DNA of 64,000 bases, taken from positions 4,192,001 through 4,256,000 of the forward strand of contig OZ251539.1 in NCBI GenBank assembly GCA_965243135.1, read 5' to 3'. Shown piece by piece: positions 1 through 64,000 of this stretch. Positions within the stretch are counted from its first letter, which is position 1; each line of letters starts with the position of its first letter. The position numbers and the translations under genes are program-made. Under the pieces are notes generated by a model. The model saw only the letters and a program-made list of their open reading frames with translations, was not told the DNA's origin and made no database searches. Source of the stretch: Alphaproteobacteria bacterium (lineage in GTDB: Bacteria; Pseudomonadota; Alphaproteobacteria; MPNO01; UBA830).

Positions 1-170
1 ACGCAGCGGAAAAGGAGAACGCCAATGGCTGACGAATCGCGCTGGATTTGAGCGTGGTCAGGAACCTCGCCGAAAACGGATCGAAGGTGGCGGCCGTGAG
101 CAACCGGCTGTTTGCGGACAGCAGGGCTTGGTAAGCGGGCGACCTTCCGTACGGGAAATTCATCATTGAC

Positions 171-298
171 GAGGCGAACGCCCCCGCCGCCCCGGCGCCT
201 TGACTCACCGGCCAACCCATCCCCATACTGTCCTTGCACAGCCACACACAGCCACACACACCGACCGCCGGTATTGCGCTTCGGAGTCGATAGCGGGA
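171..298 (+). repeat. Dispersed non-coding element, copy A (promoter-bearing putative mobile-element end)
   Basis: 184-230 matches 17353-17399 at 46/47 nt, and 261-298 matches 17418-17455 at 35/38 nt. 171-190 is the exact reverse complement of 17334-17353. Internal 10-bp tandem duplication GCCACACACA x2 at 241-260. Confidence 0.9.
200..229 (+). promoter_or_regulatory. Putative sigma70 promoter inside copy A, pointing at NHLP precursor 1
   Basis: TTGACT (200-205), 18-nt spacer, CATACT (224-229). Identical in copy C. Confidence 0.55.
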
Positions 299-331
299 GT
301 CCTGAGCCTAAACATCGCAGGGAAGACGACC

Positions 332-727
332 ATGCATATTCACCAGGAAGGCATCTACCAATATGTTCGCCAGCAGGGCATCATTCTTCAGGGCCTCGCC
401 GACGCCTGCCATTCCGACGAGGATCGGCTGCGCGAGGTCGAGGAGCGTCCGAAGGACGTTCTGCGGGAACATGGAATCCATGTGTCGATGGATGTGGACG
501 TGAACATCGTCCTCAACACCCACGACACCTTCCATTTGGCCATGCCTCCCGACCCGAACCGGACGCTCCGGGACGAGGCGCTGATGGCGGTCGTCGGCGG
601 CTCGGCCCCAAACACGGCGAGCTCGGCGGCAACCATTGGGAGCTTTCCTTCCACCGCGAGTTCGCTCAGCTCCGTGAGCTCCGCGCGGGTTACTTCGTCT
701 CCGACCATGGAACCCTATAACCCTTGA
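332..727 (+). CDS. NHLP (nitrile hydratase-like leader) RiPP precursor peptide, 131 aa, Ser/Thr-rich core
   Basis: ATG at 332 after AGGGAAG. Leader has PKDVLREHG..VNIVLNTHDTFHLAMPPDPN..DEALMAVVGG (NHLP-type motifs plus double-Gly site). Core is SAPNTASSAATIGSFPSTASSLSSVSSARVTSSPTMEPYNP. Confidence 0.85.
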   Translation: MHIHQEGIYQYVRQQGIILQGLADACHSDEDRLREVEERPKDVLREHGIHVSMDVDVNIVLNTHDTFHLAMPPDPNRTLRDEALMAVVGGSAPNTASSAATIGSFPSTASSLSSVSSARVTSSPTMEPYNP

Positions 728-790
728 CCGCGAATCCTGCGATGATTGGTCGGCGCGCCGTCGTGCGAATCAGCTTCGGCGGGGGCAATC

Positions 791-807
791 TCGGAGTTGA
801 TAGCGGG
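791..807 (+). repeat. Short copy B of the element end motif (TCGGAGTTGATAGCGGG)
   Basis: 17/17 identical to 17438-17454 and 16/17 to 281-297. Lies 63 nt downstream of the NHLP1 stop. Confidence 0.8.
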
Positions 808-840
808 TAGGGTTTGAGTTTGCAGACGGACTTCTTGCCG

Positions 841-1050
841 AAATAGCGCGCGCACCGTTTGTCCGTCGTCGCGCTGAACATCAATGCCCTTCCGCTCGTA
901 ACCCGGCCCTTCGACCTGGTCCAAAGCGCCTCGCTAGTCTTCTGGAATCCTGAACAGGACGCCGAAAGAGCGTTTGCCGGGAACCTCCCTCAAGGTCGCC
1001 TTTCCCGAACCGTCCTTGCTCGGTTTGCTGAAGTCCAGGGCATAGCCGTC
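841..1050 (-). pseudogene. Gamma-glutamylcyclotransferase (GGCT/AIG2-like) remnant
   Basis: One frame reads GYALDFSKPSKDGSGKATL..GVLFRIPED*RGALDQVEGPGYERKGIDVQRDDGQTVRALF. In-frame TAG at 934-936; no recognisable N-terminal YFAYGS motif. Confidence 0.55.
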
Positions 1051-1337
1051 CGCGGAGCGTCGGCCGGGCGTCGAACCGACAAAAAATGGTACAGCGCAAG
1101 CGGTTCGGTTTTTTGCTCGGTGCGGCCGTTTGGCCGTTTGCCGCAGGGCGGCGGCGGCGTACGGCCGGCCGTGGGGTGGAATCCGCGAAAATCGCGACCT
1201 TGGCGCGGAGAATTCGCAGTTTTCCGCACCCGAGGAAAAAAATTCCGCACCCCGGAAAGCTGCCCGCATTTCAAGACGTTACGAACAGCGCACGCGGCTC
1301 CAATTCGGACTTCCCCGGAACGCTGCGAAAAGGCTGT

Positions 1338-1427
1338 TGGCGGAGAGTGAGGGATTCGAACCCTCGGTACGCGTGCGCGTACAACGGTTTTCGAGACCGC
1401 CCCGTTCGACCGCTCCGGCAACTCTCC
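1338..1427 (-). tRNA. tRNA-Ser (anticodon CGA)
   Basis: Reverse complement GGAGAGTTGCCGGAGCGGTCGAACGGGGCGGTCTCGAAAACCG..GGTTCGAATCCCTCACTCTCCGCCA: acceptor stem, long variable arm, T-loop GTTCGAATC, encoded CCA. Confidence 0.97.
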
Positions 1428-1498
1428 GCCCGAGAGAGTACCTCAGCGCGCCGAACCGCACAACTGGGCCTCGTCGCCCGGAAGAGCGGCACCGGGCG

Positions 1499-1526
1499 TT
1501 GACAATGCCGCCGCGCCTCTTATATT
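1499..1526 (+). promoter_or_regulatory. Putative sigma70 promoter of rplU-rpmA
   Basis: TTGACA (1499-1504), 16-nt spacer, TATATT (1521-1526), 60 nt upstream of rplU. Confidence 0.55.
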
Positions 1527-1586
1527 CCGCCACCGCATCCGGATGAACGGCCTGCCGGAATGCGGAGATGAGGAGCCGGAACGGAC

Positions 1587-2180
1587 ATGTACGCAGTGGT
1601 CAGGACAGGCGGCAAGCAGTACCGCGTCGCCAAAGACGACGTGATCGTCGTGGAAAAGCTCGATGCCGCTCCCGGCGAGGTGATTGAGCTGGGCAGCGTT
1701 CTCGCGATGAACGACGGAGTTCGGCTGACCCTCGGCGAACCTCTGGTCGACGGCGCAAGCGTGACCGCGACGGTCCTGGAACAGAAAAGAGACGACAAGA
1801 TCGTCGTTTTCAAGAAAAAGCGCCGCAAGAACTATCGCCGGACGCGCGGTCACCGCCAGTCCGTTACCGTTCTTCGCATCGGGGAAATCCGTGCGGAATC
1901 CGGAATCCCGGCTCCTGAAATCGCGGCCCCGGCGGAAGAGGATCCCGTCGCGGAGCCGGAACGTCCGGAGGCCGCGGCCGAGGTAGAAGAAAATCCCGTC
2001 GCGGAGCCGGAACGTCCGGAGGCCGCGGCCGAGGTAGAAGAAAATCCCGTCGCGGAGCCGGAACGTCCGGAGGCCGCGGCCGAGGTAGAAGAAAATCCCG
2101 CAGCGGAACCGGAACGTCCGGAGGCCGCGAACGAAACGGATGACGGCGGAGAGGCTTCCGCCGTCCGCCAGGGAGACTGA
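1587..2180 (+). CDS. rplU: 50S ribosomal protein L21 with acidic repetitive C-terminal extension
   Basis: MYAVVRTGGKQYRV..KIVVFKKKRRKNYRRTRGHRQ; GAGGAG SD; followed by rpmA. Confidence 0.97.
   Translation: MYAVVRTGGKQYRVAKDDVIVVEKLDAAPGEVIELGSVLAMNDGVRLTLGEPLVDGASVTATVLEQKRDDKIVVFKKKRRKNYRRTRGHRQSVTVLRIGEIRAESGIPAPEIAAPAEEDPVAEPERPEAAAEVEENPVAEPERPEAAAEVEENPVAEPERPEAAAEVEENPAAEPERPEAANETDDGGEASAVRQGD
1942..2129 (+). repeat. 51-bp coding tandem repeat (3 perfect copies plus 1 partial) in rplU
   Basis: Unit starts ATCCCG at 1942, 1993, 2044 and 2095; encodes PVAEPERPEAAAEVEEN. Confidence 0.95.
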
Positions 2181-2183
2181 AGC

Positions 2184-2441
2184 ATGGCTCACAAGAAGGC
2201 GGGCGGCAGTTCCCGCAACGGCAGGGATTCCGCCGGACGGCGCCTCGGCGTCAAGAAATTCGGCGGCGAAGCCGTTCTCCCCGGCAACATCATCGTCCGG
2301 CAGCGCGGCACCAAATGGCATCCCGGCGACAACGTCGGCATCGGCAGGGACCATACGATCTTCGCCAGAACCGAAGGCCGGGTGGCGTTCCGCCGCCGGA
2401 CCGGAGGCCGGGTGTACGTTTCGGTCGAACCGGCCGGCTGA
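2184..2441 (+). CDS. rpmA: 50S ribosomal protein L27
   Basis: [34 protein letters not shown]. Confidence 0.98.
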
Positions 2442-4641
<2,200 letters not shown>

Positions 4642-4645
<4 letters not shown>

Positions 4646-5901
4646 GCGGAGACGACCTGGCTGCCGCCATGGAGCGGCTCGGACGCGCGGCCCGCGGGGC
4701 GGCCGGAGAACTCGGCCGGGCGCCCTCCGACCGGAAGAACGCCGCCTTGCGCGGCGCGGCGGCGGCTTTGCGAACGCGCAAGGACGATCTGCTCGCCGCC
4801 AACGAAAAGGATCTGGCGGCGGCGGAGGGCGTCTCGCCGGCGCTGCGCGACCGGCTCCGCCTCGACGAAGGGCGGATCGAAGCCATGGCCAAAGGCCTGG
4901 AGGAAATCTCGCGGCTCGACGATCCCGTGGGCGACGTCATGGCGTCCTGGAATCGGCCCAACGGCCTCGCGATCTCCCGGGTCCGGGTTCCGCTCGGCGT
5001 CATCGGACTCATCTACGAATCGCGCCCGAACGTCACCGCCGACGCGGGCGGGTTGTGCCTCAAGTCGGGAAACGCGGCGATATTGCGCGGCGGCTCCGAA
5101 AGCGGCCATTCGTCGCGGGCCATCTTCGAATGCCTGCAGGCGGGGCTGGCGGAAGCGGAACTTCCCGCGGGCGCGATCCAGATCGTGCCGACCGCGGACC
5201 GCGCGGCGGTCGGCCATCTGCTCGCCATGACCGACTACGTGGACATAATCGTGCCGCGCGGCGGAAAATCGCTCATCGAGCGCGTGCAGCGGGAGAGCCG
5301 CATTCCGGTGATCGCCCATCTGGAGGGCCTTTGCCATGTCTACGTCGACGGCGCGGCCGATCCGGAAATGGCGCGCAGGATCGTCTTCAACGCGAAGATG
5401 CGCCGCACGGGGATCTGCGGCGCGACGGAAACCCTTCTGGTGGATCGCGCGATCGCAAGCGAGGCGTTGCCGTCCATCATCGAAGATCTCGCCGATGCCG
5501 GATGCGAACTGCGCGGCGACGAAGCCACGCGGACGCTCGACCGGCGCGTGGGAAAGGCCGCCCCGGAGGACTGGCGGACCGAGTACCTCGACGCCATCCT
5601 GTCGATTCGGCAGGTCGAGGGGCTCGACGCCGCGATCGATCACATCAACGCCTACGGCTCTCATCACACGGACGCGATCGTGACCGCCGACGCCTCCCGG
5701 GCTCAGGCGTTTTTCGAGCGGGTCGATTCCGCGATCGTCCTGCACAACGCGTCCACCCAGTTCGCGGACGGCGGCGAGTTCGGCATGGGGGCGGAAATCG
5801 GCATCTCCACCGGCCGGCTGCATGCGCGAGGTCCGGTCGGCGTCGAGCAGTTGACCACCTTCAAATACGTCGTTCGCGGCGCGGGACAGGTTCGGCCCTG
5901 A
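4642..5901 (+). CDS. proA: Gamma-glutamyl phosphate reductase
   Basis: [45 protein letters not shown]. Confidence 0.97.
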
Positions 5902-6530
5902 CCGTCCTCGCGAAGAGCCGCCGAGGCCACGCGGCGACCGGGCTTCGCATCGGCATTTTGGGCGGTTCGTTCAACCCCGCCCACGATGGCCATATGCATA
6001 TCAGCCTGCTGGCGCTGAAGCTGCTTCGCCTCGACGAGGTGTGGTGGATGGTCTCGCCCCAGAACCCGCTGAAGCCGTCGCTGGGAATGGCGTCGTTCGA
6101 CGAACGGATGGCGGGCGCGACCGCGCTGGCCCGTCATCCCTGCATCCGGGTGACGGACATCGAACGCCGCTTCGGAACGACCTACACCGCCGACACCCTG
6201 GTCATTCTCAAACGGTGCTTCCCCAAGACCAGCTTCGTCTGGATCATGGGCGCCGACAATCTCGCGCAGATCTCGAAATGGCAAAACTGGACGCGCGTAT
6301 TCAATCTTCTGCCCATTGCGGTTTTCGACAGGGCTCCCTATTCTTTCGGAGCGCTCGCGGGGAAGGCGGCGAAGGCGTTCTTCCGGTTCAAGAAGAAGCG
6401 GAACGACGCCTGCAGCATCGCCGACATGAAGCCGCCGGCCTGGATGTTCTTCCACACGAGGCTGCATCCCGGGTCGGCGACGGAAATCCGCTCACGCAGA
6501 CGGGCGCGAAACGGGAAGCACGCGAACTGA
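5898..6530 (+). CDS. nadD: Nicotinate-nucleotide adenylyltransferase (start uncertain, probably CTG)
   Basis: [15 protein letters not shown] (HxGH), [16 protein letters not shown]; conserved proA-nadD-rsfS order. Confidence 0.9.
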
Positions 6531-6904
6531 ACAAGCTAGCGAACGACGGCGGAACGGCGGAAGCCCTGCTCGCCGGGATCAGCGAAACCCTTGAAGCGCA
6601 CAAGGCTCAGGACGTGGTGGTCATCGACCTCTCCGGAAAATCGGACATCGCCGACTACATGGTCGTCGCCAGCGGCGGATCCCGCCGCCAGGTCACGACG
6701 ATGGCGGAAAAGCTCGCCGAAACCGTGAAGGCGCACGGCGTCTCGGGCATGCGGCCCGAAGGGCTCGCGCAGGCCGACTGGGTGCTGCTCGACGCCGGCG
6801 ACGTCATCGTCCATCTGTTCCGTCCGGAGGTCCGCGCCTTCTACAACCTGGAAAAGATGTGGAGTGCCGAATTGCCGGGCGACCGGGATTCGGCGACCGC
6901 CTGA
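6527..6904 (+). CDS. rsfS: Ribosome silencing factor (start uncertain, probably CTG)
   Basis: KAQDVVVIDL..IADYMVVASG..DWVLLDAGDVIVHLF..RAFYNLEKMW. Confidence 0.92.
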   Translation: MNKLANDGGTAEALLAGISETLEAHKAQDVVVIDLSGKSDIADYMVVASGGSRRQVTTMAEKLAETVKAHGVSGMRPEGLAQADWVLLDAGDVIVHLFRPEVRAFYNLEKMWSAELPGDRDSATA

Positions 6905-6906
6905 CC

Positions 6907-7392
6907 GTGGACATCGCCATCTGCGCGGTGGGCCGCCTCGGACCGGGGCCCGAGCGGGAGCTGATCGAACGGTTCTCGAAACGGCTTCGCTGGAATTTCG
7001 AAATCCGCGAGGTGGCCGAGCGCCGGAAACTGCCGCCCCCGGCGCTTCGGGAACGGGAATGCGAACTTCTCCGGGCGGCTTGTCCGCCGGGATCCCTGCG
7101 CGTCGCGCTCGATCGAACGGGAAGCGATCTCGACAGCGAGGGACTGGCGGCGCGGCTGGAAGCGTGGCGCGACGCCGGGCGCGGAGTCGCCTTCGTCATC
7201 GGCGGCGCGGAAGGGCTGACGGCGAGCCTCCGGGAGAGCGCGGACTTCGTGCTCGGCTTCGGGACGGCCACCTGGCCGCACATGCTGGTCCGGGTCATGC
7301 TGACGGAGCAGCTCTACCGGGCTCAGGAAATCCTCGCCGGCAACCCCTATCACCGGGGTTCGCGGCGCAACGAACGAAAGGCGGCGGCATGA
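6907..7392 (+). CDS. rlmH: 23S rRNA pseudouridine(1915) N3-methyltransferase
   Basis: IAICAVGRL, FVIGGAEG, TWPHMLVRVMLTEQLYRA..NPYHR; GTG start. Confidence 0.93.
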   Translation: MDIAICAVGRLGPGPERELIERFSKRLRWNFEIREVAERRKLPPPALRERECELLRAACPPGSLRVALDRTGSDLDSEGLAARLEAWRDAGRGVAFVIGGAEGLTASLRESADFVLGFGTATWPHMLVRVMLTEQLYRAQEILAGNPYHRGSRRNERKAAA

Positions 7393-8951
7393 CCGGCGAA
7401 CGACCGCGACATCCGGTCGTGCTCTGCGTGCTGGACGGATGGGGGCACCGGGAAGACCGGACGGACAACGCGATCGTCCAAGCCAACGCACCGGATTTCT
7501 GGGAGTTGCGTGAAACCTGCCCGCAGGCGCTGATCGAGGCGTCCGGCGTTGACGTCGGGCTTCCGGCGGGCCAGATGGGCAACTCGGAAGTGGGACACCT
7601 CAACCTCGGCGCGGGCCGCGTCGTGGACCAGGACATTCGCCGGATAGACGAGGCGATCGAGACCGGCGCCCTGGCCGCGAAGCTCGACGAATTCGCGGCG
7701 TCCCTCTCGGCGTCGAAGGGCGTTTGCCACCTGGCCGGGCTGCTGTCTCCCGGCGGCGTGCATTCCCATCAGGACCACATGGCGGAGATCGCCCGGATAC
7801 TCGACGAGCGGGGCGTGCAGGTTGCGGTGCACGGCTTTCTCGACGGCCGCGATTCTCCGCCCTTGAGCGCCGTCGAATTCGTTCGGACGTTCGAAAGGCG
7901 CATCGCGGGCGGGCGGGCGCGGATCGCCACGCTGTGCGGCCGGTTCTACGCGATGGACCGGGACCGGCGCTGGGACCGGGTCGCGCGCGCATACGACTTG
8001 CTGGTTTCCGGGGCGGGAGACCGGGCTTCCGGCGCGGTCGCCGCAATTCGCGAAAGCTATGCCCGCGACGTTACCGACGAGTTCATGCTCCCGGCCGTCG
8101 TTGGCGACTACGCGGGAATGCGCGACGGCGACGGGCTGTTGATGGCGAACTTCAGGGCCGACCGGGCGCGCGAGATCCTCGGGGCGCTGCTCGACCCCGG
8201 GTTCGACGGATTCGAGCGCAAGCGGACCGCGAAGTTCGCCGCGGCGCTGGGACTGACCGGATATTCCGCCGCGCTCGACGCGCTGATGGGATCGATGTTT
8301 CCGCCGCTGCCGCTGGACAACATTCTCGGAGGCGTCATCTCGAAAGCGGGCCTGCGGCAGCTGCGCATCGCCGAAACCGAGAAGTACGCCCACGTCACCT
8401 TCTTCTTCAACGGCGGCGAAGAGGCGCCGTTCGCGGGAGAGGACCGGGCGCTGATCCCGTCGCCCCGCGTCGCCACGTACGACCAGCGTCCGGAAATGTC
8501 GGCCTTCGAAGTGACCGACCGGCTGGTCGCGGAGATCGCGTCCGACCGCTACGGCTTCGTGCTCGTGAACTACGCCAATCCTGACATGGTGGGGCACACG
8601 GGAATGCTGGAGCCGGCCGCCGCCGCGATACGCGCCGTCGACGCCTGCCTCGGGCGCGTCGCCGAGGCGGTGCGCCGGGCGGGCGGCGTTTTGTTGATCA
8701 CTGCGGACCACGGGAACGCGGAATCGATGCGGGACGCCGAGACCGGCGCGCCGCATACGTCCCATACGCTCAACAAGGTCCCGGCGGTTCTCGTTAACGC
8801 GCCGGAAGGCTTGGCGCTGCGGGACGGCCGGCTCGCCGACGTCGCGCCGACGGTGCTCGATTTGATGGGAATCGAGGCGCCCGCCGAAATGACCGGCGTC
8901 TCGCTTCTGGCGCCGGACGCGGCTGCTTCGGCGGCGCGAAACACGGCCTGA
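7389..8951 (+). CDS. gpmI: 2,3-bisphosphoglycerate-independent phosphoglycerate mutase
   Basis: LCVLDGWG, GQMGNSEVGHLN, AETEKYAHVTFFFNGG, NPDMVGHTG, TADHGN. Confidence 0.96.
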   Translation: MTGERPRHPVVLCVLDGWGHREDRTDNAIVQANAPDFWELRETCPQALIEASGVDVGLPAGQMGNSEVGHLNLGAGRVVDQDIRRIDEAIETGALAAKLDEFAASLSASKGVCHLAGLLSPGGVHSHQDHMAEIARILDERGVQVAVHGFLDGRDSPPLSAVEFVRTFERRIAGGRARIATLCGRFYAMDRDRRWDRVARAYDLLVSGAGDRASGAVAAIRESYARDVTDEFMLPAVVGDYAGMRDGDGLLMANFRADRAREILGALLDPGFDGFERKRTAKFAAALGLTGYSAALDALMGSMFPPLPLDNILGGVISKAGLRQLRIAETEKYAHVTFFFNGGEEAPFAGEDRALIPSPRVATYDQRPEMSAFEVTDRLVAEIASDRYGFVLVNYANPDMVGHTGMLEPAAAAIRAVDACLGRVAEAVRRAGGVLLITADHGNAESMRDAETGAPHTSHTLNKVPAVLVNAPEGLALRDGRLADVAPTVLDLMGIEAPAEMTGVSLLAPDAAASAARNTA

Positions 8952-9266
8952 AGATCGCACGTTGCAGGGCGCCGCCGCGAAGCGAGCCGGGCGACGCCCG
9001 GCCGACGGCGCAGGGAAGGAGCCCGGCGAAGGATCCTCCGCCCGAAGCCTTCGGAAGAAAGCGCCGGCTCCGTCGACCGTCTCTTCCCGGCTCGCGCTGT
9101 CCGTCCCTGCCGCTTCCGATTTTCCGCGGAACGGGATAGACTTCGCCGTGCGGCCGGCCGCGCCGGGTTTTCGCAGCGGCGCGGCCCTCGACGGACGCGC
9201 AGGATTGGCGCGCGGGACCGGGAGAGATCCCGCGCCGCCCGACATGGCATGCGAGGTAAGCAAGCA

Positions 9267-10511
9267 ATGATCAATCGGTTGATGGCCATCGGCATCGTGG
9301 CGCTTCTGTTGTCGCATCCGGCGTCAGGTCAGCAGAACGGTTCCGAAACCTACCGGCAGCTCGAGCTGCTCGGGGACGTCTTCGAGCGCATCCGCGCGGA
9401 GCATGTCCAGGAAGTGTCGGACGAAGACCTCGTGGAAGCTGCCGTCAACGGCATGCTGGCCTCGCTCGATCCGCATTCGAGCTATCTGAGCCCGAAGGAC
9501 TTCCGCGACATGCAGGTCCACACGCGCGGCGAGTTTGGCGGCCTCGGCATCGAAGTCACGATGGAGAACGGCGTCGTCAAGGTGGTTTCCCCGATCGACG
9601 ACACTCCGGCGTTCCGCGCGGGATTGAAGCCGGGCGACCTGATCACGCATCTCGACGGCGAGCCGATACAGGGGCTCAGCCTCGCGGAAGCCGTCGAGAA
9701 GATGCGCGGTCCGGTCGACACCGATCTCGAACTGACGGTCCGGAGAGCGAACCGCGAACCGTTCAAGGTCAAGATCACGCGGGCGGTCATCAAGATCCGG
9801 TCGGTCCGCTCGCGCATGGAAGGCGAGGATATCGGCTACGTCAGGATTACCTCATTCAACGAACAGGCCGGCCCCGATCTCGAGAAGGCGGTCGCGAAAT
9901 TGAAGGAAGAAACCAAGCTTCGCGGACTGGTCTTGGACCTGCGCAACAATCCCGGCGGCTTGCTCGAGCAATCCGTCGCGGTCGCGGACGCCTTTCTGGA
10001 AAGCGGAGAAGTCGTTTCGACCCGCGCGCGCCGCCCCGACGACAGCCAGCGGTTCAACGCGAAGGAAGGAGACATCGCGAAGGGGATTCCGATCGTCGTT
10101 CTCGTGAACCGCGGGTCGGCGTCGGCCTCCGAGATCGTCGCGGGCGCGCTGCAGGATCACCAGCGGGCGCTCATCATGGGAACGAGAACCTTCGGCAAGG
10201 GATCGGTGCAGACCGTGATCCCGCTCGGTCCGCACGGCGCGATCCGGCTGACGACGGCGCACTACTATACGCCCGCGGGCAGATCGATCCAGGCGAAGGG
10301 CATCGATCCCGACATCCCCGTGGAACAGGCCAGACTGCAGACCGTGGAATCTTCCTCGCCGCGGGAGGAAGACCTTCGCGGACGGCTGGACAACCCCGGC
10401 GCCGAGGGAGGCACGGACGCGCCCGCCGCTCCCGAACGGCAGGACTACCAGCTGTCGCGAGCGCTCGATCTGCTGCGGGGGATTTCGCTGTTTTCCGGAG
10501 CGAACAACTGA
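9267..10511 (+). CDS. ctpA: S41 carboxy-terminal processing protease (CtpA/Prc-like)
   Basis: Signal peptide, PDZ (FGGLGIEV), DLRNNPGG, SASASEIVAGALQD, FGKGSVQ. Confidence 0.92.
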   Translation: MINRLMAIGIVALLLSHPASGQQNGSETYRQLELLGDVFERIRAEHVQEVSDEDLVEAAVNGMLASLDPHSSYLSPKDFRDMQVHTRGEFGGLGIEVTMENGVVKVVSPIDDTPAFRAGLKPGDLITHLDGEPIQGLSLAEAVEKMRGPVDTDLELTVRRANREPFKVKITRAVIKIRSVRSRMEGEDIGYVRITSFNEQAGPDLEKAVAKLKEETKLRGLVLDLRNNPGGLLEQSVAVADAFLESGEVVSTRARRPDDSQRFNAKEGDIAKGIPIVVLVNRGSASASEIVAGALQDHQRALIMGTRTFGKGSVQTVIPLGPHGAIRLTTAHYYTPAGRSIQAKGIDPDIPVEQARLQTVESSSPREEDLRGRLDNPGAEGGTDAPAAPERQDYQLSRALDLLRGISLFSGANN

Positions 10512-11029
10512 CCGGGGAGCGCGGCGCGCCGCCCGCCGGCTACCGTCCCTGCGTCGGCGTCATGCTGGTCGACCGGCTCGGGCGCGCGTTCACGGGCGAA
10601 CGGATCGACACGCCGGGAGCGTGGCAGATGCCACAGGGCGGCCTCGACGAAGGCGAGACCCCCGAGCGGGCGGCGGCGCGGGAGCTGCGGGAAGAGACGG
10701 GGATCGTTTCGGTCGAGTTGCTTGCGGTTTCCGGCGAATGGCGCGCCTACGACCTGCCTCCGCGGATCGCGTCCGGCATCTGGGGCGGCCGCTGGCGCGG
10801 CCAGGCCCAGATCTGGACGCTGTTTTCGTTCGTCGGCGACGAGGCGGAAATCGACCTCAGGACGAAGCATCCGGAGTTCCGGCGCTGGAAATGGACGCCG
10901 CCGGACAGGCTCCTCGACGAAATCGTAGACTTCAAGCGCGGCGTCTACGAAGCGGTGCTGGAGGAATTCGGATCCGTCGCGCAACGGCACCTCGACGCTC
11001 GAAGGCGCCGCGTGCCGCCGCAGGCTTAA
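10508..11029 (+). CDS. rppH: RNA pyrophosphohydrolase (Nudix), start probably CTG
   Basis: YRPCVGVML lies upstream of the first ATG (10562); Nudix box WQMPQGGLDEGE..AARELREETG; VDFKRGVY. Confidence 0.9.
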   Translation: MTGERGAPPAGYRPCVGVMLVDRLGRAFTGERIDTPGAWQMPQGGLDEGETPERAAARELREETGIVSVELLAVSGEWRAYDLPPRIASGIWGGRWRGQAQIWTLFSFVGDEAEIDLRTKHPEFRRWKWTPPDRLLDEIVDFKRGVYEAVLEEFGSVAQRHLDARRRRVPPQA

Positions 11030-11046
11030 CCGTATTTATGTAACCC
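11019..11046 (+). other. Possible dif-like (XerC/XerD) recombination site
   Basis: CGCAGGCTTAA-CCGTAT-TTATGTAACCC has an 11-6-11 layout with a XerD-like arm; the XerC arm is degenerate. Confidence 0.3.
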
Positions 11047-11093
11047 CTTATCGATTTCGAAGTGCGACACGTGCGGTCAGCAATCTCGGTCAC
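11044..11093 (-). repeat. Diverged inverted copy D of the element end
   Basis: 37/50 ungapped identity to the reverse complement of 17405-17454. Confidence 0.7.
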
Positions 11094-11106
11094 GGCGCAA
11101 GACCCT

Positions 11107-11283
11107 GTCGTCGCGGCCCCCGTTCGCCGCGAAATGCAACCGGATGGTCGGGTGCGCTTCTGGGGAACGGTTACGCGACCCGGCGAAAACGCTCCGCGCA
11201 TCCTCCGCGTGGTCACGCTGGCCGACGGAAAAACGGTCCATAACGCTTTCTTCGATCGGGGATTCAGGGAGGACGAACCATGA
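11107..11283 (+). pseudogene. 5'-truncated small putative toxin of the type paired with DUF2283
   Basis: VVAAPVRREMQPDGRVRFWG..RILRVVTLADGKTVHNAFFDRGF; ATGA overlap with DUF2283; N-terminus replaced by repeat copy D. Confidence 0.6.
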
Positions 11284-11495
11284 AGCTCCATTACTATCCC
11301 GAAACTGACAGCCTCTACATCGAGCTCGGACCCGCGCCAAGTGTGGAGACGCGCGAGGTTTCCGACGGGTTGAACGTCGATCTCGACGCCGCTGGCGGCG
11401 TGGTTGGCTTCGATATCGACCATGCGTCGCGGCGGCTCGATCTCTCCACGCTTGAGGCCGAGGCGCTGCCGCTCCGCTCGATCAGAGCGGGATGA
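11280..11495 (+). CDS. DUF2283 family protein (putative antitoxin)
   Basis: MKLHYYPETDSLYIEL..VDLDAAGGVVGFDIDHAS; GGAGG SD. Confidence 0.85.
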   Translation: MKLHYYPETDSLYIELGPAPSVETREVSDGLNVDLDAAGGVVGFDIDHASRRLDLSTLEAEALPLRSIRAG

Positions 11496-11531
11496 GCGCA
11501 ATGGCGGGCGAGACGACGGCCGCGGCTAGGC

Positions 11532-13898
11532 CTGCCTGTGCCCCATAAAGATTTTTCTGGACTCTGGCCAGCCGATTCGCTACGGTGCCCGGCATGGAGT
11601 TCCAGAATCAGGTTCGGCAAAGCCTCCGGAACGATTTTGCGCGCTTGCAAGGGGTGCTGGCGAACGGGGTTTTCACTCGCCGCAGCGAGGTCGCGGATCG
11701 CGTGTGCGAAGCATTCGGGTTTCGTGATGGGCTTGGCCGCCTGCAGCGAGCGGGCTGTCTGAAGGCGTTGGCGGAGTTTGAGGCGGCGGGACGGATTTCG
11801 CTGCCGTCGCCGACGCATTCCGGCGGTGGCGCGTGGCGCCCGCGACGTCTTGCGGAGCCGGTTCCTCCGCCGAAGAGCGTACCGGAGGAAGTCGGTGCGG
11901 TCGAGGGCCTGGAGTTGGTGCCGGTGACGGATGACGATCATCGCCTGGTATGGAACACGATGCTGGAGGAGGAGCATCCACGCGGCGCCGGTCCACTGGT
12001 GGGCTGTCAGTTACGGTATCTGGTGGGGTCGGCGCATGGCTGGCTGGGGGCTGTCGGGTTCGCGGCGTCGGCGCACAGGCTCGAATGCCGCGACCGTTGG
12101 ATAGGCTGGAGCGACGCAGGAAGGCGCGCTTGTTTGCACCGGGTCGTGTGCCTGTCGCGTTTTCTGGTCCGGCCCGGCGTCGAGTGCCGTAATCTTGCCT
12201 CGCATGTCTTGGGCGGCGTGGTCCGCAGGGTGGGAGACGATTTCGAGGCGCGCTACGGCTACCGCCCGTATTTGCTGGAGACCTTCGTAGACCGGCATGC
12301 GGGAACGAGCTTTCAGGCGTCCAACTGGCACCGAATTGGCGAGACAGCCGGCCGGGGGCGACAGGATCGGGAACATGCGGCAACGGAGACGCCGAAGGCT
12401 GTATATGTGTACGAATTGGATGCGGACTGGCAGGTGCGCATCCTGGAGCCGCGTGCGCCGCTTGCACCGTTGGAGGTCGGATCCGGTCTGGATCGGGAGA
12501 GTTGGGCGGAACAGGAGTTCGGCGGTGCGCCGCTGGGGGATGTGCGTCTGAGCGCGCGCCTGGTGACTTGTGCCCGATATCAGGCGGAAGCGCCGACGCA
12601 GGCGTTCACGTGCGCTGCGAGAGGGGGCCTTGATAAAGGCTTACTATCGCTTGATCGACAAGCCGGACAGTGATGCGGTGACGGTGGAGAACATCCTGCA
12701 GCCGCATCGGCGGCAGACGCTGCGGCGGATGCAGGGGGAGAAGACGGTGCTGTGCGTGCAGGACGGCAGCACGCTGAACTTCGCGAAGCGGGGGAAGACC
12801 GAGGGTTTGGGAATCATCGGTCGGAACCAGACCGGCGCCGGCACCCGAGGCCTGAACCTGCACGCCACGGTCAACACGGAGGGGCTGCCGCTGGGGGTTC
12901 TGCGGGCGGCGTTCGATGCGCCGCAGCCGAGCGCGGAGAGGGACAAGCCCCGCGAGAAGAAGAAGTCGTACCGTTGGATTCAGGGCCTTCAGGACAGCGC
13001 CGAGGCTGCTTCTGCACTCGATGGCGTGCAGGTGGTCGGCGTCATGGACCGGGAGGCGGACTTCGTCGACCTGTTCGTTGAGCGGCGCGAGCGGGCGCCG
13101 GGAGTGGAACTTCTGGTGCGGGCGAAGACGAACCGGGTTCTCGGCAAGGACGACACCGACAAGCTGTTCGACAAGGTGCGGAAAAGCCCGGTGCAGGGCA
13201 AGCGCGTCATCGAGGTCAAACGTCTGAGCGCACGCATAAAGGCAAGCAAGCAGGCCGCGAGGGCCGTGCGGCCGGAGCGCCAGGCCACGGTCGAACTGCG
13301 CTACCTCAAGGTCGAGTTGCCGGCGAAGGGCAAGAATCCCGTCGAGGCGACGATTGTGCATGTCCGCGAGAAAGCTCCCCCGCCGGACGCCGGACGGCTG
13401 GAATGGTTCCTGCTGACGACGCTGCCGGTCGAGAGCGCCGAGGACGCCGAACGCATCCTGACTTGGTATGGCCTGCGCTGGCGTATCGAAGATTATTTCA
13501 GGGTCCTGAAGTCCGGCTGCCGAGGACCTTGAGAATCGGACGGCCGAACGTCTTCAGCGTGCCGCCGCCATCAACATCGTCATCGCCTGGCGCATCCACC
13601 TGATGACCCGTCTCGGACGGGAACTGCCCGATCTGCCGCCTGAGATCCTGTTCTCGGACGTCGAACTCCGGGTGCTGGCGCTCCTCGCCAAATCTTGGCG
13701 CATGGCACCGCCGAAAAGCCTCGGAGACGCTGTCTTCCTGGTCGCCCGCCTCGGAGGGTACTTCAAGCGCAAGCGTGATCCGCCAGGCGCGGAAGTGATG
13801 TGGAACGGCTACGCCCAACTCGCCGCCAAGGCGCATTTCCGGGAACTTGAGGATGAACACGGATGTTAGTTCAGCAAAACTTTATGGGGCACAGGCAG
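11532..13898 (+). mobile_element. IS4-family (IS50/Tn5-like) insertion sequence, 2367 bp
   Basis: Perfect 19-bp terminal inverted repeats CTGCCTGTGCCCCATAAAG (11532-11550 and 13880-13898); 8-bp target duplication GGCTAGGC (11524-11531 and 13899-13906). Confidence 0.93.
11594..13869 (+). pseudogene. DUF4338 (DruA/Mom-like) domain fused to an IS4 transposase; two frameshifts (about 12630 and 13525)
   Basis: N-terminal part: GCQLRYLV..RDRWIGW..SRFLV..NLASHVL..LLETFVD..GTSFQASNW. In frame with WAEQEFGGAPLGDVRL (Tn5-type DNA-binding). Then QDGS, DREAD, WFLLTT and YGLRWRIEDYFRVLKSGC (YREK motif). Confidence 0.85.
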
Positions 13899-14086
13899 GG
13901 CTAGGCGGCGGCGCTTGCCGTTCGGAGGTCTCGGGATTGCGGCGCTGAGGGCTGCCCCGTAACGCCCTGTCTTCACACCGCGACGCCCGAACGTGGAACG
14001 GTTATGTCGGTGCATGATAGCGGTGCGAGGCCGGGTGAACCATGACCAAAGTTACATGCTACGGGGTGAGCAGGCGCCGATCATGA

Positions 14087-17000
14087 GCGTTTGTTTCGTT
14101 GGCCCTTGACGCGCGCAACGCCGCCGCGCACTTCGCCGGCGAAATGGAGGCGCACGCCGCGCTGCGCCATCTGGACGCCATGCGCGAACTCCTGGCCGCC
14201 ATCGGCGCTGCTGGCCAGGAGACTGCGCTCGCAGCCCTTTATGACGAGCAATTTGCGGCAGACAGCGGGCCGGGGGCGGGCGCTAGCGACCTTAGGCTTG
14301 AGGAACCGCCGCCGGAACGCCCGCGCCCCTGGCGCGAGGTTTGCGAACCGCATCCCGATGTTCTGGCGGCGCGCTTCTCCGACGCCGAGTTCGCGGCCAA
14401 TCTGGCGTTGGTTGATCGGGGCCAGGGCGAGGAAGAATACGTCGACCCGGCGGTGTTCTTCCGCATCACCCATATGACCGAAGGGCTGCGACTGGTACTG
14501 CGGGCAGTCATCAAGCGGCTCGGCGGACGCGGCGGCGAGCCGGTGATCAGGCTTCAGACCAATTTCGGCGGCGGCAAGACCCACACCATGCTGGCGCTCC
14601 AGCGCGGTCGAGGCCGGCTACCGACCGAAGACTCTCGAAGGCTTGACTCCGATCTTCGCCGAGGCAGGCGTCGAAACCCTTCCCCGAATCCGGCGCGCGG
14701 TGTTCGTCGGCACCGACAAGGGTGCAGCAGAGGCAATGCACGTGGAGGATGGCCGGGAGGTCCGAACTCTGTGGGGGTACATCGCATGGCGGCTCGGTGG
14801 CTGGAAGGCAGTCGACAGCATCGCCGCGTCGGAAGACGCGGGGACAAATCCGGGATTGAAAAAGCTGATCCCTATTCTTCGCGAGGCTGTGCCGTGCCTG
14901 ATCCTGATGGACGAGGTAGTGGCGTTCGCACGCCAGTTGCGAGGCGTGCCTTACGACGCCTTCCACGCCTTCGTCCAGTCGCTGACCCGAGACCGCGGCC
15001 GCAGTCGAAGGTGCCGTGGTGGTCGGTTCGCTGCCGGAATCGGGCACCGAGGTCGGTGACGAGCAGGGTGAGACGGCGTTGCGGCGGCTGGAAAAGATTT
15101 TCGGGCGCCTGCAGTCGGCTTGGACGCCAGCGACCGATGTCGAGACCTTCGAGATCGTCCGGCGCCGCCTGTTCCAGCCGCTCGACGAAGCGGGCGGGCA
15201 AGCGCGCGACGAGACCGTTTGGGCGTTCCGCAAACTCTATCGCGACAACCGTGCGGACTTTCCGCCGAAAGCGCATGAAGAGGTCTACGAAGACCGGATG
15301 CGCCGCGCCTATCCACTGCATCCAGAAGTGCTACGGCGGTTTTCCGGCGATTGGTCAGTGCTGGAGAAGTTCCAGCGCACGTGCGGCGCTCTCAAGATCA
15401 TGGCGGGTGCCGTCTATGCGCTGTGGCAGGGCGAAAGCACCGCGCCCCTGATCACGCCGGCGCTGCTGCCGCTTCGCGATGCGCGCGTGCGGACCGCCCT
15501 CTTGGAACCGCTGGATCGCGCCTATGGGCCGATCCTGCAATCGGAAGTGGATGGCGATCAAGCGCTCACGGCGCGGATCGAGGCCCGGCGGCCTCGGATC
15601 GGCCGCGCAAAAGCGGCGACGGGCGCGGCGCGGGCGGTGTTTTTCGCCACTGCACCCCACGCAGGCGCCGCAAGCAACGCGCGCGGCGGCTTGACCGGCG
15701 CGGATCTGTGGCTCGCCTGCGCTCGTCCCGGCGACCAAATCGCGGTCTTCGGGGAGGCGCTGCAGGAAATCGCGTCAAGCGCGGCCTATCTCTACCGCGA
15801 TGGCGACCGCTTCTGGTTCTCGCCCCGCCCGACCCTGAACAAACTCGCCGCCGACCGCGCCCGCGACATGGACGCCGAGCGCGTCGACCGGCGCATCGTG
15901 GAAGTATTGCGCGAGGAAGCGCGCGACCGCGGCGGGTTCCACCGCGTCCACGCGGCTCCGGACGATCCATCCGACATTGAGGATCGGCGCGACGCTGCAG
16001 CGCTTGTGATCCTGCCTCCCTCGGCGGCGCACGACAACGACGGACCACCGCCATCCGCGGCGGAAACGCTTGCGCGAGACATCGTGGAGCGGCGCCGGAC
16101 CGGACAACGGAGCTATCGCAACGCGCTGGCGTTCGTGGCCGCCGACGCAGCGAACTTGGATGCGGCCCGCGAGAACGTGCGGCGGAAACTCGCTTGGCGG
16201 TCGATCTTGGACGATTCCGACCTTGAGAAGAACCTAACTCTCGCGCAGGCGAACGACGCCAAAGGACAGTTCGAGCGCGCGGGCGAGGCGCGCCGCCGCA
16301 GCGTCCGTGGTGCTTGGGTGCACCCCCTCTGTCCGGCGCCGGTCGAGGGCGCGAACGGCAAGCCATCTTCTGGTTTCGCCTTGCAGGCCGCACGGCTGGT
16401 GAACCGGGATGGTGCCAAAAGCGTGGCGCATGCAGCATGGGACAAGGCGACCGGGGACGGCACAGCGCTCGGCGAGATCGGCCCCGAAAACCTGACCCGC
16501 TGTCTCGAACCGCTGTGGCCGGAGAGCCAGCCGCATGCTCTGGTCGAGGACCTCCGCGAGTGGTTCGCTTCCTATGTTTACCTGCTGCGCTTGCGCGACG
16601 AGGCGGTTCTCGACGGCGCGCTGCGCCGCCTCGCCGAAGACTTCGCTCGGCCCTTCGCGCTCGCGGCCGGATTCGACGAGGCGACTGGTGTCTATGTCGA
16701 TGTCGTCGACGGAAAGGCGCTCCCGTTGGGAAACCTAGGCTCCCGTCTTCTGGTGCGTCGGGAGGCCATACCGGCGCCCCCTGAAGACCCTCGTCCGCCG
16801 CCGCCCGGCGGCAAGGCGTCGGACGATGCCAAGAGCGGCGGCGACCCCGACAAGCCGCAACCACCGCCCGACACGCCGCGGCCGAAACGGTTTTTCGCAT
16901 CGCTGAAGCTCGATCCCGAGCGTGCGGGCCGCGATGTAGCGCGGATCATGGACGGCCTGCTGGTCGAATTGACCCGCACGCCGGGGGCCAAAATCGAACT

Positions 17001-17124
17001 GACGCTGGAGATCGCAGGAACGGCGAGCGAAGTCGGCTACCCGCCGGATGTTGTGGACACCGTCACCGCCAACGCACGCGACCTCAAGTTGGATCAAGGC
17101 GACCTGGGGTTCGAGAAGAATTGA
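14087..17124 (+). pseudogene. Truncated and frameshifted HEPN (Swt1-like) plus DUF499 AAA+ ATPase
   Basis: RNAAAH (Rx4H), PWREVCEPHPDV, EFAANL, LQTNFGGGKTH (Walker A), ILMDE (Walker B), AYPLHPE, FQRT. Split over three frames with breaks near 14605 and 14990. Confidence 0.8.
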
Positions 17125-17333
17125 CGGCGAAGGTTCCGGTGCGTCGCCGCCGCGCCGACAGTGCGGTCGCAAAGGACGGGGTGGGCGCTTTGTCGAGCGC
17201 AGCCGGCAAGGCTGTCGCCGGGCTGCAGTGGCCTGCGCTCTGCGCGTCGGCCCGGCCACGCAGGTTCGCGGCCCAGGACAGGACAAACGGCGGTCGTCGG
17301 CGCGGCCACGGGGCAGAGGGGGATTTTTTCGCT

Positions 17334-17455
17334 GCGGCGGGGGCGTTCGCCTCCGCCGCCCCGGCTCCTTGACTCACCGGCCAACCCATCCCCATACTGC
17401 CTTGGTGACAGGGATTGCCGACCGTCGGTATTGCACTTCGGAGTTGATAGCGGGA
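17334..17455 (+). repeat. Dispersed non-coding element, copy C, with 5' hairpin
   Basis: Near-identical to copy A. Hairpin GCGGCGGGGGC-GTTC-GCCTCCGCCGC at 17334-17359. Ends TCGGAGTTGATAGCGGG. Confidence 0.9.
17369..17398 (+). promoter_or_regulatory. Putative sigma70 promoter inside copy C
   Basis: TTGACT, 18-nt spacer, CATACT; same as 200-229. Confidence 0.5.
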
Positions 17456-17883
17456 AGGGATTAGAGAATTAGGGGGATTTGCTGCCCTAATTTCCTAGCG
17501 ATTTCGCTCATCACTCCGCGGGAGCTTCGAGCACGAATCCCGCGATCAAGAACCGGACGGCCCCCGAGTCGTCGGGGCCGAAGCGCACGTAACTTGCAGG
17601 TTCCCCGCCAACTCTCACATTGGGGGCTGGCACGCCCAGGCGGTAAAGAAGTCGGTCGCTGCTCTACCCCAACTCCCGCGCCGTCCGCCGAAGCGCTGCG
17701 CGAGGGGGCCGCCATTCCCTCTCGCGCGCTCAGTTCGGCGTTGAAGAGCGACCGGACCAAACGGTTAACGACGCCGTCGCCGCTGGCTCCTCTCGTCCAG
17801 GAATACGCGTTGTCGAACGACCCCGCGTCAGCGGGCGATTTCGCTCCTCGGGTAATTCGGATTCGATCCCGAAGCCCCCGAAC

Positions 17884-17918
17884 CGGCCGGCCCGGCACCG
17901 TCAGGGGCGGGCCGGCCG
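17884..17918 (-). terminator. GC-rich hairpin just downstream of NHLP precursor 2
   Basis: 11-bp perfect stem CGGCCGGCCCG / CGGGCCGGCCG, 16 nt after the stop codon; no strong U-tract. Confidence 0.35.
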
Positions 17919-17934
17919 CGACGGGAGGCGTCGA

Positions 17935-18330
17935 TCAGATGGAGCCGCTTCCCCCTCGTGAGGTCCATACGTCGAGGCAGCTTGCGCCGCATCCGCAAGA
18001 AGGTGTCCCACATGCGGCGCTCCCCCCGACGCACTTGCCGCCGCCGGCGACCGCATTGAGCACCTCGTCCCCCACGCTGGCGTTGAAATCGGGGGGAAGG
18101 ATGAAATGGAAAACCTCGTCAGTGTCCTCGACGATGCGCACTTCCGTATCGGGCACCACCTGGATGCTGTTCTCGGAGAGGGCGGCGACCGGGTCCGAGT
18201 TGAGGTTCGAGCGAAAATCCGGATCCTTGCGGTACTCATCCGCGATGGAAGCGAGCTGGCGCACGCTCTCTTGAAGTCCCTCGGGCGACACCGGAATGTG
18301 AAGCACCGTCGTCAAGTTGATAGGGGGCAT
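17935..18330 (-). CDS. NHLP RiPP precursor peptide, 131 aa, Cys-rich core
   Basis: GAGGA SD. Leader DPDFRSNLNSDPVAALSE..EVRIVEDTDEVFHFILPP..DEVLNAVAGG. Core GKCVGGSAACGTPSCGCGASCLDVWTSRGGSGSI. Confidence 0.9.
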   Translation of the reverse strand: MPPINLTTVLHIPVSPEGLQESVRQLASIADEYRKDPDFRSNLNSDPVAALSENSIQVVPDTEVRIVEDTDEVFHFILPPDFNASVGDEVLNAVAGGGKCVGGSAACGTPSCGCGASCLDVWTSRGGSGSI

Positions 18331-18957
18331 GTTTCCATCCTCAATTCGCTGTTTCGATCACGCAAGGCGACACGCAAATGCTTGCATGCATCCAATACCC
18401 TAACCGGGAAGGTTGGGAAAACCCTAATTTCAGTAATTTTCGCCAAGGCGGCCGCATTTCCCGAAGGTACGCCGAAAAGGCGAAGTCGCCAAAAATTTTT
18501 CTCGAACGCCATATTTTTCACGGGATTAGAGCCGTAGGGGAAATTGCCGACATATCGCCGAGAACACCTTGGAACCGCTTCTCGAGACTCCGTTGGAATC
18601 CGAGGCCGCTTGAGTCCATGTCCGATAGCCTCGAAGAAGCGCTCGCCGAGTTCGCTTCGACGCGCGACTTCAGGGACAAGGAGTTCTCGGCGATTTCGCG
18701 ACGGACGCGAAACTTTCCGCCACGGCGCCGAGGCGCCTGGAGGCTGTCTCGGCCGCAGGGGCGGCGAATCGCCCGGCTGCACCGGGTCCCGCGACCGAAT
18801 GTCGCGGCGCAGGCCCGAGAACTGCGGAACCGGGCGGCCCGCCGCCGCGGAGCGCGGACAAGACTTGCGACTCGAGGGAAAGCCGCAGGACCGAGGCCGC
18901 GCCCCTTTCGACGGCTGCCGTTCCGCCGGAAAGTCGGCGAAGGCGGGTCGGGCCGCG

Positions 18958-20571
18958 TCAGGAGTTCTCTTCGGGATAAAGGCTGGCCGCCCGCAGGCCC
19001 CCGAAGCACTCCCAGGCGATGAGTTCGTGCGGATGGTCGATATGGACCTCGAACGCGACCTCGCCCGTGCGCTTCATCTCGCGGATTCTGCACCAGAACG
19101 GAAAATCGTTCGGATGCCATTCGTCGCGCCGCGCTTCGCTCCACGTCAGATCCTCGACCGCGACCCGGCGATTGAGGCGCTCGCGCCTCGGCAGGCAAAG
19201 GGAATCGATCACCAGCATGTTGTCGTTGGCAAGGCGGTGCGCATCCCCCATCGCCCATGAAATCACCCGCTCCGGATCATCGTCGTCCGACGAGGTCCAG
19301 ATCTCGGAAACCTCCATGGCGTCCGGATCGACGCGGTACTCGATCGCTCGCGCGAAGCACTCCCGCGGCTTCGCCGGCGGATCGAAGGGCATCGCGCGGA
19401 CGATGCCGTTGTCGTACATGACGAAGCAATTCTCGCCGGTCACGCGCGGGTTGTGGCCGTGGTAGTGCCAGCGGAGATCGTGCGTCGGCCGCAGCAGTTT
19501 CCGCCTGAAGCCGTCTCGCCAGCCCTTGTGGTCGCCGAGGATCCACTTGATCTCTCCGGAAGCGCGGTCGATCTTGACGATGGCGTCCTGATGGCGCAGC
19601 GAGACGAGAACGCTGTCGTCGTGACGGTCGTAGGCGACGCCGTTTCCGTGCGTCCAGTCGAGATGTTCGGGAAAGCCGCGCGTATGCCAGTAGACTTCGG
19701 TCAGATGATAGCCGATGCGCCAGATGTCCAGGTGTTCGAACGCGTCCCACCGCCACACGATTTCGCCTTCGGGAGTGAACTCCACGATCCTGTCGCCGAC
19801 CACCTTGCGGGTCGCTCGGGGCGCGTGCGGATCCGTTTCCGAGGTGTAGTAGTTCTCGATTTCCCGGGCGTTGGCGGTCAACGCCAGGTAGTTGCCGTTC
19901 GGCATCTCGTGCGGCTGATGATGCAAGCTCTGCGCGTCTATGGGAATCGCCGCCGGATCGTCGACCGGACCGAAGGGCCGCTTGTCTGCGTAGAAGGAAC
20001 GCACGACGTTGCCGCACATATCGATCTCGACCGAGCGGAAATCCACGTGGTGGTAAAACAGGTTGCCGTTCCGCAGCCGGTGCACGCCGGCGATTCGGGA
20101 ATCGGCGCGGTAGTACCAGACCACTTGGCCCTCTTCGTCGAGGGCGACCAGGAGCGACCAATCGCGCATGAAGGCGAACTGGCCCGGCGTCATCCAGATC
20201 GCCCGGGTCGCGGGGCTGCGCCGGACGCTGAGGATGGTGCAGCCCGGCTCCATTTCGTCCGGGCGGGACGCGACGCAGGCGAAGCGCGGCATCTCCGTCG
20301 CGTCTGCCGGCAGGGGCGGCGTTCGCCATGTCAACGTCGCCGGACCGGCCGTTCCCGCGGTCACGGTGATCCGGTGCTCGGTGTCCGCCCGCATGCCGAG
20401 GACGGGCAAGCCGCGCTCCGGGTCGCGGTCCGCGCCGAACGTCACGCGCCGCCGCTTGCGGCCGTCGTCGATCTCGAGCGCGGCGGCGACCGGACGGTCC
20501 GTCGCGAAGCGAACGATCGCGACCAGCGGCGCCCGTTCGTTCGGGTTGGCCTCGACGGTCGGCGCGAACAT
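18958..20571 (-). CDS. Aryl-sulfate sulfotransferase (ASST) family protein
   Basis: N-terminal NP..APL Ig-like start; LHHQPHEMPNGNYL, DWTHGNGVAYD, SLRHQ, YHGH, YDNG motifs; no obvious signal peptide. Confidence 0.82.
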   Translation of the reverse strand: MFAPTVEANPNERAPLVAIVRFATDRPVAAALEIDDGRKRRRVTFGADRDPERGLPVLGMRADTEHRITVTAGTAGPATLTWRTPPLPADATEMPRFACVASRPDEMEPGCTILSVRRSPATRAIWMTPGQFAFMRDWSLLVALDEEGQVVWYYRADSRIAGVHRLRNGNLFYHHVDFRSVEIDMCGNVVRSFYADKRPFGPVDDPAAIPIDAQSLHHQPHEMPNGNYLALTANAREIENYYTSETDPHAPRATRKVVGDRIVEFTPEGEIVWRWDAFEHLDIWRIGYHLTEVYWHTRGFPEHLDWTHGNGVAYDRHDDSVLVSLRHQDAIVKIDRASGEIKWILGDHKGWRDGFRRKLLRPTHDLRWHYHGHNPRVTGENCFVMYDNGIVRAMPFDPPAKPRECFARAIEYRVDPDAMEVSEIWTSSDDDDPERVISWAMGDAHRLANDNMLVIDSLCLPRRERLNRRVAVEDLTWSEARRDEWHPNDFPFWCRIREMKRTGEVAFEVHIDHPHELIAWECFGGLRAASLYPEENS

Positions 20572-20584
20572 CCGCCGGTCGGCG

Positions 20585-21445
20585 CTACGCGCGTTGTCCG
20601 GCGGGGTCCCGGCCCGTCCGGGCGAACCTCGCGGCGGCGATGCGGGGCATCAGGCGGCTGCGGAACCAAACGAACGCCCTCACGGCGCGAACCGTCAGCC
20701 GGCCCGGCGCGCGGTCGGGATCGAAGCCGACGGCGTCGAAGATCATTTCCACGCTCCGCGCGATGTGCCGCGGCCGGTAGAACTTGAGCGCGCTGCGCGC
20801 GTAGGCCGCGGCATTGGCGCGGCGATCGTAGGGTTCCCCGTCGGCATTGGCCGCCCAGTAGGCGCTCGCGAGCTCGTCGTCGTCGGTTTCGGCGATGCGT
20901 CCGAGCGCGACCCGCAGCCTCTGGAGGCGATTGAGGCCCTCGCGGTCGAGATACCGGCACATGTTCCTGAAGAACAGGTGGTAATGCGCGAACTCGTCCT
21001 CGGCGATGCGTCGACAGATCGTTTCGAGGACGGGCTCGTCGGCGGCGTCGGCGAGCGCCGTATAGAAGGAGTTGGTTCCGGTTTCCACCATGCAGCGCGC
21101 GACCAGTTCGCCGGTTCGCGAACCGCGAACCGAACGGTCGGCGTCCAGAGGCAGGCGGAAGTTGCGCTTGAACCGTTCGAACCGGCGCTCGAAATCGAAC
21201 TCGGGATCGGCCAGCGCCGCCCAGCGTCCGAGCGCCCGCCCGTGCTGGACTTCTTCCTCGGCCCAACGGTCGACGGCGGAGCGCATCCTCGGATCGTCCT
21301 CGAACACGCCGTTCAGGTAACGGCGGTAATCCTCCGCGTTGTACTCGACCATGCTGGCGGCCTTGACGATCGGAACGAGTTCGGGGTCGATCCTCGACGG
21401 ATCGAATTCGTTCCAGGGAATGTCGTCCAGAGTCCAGCTTCCCAT
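20585..21445 (-). CDS. Ferritin-like diiron protein (acyl-ACP desaturase-like)
   Basis: MGSWTLDDIPW, MVE, WAEEEVQHG (ExxH), VETGT, IAEDEFAHY (DExxH). Confidence 0.8.
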   Translation of the reverse strand: MGSWTLDDIPWNEFDPSRIDPELVPIVKAASMVEYNAEDYRRYLNGVFEDDPRMRSAVDRWAEEEVQHGRALGRWAALADPEFDFERRFERFKRNFRLPLDADRSVRGSRTGELVARCMVETGTNSFYTALADAADEPVLETICRRIAEDEFAHYHLFFRNMCRYLDREGLNRLQRLRVALGRIAETDDDELASAYWAANADGEPYDRRANAAAYARSALKFYRPRHIARSVEMIFDAVGFDPDRAPGRLTVRAVRAFVWFRSRLMPRIAAARFARTGRDPAGQRA

Positions 21446-21813
21446 CACCGGCGCCGTTTCGTCGTGCTCGTCCGCGATGCGGACATCCTGCCGGAATTGT
21501 AGCTCAAGGCGAATTGTATTCAATCGGCCGGTCGAGTCGAATTGCGGACTCCGGTTTCGCGGCGTCGGAGGCGTCCCTCGCGGCGGCGAGCCGCCGTCCC
21601 GCGGGCAACCGGCGCCGACGCGCTCCGCGCCGTGGATTCGGGCGAACGCGCCGCTGGCGGCCGGTCGCGTTCCTCGACGGGAGTCGCGGCAAGCCGCGGT
21701 CGCCTGCTCGGCCGGTCCGGCCGGCGCGGAACGCGCCTCCGCCTTTCCTCCGAGACGCGCCGGAACGGAGGCAGCGACCGTCGACCGCGCAGGAGGCTGC
21801 CGCGCCCGGAACG

Positions 21814-23100
21814 TCAGCCGTGATGCACTCGTTCGCCGTGGGCCGTGATGTCGAGACCCTCGAGTTCCTCTTCCTCGCCGACGCGCAGGCCGACCGTCTT
21901 GTCGAGAAGCTTCGCAAGGATCCAGCTGATCGCGACTGACCAGACGAGCGTCGCGGCGAGGCCGAGCAGCTGCGCGCCGAATTGGGCGCCCATGCTCCGG
22001 TCGAGACCGAGGCCGCCCAGCGCCGTCGCTCCGAAGAACGAGATCAGCAGAATCCCGAGTGCGCCTCCGACTCCGTGGACCGCGAACACGTCGAGCGAAT
22101 CGTCTACGCCGATCCTGTTCTTGACGAAGCCCACGGCCACGTAGCAGACGACGCCGGCCGCAAGGCCGAACGCGACGCCGCCGAGCGGACCGATGAAGCC
22201 CGATCCCGGCGTTACGGTCGCGAGTCCGGCGACCATGCCGGTCACGATGCCGACCAGGCTCGGCTTGCCGTGCTTGATCCATTCGATGCCCGCCCACGCG
22301 AGAGAAGCCGTCGCCGCCGAAAGATGCGTGACGAGCATCGCCATGCCGGCGGCGCCGTCGGCGGCGAGCGCCGAGCCGGCGTTGAACCCGAACCATCCGA
22401 CCCACAGCATCGACGCGCCGATCATCGTCAGGCCGGGATGATGAGGCGGCGTGATCTCGCGAGGAAAACCGCGCCGCGAACCAAGCGCAGCGGCGATCAC
22501 GAGCGCCGACGCCCCTGCCGTGACGTGCACGACGAGACCGCCCGCGAAGTCCTTCACGCCCATCTCGGCGAGCCAGCCCCCGCCCCAAATCCAGTGACAG
22601 ACGGGCGCGTAGACCAGGATCAGCCACAATCCGCTGAACGACAACACCGCGCCGAACCTGATGCGCTCCACGTACGCTCCGACGATCAGGGCCGGGGTGA
22701 TGACGGCGAACGTCATCTGGAACATGACGAAGACGGTTTCCGGGATGGTTCCGGCCAGCGTCGCGGTCCCGATCCCGGACAGGAACGCCTTGTCGAAGCT
22801 TCCGATCCAGGCGTTCGCGCCGCCGCCGTCGCCGAAGGCGAGACCGTAGACGCAGACGAACCAGAGAACCGACATGAGGCAGGCGACCGCGAAGCATTGC
22901 ATCAGGACCGACAGAAGATTGCGGGCGCGCACGAGCCCGCCGTAGAACAACGCGAGTCCCGGCAGCGTCATGAACAGGACCAGCGCGGTCGAGGTCAGGA
23001 TCCACGCGGCGTCGGCGCCGTTCAGAGCGTCTTCCGCGAACGCGCGTTCCGGCAGACAGGCCAGAACGGCGGCCGCGCAGGCGATCCTTGACGATCTCAT
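21814..23100 (-). CDS. amtB: Ammonium transporter
   Basis: PGLALFYGG, FQMTFA, DFAGGLVVH, LWVGWFGFNAGS, DDSLDVFAVHG. Confidence 0.95.
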   Translation of the reverse strand: MRSSRIACAAAVLACLPERAFAEDALNGADAAWILTSTALVLFMTLPGLALFYGGLVRARNLLSVLMQCFAVACLMSVLWFVCVYGLAFGDGGGANAWIGSFDKAFLSGIGTATLAGTIPETVFVMFQMTFAVITPALIVGAYVERIRFGAVLSFSGLWLILVYAPVCHWIWGGGWLAEMGVKDFAGGLVVHVTAGASALVIAAALGSRRGFPREITPPHHPGLTMIGASMLWVGWFGFNAGSALAADGAAGMAMLVTHLSAATASLAWAGIEWIKHGKPSLVGIVTGMVAGLATVTPGSGFIGPLGGVAFGLAAGVVCYVAVGFVKNRIGVDDSLDVFAVHGVGGALGILLISFFGATALGGLGLDRSMGAQFGAQLLGLAATLVWSVAISWILAKLLDKTVGLRVGEEEELEGLDITAHGERVHHG

Positions 23101-23117
23101 CGTTCTCTCTCCCTCGG

Positions 23118-23486
23118 CTATCGGCCGGCGGTCGCCGCGAACATCGCTTCGGCGGCCGCCAGTTCCGCCGCGTCATCGGACTCGCGCGCCGCGGCCAGCC
23201 TTCGCCCGGCGGTCTCGCGATCGATTTCCTCTACGGGCAGCGCTTCCTCGGCCAGCACGGTGCAGCGATCGCCGACGACTTCGGCGAAACCGCCCGCGAC
23301 GAAGATGCGCCGGTCGGGGGCTTCGTTTTCCCAGGTCTCGATCACGCCGGGCCGCAGCGCCGAGATCAGGGGCGCGTGTCCCTGCAACACCCCGAAATCC
23401 CCCTCCGCGCCGGGCACGACCACCATCGACACCTCGTCGGAAAGCAGAATCTTCTCCGGCGAAATCAGCTCGAAAGAAACGGGCAT
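23118..23486 (-). CDS. atpC: ATP synthase F1 epsilon subunit
   Basis: FELISPEK, PGAEGDFGVLQGHAP, GGFAEV. Confidence 0.95.
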   Translation of the reverse strand: MPVSFELISPEKILLSDEVSMVVVPGAEGDFGVLQGHAPLISALRPGVIETWENEAPDRRIFVAGGFAEVVGDRCTVLAEEALPVEEIDRETAGRRLAAARESDDAAELAAAEAMFAATAGR

Positions 23487-23496
23487 CGCGATTCCC

Positions 23497-27333
<3,837 letters not shown>

Positions 27334-27334
<1 letters not shown>

Positions 27335-27888
27335 CACGCTGCCCCTTTCAATGAGAGTTCGAGTCTTTGCAGCTTGGTGCGGAGCGACGAGTCCACCATG
27401 CGCGATCCGATCTTCACGACCATGCCGCCCAGCAGCGAGGCGTCCACGCGCTCGTCGATCGCGACCCCGGTTCCGGTCATGCCGCGCAGCTGCCGCGCGA
27501 GCGCGTCGCGCTGGGCGTCCGTCAACGGCCGCGCGGTCGTGACTTCCGCCGTTCGCTCGCCGCGGCGGGCGGCGAGAAGTTCGCCGAAGGCGGCGCAAAT
27601 CTCGTCGAGCGCCGCGAGCCGGCGGTTGCGGGCGACGACTCCGGCGAAACTTGCGGTCAGCGCCGAGACGCCCGCCCGCTCCATCACCGCCGCGACGGCC
27701 TTGCTCTGGTCCTCGCGGCTGACGACGGGACTCGCCGCGAGGCGGCGAAGGTCGGCGGAAATCCGGAGCAACCGCCGGATGCCGTCCAGATCCTCGGCTA
27801 CCGCGTCGAGTTCTCCCCGTTCTTCGGACAGTTCGAAAAGCGCGGCCGCATAACGGCCCGCCAAGCCGGAAACGCCTGCTGTCGACAC
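27334..27888 (-). CDS. atpH: ATP synthase F1 delta subunit
   Basis: [27 protein letters not shown]; GTG start inferred. Confidence 0.93.
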
Positions 27889-27991
27889 TCGATTGACCTC
27901 GAAAATTCCTGTCGGCGGAGAAGCCGCGGGACGGCGATCCCGTCCCCGAATGCGGGGCTTGATAACACGGACGACCGGGCGGCGCAACCCG

Positions 27992-28807
27992 CTATCGCGG
28001 GCGTCCGGCGGCCTTCGAACGGCCGGGCGGCGGCGCGGAGACGCGCACGGCGACTTCCAGCGACTCGCGGCCGCCCCCCGTCCGCACGCCGCGCACCGGA
28101 GACGCGGAATCGTAGTCCAGCCCGACGGCGAGCGAGACATGGCGTTCCGTCGCGCAGGTGCAGTTCGAGACGTCGAAGCCGACCCAGCCGAGATCGTCGA
28201 CCCATGCGGCCGCCCACGCATGGCCGGCCGCGTGGGTCGCGTCTCCGTCGTAAAGATATCCCGACACGTAGCGCGCGGGCACGCCGAGGCGCCGGGCGCA
28301 GCCGATGAAGACATGAGCGTGATCCTGACAGACGCCGCGACCCGCGGCGAAGGTTTCGGACGCGGTCGAACGCACGTTCGTGACGCCCGTTCGGTAGGCG
28401 ACGCGGTCGCGGATCGCGGCCATCATATCGTGAAGGACGTCGAGCCGCTTTCCCCGGAACCCGGACGCGAATTCCGCGAGTTCCCGGTCCGGCCGGGTTC
28501 GGGACGTCTGCTGCAGAAACAGTTCCGGAGGGCAGTCGTCCGGCGGCAGGACGCCGTTCGCGCGGGTCGTCGAAACGCGCCCGCGCGCGACGATGTCGAT
28601 CCGGCGCGGCGGATTTTCCAGCGCCAGCGTGTGGCACTGGTTGCCGAAGCCGTCGCGCCAAGGTTCGGGATCGGCGGCGGCGTCTATGCGCCAGTCCAGG
28701 ACGTCCTGGCTCGCGTCGGAGCGCGGCGTGAGGCGCAGCAGCTGGGTCGAGCTCGTCGGCGACGCGTCGTAGCGGTAAGTGGTGCGATGGGAGATCTCAA
28801 GAAGCAT
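27992..28807 (-). CDS. Transglutaminase-like family protein
   Basis: ISHRTTYRY, GVCQDHAH, ARYVSGY, HAW, GWVGFD (Cys-His-Asp triad). Confidence 0.9.
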   Translation of the reverse strand: MLLEISHRTTYRYDASPTSSTQLLRLTPRSDASQDVLDWRIDAAADPEPWRDGFGNQCHTLALENPPRRIDIVARGRVSTTRANGVLPPDDCPPELFLQQTSRTRPDRELAEFASGFRGKRLDVLHDMMAAIRDRVAYRTGVTNVRSTASETFAAGRGVCQDHAHVFIGCARRLGVPARYVSGYLYDGDATHAAGHAWAAAWVDDLGWVGFDVSNCTCATERHVSLAVGLDYDSASPVRGVRTGGGRESLEVAVRVSAPPPGRSKAAGRPR

Positions 28808-29202
28808 TTCGGGTCGGGGGGCGAAGCGCGGCGGCGATGCAGCGAGCGGAGAACGGGGGGCCGGCGGTCGCGTCGTCAGGCCGAACCGCGTTTCCCGGAA
28901 GGCCCGCGCCGCGGAAGCGCCCCGCCGCGGCGCGGGGGCCGCCTTCCGGCACCGTCGTTCGCAGGCGTTCGGTCGGCATGTCCCGGCGGTTCCGAGGCGA
29001 AGCGGTCGAAAGAGTATAGCACGACGCCCCCGTCATTGCGGGCAGGCCGCCCGCGCCGAGAGGAGGCCGGCGGCGCGGGACGGGCTCCCTCGCGGGCGGC
29101 GCGTCCCGCCGTCACGGGGTCCGAACCGGAGGCGGTCCGGGCGTATCCCGCAAGCGGGCGACCGCGACAGCTTCGCCGAAGAGCGGTCGCATGGCCCGAT
29201 GG

Positions 29203-29784
29203 TCAGGACTGCCGCGAACTCCCCGTTTCGTAAACGAACGGGCTCTCGATTTCCTTCAATCTCGGCAGGTTGCGGTCCTTCTCCGAGAGGACGGCCATGT
29301 CGAGGCCGAGCGGCCAATCGATGCCCAGATCCGGATCGTTCCACAGAAGCCCCTCGTCGTGGTCCGGAGCGTAGTAGTGGCTGACCTTGTAGATCACCTC
29401 GGTGTCGGGTTCGAGAGTCATGAAACCGTGAGCGAAGCCGACCGGCACGAGCAGTTGGTTCCACGCTTCGGCGGACAGGACGGCGCTCGCATGCCGTCCG
29501 TAGGAGGGCGATCCCCGGCGCAGGTCGACCGCGACGTCGAATACCGCTCCCCGCGTCACGCGCACCAGCTTGTCCTGCGCGAAGGGCGGAGTCTGGAAAT
29601 GCAGGCCGCGAACCGTTCCCTTCTCGGCCGACAGGGAATGATTGTCCTGCACGAACTCGATGTGGATTCCGGCCTCGCCGAGCGCGTGCTTGTTGTACAC
29701 CTCGGAAAAGAAGCCGCGATGGTCGCCGTGCTTCTTCGGCGTCAACTCCCTGACCGCCGCGATGCCCAGTTTCTTGATCGACAT
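29203..29784 (-). CDS. rfbC: dTDP-4-dehydrorhamnose 3,5-epimerase
   Basis: DHRGFFSE, VQDNHS, RGLHFQ, GFAHGF, LSEKD. Confidence 0.95.
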   Translation of the reverse strand: MSIKKLGIAAVRELTPKKHGDHRGFFSEVYNKHALGEAGIHIEFVQDNHSLSAEKGTVRGLHFQTPPFAQDKLVRVTRGAVFDVAVDLRRGSPSYGRHASAVLSAEAWNQLLVPVGFAHGFMTLEPDTEVIYKVSHYYAPDHDEGLLWNDPDLGIDWPLGLDMAVLSEKDRNLPRLKEIESPFVYETGSSRQS

Positions 29785-29940
29785 GATTTCCTTCCTCGTC
29801 CTGCCGACGGGCGCCCGCCGGGGTCCTACGCATTCCGGAAAGCGGAGTCCATCGTTCGCCGGCGGCGGGACTCCTTCGCGCCGGAGAGACGCGCCGGCTC
29901 GGCGGAAAGCGTCCCTCGACCCCCGCCCAGGCGCGGCCCT

Positions 29941-32160
29941 CTACATGAAGCTGTACGGATCGATGTCCACCGCGACGCGCACGCCCCTGCCCGGCCTGAT
30001 TCCGGCGACCCAGCGCCGCACCGTGTCCTGCAACTTGACGTCCCTGGGGGCCGTCATCAGCAGGCGGCGGCGGTGACGTCCGCGGAGGATCGCCATCGGC
30101 GCGGGGGCGGGGCCGAGCACGGAGACGCAGGCCGACCGCGGCGCCGCGCGACCGAGCATGGACGCCGTGGCGTCGACTTCCTCCTCGACCGCTCCCGAGA
30201 CGATCACCGCGGCGAGACGCCCGTACGGAGGCATGCCGTGCCGCCGCCGCGAGGCCGCTTCCGCTTCCATGAACCGGCGGCCGTCGCCCGACTCCAGCGC
30301 CCGCATCACCGCGTGCTCGGGCTGCCAAGTCTGCAGCAGCACCTGTCCCGCAGTCTCGCCGCGTCCCGCGCGGCCGGCAACCTGGTTGAGGAGTTGATGG
30401 GTTCGTTCCGCGGCGCGCAGGTCGCCGCCCGACAGGCCGAGGTCGGCGTCGACGACGCCGACGAGCGTGAGCGCCGGAAAGTGAAAACCTTTGGCCATGA
30501 TCTGGGTGCCGATCAGCAGGTCGATTTCGCGGGCATGCATGCGCCTCACCAGCGCGGCCGCCTCGCCCGGCCGGCGAACGGTGTCGCTCGACATGATCTC
30601 GAGCCGCGCCTCGGGAAAGCGGCGGCGCGCTTCCTCCGCCAGCCGCTCGACTCCCGGTCCGCAGGCGGCGAAGCGGTCTTCCGCCTCGCAGGACGGGCAA
30701 ATCCGGGGAAGCGCCGCCGAGTAGCCGCAATGGTGGCATTGGAGGCGCTCGAGAAGACGGTGCTCCACCAGCCATGCCGTGCAATGCGGGCATTCGAGCC
30801 GGTGTCCGCAGGCCCGGCACAGGGTCAACGGCGCGTAGCCGCGACGATTGAGGAACAGCATCGCCTGACATCCCCCGGCCAGCGCGTTCCGGGCGGCCTC
30901 GACCAGCGCGGGCGACAGCCAGGTCCGCCTGTCCATGGCCTGGTCCCGCATGTCGACGGAGGAGATTTCCGGGAGCTGGGCGCCTGCGAAGCGTTCCGGG
31001 AGGGAAATGCGCTCGTAGCGCCGCCTCCAGACGTTGTCCACGGTCTCAAGCGACGGCGTCGCCGAGGCGAGCACCACGGGGAAGCCGCCGATGCGACCGC
31101 GCACGACCGCCATGTCGCGCGCATTGTAGATGACGCCCTCGTCCTGCTTGAAGCCCGGATCGTGCTCCTCGTCCACCACGATCAGGCCAAGATCCGGGAA
31201 GGGCAGCATGAGGGCGGACCGCGCTCCCACCGCCAGCCTAGCGGCGCCGGTCAGCACGTCCCGCCAGGCGCGCCGCCGCTGCGCCGGAGCCAGATCCGAG
31301 TGCCAGACCGCCGGCGGCGCGCCGAAACGGGTTTCGAAGCGGGCGAGCCAGTCGGCGGTGAGGGCGATTTCCGGCAGCAGCACGGCGACCTGCCGGCCGG
31401 CGGCAAGGGCGGCCGCGACCGCTTCGAAATACACTTCGGTCTTGCCGGAGCCCGTCACGCCGTCCAGGACCGTCACCGAGAAACCGCCGTCGGCCACCCG
31501 CCGGACCAGATCGTCCGCCGCTGTTCGCTGGGCGGGCGACAGATCGGGACCGGGGCGATGAGGATCCGGCTTCGCGAGGCTGTCGCCGACTTCGGCGCGG
31601 CGCAGCGCGCCGGCCTGGGCGAGTCCGCGAATCACGGACGGAGACACGCCGGCCGTCCGCGCCAGCGCGGCGGCCGTCATCGGCGCGCGCTCCGCGAGGG
31701 CGCGAATCACTTGCCTGCGCGCCGCGGTCGGACGCAGCCCGCACGGAAGGCGATCGTCCTCGGCGGCGACGCCCGGGGCGAGTTCGAAAGCGGCTGCGGG
31801 CTTCGGCGGCTTCAGCGCGCCCGGCGCGCGCATGACCATGCGCAAGACGCTGCCGCGCTTCGAAAGCGTGTAGGCCGCGACCCAATCGACGAATTCCAGC
31901 GACGCCTTCGGGAGCGGCGGGATGTCGTGCAGAGATATGATTTCGCGAAGTTTTCCGGATTCCACGTCGCCCTGCGCAGGTCCCCAGACCACTCCGGCGG
32001 CGACGCGGCCGCCGAGCGGCACCTCGACGACGGAACCGGGCGCGACCTCCGCGCCGGACGGAACGACGTAGTCATAAGGCGCGTCGAGGGGCAGGGGCAG
32101 CAGCACGCCGACCGCTTCGCGCCCGTCCGCCGGAAGACGTGTGGAAAGGCGGGAGGTCAT
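29941..32160 (-). CDS. priA: Primosomal protein N'
   Basis: GVTGSGKTEVY, DEEH, SATPS, LNRRGY, CxxC zinc motifs, QVAGRAGR, DIDP. Confidence 0.96.
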   Translation of the reverse strand: MTSRLSTRLPADGREAVGVLLPLPLDAPYDYVVPSGAEVAPGSVVEVPLGGRVAAGVVWGPAQGDVESGKLREIISLHDIPPLPKASLEFVDWVAAYTLSKRGSVLRMVMRAPGALKPPKPAAAFELAPGVAAEDDRLPCGLRPTAARRQVIRALAERAPMTAAALARTAGVSPSVIRGLAQAGALRRAEVGDSLAKPDPHRPGPDLSPAQRTAADDLVRRVADGGFSVTVLDGVTGSGKTEVYFEAVAAALAAGRQVAVLLPEIALTADWLARFETRFGAPPAVWHSDLAPAQRRRAWRDVLTGAARLAVGARSALMLPFPDLGLIVVDEEHDPGFKQDEGVIYNARDMAVVRGRIGGFPVVLASATPSLETVDNVWRRRYERISLPERFAGAQLPEISSVDMRDQAMDRRTWLSPALVEAARNALAGGCQAMLFLNRRGYAPLTLCRACGHRLECPHCTAWLVEHRLLERLQCHHCGYSAALPRICPSCEAEDRFAACGPGVERLAEEARRRFPEARLEIMSSDTVRRPGEAAALVRRMHAREIDLLIGTQIMAKGFHFPALTLVGVVDADLGLSGGDLRAAERTHQLLNQVAGRAGRGETAGQVLLQTWQPEHAVMRALESGDGRRFMEAEAASRRRHGMPPYGRLAAVIVSGAVEEEVDATASMLGRAAPRSACVSVLGPAPAPMAILRGRHRRRLLMTAPRDVKLQDTVRRWVAGIRPGRGVRVAVDIDPYSFM

Positions 32161-32219
32161 CGGATACACTCTAATTGGCCGTCGGGAACGGTCAATCCGA
32201 GGTCAGGCGGGGCAGAGGC

Positions 32220-32882
32220 ATGCAATTTTTTCTGGACTCGGCGGATATTGGCGAGATCCGGGAGCTCGCGGCGACCGGCTTCGTCGACGGCGTCACCACC
32301 AACCCGTCCCTGGTCGCCAAGACGGGCCGCGGGTTTTTCGACGTGGTTCGCGAGATTTGCGGTGCGGTCGACGGTCCGGTCAGCGCCGAGGTCGCGGCCG
32401 TGGATCACGCGACGATGCTGGCCGAAGGCCGCAAGTTGGCGGTCCTGGCGGACAACGTCGCGGTGAAGGTGCCGCTGACGCCCGACGGCCTGAAGACCTG
32501 CAGGGCGCTTTCCGACGAAGGAGTTCGGGTCAACGTCACGCTTTGCTTTTCCGCCGGCCAGGCGATTCTCGCCGCCAAGGCCGGAGCGGCGTTCGTTTCG
32601 CCCTTCGTCGGCCGGCTCGACGATATCGGGGCCGACGGCATGGCGCTGATCCGCGATATCCGGCGCATTTTCGACAATTACGACGCGATCGGGACGCAGG
32701 TGCTGGTCGCGTCGGTGAGGGGGCCTCTCCATGTAATCGAGGCGGCCAAGGCGGGCGCGGAGATCGCGACGGTGCCTCCCGACGTGCTCCGGCGCCTGTT
32801 CCGGCATCCGTTGACGGACGCCGGGCTGGACGCGTTTCTGGCCGACTGGCGCGCGACCGGCCAGTCGATCGTGGAGGCCTGA
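32220..32882 (+). CDS. tal: Transaldolase / fructose-6-phosphate aldolase family
   Basis: [41 protein letters not shown]. Confidence 0.9.
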
Positions 32883-32884
32883 CC

Positions 32885-33568
32885 ATGGGAAGTTCGCCAG
32901 CCGAGCCGTCGCTGACGCCCAAGGCGGTCGTGGCGTGGCTGCGGCGCAATCCAGACTTTCTGCGCGACAACCCGGAAGTGCTGCCGGTTCTCACGCCGCC
33001 GGAATACCGGCGCGACGACGGCGTCACCGACATGCAGCGCTTCATGCTGGACCGGCTTCGCCGGGAGGTGGCGTCTTTGCATCGCCGCGAGAAGCAACTG
33101 CTTTCCACCGTCGAGGGGAACGCCGCCGGCCAGGCCAAGATCCATCGCGCCGTTCTCGCCGTGATCGACGCGCCGGACATGCACGCGCTCAATCTGGTCC
33201 TGCGGACGGAACTCCCGAGCGTTCTCGACCTGGAGGCCGTCGCGCTGTGCATCGAGGGCGAAGGCGCGCTGGCGCTCGCGGGAGCGATGGACATCGGACC
33301 CGACGGGGTGGCCGGGTTGATGGGACCTCGCCGCCGGTTCCTGCTGTTGGGCGACACCGGGGGCACGCCCGCGGTATTCGGGGACGCCGCGGAAAGGGTC
33401 CGGTCGATCGCCTATCTCAGGCTCCGGCGGACTTCGCCGAAGATGCTGCTTGCGATGGGTTCGGGACGCAGCGACGGGTTCGACAGCCGCCAGGGCACGG
33501 ATCTGATCGCTTTCCTCGCCGACGCGCTCGAAATGCGGATCCGGCATTGCCTTCAGCAGAAGCGGTGA
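32885..33568 (+). CDS. DUF484 family protein
   Basis: WLRRNPDFL..GTDLIAFLA; usual position upstream of xerC. Confidence 0.8.
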   Translation: MGSSPAEPSLTPKAVVAWLRRNPDFLRDNPEVLPVLTPPEYRRDDGVTDMQRFMLDRLRREVASLHRREKQLLSTVEGNAAGQAKIHRAVLAVIDAPDMHALNLVLRTELPSVLDLEAVALCIEGEGALALAGAMDIGPDGVAGLMGPRRRFLLLGDTGGTPAVFGDAAERVRSIAYLRLRRTSPKMLLAMGSGRSDGFDSRQGTDLIAFLADALEMRIRHCLQQKR

Positions 33569-34497
33569 CGGCTCCGGTCCTCCAGGCGGCGCTGCTGGAC
33601 TGGCGGCGCTGGTTGACGGCGGAGCGCCGGATGTCGGCGAACACCGTGGACGGCTACTGCCGCGACGTCGAGGCGTTTCTCGGGTTTCTCGCCGAGCATC
33701 GCGGCGAGCCCGCGGATCTCTCCGTCCTGTCCGGACTCGAGGCCGCCGAGTTCCGCGCCTGGCTGGCGCGGCGAACCGCCGACGGGTTGTCGCGGACCTC
33801 GATCGCCCGGGCTCTCTCGGCGGTGCGCAACCTGTTCCGGTTTCTCGACCGCGCGGGCATGGCGAGCAACGCGGCGCTGGCGTCGGTCGGCGCGCCCCGT
33901 CCGCCGCGTGGCCTTCCGAGGCCGCTGGACGCGGCGGATGCGATCGCCGTCATCCGGCGGGCGGCCGAAATCGCGCCGGTTCCATGGATCGCCGCCCGCG
34001 ACGTAGCGGTGTTCACGCTCCTCTACGGTTGCGGCCTCCGCATCGACGAGGCGCTTTCGCTCGACCAGCGGGACGCTCCGCAAGGGGACGCGATGACGGT
34101 GACGGGAAAGGGCGGGCGTCAGCGGGTCGTACCGGTGCTGCCGATCGTCGCCGACGCGATCCGCGCCTACCGGGAGGCTTGCCCCTATCCGCCGGAGCCC
34201 GGCCGGCCGCTGTTCTACGGCACCCGCGGCGGACGCCTGAATCCCGGCGTTGTGCAGCGAAGCATGCGCGCTCTGCGCGCCGATCTGGGCTTGCCCGAAT
34301 CCGCCACGCCGCACGCGCTGCGGCACAGTTTCGCGACCCACCTGCTTGCCGGCGGCGGCGATCTGAGGACGATCCAGGAACTTCTCGGGCACGCCTCGCT
34401 GTCCACGACCCAACGCTACACGGCAGTCGACACGCAGCAACTCGTGGAGGTCTACGACCGGGCGCATCCGCGAGCGTCGGGCAATGCTTCGACGTGA
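33565..34497 (+). CDS. xerC: Tyrosine recombinase XerC
   Basis: LYGCGLRIDE, GKGGRQR, PHALRHSFATHLL, QELLGHASLSTTQRYT; GTGA overlap with DUF484. Confidence 0.92.
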   Translation: MTAPVLQAALLDWRRWLTAERRMSANTVDGYCRDVEAFLGFLAEHRGEPADLSVLSGLEAAEFRAWLARRTADGLSRTSIARALSAVRNLFRFLDRAGMASNAALASVGAPRPPRGLPRPLDAADAIAVIRRAAEIAPVPWIAARDVAVFTLLYGCGLRIDEALSLDQRDAPQGDAMTVTGKGGRQRVVPVLPIVADAIRAYREACPYPPEPGRPLFYGTRGGRLNPGVVQRSMRALRADLGLPESATPHALRHSFATHLLAGGGDLRTIQELLGHASLSTTQRYTAVDTQQLVEVYDRAHPRASGNAST

Positions 34498-34635
34498 ATG
34501 CGCAGCCTTGAAGCGGGACGGATCGACCAAGCTTTCGGCACTGACCGCCTATCGCGACGCGCTGCGGCTGGCGCTTTCGAGTTTCGTCCTTCTTCGTATT
34601 CGATGTTGGATGCTTGCCGTCGGTTGCGGCGATCT

Positions 34636-35028
34636 CTATCCGCCTGTCGCCACGTCGACATATTCCCTCACCAAAATAAGGTTTTCCATGGATCCTTCTC
34701 GCAGAAGATCCATCGGCGATCGATCGTCAAGCAAGAGATGCGGTTCTCGGAGCCATTCGTTCTCCACGGCCTCGTCACGCAGCCAAGCCGAAAGAGCGCG
34801 GCGAATTTCAAAGAGAAAAGCAATCCGATTCTCGATGTCGCGTCCCGTCGGCGGAATGCGGCCGGACATGATGTTTTCGACAAGAGATTCCTCGGCCTCC
34901 TCGAATCCGAGCAGCCACGCGGCATCCCGTAACTCAAGGTTCCATGCAGTCAACAGATGCCTGATGAATTTTACGGGGCCAACGACGCGATCCTGCTGTC
35001 GAGAAGAAATCTTAAAGGTCGGTTTCAT
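34636..35028 (-). CDS. MbcA/ParS/Xre-type antitoxin domain protein (DUF2384-like)
   Basis: C-terminal WLREPHLLLDDRSPMDLLREG..VREYVD; N-terminal HTH-like AAWLLG. Alternative start at 35067. Confidence 0.7.
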   Translation of the reverse strand: MKPTFKISSRQQDRVVGPVKFIRHLLTAWNLELRDAAWLLGFEEAEESLVENIMSGRIPPTGRDIENRIAFLFEIRRALSAWLRDEAVENEWLREPHLLLDDRSPMDLLREGSMENLILVREYVDVATGG

Positions 35029-35211
35029 TGCGCTTCTTCGCTCCCGTTCTCCGTTTTCCGGCATCATTTTTCGCCGTTTCCCCAGATAATGACTGCCGAT
35101 TGGATACGCAACGCGATCTCCGGCAATCGGATTCCAGAAATCAAGGATCTGGAGTTCTAACCCGTTGTTCCCTGAATCCTGCTTTTTATAATCCCGTCTT
35201 TTTTTCTTGAA

Positions 35212-35675
35212 TTATTTTTGCCAGCGTCCGCATTGCCGTATATCGCATTCATGCGCAACTTCAATAACCCGACCGATCATTCTCCCGCACGCTTCGAATT
35301 CTTGACGCGCCCGGCGTTTCGTTTCCGAGAAAAAATCGCGTCGTTCCGCACTGAGAATGATGTCGAGGTCAGCAGTCCACTGAATTTTTGCAATTAACTC
35401 CTCATCAATTGACGTACCAGGTAAGTGATGGCTGCTCCTGCGACTGGAATTGCGACGAATGCGCCGCCTGTCGCGAGCCATGCTCCACGACGATTCAATT
35501 GCTTTCACGGCACCCAGCCCAAGTTTTCTTGACATACGTCCAGCGTCAGCGTCCGTCAATTTTGCGACAACGCACCTATGGTCGAAAGTCTCAACAGTGT
35601 CAATGGCGACGAACAGGCCCTTGCTTCTCAACCGCACCACTCTCCGTGAATCATCGGTCCAGGAATCCTTCCAAC
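35212..35675 (-). pseudogene. Hypothetical gene fragment interrupted by the adjacent IS
   Basis: The frame stays open from the target duplication to 35212; AT-richer than the flanking core genes; no family recognised. Confidence 0.3.
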
Positions 35676-37355
35676 GGGTGCAGGTCTAGAATTGTAAAAT
35701 AGAAAAACCTGCAGTGCGTTGATTTTCAATAATTATTCGGGTTTGGGCCGCGGCGCTTCAAGGCCGAAATCAGCGATTTCGTGACAAAACGCCGTTCCGG
35801 GCGCGGATTTTGTCACGACAACGGGGCCGGAGGACGAAAAAAGAATGCTCCAAGCGCGCGGCATAATGTTGGTGCTCAACCACAACATCAGGAGCATTCC
35901 CATGTCAGTATCGCAGCTTTCGACCGGCTTGTCCATAGATCTTTCGACTTTCTCTCGGGAAGCCGCCGAAGCGTTGCAGACGTTCGCGGCCTTCCTCGGG
36001 AAAGGGGGCGAGGCCGCCGAAGCGTTCCAGTCCTTCGCGGCTTTCCTCGGCGAAGGGGCCGAACGAGAGGGTCCCGAGGCGTTTGCCGATTTCGAAATCG
36101 GGCTGCACGAGCGGCTCATGGGGCTCGGTCGCGCGGTGATCGGCAAGCATGTCGAGGACCGGGACGAGAACGTCGGCCCGGTCCACGGCCGGGTCTTCTA
36201 CCGGTCCACCGAGGCGACATCGAAAACCATTCACACGTTGTTCGGTCCGGTCAAGTTCTTGCGTCCGCTGTACCGGTCGCCGGGAAGCCCGTCGTTCTCG
36301 CCGGTCGATGAAAGCCTGGGCCTGTTCGACAAGTACCTCACGGATCCGGCGGCGCACGGCGCACTTATGCTCCTGTGCCACTGCACGCCGGCGGACGGGG
36401 CCAAAATCCTCAAACAGCTGGGAGGCATGAACCCGTCGTTGAGTTGCCTCCAGCGTCTGTTGACGAGGGCGGGCGAGCGCTGGAACGAGAAGGAGAGCAC
36501 AGCCAGGGACGCCATTCGCGAAGCGGAAACGGTGCCGGAGGAAGCGGCTTCCTGCACCGTCTCGCTCGATGGCGTCATGGTTCCGCTTCGCCCCGACGGG
36601 GACAGGGAAGCGTGCTGGCGCGAGGCGTCCTGCGGAACCGTCAGCTTCCATGACGCGGACGGCAATCGCCTGAGAACGGTGAGCCTTGCGCGCATGCCGG
36701 AAGCCGGCAAGGCGACGCTGAAGGAGCAGCTCGCCGCCGAGGTCGCCCATGTCCGGAAAGCGCGGCCCGACCTGCCGCTGGTCGCCGTCGCCGACGCCGC
36801 GCCCGACAACTGGACGTTTCTTGAGGAGCTTCAGCCCGACGAACGGGCGATCGACTTCTTCCATGCATGCGAACACCTCGCTGAGGTTGCCGACCACGCG
36901 GTCGCAACCGACTGGTACGACAGATACCGCGCCGTCCTGCGCGACGACGAAAAGGGCGTCGACAAGGTCGTCCGGGCGATCTCCGCAGCAGGGCGGCAGG
37001 ATCGGCGCTCAAGATTCTTGACCGCGAGCTCGCATTCTTCCGCAAGAACAGGGGCCGCATGCACTACGCCAGCCTCAAGGCCAAGGGCTACCCGGTCGGG
37101 TCGGGCGTCGTGGAGGCCGCCAACAAGGTGCTGGTCAACCAGCGCATGAAACGGGCGGGCCAGCGCTGGAGCCTTGAGGGCGGTCAGAACGTCCTTACCT
37201 TCAGGGCGGTGTCGGGCCGCTTCGACGCCGCGTGGCGGGCGATGACCGGAACGCATGCCGCAAACGAAAACCGGGCCCCGAATGCCGTCGCGGCCTGACG
37301 GCGGGAATCCTTTTTCCAGAACGAAACAGGATTTTACAAAAATAGAACTGCACCC
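35676..37355 (+). mobile_element. ISKra4/ISLre2-like insertion sequence, 1680 bp
   Basis: 25-bp terminal inverted repeats GGGTGCAG..TTGTAAAAT (21/25 match; 35676-35700 and 37331-37355); 8-bp target duplication CTTCCAAC (35668-35675 and 37356-37363). Confidence 0.9.
35902..37298 (+). pseudogene. ISKra4-like DDE transposase, frameshifted near 36990
   Basis: SLDGVMV, WREASCG, VADAAPDNW, DFFHACEHL, then in another frame GYPVGSGVVEAANK..RMKRAGQRW. Confidence 0.85.
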
Positions 37356-37717
37356 CTTCCAACTCTGAAAGGATCCCGGATACGGTTTCGCGACCTGTCC
37401 CGCAGTTTATGAAGTATCGTTGCCGGATCTCCGTTACAGGCGCTGCCAACCGGGCGACGTAAGCCGCTTTGCACGGCGATTCATTCGTTCCGCCTGCCTG
37501 TCCGCAGGCGGAACTGTGACCACGTCGCAAACCGGTCGACATGCCGATACCGCCTCGCCCGGGCATGAAGCTCGCATTCGGAGGTCTCTCATTCTCGAAC
37601 GTATACGTTCGTTCAGCGTAAAGGGAAATTCGCGGATCACTTGCAGCCCGGCCGGCGCAATTACGAAGCGCTCCGGGCTGGGGTTGCGTCAGCGAACGCG
37701 CCGACGCCGGCCGGCCG

Positions 37718-38896
37718 TCACGCTTCCAGAAAAATCCGCGCGGGCTCCTCGATGCACTGCTTTACGCGCACGAGAAACGTCACGGCCTCGCGACCGTCGA
37801 CGATCCGGTGATCGTAGCTGAGCGCGACATACATCATCGGCCGTATCTCGACGGCGTCGCCGACCGCGACGGGACGACGGTCGATCCGGTGCATACCCAG
37901 GATCCCGGACTGGGGAGGATTCAATATCGGGGTCGAGAGCAGCGAACCGTACACGCCGCCGTTGGTGATGGTGAAGGTGCCGCCGGTCAGTTCCGCCAGC
38001 TCGAGGCGGCCCTCCCGCGCGCGCGTTCCAAGATCGGCCACGGCCTTCTCGATCCCGGCAAAGGACAGCGCATCGGCGTCGCGCAGCACCGGCACGACCA
38101 GGCCCTGCTCGGTGCCGACGGCGATGCCGATGTCGTAATGGTTCTTGTACACGAGGTCATCGCCATCAATTTCGGCGTTCACGGCGGGCAGTTCCCGGAG
38201 CGCGAGGATCGCCGCCTTCACGAAAAAGGACATGAAGCCGAGGCGGCAGCCGTGCCGTTTCTCGAACGCTTCCTGATGCTTCCGCCGGAGTTCCGTCACC
38301 GCGGTCATGTCGATCTCGTTGAAGGTCGTCAACATCGCCGCCGTGTTCTGGGCCTCCTTGAGACGCTGGGCGATGCGACGACGAAGCTGCGTCATCCTGA
38401 CGCGCTCCTCGCGGGGGGCAGCCGGAGCGGCGGGCGGGCGCTGCGCTTCTTCGCGGACGGGAGCCGGAGCGGCGGGCCGCTCCTCCGCCGACGCCTTCAA
38501 GTAGGCCAGGACGTCGCCTTTGGTCAGGCGGCCGTCCTTCCCGGTGGCGGGAACGACGGCGGGATCGAGGCCGTGCTTTTCGACCAGTTCCCGCGCGGCG
38601 GGAGACAGTTTTTCCGCGGCGCCCGAAGGCGGCGGCGCGTCCGGCGCGTCCGGCGCGGCCGCGTCGCCGATGACGCCGAGCACGGCGCCGACCGAAACGT
38701 TCTCGCCTTCCGGCGCGAGGATTTCGCCGAGCGTGCCGGCCGCCGTGGCGTTGACCTCCAACGTGACCTTGTCGGTCTCGATCTCGACGAGGCGCTCGTC
38801 GAGTTCGACAGCGTCTCCGACCGCCTTGAACCACTTGGCCACCGTCGCCTCGGTGACGGACTCGCCGAGGGTCGGCACGACGATTTCGGTATGCAT
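37718..38896 (-). CDS. sucB: 2-oxoglutarate dehydrogenase E2
   Basis: Lipoyl [33 protein letters not shown]. Confidence 0.97.
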
Positions 38897-38913
38897 ATCC
38901 AGATTCTCCAGAA

Positions 38914-41745
38914 TCAGCCGGCGAGCGCCTGTTCGACCAGGATCCGCTGTTCCCGCTCGTGCTTGCCGTGCGAACCAGTCGCCGGAGAGGCGGCCTCGGG
39001 CCGGCCGGCGTAGATCGGTCGGGAAGCTCGAACGTCGAGCCCTTCCAGGACGGCCTCGATGCGCCTGTCCGCGAAGTTCCACGCGCCCATGTTCCGCGGC
39101 TCTTCCTGGCACCAGACGACGTCCGCGTCGGGGTGCTTGCCGAGTTCCTGGGCCAGCGAAACGTCGGGAAACGGATACAGCTGCTCGACGCGGACCAGGG
39201 CGACGTTGGAAATTCCCCGTTCTTCGCGGGCGGCGAGCAGGTCGAAATAAACCTTGCCGGCGCACAGGATGACGCGCCGCGCGTTCGTCACTTCGCGGTC
39301 GGGCAGAACGCGACTGAAGGCCATGCCCGGGCCGAACTCCTCAAGGTTCGAAACGCACTTCTTGTGACGCAGCAGCGATTTGGGCGTCGCCAGGATCAAC
39401 GGCTTCCGGAAGCTGCGGTGCACTTGCCTGCGCAGGGCATGGAAGTAGTTGGCCGGCGTGGTGATGACGCAGACTTGCCAGTTGTCCTCGGCGCAGAGCT
39501 GCAGATAGCGCTCGACGCGGGCGGACGAATGCTCCGGCCCCTGGCCCTCGTAGCCGTGGGGAAGCAGCATGACCAGTCCCGACATGCGCAGCCATTTCGA
39601 TTCCGACGAGCAGATGAACTGGTCGAAGATGAACTGCGCTCCGTTGGCGAAGTCGCCGAACTGCGCTTCCCAGAGGACCAGGACGTTCGGATCCGCGAGG
39701 GTGAGCCCGTATTCGAAGCCCAGCACCGCCGCCTCGGAAAGCGGACTGTTGCGGGCGATGAACTTTTCCTGGGCGCCGGGACGGATTTGTTCGAGCGGTA
39801 TGAAGGGCTTTTCCGTCTCCTGGTCGATGACCACGGCGTGCCGCTGGGAGAACGTTCCGCGGGCCACGTCCTGTCCGCTGAGCCGCACCAGAATTCCTTC
39901 GGTCAGCAAGGTGCCGAACGCGAGCGCCTCGGCCGTCGCCCAATCGATGCCCGCGCCCGATTCGACGGCGCGGCGGCGCGCATCGAAAAAGCGTTCGAGC
40001 TTCGAGTTGAGCTTCACCGTTTCCGGAACGCGCGATATGGCTGCCCCGACTTCGCGCAGGAGTTCGAGAGAGGCGCCGGTCTTGCCCTTTCGCTCCTCGC
40101 GGGAGGGGGCGGTCGTGATGCCGGCCCACTTGCCCTCCAGCCAGTCGGCCCTGTTGGGCTTGTAGGATCCCGCCGCTTCGAAATCCTCTTCCAGTCGCCG
40201 GCGGACCCGCGTCCGGATTTCCTCGGCCCGCGCTTCGTCGACGAGGCCCTCCTGCAAAAGGCGGGCGGCATAGATCTGGCGCACGTCCGGATGGTCGGCG
40301 ATCGCCCTGTACATCTTCGGCTGGGTGAACGCCGGTTCGTCGCCTTCGTTATGGCCGAAGCGCCGGTAGCACCACATGTCGATGACGACGTCCTTGCGGA
40401 ACCGCTGGCGGAACTCGATGGCGATGCGGCACACATGGACGACCGCTTCGACGTCGTCGCCGTTGACGTGGAAGATCGGCGCCTGCGCCATCTTGGCGAT
40501 CTCGGTCGGGTAGCGGGACGCGCGAGTGGCGCCCGGGTTGGTGGTGAAGCCGATCTGGTTGTTAACCACGAAATGAATCGTCCCGCCGGTGCGGTAACCC
40601 TTGATGTCCGAAAGCCCGAACGTTTCGGCCACGATTCCCTGCCCGCCGAAGGCAGCGTCTCCGTGCATCAGCAAGCCGAGCACCTTGCGGCGCTCCTTGT
40701 CCTTGTGTTGGCGTTGCTTCGCGCGGACCTTCCCGACCACCACGGGATCGACCGCCTCGAGATGCGACGGGTTGGCGGCGAGCGAGAGGTGGACGAGCTC
40801 GCCGTCGAATTCGCGATCGGCGGACGTGCCGAGATGATATTTGACGTCGCCCGATCCCTGCACGTCGTCGGCCGTCGCCGCGGCGTCCTGGAACTCGGAG
40901 AAGATCGCCGCGAACGGCTTGTTCATGACGTTCGCGAGCACGTTCAGGCGACCGCGGTGGGGCATGCCGAGCACGACCTCGACAACGCCGAGCTGGCTGC
41001 CGCGCTTGAGGATCTGTTCGAGGCCCGGCACGAGCGCTTCAGCGCCGTCGAGCCCGAACCGCTTCGTGCCGGGATATTTGACGTGCAGGAAGTTCTCGAA
41101 GGTTTCGGCTTCGGTCAGGCGTTCGAGGATGGTGATCTTGCCGAGGTCGGTGAACCGGGTCCGGTTGTGAATCCCCTCGATCCGCTCCTGGATCCAGACC
41201 TTTTCCTCGGCCGAGGTGATGTGCATGTATTCGACGCCGATATGCCCGCAATAGGTGGCGTGGGCCCGTTCCACGATGTCGTTCAGCGTCGCTTTCTCGC
41301 CGAGGCCGAGGCGGTCGTGGATGTAGATCTCGCGGGTGCGGTCGGCGTCCGTGAAGCCGTAGGATTCCGGATCCAACTCCGTATGTGCGAGCGGCCGTTC
41401 GAGCCCGAGCGGGTCCAGCGCGGCGTGAAGATGGCCGCGGTCGCGATGGGACCGGATAAGCATGAGCGCCTGGATGGAGTCGCGAGTCACCGCGCCGAGC
41501 GCGGCTCCCGGAGCGGTCGCCGACGCCGGCGCGCTCCCGTTGGCGGGCGCGCCGATCACCCTGGTGGCGCGCGGCGCCCAACTGGCGCCTTCGATTTCGC
41601 GAAGCACGGCGGGCGCGTCTTCCTTCAACTCTTCGAAGAACGCCGCCCACGCCGGTTCCACCGACTCCGGGCGTTCGATATAACGGGCGTGCAATTCCGC
41701 GATGAATTCGCCGTTGGCGCTTGCGGGAAAGGGAAAGGTCGTCAT
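38914..41745 (-). CDS. sucA: 2-oxoglutarate dehydrogenase E1
   Basis: [44 protein letters not shown]. Confidence 0.97.
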
Positions 41746-42414
41746 GGCTTCCGTGGCGTAGTTCTTCCGACGCTGGAGCAGCGCTGCCGACTTGCGCGCG
41801 GGCCGCGACGCTTCCCGCGTCGATGTGGACCGATACCCCTTTCCGCGCCAACCTGCAACCGCGTGAAGGGCGCTTGCGCCGTTTTTTATTGGCTGGCGTC
41901 CGCCCGACAGCATGCAGCGGCGTGAGGTTCCGTGCCGTCACGTATCGCGCTGCGGCGCTGAACTCAGGGCGAGGCTCGGAACGGGCAACTTCCTGAGATT
42001 TGCGCCTTGGACTTCCGAAGCGCGGCGAACGGCAGATCCTGCCGCAAGGTCCGGCCGGCGAGCCAAAGCCCCGAGGCGCGGCGGCAGGCCGGGCGTCGCG
42101 AGCTGTCCCGCCGCCGCGGCCGGAAGTTCGTTTCGGGACGCGACGAATATGTCGAGCCATGCCTGTTCCACGCTGCGTCCCCCAGCGCGACAGGCGGCCG
42201 GCGGTTTCCGTGGCGTTACGGATGGCCTGTGGGGAAAAGCGCGGGGGCGGCGGACCGAAAAAATGGGACAGCGCAAACGCCTCTATGTGCCTGATTCAGA
42301 AGCGTTCTGAAACCGGACAGACCATTTGGTACATGGACCGGTCATATCGTCTGCTATTGACACGCGAACGCCTCTGCCCTTGTATTGGGCTGATTGGCGT
42401 AGTAAGTTTTCGCT

Positions 42415-42702
42415 GTGATCCGCTCGTGGCACAATGCGGCCAGCCGAAAGGTTTGGGAAGGCGAAACGCCGAACCGGTTCCGTGGCATGGACTTTCCTGC
42501 CGCCATCGATTTGCTGCTGGCGCTCAACGCCGCCGATACGCTCCGTGACCTGAGCCCACTCAAGAGCGTCGGGTTGCACAAACTCAAGGGGGTACGCGCA
42601 AATCAGTGGGCGATGACGGTGAACGGACCTTGGCGGATTTGCTTCGAATTCCGGGCGGGTGACGCCCACCGCGTCGAGATCGTCGACTACCATAAGGGAT
42701 GA
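42415..42702 (+). CDS. higB: HigB-family (RelE-like) toxin
   Basis: MIRSW..GLHKLKG..QWAMTVNGPWRICFEF..VEIVDYH; GTG start. Confidence 0.9.
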   Translation: MIRSWHNAASRKVWEGETPNRFRGMDFPAAIDLLLALNAADTLRDLSPLKSVGLHKLKGVRANQWAMTVNGPWRICFEFRAGDAHRVEIVDYHKG

Positions 42703-42989
42703 ACGCCATGCTTCCGATCTCACACCCCGGCCGCCTGCTGAAGCGCGAACTCGAGGCGAGGGGCCTGAGCGCCAATCGGCTGGCGCTCGACCTCGGCGTC
42801 CCATCGGGTCGCGTGACGGATATTCTTAATGGCCGCCGTTCGATTACCGCCGATACGGCGGTGCGTCTCGGCCTCTATTTTGGAAACGGCGCATCGTTCT
42901 GGCTCGGTCTTCAGAGCCAGTACGACATAGCATGGATCGAACGGGAACGCGGAACCGAGATCGCCAAGCGCGTGCGACCGGCGGCGTGA
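42699..42989 (+). CDS. higA: HigA-family antitoxin (Xre HTH)
   Basis: HPGRLL..SITADTAVRL..FWLGLQSQYD. Confidence 0.92.
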   Translation: MNAMLPISHPGRLLKRELEARGLSANRLALDLGVPSGRVTDILNGRRSITADTAVRLGLYFGNGASFWLGLQSQYDIAWIERERGTEIAKRVRPAA

Positions 42990-43761
42990 TGTCTCCCCTG
43001 CCGAAAAGCAAAGGGTCGGAACCACGCCAAGCGCATCGGGTTTTCCAACTACGACCCCATCTCCCTCGCCAAAGAGGTTGCCGGGGTCCGACATTCCCGT
43101 ACAAGCGGCATGGCGCTGGCGCATTTCACGGATTCGAGAAGCTGCGCACATGATGGCTCCGCGAAACGCGTGATGACAGCGATCATCGTAGCACGCCCAC
43201 CGCCATCAAGTACCTGTAGTTGGTTCGGCGCCCTAAGACCCGTGCATGCGGCGATCAAGCCGCGAAACGCCTGAACGTCAGGCAACGGTTCCGCCGAACG
43301 GGAGCGTCCCGCTCGTCCGGTCGAGCGGGGCGGACTTCCGCTGCCGAAAAGTCCTCCATGTCCAAGGCTCGTTCGAAGCCATGGCCCGAGAGTGACCGAA
43401 GCGGCTCGCGAAAGCCGGAGGAAACCAGAAACCCGGAAACGCAACGCAAAATCAACGCGTGATCGCCCCGGCCAAGTCGAGCTTGCCCTCGACGTGCGTT
43501 CGCTCGAATGCCGGAAGCTCTCGTCCATGCGAACGGTAAGGGCCGACGGTCGAGACGACGGCGTCGCTGAAAAACCGGACCTGCAACGCCGAAACCGGAA
43601 ATGGCGACGATTTCGGGAGAGAGCCGTTCCATGAGTTCGGCCCCGGTGAATCCGGAAGGGCGACGAGGCGCGCCGTTTTTATCGGCTGCCGCGGCTCCCC
43701 CGGCCGGCCGCAAGCGCGGGAGAAGGCGGGTTCGGCCGTCCGCCGACGCCGCTCCCTGAAC

Positions 43762-44640
43762 TCAGGAAGCCCTCATGGCCGCCGCCATCTCGCTGCCGAT
43801 GGCGGCGGGCGAATCGCAGACCCGTATGCCGGCGCTCTTCATCGCCTCGATCTTGTCTTCCGCGCCGCCCCGGCCGCCGGCCACGATCGCGCCGGCGTGC
43901 CCCATCCGCCGGCCCGGCGGCGCCGACACCCCGGCGATGAAACCGACCACCGGCTTGGACGTTCCGGACCGCTTCACGAACTCCGCCGCTTCTTCCTCGG
44001 CCGAGCCGCCGATTTCTCCGATCATGACGATTCCCTCGGTTTCGTCGTCCGCGAGAAACATCTCGAGGCAGTCGACGAAACTCGTCCCGTTGACCGGATC
44101 GCCGCCGATGCCGATGCAGGTCGTCTGGCCGAGTCCGGCCGCCGTGGTCTGCGCGACCGCTTCGTAGGTCAGCGTGCCCGATCGCGACACGATGCCGATG
44201 CGCCCGCGCATGTGTATGTGTCCCGGCATGATGCCGATCTTGCATTCGCCGGGCGTAATCACGCCGGGGCAGTTCGGGCCGATCAGGCGCGAGCCGGAAC
44301 CCGCCAGCGCGCGGCGCGCGCGCACCATGTCGAGAACCGGGATGCCCTCCGTGATGCAGACGACGAGGGGAACGCCGGCTTCGGCGGCCTCGAGAATCGC
44401 GTCGGCCGCGAAAGGCGGCGGGACGTAGATTGCCGTCGCGTCCGCGCCGGTCCGTTCCACCGCCTCGGCGACCGTGTCGAAAACCGGCAGATCGAGATGA
44501 ACGGTTCCCCCCTTGCCCGGCGTCACCCCGCCCACCATGCGGGTGCCGTAGGCGATCGCCTGCTCGGAATGGAAGGTTCCCTGAGATCCGGTGAAGCCCT
44601 GGCAGATGACCCGCGTATCGCGCCCGACGAGAACCGGCAT
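43762..44640 (-). CDS. sucD: Succinyl-CoA synthetase alpha subunit
   Basis: [29 protein letters not shown]. Confidence 0.97.
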
Positions 44641-45797
44641 TACGCAGCCTCCGCCGTTACGCGCACCGCCTTGGCCGCCGCGTCGGACAGATCCCCGGCG
44701 GCGATGACCGGCAGCCCCGATTCCTCGAGGATCTTCTTCCCGAGATCGACGTTCGTCCCCGCGAGGCGCACGACCAGCGGCACCTCGAGGCCGACCTCGC
44801 GCGCCGCCGCGACCACGCCTTCGGCGATCACGTCGCAGCGCATGATGCCGCCGAAGATGTTGACGAGAATCGAAGCCACCCCCTCATCCGACAGGATGAG
44901 CTTGAACGCCGTCGTCACGCGCTCCCGGGTCGCGCCGCCCCCTACGTCGAGAAAATTGGCCGGAGCCCCGCCGTGAAGCCGGATGATGTCCATCGTCGCC
45001 ATCGCAAGGCCGGCGCCGTTGACCATGCAGCCTATGTTGCCGTCGAGGCGGATATAGTTGAGGTCGTGCTCCGCAGCCGCGCGCTCCATCGGATCCTCCT
45101 CGTCCGGATCCCTTAGCGCGGCGACGTCCCGCTGCCGATACAAAGCGTTGTCGTCGAAGTTCATTTTCGCGTCGAGCGCAACCAGCGAGCCCGCGCCGGT
45201 CACGACCAGCGGATTGATCTCCAGCACCGAGGCGTCTAGGGCGGTGAACGCGTCGTACAGCCCTTTCGCGAAACCTTCCGGCGCGTCCTTCAGATCCAGG
45301 GCGGCGGCGAGGCGCCGGGCATGGAAGGGACGGATTCCGGTGGCGGGGTCGATCGCCTGGATGTGAATCTTTTCCGGCGTGGCGGCCGCGACCTCCTCGA
45401 TTTCCATCCCCCCTTCGGTAGACGCCATGAGGGTGACGCGCGAGGTGGCGCGATCGATCAAGAGGCCGACGTAAAGTTCCCGCGCGATGTCGCAGCCTTC
45501 CTCGACGTAGATCCGCCGAACGACGCGTCCGCCCGGCCCGGTCTGCGGCGTGACCAGCGTCATGCCGGTCATTTCTTCGGCCGCCGTTCGCACTGCGTCG
45601 AGCGACTTCGCGACGCGCACGCCGCCGCCCTTGCCCCGGCCGCCTGCGTGAATCTGCGCCTTCACGACCCAGACGGAGCCGCCGAGGCCTCGCGCGACCG
45701 AAACCGCTTCGTCGGGGCCGGTCGCGCTATCGCCGCGCGGCACCGGCACGCCGTACTCCGAGAGCAGGCGCTTCGCCTGATATTCGTGGATGTTCAT
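44640..45797 (-). CDS. sucC: Succinyl-CoA synthetase beta subunit
   Basis: [41 protein letters not shown]. Confidence 0.97.
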
Positions 45798-45810
45798 GCG
45801 GGTACGAACC

Positions 45811-47684
<1,874 letters not shown>

Positions 47685-47727
47685 CCGATCCGCCGCGTTT
47701 GGCCCCGAAAATCCGAGGGAGCGAGTG

Positions 47728-49086
47728 ATGGCCGTGCGACCGCCGGAAGAACCGATTACGGATTACCGACAGCTCGTCGAGCATTTCGAGGCCGGTTGCA
47801 AGCCTCGCGAATCCTGGCGAATCGGCACCGAGCACGAGAAGTTCGTCTTCAAGCTCGATACCCTGGAGCCCGTGCCTTACGAAGGGCCTTTCGGAATCCG
47901 GAAGTTTCTCGAAGGCTTGACCCGATTCGGCTGGAAGCCCGTTTTCGAAAACGGCAACCCGATCGCCCTGAACGACGGAGATTGCAACATTTCTCTGGAG
48001 CCCGGCGGACAGCTGGAGTTGTCCGGCGCGCCGCTCAAGGACCTTCACCGAACCTGCGACGAGGTGCATACCCATCTCGCGCAGGTGAAGGAGGTCGCAG
48101 GCGAGCTCGGGGTCGGGCTGCTCGGCATGGGCTTTCTGCCCAAGGCGCGCCGAGAGGACGTGCGGTGGATGCCCAAGGGGCGTTACCGGATCATGCGCGC
48201 CTACATGCCGAAGAAGGGCGGTCTCGGCCTGGACATGATGCTGCGTTCCTGCACGGTGCAGGTGAATCTCGATTACGGTTCCGAAGCCGACATGGTCGAG
48301 AAATTCCGCGTTTCGCTGGCGTTGCAGCCGGTCGCGACGGCGATTTTCGCCAATTCGCCGTTCGTCGAGGGCCGGCCGAGCGGTTGGCAGTCGTATCGCA
48401 GCCATCTCTGGGAGGACACCGATCCCGACCGCTGCGGCATGCTTCCGTTCGCGTTCGAGGACGGAATGGGTTTCGAGCGTTACGTCGACTACGCTCTCGA
48501 CGTGCCGATGTACTTTCTCTACCGCGCCGGCCGCTACGTCGACGTTTCCGGCCTGTCGTTCCGCGACTTTCTCGACGGCAAGCTCCCCGGGCACGAAGGC
48601 GAGCTGCCCACGGCGGAAGACTGGTCCGATCACCTTACGACGATTTTTCCCGAGGTGAGGCTGAAGCGCTTCGTCGAAATGCGCGGCGCCGACGGCGGCC
48701 CGTGGCGGCGACTATGCGCGTTGCCGGCGCTGTGGACGGGCCTGCTTTACGACGCCGACTGCCAGCGCGCCGCATGGGATCTGGTGAAGGACTGGAGCGT
48801 CGAGGAACTTTCGTCGCTGCGGCGGGACGCGGCCCTCGACGGCCTGAAGGCGCGATTTCGCGGACGTCCGTTGGCCGAGATCGCCGGAGAAACGCTGGCG
48901 ATCGCCCGAACGGGCCTGAACCGGCGCGCCGTGCCGGGCGTCGTCGACGGGGACGAGAGCGGCTTTCTCGCCGCGGTCCAGGAGATCGTGGACTGCGGCG
49001 AGAGTCCGAGCGAGAGTCTCGCGAGGCGGGTCGAGGAGGAATGGAACGGCAGCGTGGACCCGCTTTACTCGGAATACGCTTATTGA
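47728..49086 (+). CDS. gshA: Glutamate-cysteine ligase (alphaproteobacterial/plant type)
   Basis: RIGTEHEKF, SLEPGGQLELSG, MPKGRY, FPEVRLK, EMRGADGG. Confidence 0.93.
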   Translation: MAVRPPEEPITDYRQLVEHFEAGCKPRESWRIGTEHEKFVFKLDTLEPVPYEGPFGIRKFLEGLTRFGWKPVFENGNPIALNDGDCNISLEPGGQLELSGAPLKDLHRTCDEVHTHLAQVKEVAGELGVGLLGMGFLPKARREDVRWMPKGRYRIMRAYMPKKGGLGLDMMLRSCTVQVNLDYGSEADMVEKFRVSLALQPVATAIFANSPFVEGRPSGWQSYRSHLWEDTDPDRCGMLPFAFEDGMGFERYVDYALDVPMYFLYRAGRYVDVSGLSFRDFLDGKLPGHEGELPTAEDWSDHLTTIFPEVRLKRFVEMRGADGGPWRRLCALPALWTGLLYDADCQRAAWDLVKDWSVEELSSLRRDAALDGLKARFRGRPLAEIAGETLAIARTGLNRRAVPGVVDGDESGFLAAVQEIVDCGESPSESLARRVEEEWNGSVDPLYSEYAY

Positions 49087-49305
49087 AGTTCGCGGCCGCC
49101 GTTCCGTCTCCGCGCCTCGCGCCGGACGGGTTATGCGGACGGCCCGCGGTTTCGCCGCCGCCGGTCGGCGCGAAAAGCATCCGGGAAGTCGATTATCCGC
49201 CTCGACGACTCGGGCAAGTTCTTCGTCGCGACCCGGGACGCTCTCGGGCGTTCCTCAGAATTCTCGCGACGAGCCGCTCGCGGATGGCGCGGCTCGCGGC
49301 GGCCG

Positions 49306-50730
49306 TCACGCCGCGGCGGTTCCGCCGACGGTGAGATTCTCGATCAGCAACGTCGGCTGCCCGACGCCGACCGGAACGCCCTGGCCGTCCTTGCCGCAGG
49401 TGCCGACCCCCGTATCGAGCGCCATGTCGTTACCGATCATTTTCACGCGGGTGAGCGCGTCCGGTCCGTTGCCGATCAACGTCGCTCCCTTGACCGGTGC
49501 GCCGATCCGCCCGTTCTCGATCATGTAGGCCTCGGACGCCGAAAAGACGAACTTGCCCGAGGTGATGTCCACCTGGCCGCCGCCGAAATTCACCGCGAAG
49601 AGGCCCTTCTTCACCGATCCGACGATCTCTTCCGGGTCGCTGCCGCCGTTCAGCATGAAGGTGTTGGTCATCCGCGGCAGGGGGGTGTGGGCGAAGCTTT
49701 CCCTGCGGCCGTTGCCGGTGGGTGCCGCGCCCATCAGCCGCGCGTTCATGCGATCCTGCATGTAGCCGGTCAGGATGCCGTCCTCGATCAGCACGGTTCT
49801 CGAGCAGGGCGTTCCTTCGTCGTCGATCGAAAGCGAGCCGCGCCGGTCTTCGAGCGTGCCGTCGTCGACGACGGTCACGCCCGGCGCGGCGACGCGCTGC
49901 CCCATCAGCCCGGCGAAGGCGCTCGTCTTCTTGCGATTGAAATCCCCTTCGAGGCCGTGGCCGATCGCTTCGTGGAGCAATATCCCGGGCCAGCCGGGAC
50001 CGAGGACGACGTCCATTTCTCCGGCGGGCGCCGGAACCGATTCGAGGTTGGTCACTGCCTGCCGCAACGCTTCGTCGATTTGCCTTTTCCAGGCGTCGGG
50101 CTCGACGAAGGAAGCGTATCCTTCGCGGCCTCCGGCTCCGTGGCTGCCGGCCTCCATGCGGTCGCCGTCCGCGCAGACGACGGAGACGTTCACGCGCACG
50201 AGCGGGCGGACGTCGCGCCGATGCTCTCCGTTCGCCCGCACGATCTGCACCGCCTGCCACTGGCCCGATATCGAGGCGGAGAACTGAACGACGCGGGAGT
50301 CGAGCCCGCGGGCGTATTCGTTCATTTCCTCCAGAAGCCGAACCTTTTCGCCGAACGCGATCTCTCCTGCGGGGTTCCGGTCGCCGTAGAGCCGCCTGTT
50401 GGTGGCGCGAGGAGCGACGTCGATCTCGCCATCGTGACCGGCCCGCACGGCGCGAACGACCTCGGCGGCGCGAGCTATCGCATCTTCGGACAGTTCCGAG
50501 GCGTGGGCGTAGCCGGTGGTCTCGCCCGCCACGCCTCTGAACCCGCAGCCTTGCATCGTGTCGAAAGACGCGCTTTTCAGCCGTCCGTCGTCGAAGGCGA
50601 GGCTCTCCGACTGCCGGTATTCGAGGAACAGTTCGCCATCGTCGGCGCCGTGCAGCGCGTCGGATACGAGATTCTCCACCCGCGCGCGGTCCATTCCGGC
50701 GCGCTCGAAAAACAATTCGTCGGTCTTCAT
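49306..50730 (-). CDS. tldD: Metalloprotease TldD
   Basis: GWPGILLHEAIGHGLEGDFNRK, PRMTNT, CGKDGQGVPVG. Confidence 0.96.
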   Translation of the reverse strand: MKTDELFFERAGMDRARVENLVSDALHGADDGELFLEYRQSESLAFDDGRLKSASFDTMQGCGFRGVAGETTGYAHASELSEDAIARAAEVVRAVRAGHDGEIDVAPRATNRRLYGDRNPAGEIAFGEKVRLLEEMNEYARGLDSRVVQFSASISGQWQAVQIVRANGEHRRDVRPLVRVNVSVVCADGDRMEAGSHGAGGREGYASFVEPDAWKRQIDEALRQAVTNLESVPAPAGEMDVVLGPGWPGILLHEAIGHGLEGDFNRKKTSAFAGLMGQRVAAPGVTVVDDGTLEDRRGSLSIDDEGTPCSRTVLIEDGILTGYMQDRMNARLMGAAPTGNGRRESFAHTPLPRMTNTFMLNGGSDPEEIVGSVKKGLFAVNFGGGQVDITSGKFVFSASEAYMIENGRIGAPVKGATLIGNGPDALTRVKMIGNDMALDTGVGTCGKDGQGVPVGVGQPTLLIENLTVGGTAAA

Positions 50731-51208
50731 CGTCCCGGTTTCCTCGATTGCCGCTCGCCCGGCTTCAATATGGACCCTGGAAGGGCTTTCGTCACCCCTT
50801 GCGGCGCGACGGCGCGAAGCGGGGCGGCGCGGAAGTCGCGGACGAAGACGAAATGGCCCGTCGACCGCGGCACGGTCAAGAGCGAGGCGCCGCCGAAAAC
50901 CTCGACGTTCGAACCTTGGCGGCCCGCGCAGGCCGACCCGCCGGCTTCGTCCTCTCCGAACGCCGGCCGTTGCCCGGAACCGTCAAGACCCGGCAAGGCT
51001 GCGGCTGCGCTTGCGTTCGAATCTCCCGGGCGCGCGACCGCGACGACTCGATAACGGCGGGCGAAAGATCAGGTGCGACGCCAGCGCCGAGACCGTCGCC
51101 GCGCTCCGCGCCCCTTGACGCTCTCCAGCACCCGGCGGAGATCCGTATCCTCCGGGTTCTCCGCAACCAACGCCGGGAGGATCTCCGGGTGCTCCCGGTC
51201 CAACGCGA

Positions 51209-52267
51209 TCAGCGCCCGCGGCTCTCCGCAGTATTCCGATGCTCCGCGGCCGGCGCCCGGCGAAGGTCCGCTGTTTCCCGGCGGAGAGCGGAGATTTCCT
51301 CCCACGTCAGCGCGGTCTTCACGATGAACCCCAGATCGTCGTATCGCGGAGACCATTGCAACGCCTCGCGTATCCGCGCGCTGTCCGCGATCAGGGTCGG
51401 CGGGTCGCCCGCGCGCCGCGCGCCTGAGCGTATGACGAGCCCTCCGGCTTCGGCCTTTACCGCCTCCAACACCTCGCGAACCGAAAATCCGTGGCCGTAA
51501 CCGCAATTCAGCGTCTGGCTGGTCCCGCCGTCCTCAAGATGGCGCAGCGCGGCGAGATGCGCGGCGGCGACGTCGGACACGTGGATGTAGTCCCGTATGC
51601 AGGTGCCGTCCCGCGTGTCGTAATCCGTCCCGAGCACCGTGACGCCGTCGCGCATGCCGACGGCAGCCTCGCAGGCGACCTTGAGAAGGTGTTCGGAATG
51701 GCCGCCGTACAGGCCGGTCCTTCCCTCCGGGTCCGCGCCCGCGACGTTGAAGTACCGCAACGCGACGTAACGGAAGTCGTGAGCGGCCGCCGCGTCCCTG
51801 AGCGCCCATTCGGTGACCAGTTTGGAACTGCCGTAGGGGTTGATCGGGACGGTCGGCGCGTTCTCGGCCACCGGCAGCGTCTCCGGGATCCCGTAAACCG
51901 CGGCCGTCGACGAGAAAACGAACCGCGTTACGCCGCCAGCGACGCAGGCGCGAAGCAGGCTGGCGCTGACGCCGCTGTTGTTCCGGTAATAGGCGAGCGG
52001 ATCCTGCACCGACGCCGGAACGCTGGTGCTCGCGGCCATGTGCACCACGGCGGAGATCCCGCGTTCGGCGACGATCCGCCCGACCGTCTCGGCGTCTCCT
52101 GCGTCGCCCTCGAAGAAGACGGCGGCGGACGGAACGGCCTCGCGATGCCCGGTCGACAGATTGTCGAGCGCCGAGACCGGATAGCCGGCCTCCAGGCACG
52201 CCAATGCGACATGGCTGCCGATATAGCCGGCGGCGCCGGTGATGAGCACGGGTTTTTCTGACGTCAT
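51209..52267 (-). CDS. galE: UDP-glucose 4-epimerase
   Basis: TGAAGYIGSH, FSSTAAVYG, YGSSK, LRYFNVAGA, DGTCIRDYIHV. Confidence 0.92.
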   Translation of the reverse strand: MTSEKPVLITGAAGYIGSHVALACLEAGYPVSALDNLSTGHREAVPSAAVFFEGDAGDAETVGRIVAERGISAVVHMAASTSVPASVQDPLAYYRNNSGVSASLLRACVAGGVTRFVFSSTAAVYGIPETLPVAENAPTVPINPYGSSKLVTEWALRDAAAAHDFRYVALRYFNVAGADPEGRTGLYGGHSEHLLKVACEAAVGMRDGVTVLGTDYDTRDGTCIRDYIHVSDVAAAHLAALRHLEDGGTSQTLNCGYGHGFSVREVLEAVKAEAGGLVIRSGARRAGDPPTLIADSARIREALQWSPRYDDLGFIVKTALTWEEISALRRETADLRRAPAAEHRNTAESRGR

Positions 52268-52433
52268 GCCGGTTCCTGCCTCGGCTGCCGAAACGGCGGT
52301 TTTCTAATGCATTCGCCGTTCTGCGCAAGCCGGAGATTCGGCGGAGCCCGAGATTCGATTGACCTCGGCGGCGGCGCGCACTATTCAAACTTACGGTGCC
52401 CGTGGTTGCGCCGCAACGGGAGACGCAGCTCTC

Positions 52434-53384
52434 ATGGATGTCGTGACCATATTCGGCGCGTCGGGTTTCGTCGGCCGCTACGTCGTCAGGGAGTTCGCGA
52501 GAACCGGAGCGCGCATCCGCGCGGCCGTCCGGCGGCCCGAACGCGCCGGCTTCCTGAGACCCATGGGAGACGTAGGCCAGATCGCGCCCGTCGCGGCCAA
52601 CGTTCGCGACGACGCCTCCGTGGCCGCCGCGGTGAAGAGCGCGGACGCCGTCGTCAATCTGGTCGGCGTGCTGGCGGAGCGCGGACCCCAAACCTTCGCG
52701 GCGGTGCATGCGGAGGGAGCGCGGCGCGTGGCCGAGGCGGCGGCGGACGCCGGCGTCCGGACGCTCGTGCACGTTTCGGCGATCGGCGCCGATCCGGGCG
52801 CGCAAGCGAACTACGCCGCGACCAAGGGCGAAGGCGAGGAGGCCGCGCGCCGGGCGTTTCCCGCCGCGGCGATCGTCAGGCCGAGCATCGTTTTCGGACC
52901 GGAGGACGACTTTTTCAACCGGTTCGCCGCGCTCGCGCGGCTGGCTCCGGCCCTCCCTCTCCTCGGCGGCGGGCGCACGAAGTTTCAGCCCGTCTACGTC
53001 GGGGACCTCGCGAAGGCCGTCGCGGCCATCGCCGCGGACCCGCGGCATCAGTCCGGAATCCACGAGTTGGGCGGCCCCGAAATATTCTCCTTTCGCGATC
53101 TGATGACCATCCTGCTGCGGCAGATCGGTCGGCGGAGGCTTCTGGTTCCGGTGCCGTTTTCGGTCGCGACCTGCCAGGCGGCGGTGATGGAACGGCTGCC
53201 GGTTCCTTTGCTGACCCGCGATCAGGTGAAGATGCTGCGCAGCGACAACGTCGTTTCGGGGAATTTTCCGGGTTTTTCCGAACTCGGCATCGAGCCGACT
53301 TCCTGCGCTTCGATTTTGCCGACGTACCTTCGGCGCTACCGCCGCGGCCCGGCGTCTTCCGCGCCCGAGGCGACCGGCTCGTAG
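52434..53384 (+). CDS. Complex I NDUFA9-like atypical SDR
   Basis: TIFGASGFVGRYVV, LRPMGDVGQI, RPSIVFGPEDDFFNRF, FQPVYVGD. Confidence 0.88.
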   Translation: MDVVTIFGASGFVGRYVVREFARTGARIRAAVRRPERAGFLRPMGDVGQIAPVAANVRDDASVAAAVKSADAVVNLVGVLAERGPQTFAAVHAEGARRVAEAAADAGVRTLVHVSAIGADPGAQANYAATKGEGEEAARRAFPAAAIVRPSIVFGPEDDFFNRFAALARLAPALPLLGGGRTKFQPVYVGDLAKAVAAIAADPRHQSGIHELGGPEIFSFRDLMTILLRQIGRRRLLVPVPFSVATCQAAVMERLPVPLLTRDQVKMLRSDNVVSGNFPGFSELGIEPTSCASILPTYLRRYRRGPASSAPEATGS

Positions 53385-53514
53385 AGGTCGAACGGCTCGG
53401 GTTTCGCCGCCGCGTTTCCGGCGAACCGTCCGGCAGGCCGCCGGAAGCGGGAATTTCGGCCGGTTGACCGAGCGTCCGTGCGGCCGGGCGAAGCCCCGTT
53501 CGCCGCGACCCGGC

Positions 53515-54306
53515 TCAGCCGTAGGCCCATGCCAGGATCGCCGCGCCGAGGACGAGCCGATAGAGCGCGAACGGCGCGAAGCTCGCCCGGCGAAGCCAGC
53601 GCATCATCAGCCGGATCGCCACCAGAGCGGCGGCGAACGCGAAACCCGCCGCGAGAACGGCCTCCGCGAAATCGCCCGCGGCGCCCGAGGCCGCCAGCTT
53701 CCACGCTCCGGCGCCGCCGGCCGCCGCGATCACCGGTATCGACATCAGCATGGAGAAACGCGCCGCCGCCGTGCGTTCGAAGCCGAGAGCGCGCGCGGCG
53801 GTTATGGTCACGCCGGCGCGGCTTGCGCCGGGGATCAGCGCCAGCGTCTGGACGGCGCCGATCAGCAAGGCGCGTCCCCAAGTCAGTTTTTCCAGTCCGT
53901 CGATCGCCGGCGAATGGCGGTCGGCCAGGTAGAGAAGGACTCCGAACAGCAACGTCGCCCATCCGACGACGACGGCGCTGCGAAGCAGATCGCCGGCAAG
54001 GACGAATATCAGGCCGCCGACCGCGACGGCGGGGACCGCCGAGGCGACCGTCTGCCCAAGGAGCCTCAGATCCGGGTCGCGTTTTCCGGGATTCAGCAAG
54101 CCGCGCAGCATTCGTCCGATGTCGCGCCGAAGGTAGACGATCACGGCGCCCAGGGTTCCGACATGCACGGCGATATCGATGATCAGCCCCTGATCGTCCC
54201 ACCCGACGACGGCGGGAAGCAGAACGAGGTGTCCCGACGAACTGACCGGCAGAAACTCGGTCAGCCCCTGGACGATCGCGACGACGGCAAGCAGGGTCAA
54301 CGTCAA
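53515..54306 (-). CDS. uppP: Undecaprenyl-diphosphatase (BacA)
   Basis: VQGLTEFLPVSSSGHL, PGASRAG, ARFS; start (TTG) approximate. Confidence 0.92.
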   Translation of the reverse strand: MTLTLLAVVAIVQGLTEFLPVSSSGHLVLLPAVVGWDDQGLIIDIAVHVGTLGAVIVYLRRDIGRMLRGLLNPGKRDPDLRLLGQTVASAVPAVAVGGLIFVLAGDLLRSAVVVGWATLLFGVLLYLADRHSPAIDGLEKLTWGRALLIGAVQTLALIPGASRAGVTITAARALGFERTAAARFSMLMSIPVIAAAGGAGAWKLAASGAAGDFAEAVLAAGFAFAAALVAIRLMMRWLRRASFAPFALYRLVLGAAILAWAYG

Positions 54307-54642
54307 TCTGTGAATTCCCGGGATCGATGCCCTCGTATACAGCAACCGATTTCGCGGCTCCAGAAAGCCGGGCGGTCGCTTTCTCCGCCGAACGCCTGCG
54401 CGATTCCGCGAGACCGCCGGAACGGTCGACCGCGAACGAGCGGTTCCATGACGCCGGAATCCGCCCGGCGGCCCTGGACAGGCCGCCGCCGCGTCGACCG
54501 CGGCGCGAAAGGCAAAGAAAAATAGTACCGTATCGAGACTAGTTCGGCCTGGCCGGCCGCGACGGCCGCCGAACCAAGCCTGAACGCGCTCCCGGCATTT
54601 TTCAACAAGGTATGAAGTGCTGACCTATATCGGATTTTTCCC

Positions 54643-54672
54643 TTGACGCTTCGCGACGGGATGGCGTAGACT
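54643..54672 (+). promoter_or_regulatory. Putative sigma70 promoter of gltDB
   Basis: TTGACG, 18-nt spacer, TAGACT, 27 nt upstream of the gltD ATG. Confidence 0.45.
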
Positions 54673-54699
54673 ACTCTCGTACCCCCGCGGAAGGCCATC

Positions 54700-56124
54700 A
54701 TGTCAGGCAGCATGCTCAAGTTCGTCGAGGTCGATCAACGGATGCCGGACAAGCGTCCGGCGGCTGATCGCCGAGTCGATTTCGACGAGATCTACAAGCG
54801 CTTCGACCCGGACGCCGCGCGCGTCCAGGCCGGCCGCTGCTCGCAGTGCGGCGTGCCCTTCTGCCAGGTCCATTGCCCGGTGCACAACAACATTCCCGAC
54901 TGGCTGATGCTCACGGCGGAAGGCCGGCTGGAGGAAGCCTACGAGGTTTCCGCCGCCACCAACAACATGCCCGAAATCTGCGGCCGCATCTGCCCGCAGG
55001 ACCGGCTGTGCGAGGGCAACTGCGTCATCGAACAGGCGGGCCACGGAACGGTCACCATCGGCTCGGTCGAGAAGCACATCACCGACACCGCCTTCGAGCG
55101 CGGTTGGGTCAAGCCCGTCTCTCCGCCGAGGGAACGCGGCGAATCGGTGGGCATCGTCGGCGCCGGACCTGCGGGCCTCGCAGCGGCGGAGCAACTGCGC
55201 CGCAGGGGGTATCAGGTCGCCGTCTACGACCGCCATGACCGCGTCGGCGGCCTGCTGGTCTACGGCATCCCGAATTTCAAGCTCGAGAAGCACGTCGTGC
55301 AGCGCCGCGTCGATTTGCTGGAACAGGGCGGCGTCGTCTTCCGCTCCGAATTCGAGGTCGGGCGGGACGCGTCGCTGAAGGAACTCCGCGACCGTCACGA
55401 CGCGGTGCTGATCGCGACCGGCGTCTACCGGGCGCGCGACATTCAGGCGCCGGGATCCGGCCTCTCCGACATCGTCGCGGCGCTCGACTATCTCGTCGCG
55501 TCCAACCGCGTCGGGCTCGGAGACAGGGTCCCGGCGTTCGAGGACGGCAGCCTCGACGCGAAGGGGAAGAACGTGGTCGTCATCGGCGGCGGCGACACCG
55601 CGATGGATTGCGTCCGCACCGCGGTGCGCCAGGGCGCCCGGACGGTCACCTGCCTCTACCGGCGCGACCGCGCGAACATGCCCGGCTCGCGCCGCGAGGT
55701 GCAGTACGCCGAGGAGGAGGGAGTCCGGTTCGACTGGCTGGCGGCGCCGGAAGCCTTTCTCGGAAACGGCAAGGTGCGCGCCGTGCGCGCCCACCGCATT
55801 CACCTCGGCATGCCCGATTCCAGCGGACGCCAGACGCCCGAGCCGATTTCCGGCTCGAGCTACAGCCAGGACGCGGATCTGGTCGTCAAGGCGCTCGGAT
55901 TCGATCCGGAGGATCTGCCGACGCTGTTCGGCGCGCCGGAACTCCCGGTGACGAAATGGGGCACGGTCCGCGTCGACCACGCCACCATGATGACCGGGCT
56001 GGAGGGCGTGTTCGCCGCCGGCGACATCGTCCGCGGCGCGTCGCTCGTGGTGTGGGCGATCCGCGACGGCCGCGACGCCGCCGACAGCGTGCACGCCTGG
56101 ATCGAGGGGAGGAAGCGGAAATGA
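54700..56124 (+). CDS. gltD: Glutamate synthase small subunit
   Basis: CSQCGVPFC, CGRICPQDRLCEG, GAGPAG, GGGDTAMDC, GASLVVWAI. Confidence 0.96.
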   Translation: MSGSMLKFVEVDQRMPDKRPAADRRVDFDEIYKRFDPDAARVQAGRCSQCGVPFCQVHCPVHNNIPDWLMLTAEGRLEEAYEVSAATNNMPEICGRICPQDRLCEGNCVIEQAGHGTVTIGSVEKHITDTAFERGWVKPVSPPRERGESVGIVGAGPAGLAAAEQLRRRGYQVAVYDRHDRVGGLLVYGIPNFKLEKHVVQRRVDLLEQGGVVFRSEFEVGRDASLKELRDRHDAVLIATGVYRARDIQAPGSGLSDIVAALDYLVASNRVGLGDRVPAFEDGSLDAKGKNVVVIGGGDTAMDCVRTAVRQGARTVTCLYRRDRANMPGSRREVQYAEEEGVRFDWLAAPEAFLGNGKVRAVRAHRIHLGMPDSSGRQTPEPISGSSYSQDADLVVKALGFDPEDLPTLFGAPELPVTKWGTVRVDHATMMTGLEGVFAAGDIVRGASLVVWAIRDGRDAADSVHAWIEGRKRK

Positions 56125-59100
56125 ACTTCGCTGAACGTTACCGGCGGAACGCCGCGCTGCTGCGCGGCGCCGCCTGCCTCGACGTCGAAGAGCGCGACTC
56201 CTGCGGGGTCGGCCTGGTGGCGGCGATCGACGGACGTCCGGGCCGCAACGTCGTCGACGCCGGGATCGCGGCCCTGCAGGCGCTCTGGCACCGCGGCGCG
56301 GTCGACGCCGACGGCATGACCGGCGACGGCGCCGGCATCATGGTCGAAATCCCGCAGGACTTCTTCCGCTCCCACGTCGGCCGCACCGGACACCGGGCGG
56401 GCGACGGCCCGATCGCCGTCGGCATGACGTTCCTGCCGCGGACCGACCTCGAGGCGCAGGAACGCTGCCGACGGATCGTCGAAACCGAGATCATGAAAAC
56501 CGGCTACAACATCTACGGCTGGAGGCAGGTTCCCATCGACCTCTCGGCGCTCGGAGAAAAGGCGACCGCGACCCGCCCAGAGATCGAGCAGATCATGATC
56601 GAGGGTCCCGCCGGCGCCGACCGGGAGAAATTCGAGACCGACCTCTACGTCATTCGAAAGAAGATAGAGGGCCAGGCCCTCGAAGCGCATATCCGGGACT
56701 TCTACATCTGCTCGCTGAGCTGCCGGTCGCTCATCTACAAGGGCATGTTCCTGGCCGAACAGCTCTCGGCGTTCTACCCCGACCTGCTCGACGAGAGCTT
56801 CGTTTCGCGTTTCGCCCTCTATCACCAGCGCTACTCGACCAACACCTTCCCGACGTGGCGGCTCGCGCAACCGTTCCGCATGCTCGCGCACAACGGGGAG
56901 ATCAACACCCTGTCCGGCAACGTGAACTGGATGCGCAGCCACGAAACCCGCCTCGGCGGCGAACGGTTCGGACCCCGTCTGGAAGACCTGACGCCGGTCG
57001 TCGCGCCCGGCAACTCGGACTCGGCTTCCCTCGACAACGTCTTCGAACTGCTGGTCCGCGGCGGACGCTCGGCGCCGATGGCCAAGAGCCTGATGATTCC
57101 GGAAGCTTGCGGGGAGAGCGCGGAACTGCGGGACTTCTACAACTACTGCAACTGCGTCATGGAACCGTGGGACGGCCCCGCCGCCGTCGCCGCGACCGAC
57201 GGCCGCTGGGTTCTCGGCGGCATGGACCGCAACGGCCTGCGCCCGATGCGCTACACGGTCACCGTCGACGGCTTGCTCATCGTCGGCTCCGAATCGGGCA
57301 TGGTCCCGTTGCGGGAAACCGAAATCGCCGAAAAGGGCCGGCTCGGCCCCGGCCAGATGATCGCGGTTGACCTCGACGAAGGCAAGCTTTACCACGACGC
57401 CGAGATCAAGCGATCCTTGGCATCTTCCAAGCCGTTCGGCGAGTGGGCGTCCAACATCACGCCCATCGACGACCTCATTCGGCCGGAGACGACGGCGACG
57501 CCCGTCTACGAAAACGACGAACTGCGCCGCCGCCAGGTGGCGGCCGGATACACTCTGGAGGAGATCGAGCTTCTCCTTCAGCCGATGGTGGAGGAAGCCA
57601 AGGAAGCGATCGGGTCCATGGGAGACGACACGCCGCTGGCGGTGCTGTCCGGCCAGTATCGCGGGCTCCATCATTTCTTCCGCCAATCCTTCAGCCAGGT
57701 CACCAACCCGCCGATAGATTCCCTGCGCGAATACCGGGTCATGAGCCTCAAAACGCGGCTCGGAAATCTCGGCAACATCCTCGACGAGGACGAGAGCCAG
57801 ACGCGCCTTCTGCAGCTGGACAGCCCGGTCGTTCTGAACGCCGCCTTCCAGGCCATGCGCGACTACATGGGCGAGTCGGCGGTCGAGATCGACTGCACTT
57901 TCCGGCCCGAGAGCCACGAATTCTCCCTTCGCCGGGCGATATACAAGATCCAGCGGATCGCCGAGGACGCCGTGCGCGGCGGCGCCGCGCATCTCGTGCT
58001 GACCGACGAGAACGTCGGCCGGAACCGGGCCGGGATACCGATGATCCTCGCGACCGGAGCGGTGCACGCGCATCTGATTTCGGAAGGGCTTCGCACCTAC
58101 GCGTCGATCAACGTGAAAAGCGCCGAATGCATGGACGTTCACTACTTCGCCGTGCTGATCGGCGTCGGCGCGAGCACCGTCAACGCCTATCTCGCCCAGG
58201 AAACGATCATCGACCGCCACCGGCGCGGCCTGTTCGGCGGCATGTCCCTGCGGGACAGCGTGCGGCGGTACCGGGAAGCCGTCGATCAGGGACTGCTCAA
58301 GGTGATGTCCAAGATGGGCATCTCGATCGTCTCGAGCTACCGCGGGGCGTACAAGTTCGAGGCGGTGGGCCTCAGCCGGTGGCTGGTCAACAGCTACTTT
58401 CCCGGAATGACCTCCCGGATTTCGGGGATCGGCCTGACCGGCCTGCAGCGCAAGATCTCGGAACTGCACGCGCGGGCGTTCCGGCAGGATCTCGCCGCGC
58501 TGCCGGTCGGCGGAATCTACCGGTTTCGCAAGAGCGGCGAAGCGCACGGCTTCGAAGGCTCGCAGATCCACCTCCTTCAGAACGCGGTCGCGACGGATTC
58601 CTTCGCGGCCTACAAGAAATACGCGGAGGCGGTCCGCCGCGCGCCCCCGATTTCCCTGCGCGACCTCATGGATTTCGATCCCAAGCGCGAGCCCGCGTCG
58701 ATAGACGAGGTGGAGTCGATCACCGAGATCCGCAAGCGGCTGGTCTCTCCGGGGATCTCGCTCGGCGCGCTCAGCCCGGAGGCGCACGAAACGCTATCCA
58801 TCGCGATGAACCGCATCGGCGCCAAATCGGACTCGGGCGAAGGGGGCGAGGATCCGCTGCGCTACAAGCTGCGCCCCAACGGCGACAACCCCTCGAGCGC
58901 GATCAAACAGATCGCGTCGGGAAGATTCGGCGTCACCGCCGAGTACCTCAACAATTGCCGCGAGATCGAGATCAAGATCGCGCAAGGCGCGAAGCCCGGC
59001 GAGGGCGGTCAACTTCCGGGAATCAAGGTTTCGGAAATGATCGCCAAGTTGCGCCACTCCACGCCCGGCGTGACGCTGATATCGCCGCCGCCGCATCACG

Positions 59101-60620
59101 ACATCTATTCGATCGAGGATCTCGCCCAGCTGATCTACGATCTGAAGCAGATCAACCCGGACGCCAAGGTCTGCGTGAAGCTCGTCGCCCAGACCGGCAT
59201 CGGCACGATCGCGGCGGGCGTCGCCAAGGCGCACGCCGACACCATCCTCGTGTCGGGGCACTCCGGCGGCACCGGCGCCAGCCCGCAGTCTTCCATCAAG
59301 TATGCCGGGCTGCCGTGGGAAATGGGCCTTTCGGAGGTCCACCAGGTGCTGACTCTCAATCAGTTGCGACACCGCGTGGTGCTGCGGGTCGACGGCGGCT
59401 TCCGGACCGGTCGCGACGTCGTCGTCGCGGCGCTTCTCGGCGCCGAGGAGTTCGGGATCGGCACGGCTTCCCTGATCGCGATGGGCTGCATCATGGTGCG
59501 CCAGTGCCATTCCAACACCTGTCCCGTCGGAGTCTGCACGCAGGACGGCAGGCTGCGCGAAAAGTTCGTCGGCACGCCGGAAAAGGTGATGAACCTGTTC
59601 AGTTTCGTCGCCGAAGAGGTCCGCGAGATCCTGGCCCTCCTCGGCGCCCGGTCGATCAAGGAGATCATCGGCCACACCGAACTCCTCATGCAGGTGGGCC
59701 GGGGCAGCGCTCATCTGGACGATCTGGATCTGAATCCGCTCCTCGTCCAGGCGGATCCCGGCGACCATGCGCACTACTGCACGATCGACGGCCGCAACGC
59801 GGTGCCGGACACGCTCGACGCGCGGATGATCAAGGACGCCCGCCCGGCGCTGGAAGGCGGAGAAAAAACCCAGTTGCAGTACAACGTGCGCAACGTGCAG
59901 CGGGCCATCGGCACGAGGCTTTCGTCGCTGATCACCCACCGCTTCGGCATGCAAGGCCTGCAGCCGGGCCATATCTCGGTGCGGTTGCGCGGCTCGGCCG
60001 GCCAGTCGCTGGGCGCTTTTCTCGTCCAGGGACTCAAACTCGAGGTTCTCGGCGACGCGAACGACTACGTGGGCAAAGGCCTTTCCGGCGGAACCATCGT
60101 GGTCCGCCCGCCGATCGCCGCGCCCCGCAAGTCGAACGAAAACACCATCGTCGGGAACACCGTCCTGTACGGCGCGACCGGCGGCAAGCTGTTCGCCGCC
60201 GGCCAGGCGGGCGAGCGGTTCGCGGTCCGGAACTCGGGCGCGGAGGTCGTGGTCGAGGGCTGCGGCTCGAACGGCTGCGAATACATGACCAATGGCATCG
60301 CCGTTATTCTGGGACCGGTCGGCGACAATTTCGCGGCGGGCATGACCGGCGGGATGGCGTTCGCATACGATCCCGACGGCAGTTTCGAGGACAGGGTCAA
60401 TCGGGACACGGTGATTTACCAGCGGATTCAGACGCCCTACTGGGAAGGCGTGCTCAGGAAGGCGGTCGAGGAGCACCGGCGCGAAACCCAGTCGGCCTTT
60501 GCGGAACGGATGCTCAATCACTGGAACACGGAAGTGGGCCGCTTCTGGCAGATCGTGCCCAAGGAAATGGTCGATCGTTACGAGAAGCCCGTTTTCGCTC
60601 CCGCGGAAATGCGGGCGTAG
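56121..60620 (+). CDS. gltB: Glutamate synthase large subunit
   Basis: CGVG (Ntn Cys), HQRYSTNT, QIASGRFGV, QGAKPGEGG, CHSNTCPVG. Confidence 0.97.
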   Translation: MNFAERYRRNAALLRGAACLDVEERDSCGVGLVAAIDGRPGRNVVDAGIAALQALWHRGAVDADGMTGDGAGIMVEIPQDFFRSHVGRTGHRAGDGPIAVGMTFLPRTDLEAQERCRRIVETEIMKTGYNIYGWRQVPIDLSALGEKATATRPEIEQIMIEGPAGADREKFETDLYVIRKKIEGQALEAHIRDFYICSLSCRSLIYKGMFLAEQLSAFYPDLLDESFVSRFALYHQRYSTNTFPTWRLAQPFRMLAHNGEINTLSGNVNWMRSHETRLGGERFGPRLEDLTPVVAPGNSDSASLDNVFELLVRGGRSAPMAKSLMIPEACGESAELRDFYNYCNCVMEPWDGPAAVAATDGRWVLGGMDRNGLRPMRYTVTVDGLLIVGSESGMVPLRETEIAEKGRLGPGQMIAVDLDEGKLYHDAEIKRSLASSKPFGEWASNITPIDDLIRPETTATPVYENDELRRRQVAAGYTLEEIELLLQPMVEEAKEAIGSMGDDTPLAVLSGQYRGLHHFFRQSFSQVTNPPIDSLREYRVMSLKTRLGNLGNILDEDESQTRLLQLDSPVVLNAAFQAMRDYMGESAVEIDCTFRPESHEFSLRRAIYKIQRIAEDAVRGGAAHLVLTDENVGRNRAGIPMILATGAVHAHLISEGLRTYASINVKSAECMDVHYFAVLIGVGASTVNAYLAQETIIDRHRRGLFGGMSLRDSVRRYREAVDQGLLKVMSKMGISIVSSYRGAYKFEAVGLSRWLVNSYFPGMTSRISGIGLTGLQRKISELHARAFRQDLAALPVGGIYRFRKSGEAHGFEGSQIHLLQNAVATDSFAAYKKYAEAVRRAPPISLRDLMDFDPKREPASIDEVESITEIRKRLVSPGISLGALSPEAHETLSIAMNRIGAKSDSGEGGEDPLRYKLRPNGDNPSSAIKQIASGRFGVTAEYLNNCREIEIKIAQGAKPGEGGQLPGIKVSEMIAKLRHSTPGVTLISPPPHHDIYSIEDLAQLIYDLKQINPDAKVCVKLVAQTGIGTIAAGVAKAHADTILVSGHSGGTGASPQSSIKYAGLPWEMGLSEVHQVLTLNQLRHRVVLRVDGGFRTGRDVVVAALLGAEEFGIGTASLIAMGCIMVRQCHSNTCPVGVCTQDGRLREKFVGTPEKVMNLFSFVAEEVREILALLGARSIKEIIGHTELLMQVGRGSAHLDDLDLNPLLVQADPGDHAHYCTIDGRNAVPDTLDARMIKDARPALEGGEKTQLQYNVRNVQRAIGTRLSSLITHRFGMQGLQPGHISVRLRGSAGQSLGAFLVQGLKLEVLGDANDYVGKGLSGGTIVVRPPIAAPRKSNENTIVGNTVLYGATGGKLFAAGQAGERFAVRNSGAEVVVEGCGSNGCEYMTNGIAVILGPVGDNFAAGMTGGMAFAYDPDGSFEDRVNRDTVIYQRIQTPYWEGVLRKAVEEHRRETQSAFAERMLNHWNTEVGRFWQIVPKEMVDRYEKPVFAPAEMRA

Positions 60621-61151
60621 CGCCGACGTTTTCCGGTCTCGCCGCCGCGCCTTCATTCTCGCGCCGCCGTCCCGCCGCCGCGGGGAAGCGCTGGATCGAA
60701 CGACGCGCCGCTCCGCAAGGCGCGCGACCGCCCCGGCTTCCTGATTTCCGCGAGTTTCCCTCCTGCCTCGCGAGGCGGGACCGACCCTGCCGTATTCTTC
60801 GATGGCCGGGCGGCGAAACGCGCTTGCGGCGGCCGGCGACTCGAGCCGCTCGCGGACCTCGACGCCCAATGTCTCCGTCGCCTCGCCCCGGTTCGACACG
60901 CGAGCGGGGCCGCCTGCCTCTTCGAACCCCTCCGGTTCTTGCGGCCGTTCCGTCCGCCGCTCCTCCAATGCCGGACAAGGCGCGCAGACCGGCCGGCCGT
61001 CAACGACCCGCGCTTCAGGCGTCGCTTGACAAGATTCCGCTTACCCGCAACGCTTTAGCGACTGCGCGAATCGGTCGGTTCGGCATTCATGCGCAGGACA
61101 GCCTAATCCCGACCAGTCGCCGCCCCCGAGCGCGCGATTCGCGGAGCCGTC

Positions 61152-61571
61152 ATGATCAGGGTGAACGACGAAATTTCGATCCGGGACGACGAGATCTTCG
61201 AAAGCTTCATTCGCTCCGATGGACCCGGCGGCCAGAACGTCAACAAGGTCTCGACGGCCGTGCAGCTGCGTTTCGACGCGCGCCGCTCGCCGTCCCTGCC
61301 TCCCGACGTCGGGAAACGCCTCGCGCGTCTCGCCGGGTCGAGACTGACCCGGGACGGGGAAATCGTGATTACGGCCAGACGCCACCGCACCCGCGAGGCG
61401 AACCGCAGGGACGCCCTCGCCCGCCTCGTCGACCTGATCGCGAGGGCGGCGGTTCCGCCCCGGAAACGCGTGCCGACGCGGCCGAGTCGCGCGACGGTCC
61501 GCCGCCGACTCGAGGACAAGGCGAAACGGGCGCAAGTCAAGCGCCTGCGGCAGGCCGATCCGGAAGAATGA
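61152..61571 (+). CDS. arfB: Alternative ribosome rescue peptidyl-tRNA hydrolase
   Basis: GPGGQNVNKVSTAVQLRF and a basic C-terminal tail. Confidence 0.93.
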   Translation: MIRVNDEISIRDDEIFESFIRSDGPGGQNVNKVSTAVQLRFDARRSPSLPPDVGKRLARLAGSRLTRDGEIVITARRHRTREANRRDALARLVDLIARAAVPPRKRVPTRPSRATVRRRLEDKAKRAQVKRLRQADPEE

Positions 61572-61772
61572 CCGGCGACCGGCTGCGGGGCGACGTCGCC
61601 GCCGAAAACGTTGCGCCACGCCGGGGGCCGACGGCCGGGATTGCCGCCGAACCGGCCTGCCTGAAGCCGACTTGCGAGACGCAAAGGCGAAACCGACGAT
61701 TCCCGCCGGGTTCCGCGCGACGAGGCGGCGGCGAAGGACGGCTGCGCGAGGCCGGCGTCCCGCCTCCGCGAG

Positions 61773-62948
61773 TTATTCCGCCGCCGCCACGGCGGGCGTC
61801 GAAACGCCGAGATGCCGCACCTTCGGAATCACCTCGGCGGCGAATATGCGCAGATTTTTTTCCGTGAGCTCCGCGGGAAGCGTTCCGAACTGAAGCATCG
61901 GGGCGATGTTGCCGAAACCCATTTCCGCCTGGCAGGCCTCCAGTTTCTCGACGACCGTCGACGGACTGCCGCACAGGAACATGCCGTTCTCGATCAGCGC
62001 CGCGGCGCTCAGATAGCCTTCCCGCACCTTGTACTTCGCCTCCATGACGGACCGGTAGCTCGAAAGCGAAGAATAGCCCGGCGGCAACTTGTACTGCGCG
62101 GGAGACTTGATGAACTTGTTGAACAGGGATTCGATGTGCGGTCCGGCCTCGGCGCGAGCGATGTCGTCCGTTTCCGCCACGTAGGCGGGCATCGCCCAGC
62201 CGAGCTGCTCGGGCGGGCAGACGTACCCGTACTCATCGCATTGATCCCGGTACGCTTGAAGATTTCGGCGCACCGAAGCCAACGGACTGAACGTGATGAC
62301 GTAGGTGTACCTGCGGTCCGGGTGAGCGGCGAACGCGATCGTTTCGGTCGAACCCTGCGACGGAATCCAGATCGGCGGGTGCGGCGCCTGCCAGGGGCGC
62401 GGCCACAGATTCACGTACTGGAAATGATAATGCTTGCCGAAAAACTCGAACGGTCCGGGCTCGGTCCAGGCGCGCACGATCAGGTCGTGCGCTTCCCGGA
62501 ACCGCTCGTGGCTGAATCCGGGGTTGGTCATCGACGCGTGATATTCGCAGCCGATGCCCCGCACGAATCCGGCGATGAAGCGGCCTTCCGCGAGATTGTC
62601 GATCATCGCGAATTCTTCGGCGATGCTCAGGGGATTGGCGACGATCGGCAACGCCCGGCCTATGACTCCGATCGACGCCCGCTCCAGCCGCCGCGCCAAG
62701 GCGCCCGCCAGGACATTGGGCGCCGGCATCATGCCGTAGGCCGTCTGATGATGCTCGTTCACGCAGACTCCGTCGAATCCGAGCGCGTCCGCGAGTTCGA
62801 GTTCGTCGAGATAACGGTGATAAAGTCTGGCACCCTTCCTGGGATCGTAGTACCGGTTCGGAAGGTTGATCCACGCCGATTTGTTGGTGTCGAGAAAATC
62901 CGGGTCGATCGCGCCGTACGGCATCAGATGGAAGAAATGAAACTTCAT
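61773..62948 (-). CDS. LLM-class (luciferase-like) flavin-dependent oxidoreductase
   Basis: ADALGFDGVCVNEHH, AEEFAMID..GRFIAG..RG, PRPWQAPHPPIW, FAAEVIP. Confidence 0.9.
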   Translation of the reverse strand: MKFHFFHLMPYGAIDPDFLDTNKSAWINLPNRYYDPRKGARLYHRYLDELELADALGFDGVCVNEHHQTAYGMMPAPNVLAGALARRLERASIGVIGRALPIVANPLSIAEEFAMIDNLAEGRFIAGFVRGIGCEYHASMTNPGFSHERFREAHDLIVRAWTEPGPFEFFGKHYHFQYVNLWPRPWQAPHPPIWIPSQGSTETIAFAAHPDRRYTYVITFSPLASVRRNLQAYRDQCDEYGYVCPPEQLGWAMPAYVAETDDIARAEAGPHIESLFNKFIKSPAQYKLPPGYSSLSSYRSVMEAKYKVREGYLSAAALIENGMFLCGSPSTVVEKLEACQAEMGFGNIAPMLQFGTLPAELTEKNLRIFAAEVIPKVRHLGVSTPAVAAAE

Positions 62949-63730
62949 GACGCGCCTCCGTTCGCATGCGAAGCGACGCCGGCAAAGAAGGCGTCGGTCT
63001 TTTCCTGCTGAGGCAGGTGTCCGCAGTCCGGGATGATCGTCAGCCGCGATCCCGGAACGAGATCCCGCAGGGCTTCGCCGTAAGCCGGCGGGAAAATCCG
63101 GTCCGAATCTCCCCACAAGATCAGAGTCGGGATCCTTATCCTGTGCAGCCATTTGCGGAGTTCGGGATTGTAGAAGCGCGGATGCCAGGCCAGTTTGGCC
63201 GTCGCGAAATGGTTCTTGAGCGCGATTTCCTTCTCTTCCTCCGTCGGCTCTTTCGCAAGCCGGGCTTTCGCGAGCGCGGAATCGAAAAACGTGTTGTAGG
63301 CCCGCTCTTCTTCGTCCCAGAGGAAGATGTCCCCCTTGGGAACCCCGTCGAGATGGATGCCGGCGGCCGAAACGAGCGTCAGCGTCTCGATGCGGGCGGT
63401 CGAACGCACCGCGATTTCCAGCGCCAGCCATCCGCCGAGAGAATTGCCGACCAAATGCACCTTTTCTCCGGCGAGGGACTCAAGGTAATCCAGATAGAAG
63501 TAGGCGAGGTCGCCCATTCCGTCGAGCCAGTCGGGCGTCTGCGAACGTCCGAAGCCGGGATGGCTGGGAACGCGCAAGCTGTAACGCTCGGCCAGCCGAT
63601 CCATGTACGGCATCCAGCCGGCGGCGCCGCCGGCGCCGTGAAGGAAGACAAGCGGCGGGCCGCTGCCGCCCGACAGAACCTCGATCTCGCAACCTGCAAT
63701 CGCTACCCGTTCCGATCTGTGCGCGACCAT
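62945..63730 (-). CDS. Alpha/beta fold hydrolase
   Basis: FLHGAGG, PGFGRS, GNSLGG nucleophile elbow, WGDSD, CGHLP. Confidence 0.9.
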   Translation of the reverse strand: MVAHRSERVAIAGCEIEVLSGGSGPPLVFLHGAGGAAGWMPYMDRLAERYSLRVPSHPGFGRSQTPDWLDGMGDLAYFYLDYLESLAGEKVHLVGNSLGGWLALEIAVRSTARIETLTLVSAAGIHLDGVPKGDIFLWDEEERAYNTFFDSALAKARLAKEPTEEEKEIALKNHFATAKLAWHPRFYNPELRKWLHRIRIPTLILWGDSDRIFPPAYGEALRDLVPGSRLTIIPDCGHLPQQEKTDAFFAGVASHANGGAS

Positions 63731-63831
63731 GCCGCTCTCCAAGTCAAGCCGCTTGCCTTATGCCCGACGGGTCATCGCGGCGCAAGGTTCGCCCGCCGTC
63801 GCCCGCCGGCGGAATCCGGGAGGCAGGCCCG

Positions 63832-64000
63832 CTAATTCTCCGCAACCCGGCGGCCGATCGCGCTTACCGCCGCGTGCGCCCCCAGCACGGCGCCTTCCTG
63901 CCAGCCGGGCAAGGCGGTAACCTGGTCGCCGGCGAAATAGATCGCTCCGTCGGGCTTGCGAAGTTCCTCCGGCACTTTTCCGCTTTCAGGCCAAGCGCCC
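63832..64000 (-). CDS. Flavin monoamine/amino-acid oxidase family, C-terminal fragment (runs off the window)
   Basis: PDGAIYFAGDQVTALPGWQEGAV, the C-terminal FAD-binding motif. Confidence 0.7.
   Translation of the reverse strand, partial: GAWPESGKVPEELRKPDGAIYFAGDQVTALPGWQEGAVLGAHAAVSAIGRRVAEN

Follow-up and report, generated by a model that had tools for sequence, protein, structure and literature searches.

The window that we analysed is a 64-kb stretch of a 6.1-Mb alphaproteobacterial genome. Its left part holds two genes for NHLP precursor peptides, together with two full and two partial copies of a short repeat, all four copies lying inside 18 kb. The features are these:

171-298, + strand: element copy A, made up of half of a G+C-rich palindrome, a promoter-like block, a variable middle and a 3′ block
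198-230, + strand: promoter-like block of copy A, 33 nt, with TTGACT-N18-CATACT
261-298, + strand: 3′ block of copy A, 38 nt, with the terminal 17-mer at 281-297
332-727, + strand: NHLP precursor gene 1 (P0001, 131 aa), leader ending in Gly-Gly, Ser/Thr-rich core
791-812, + strand: solo right end, the exact 17-mer at 791-807 followed by five bases of which four are as in copy C
11044-11093, - strand: degenerate inverted copy of the 3′ part of the element, 50 nt, 74% match to 17405-17454
between 11044 and 17455: gene pair of the 83-aa family and DUF2283
between 11044 and 17455: IS4/Tn5-type IS with a transposase and its own 32-nt ends
between 11044 and 17455: split DUF499 gene
17334-17455, + strand: element copy C, made up of a complete palindrome with a 12-bp stem, a promoter-like block and a 3′ block with the 17-mer
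17367-17399, + strand: promoter-like block of copy C, with TTGACT-N18-CATACT
17418-17455, + strand: 3′ block of copy C, with the 17-mer at 17438-17454
17457-17489, + strand: block F, first copy, directly past copy C
17935-18330, - strand: NHLP precursor gene 2 (P0002, 131 aa), leader ending in Gly-Gly, Cys/Gly-rich core
18522-18554, + strand: block F, second copy, sharing 25 of 33 bases with the first, a 19-nt pattern (16 bases specified) being exact in both

Both precursors match TIGR03793, P0001 at E 3.1e-10 (39.8 bits, model positions 7-77 of 77) and P0002 at E 5.8e-12 (45.3 bits, model positions 9-77 of 77), with both scores under the curated cut-off of 50.9 bits, and PF02979 matches the two weakly (E 6e-4 and 2e-3). 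Furthermore, a profile of the P0001 family finds an NHLP leader chimera (PDB 8tb1_A, E 4.6e-6) as well as nitrile hydratase alpha chains (E 3e-3 to 8e-3), which relates the leaders to the C-terminal part of the nitrile hydratase alpha subunit. Nitrile hydratases carry a metal-binding cysteine cluster; this cluster is lost here, the leader region holding on inspection one cysteine in P0001 and none in P0002. The AlphaFold model of P0001, with a mean pLDDT of 55, was too poor for a fold search.

The two proteins are 34.8% identical across 112 aa and, as the initial annotation had proposed, combine related leaders with mutually unrelated cores. The glycines that close both leaders, G89 and G90, are invariant in the alignments of both subfamilies and are followed by the Ser/Thr-rich or Cys/Gly-rich tail. 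We found at least four NHLP paralogues in the source genome, forming two conserved subfamilies, and in the alignments each subfamily retains its core from one related genome to another. Since the cores are kept among orthologues, the precursor subfamilies do not form a hypervariable library, and the combinatorial precursor library suggested earlier is not supported. Each of the two genes is best read as an ordinary, unclustered member of its conserved NHLP subfamily. A tblastn search of plasmids with P0001 and P0002 gave one distant NHLP match, from Tistrella.

No YcaO, LanM, radical-SAM or peptidase-ABC family was found among the ORFs scanned in the window, in agreement with the initial annotation; the search for a maturase covered 64 kb of the 6.1-Mb genome, and the window begins 170 nt left of copy A. 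In that left flank (2-166), a 55-aa reading on the minus strand matches a 64-aa ORF of a close relative, besides three long proteins of repetitive sequence. For a tRNA-Ser island no tRNA-derived att repeat was found, nor was any compositional island found. Judging from their family, genes 1 and 2 would be matured in trans by enzymes encoded elsewhere, and a peptidase-domain ABC exporter would remove the leader at Gly-Gly.

Scattered NHLP paralogues distant from their maturases are already known, as Haft 2010 (PMC2887384) describes large paralogous NHLP families whose genes lie apart from those for modification and export. The genes studied here resemble the NHLP/Nif11 families, as far as these are described there (PMC2887384), in the nitrile-hydratase-like leader, the Gly-Gly, the Cys/Ser/Thr-rich core, the presence of paralogues and the remote genes. 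They differ in scoring under the TIGR03793 cut-off and in having cores that are conserved, not hypervariable. Prochlorosin precursor genes are scattered in the genome and served by one ProcM, and their leader is of the Nif11 type. Scattered precursors without an adjacent maturase are common to both cases; here, however, the leader is NHLP and not Nif11, the paralogues detected number four and fall into two conserved subfamilies, and no LanM was seen in the window.

The repeat itself is a non-coding element of ~125 nt, copy C possibly reaching ~168 nt. Copies A and C, described earlier as near-identical, share 89 of 96 positions (92.7%) over three ungapped blocks. The match is 93% between 173-230 and 17342-17399, 96% over the 52 nt of 179-230 and 17348-17399, and 92% over the 38 nt of 261-298 and 17418-17455, while the middle differs, copy A having a 10-nt tandem repeat (x2.4, 237-260). 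Each copy lies less than 500 nt from an NHLP gene, as had been noted, at 34 nt (gene 1) and 480 nt (gene 2).

The 17-mer occurs exactly three times in the window (+ strand, at 281, 791 and 17438), and none of 100 shuffles contained any match, which upholds the further end copy at 791-807; this solo 17-mer begins 64 nt past the stop codon of gene 1. The inverted end copy that had been placed at 11044-11093 has more than 3 mismatches from the 17-mer, but its relation to the element stands: a profile of A and C recovers it at E = 3e-4, and 30 of 42 bases match, whereas the best of 200 simulated sequences reaches 28. The four copies have a common right end, nested left ends and unrelated flanks, and this pattern supports the reading of the repeat as a discrete unit with one right end.

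Searching more widely, we found no plasmid match for copy A by blastn. A scan of genome contigs excluding the source genome gave 82 stretches with the 17-mer, with a single match each and from unrelated taxa, where ~140 chance matches are expected by a uniform-composition estimate; none of the 82 extends past 22 nt, and none carries an NHLP gene at E <= 1e-3. Rfam, both at the gathering threshold and at E <= 1, gave no match beyond the tRNA and a single miRNA hit due to chance. The 3′ block was also considered as coding sequence and rejected, as in no frame do the differences between A and C favour synonymous changes, and stop codons stand close behind.

The three features listed between 11044 and 17455 occupy the 6.4 kb between the inverted ends. 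An ORF at 11062-11283 is identical to P0084 at 52 of 58 positions over residues 22-79, and its first ~21 residues have ~5 matches to the family consensus (a hand count on the alignment); the inverted copy lies on this aberrant 5′ stretch of a small gene that is well conserved elsewhere along its length. The converse origin, in which the 83-aa gene family would have supplied the 3′ block out of its 5′ end, is not supported, the family profile missing the reverse translations of A and C.

The 33-nt block with TTGACT-N18-CATACT is exact in both A and C and was matched by no shuffle. It contains the sole promoter-like site found in each region, which is a match to consensus only, and in both copies this sigma-70-like site faces the right end of the element, as claimed. 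Because the whole 18-nt spacer is identical, and because the element is 92.7% identical in copies whose neighbouring precursors share 34.8%, recent copying fits better than selection on the hexamers alone.

The initial annotation had the element expressing the precursors, and this holds at most for one of the two. Copy A, which has the same orientation as gene 1, ends 34 nt ahead of it and, to judge from its sequence and position, may supply or modify the promoter of gene 1. Copy C (+) and gene 2 (-) are convergent, 480 nt apart, and the region upstream of gene 2 is without the element. Aimed as it is at the 3′ end of gene 2, copy C is unable to drive its expression, and it would yield at most a short RNA, or transcription that enters gene 2 in antisense. 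The ~480 nt past copy C contain no convincing gene, and tblastn for an NHLP pseudogene past copy C or past the copy at 791 gave genes 1 and 2 alone (E < 0.01). Upstream of P0032, an 80%-identical orthologue of gene 1 with an N-terminal extension, the translation matches the window in the 8 codons before the ATG only; with no likeness to the element there, the element looks lineage-specific at the gene 1 locus.

Both precursor genes are bracketed by direct repeats from the right-end region, gene 1 by the 17-mer (281-297 and 791-807) and gene 2 by the copies of block F (17457-17489 and 18522-18554). Of the three independent repeat loci, two have an NHLP gene no more than 500 nt away, a proximity with P = 0.005 over the whole window and, in a post hoc calculation on non-genic DNA only, P ~0.07. 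The bracketing, together with the whole-window value, hints at a link closer than mere neighbourhood.

We then consider whether the element is mobile. Terminal inverted repeats are absent, as the ends of A, C and C with block F are equalled in score by 717, 796 and 978 of 1000 shuffles, respectively. No target duplication was seen for copy A; for copy C a 7-nt word flanks 17334-17501, which is one of five boundary choices tried, and no duplication is common to A and C. No cognate transposase or recombinase for the element was found in the window, where the transposase genes all belong to separate IS elements with their own ends; the intact transposase or recombinase envisaged beside a copy is therefore not in the window. 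Furthermore, the ~93% identity of the element copies against the ~35% of the precursors indicates that the spread of the element was independent of the genes and that it did not carry them, contrary to the earlier suggestion that it disperses precursor genes. Nothing shows the repeat moving, or expressing NHLP genes as a system. On its sequence features we regard it as a small dispersed promoter-like repeat that is possibly mobile.

Collectively, these results lead us to a tentative explanation, held with slightly less than even confidence, in which ordinary NHLP genes lie beside a separate promoter-like repeat that spread recently and independently. The repeat would have spread, independently of the NHLP genes, through some copy or recombination process, behaving like a non-autonomous mobile element without the classical structure of a MITE. 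Copy A would have landed 34 nt upstream of gene 1, whose promoter it would now supply or modify, and fragments keeping the right end would have been left at 791 and, inverted, at 11044.

Many prokaryotic MITEs are described as having sigma-70-like promoters (PMC10969869). [quoted passage not shown] It differs from them in being without terminal inverted repeats and without a consistent target duplication.

Under another hypothesis, which we consider possible although doubtful, nothing has moved. Copies A and C, each a promoter with a block recognised by protein or RNA, would be paralogous regulatory regions of an older NHLP array, or their likeness would be kept by gene conversion; copy C would be a promoter left behind after the loss of its gene, and the 17-mer would serve a small regulon as operator or UTR signal. 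The stretch past copy C that is empty of a convincing gene fits this hypothesis, as does the recurrence of the 17-mer after gene 1, where the next gene of the array would start. Back-to-back NHLP genes also appear to exist in relatives, to judge from three P0001-like pairs with common longest contigs of 1,740, 816 and 9,797 bp. However, no NHLP remnant was found by tblastn at either place, the spacer that is identical in A and C is a non-functional part of the promoter, and the 17-mer region is not retained upstream of P0032. Moreover, the fourth copy stands at a disrupted, unrelated gene, and RNA folding of the four copies revealed no stable or conserved fold (z-scores of -1.3 to +1.4, no better than shuffles).

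Less probable again, and in our view unlikely, is the system originally proposed, in which a promoter-bearing non-autonomous mobile end captures, disperses and expresses NHLP genes that are served by a distant maturase. Its model is ISEcp1 of the IS1380 family, which has an outward promoter and uses alternative right ends. The succession of an end, gene 1 and a direct second end (281-297, 332-727, 791-807) resembles a one-ended transposition unit of this kind, the promoter-like site is directed out through the end, an inverted end copy is present at 11044-11093, and copy A is apparently absent upstream of the gene 1 orthologue; the whole-window proximity value also favours it. On the other side, copy C is convergent with gene 2, which has no element upstream, the gap between element and gene identities means that the genes were not recently carried, the orthologue cores are conserved, and the proximity weakens to P = 0.07 on non-genic DNA. 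The 6.4 kb between the inverted ends contain unrelated genes and no matching transposase. The parallel with ISEcp1 is further limited in that no IS1380-type transposase is found here, the element measures 125-170 nt, and the inverted ‘left end’ is a 74% match.

Integrons combine a Pc-attI platform with gene cassettes, the IntI tyrosine recombinase being encoded beside the promoter and attachment site. A platform of this type, with a promoter and an attachment-like right end at which single promoterless NHLP cassettes are inserted or excised and the site is duplicated on both sides, is very improbable. In its favour, gene 1 stands alone between 17-mers (298-790), gene 2 stands alone between F copies (17490-18521), and copy C, which would be a nearly empty platform, looks like copy A without an inserted gene. 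Against it, the two loci do not share their duplicated segment (17-mer against F), and gene 2 runs opposite to the promoter; past the 17-mer, the flanks of the 791 copy and of copy C show no significant likeness (160 of 1000 shuffles). Among the ORFs scanned in the window we found no integrase or recombinase family, nor was an attC-like element established, and there are two instances only.

On present evidence the NHLP genes are ordinary, and the repeat is a further example of a short, promoter-like repeat of intergenic DNA. The practical value of the finding lies in annotation, as the element marks what is, from its sequence, a likely promoter of gene 1 and a possible source of antisense transcription into gene 2. 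If the integron-like arrangement were true, it would mean shuffling of RiPP precursors without an adjacent maturase. If the repeat is mobile and preferentially linked to precursors, it would offer a mechanism for the scattering of RiPP precursor paralogues, and for their expression away from the maturases, in the NHLP and Nif11 families.

The finding of a short non-coding repeat near two NHLP precursor genes in this window is real and non-random. The initial annotation described a near-identical non-coding element close to each gene, and we found that its copies A and C agree at 89 of 96 positions in three ungapped blocks, including 96% over 52 nt (179-230 against 17348-17399) and 92% over 38 nt (261-298 against 17418-17455).

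171-298, +, element copy A
17334-17455, +, element copy C
332-727, +, gene 1, NHLP precursor P0001, 131 aa, TIGR03793 match
17935-18330, -, gene 2, NHLP precursor P0002, 131 aa, TIGR03793 match

In the inter-block region the first ~13 nt are alignable, after which A carries a tandem repeat where C has 6 nt. This 10-nt repeat (2.4 copies, 237-260) lies mid copy A, just past the predicted transcription start, and accounts for the length difference. A G+C-rich palindrome is complete at the start of C and half retained in A, as an inverted 20-nt match. The TTGACT-N18-CATACT reported earlier sits in a 33-nt block that shows no difference between A and C and is the only promoter-like site found by consensus scan in 1-1500 and in 17000-18600; it is a putative promoter, by consensus match only. 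That the whole 18-nt spacer is identical is better explained by recent copying than by selection confined to the promoter hexamers.

We also examined the further end copies that had been proposed. The terminal 17-mer of the right end occurs exactly three times, always on the + strand (281, 791 and 17438), while shuffles contain no match, and the solo right end at 791, which carries the exact 17-mer (791-807), is identical to C at 21 of 22 positions. The inverted end at 11044-11093 (-) is degenerate: it was missed by a 17-mer search allowing 3 mismatches, and it proved real in three tests. It forms the longest inverted repeat in 10900-18600 (50 nt, 74%, against 17405-17454), it is recovered by a profile built from A and C only (E = 3e-4), which yields no other convincing hit across the 64 kb, and it matches 30 of 42 positions against a maximum of 28 in 200 simulated sequences. 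The four copies have a common right end and nested left ends. Two of the three loci (A with the 791 copy, the inverted copy, and C) lie within 500 nt of an NHLP gene, with P = 0.005 when loci may fall anywhere and P = 0.07 for non-genic positions only, the non-genic fraction being roughly 18% from an approximate gene map; both P values are post hoc.

Orientation is the key point absent from the initial annotation. On the + strand, like gene 1, copy A stops 34 nt short of that gene's ATG and thus occupies the promoter and 5′ UTR position. Because C lies on the + strand and gene 2 on the - strand, the promoter-like site of C is directed towards the 3′ terminus of gene 2, 480 nt away, and nothing resembling the element occurs in the true upstream region (18331-18520) of that gene; expression of gene 2 from C is accordingly contradicted. 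The 791 copy is directed head-on at a tRNA gene and the inverted copy at the end of a NUDIX gene; just one of the four copies is in a position to drive a gene.

Against the NHLP leader model TIGR03793, the two precursors align over near-full model length (P0001, E 3.1e-10, 39.8 bits; P0002, E 5.8e-12, 45.3 bits), both scores being under the curated cut-off of 50.9 bits, and each also matches nitrile hydratase alpha weakly. A P0001-family profile retrieves 8tb1_A, an NHLP leader of solved structure (E 4.6e-6), together with nitrile hydratase alpha chains. In agreement with the earlier description of related leaders and very different cores, the proteins share 34.8% identity over 112 residues and an invariant Gly-Gly closes both leaders, while the cores, Ser/Thr-rich in P0001 and Cys/Gly-rich in P0002, are unrelated.

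At E <= 1e-3 we found 48 relatives of P0001 (among 123 candidates) and 15 of P0002 (among 49 candidates). The source contig (6,103,318 bp) holds paralogues of both, P0048 (62% identical to P0001) and P0003 (83% identical to P0002). Two further contigs (3,944,238 and 3,666,911 bp) each have several representatives of the two subfamilies. Across these genomes, alignments show the core to be conserved inside each subfamily; these are therefore orthologous peptide families, and not a hypervariable library; a combinatorial library had been suggested. P0001 and P0002 are ordinary NHLP genes. In the P0002-family alignment most relatives, the in-genome paralogue P0003 among them, have a Gly-aromatic-Gly-Gly stretch ahead of the conserved Cys-rich core; this stretch is missing from P0002 itself. 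Three pairs of P0001-like homologues match in the length of their longest contig (816 to 9,797 bp); if each pair shares one contig, we infer that NHLP arrays exist elsewhere. Haft et al. 2010 (PMC2887384) already reported that NHLP and Nif11 precursors form large paralogous families, whose genes can be remote from those for modification and export. A family scan of the window's ORFs bears out the earlier remark that no maturase gene is recognisable in the 64 kb: no YcaO, LanM/LanB, radical-SAM or peptidase-ABC family was found in any scanned ORF.

We asked whether the element moved, and whether it did so with the genes. It did not travel with them: just 7 of 96 positions separate the element copies, against about 35% shared residues in the precursors, which places the element's duplication long after the genes diverged. 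The flanks of the 791 copy and C are at shuffle level (160/1000) past the 17-mer and about 5 nt, and the common right boundary with unrelated flanks of the four copies is the first of three signs of a discrete inserted unit. The second comes from P0032, an 80% identical P0001 orthologue predicted with a 27-residue N-terminal extension. Over the 8 codons that precede the ATG in the window (308-331), the extension agrees with the in-frame translation at 6; farther upstream, opposite the element's 3′ block, only 2 of 18 positions match by manual count, which suggests that the element is absent there. This comparison covers one sequence at the protein level, where homology could be masked by an indel. 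The third sign is in ORF 11062-11283, a member of a widespread 83-aa family to which 324 of 331 candidate proteins belong at E <= 1e-3. The family HMM scores this ORF at E 3.9e-36, and from residue 22 onward it is identical to the protein P0084 at 52 of 58 positions. Its first ~21 residues meet the family consensus at about 5 positions only, with the usual start missing, and the inverted copy occupies exactly this aberrant stretch.

Several signs speak against a classical mobile element. Its ends are not inverted repeats of each other (out of 1000 shuffles, 717 to 978 do equally well), A and C have no target duplication in common, and no transposase belongs to the element. The one candidate duplication, a 7-nt word around 17334-17501, came from trying five boundary choices. 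On the same side, no match was found in plasmids or Rfam, and the predicted RNA fold is unremarkable. A 17-mer scan of a genome-contig collection, source genome not included, gave 82 single matches in unrelated organisms and no true relative.

Each NHLP gene is the sole gene inside a short direct-repeat pair from the element's right-end region. Gene 1 is bracketed by the 17-mer (281-297 and 791-807), and gene 2 by block F (17457-17489 and 18522-18554; 25/33 identical), which starts 2 nt past C and contains a 19-nt pattern exact in both copies and absent from shuffles. This bracketing could reflect recombination at the element end, or a mere graveyard of fragments in long non-coding DNA. An exact 12-nt direct repeat (17498-17509 and 17835-17846) also lies in the non-coding stretch between C and gene 2, and 7 nt of it abut the left edge of C too (17327-17333).

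The window has 66.7% G+C. Gene 1 has the window edge on one side and a tRNA-Ser gene (1338-1427, -) on the other, and beyond these come housekeeping genes (obg, proB, proA, nadD, phosphoglycerate mutase, C-terminal processing peptidase and NUDIX hydrolase), the last of which ends at 11029. The DNA from 11044 to 18957 looks disturbed.

11062-11283 and 11280-11495, small gene pair: 83-aa family member without Pfam match or usual start, and a DUF2283 gene overlapping its stop
11523-13907, complete-looking IS of IS4/Tn5 type, 32-nt inverted ends (91% complementary)
14099-17124, DUF499 anti-phage-associated gene (NF042962), in two overlapping frames (14099-15451 and 15016-17124)

The IS transposase is split into three ORFs (11585-12673, with a DruA-like (PF14236) N-terminal region; 12570-13532; 13603-13869). 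The DUF499 gene is probably split by a frameshift, and no partner genes of its system lie beside it; it is followed by copy C, 480 nt, gene 2 and 630 nt, with no convincing gene in either gap. Elsewhere, ORF 1443-2354 (-), for which no family was found, contains a 51-nt tandem repeat (3.8 copies, 96% matches, 1935-2129) that translates into a 17-residue protein repeat. Several long ORFs lack any family match. Three long ORFs (1091, 289 and 325 aa, 29191-34530) resemble coding sequence in composition and match neither Pfam nor NCBIfam. An ISKra4-like transposase ORF (35845-37149), matched weakly at 71 bits where the cut-off is 205, is surrounded by 28-nt inverted repeats (35673-37358, 82% complementary), and a HigB-like toxin and HTH antitoxin pair (42415-42989) lies amid central-metabolism genes.

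The system-level proposal, in which a mobile promoter would scatter a library of precursors and express it, finds no support at gene 2 and stands unproven at gene 1. Short promoter-bearing repeats are a known kind, with the Correia element and others treated in PMC10969869. Most likely, the repeat is small, dispersed and promoter-like, and perhaps mobile: one copy precedes an ordinary NHLP gene, and a second NHLP gene has another copy convergent to it in a decayed, IS-bearing stretch.
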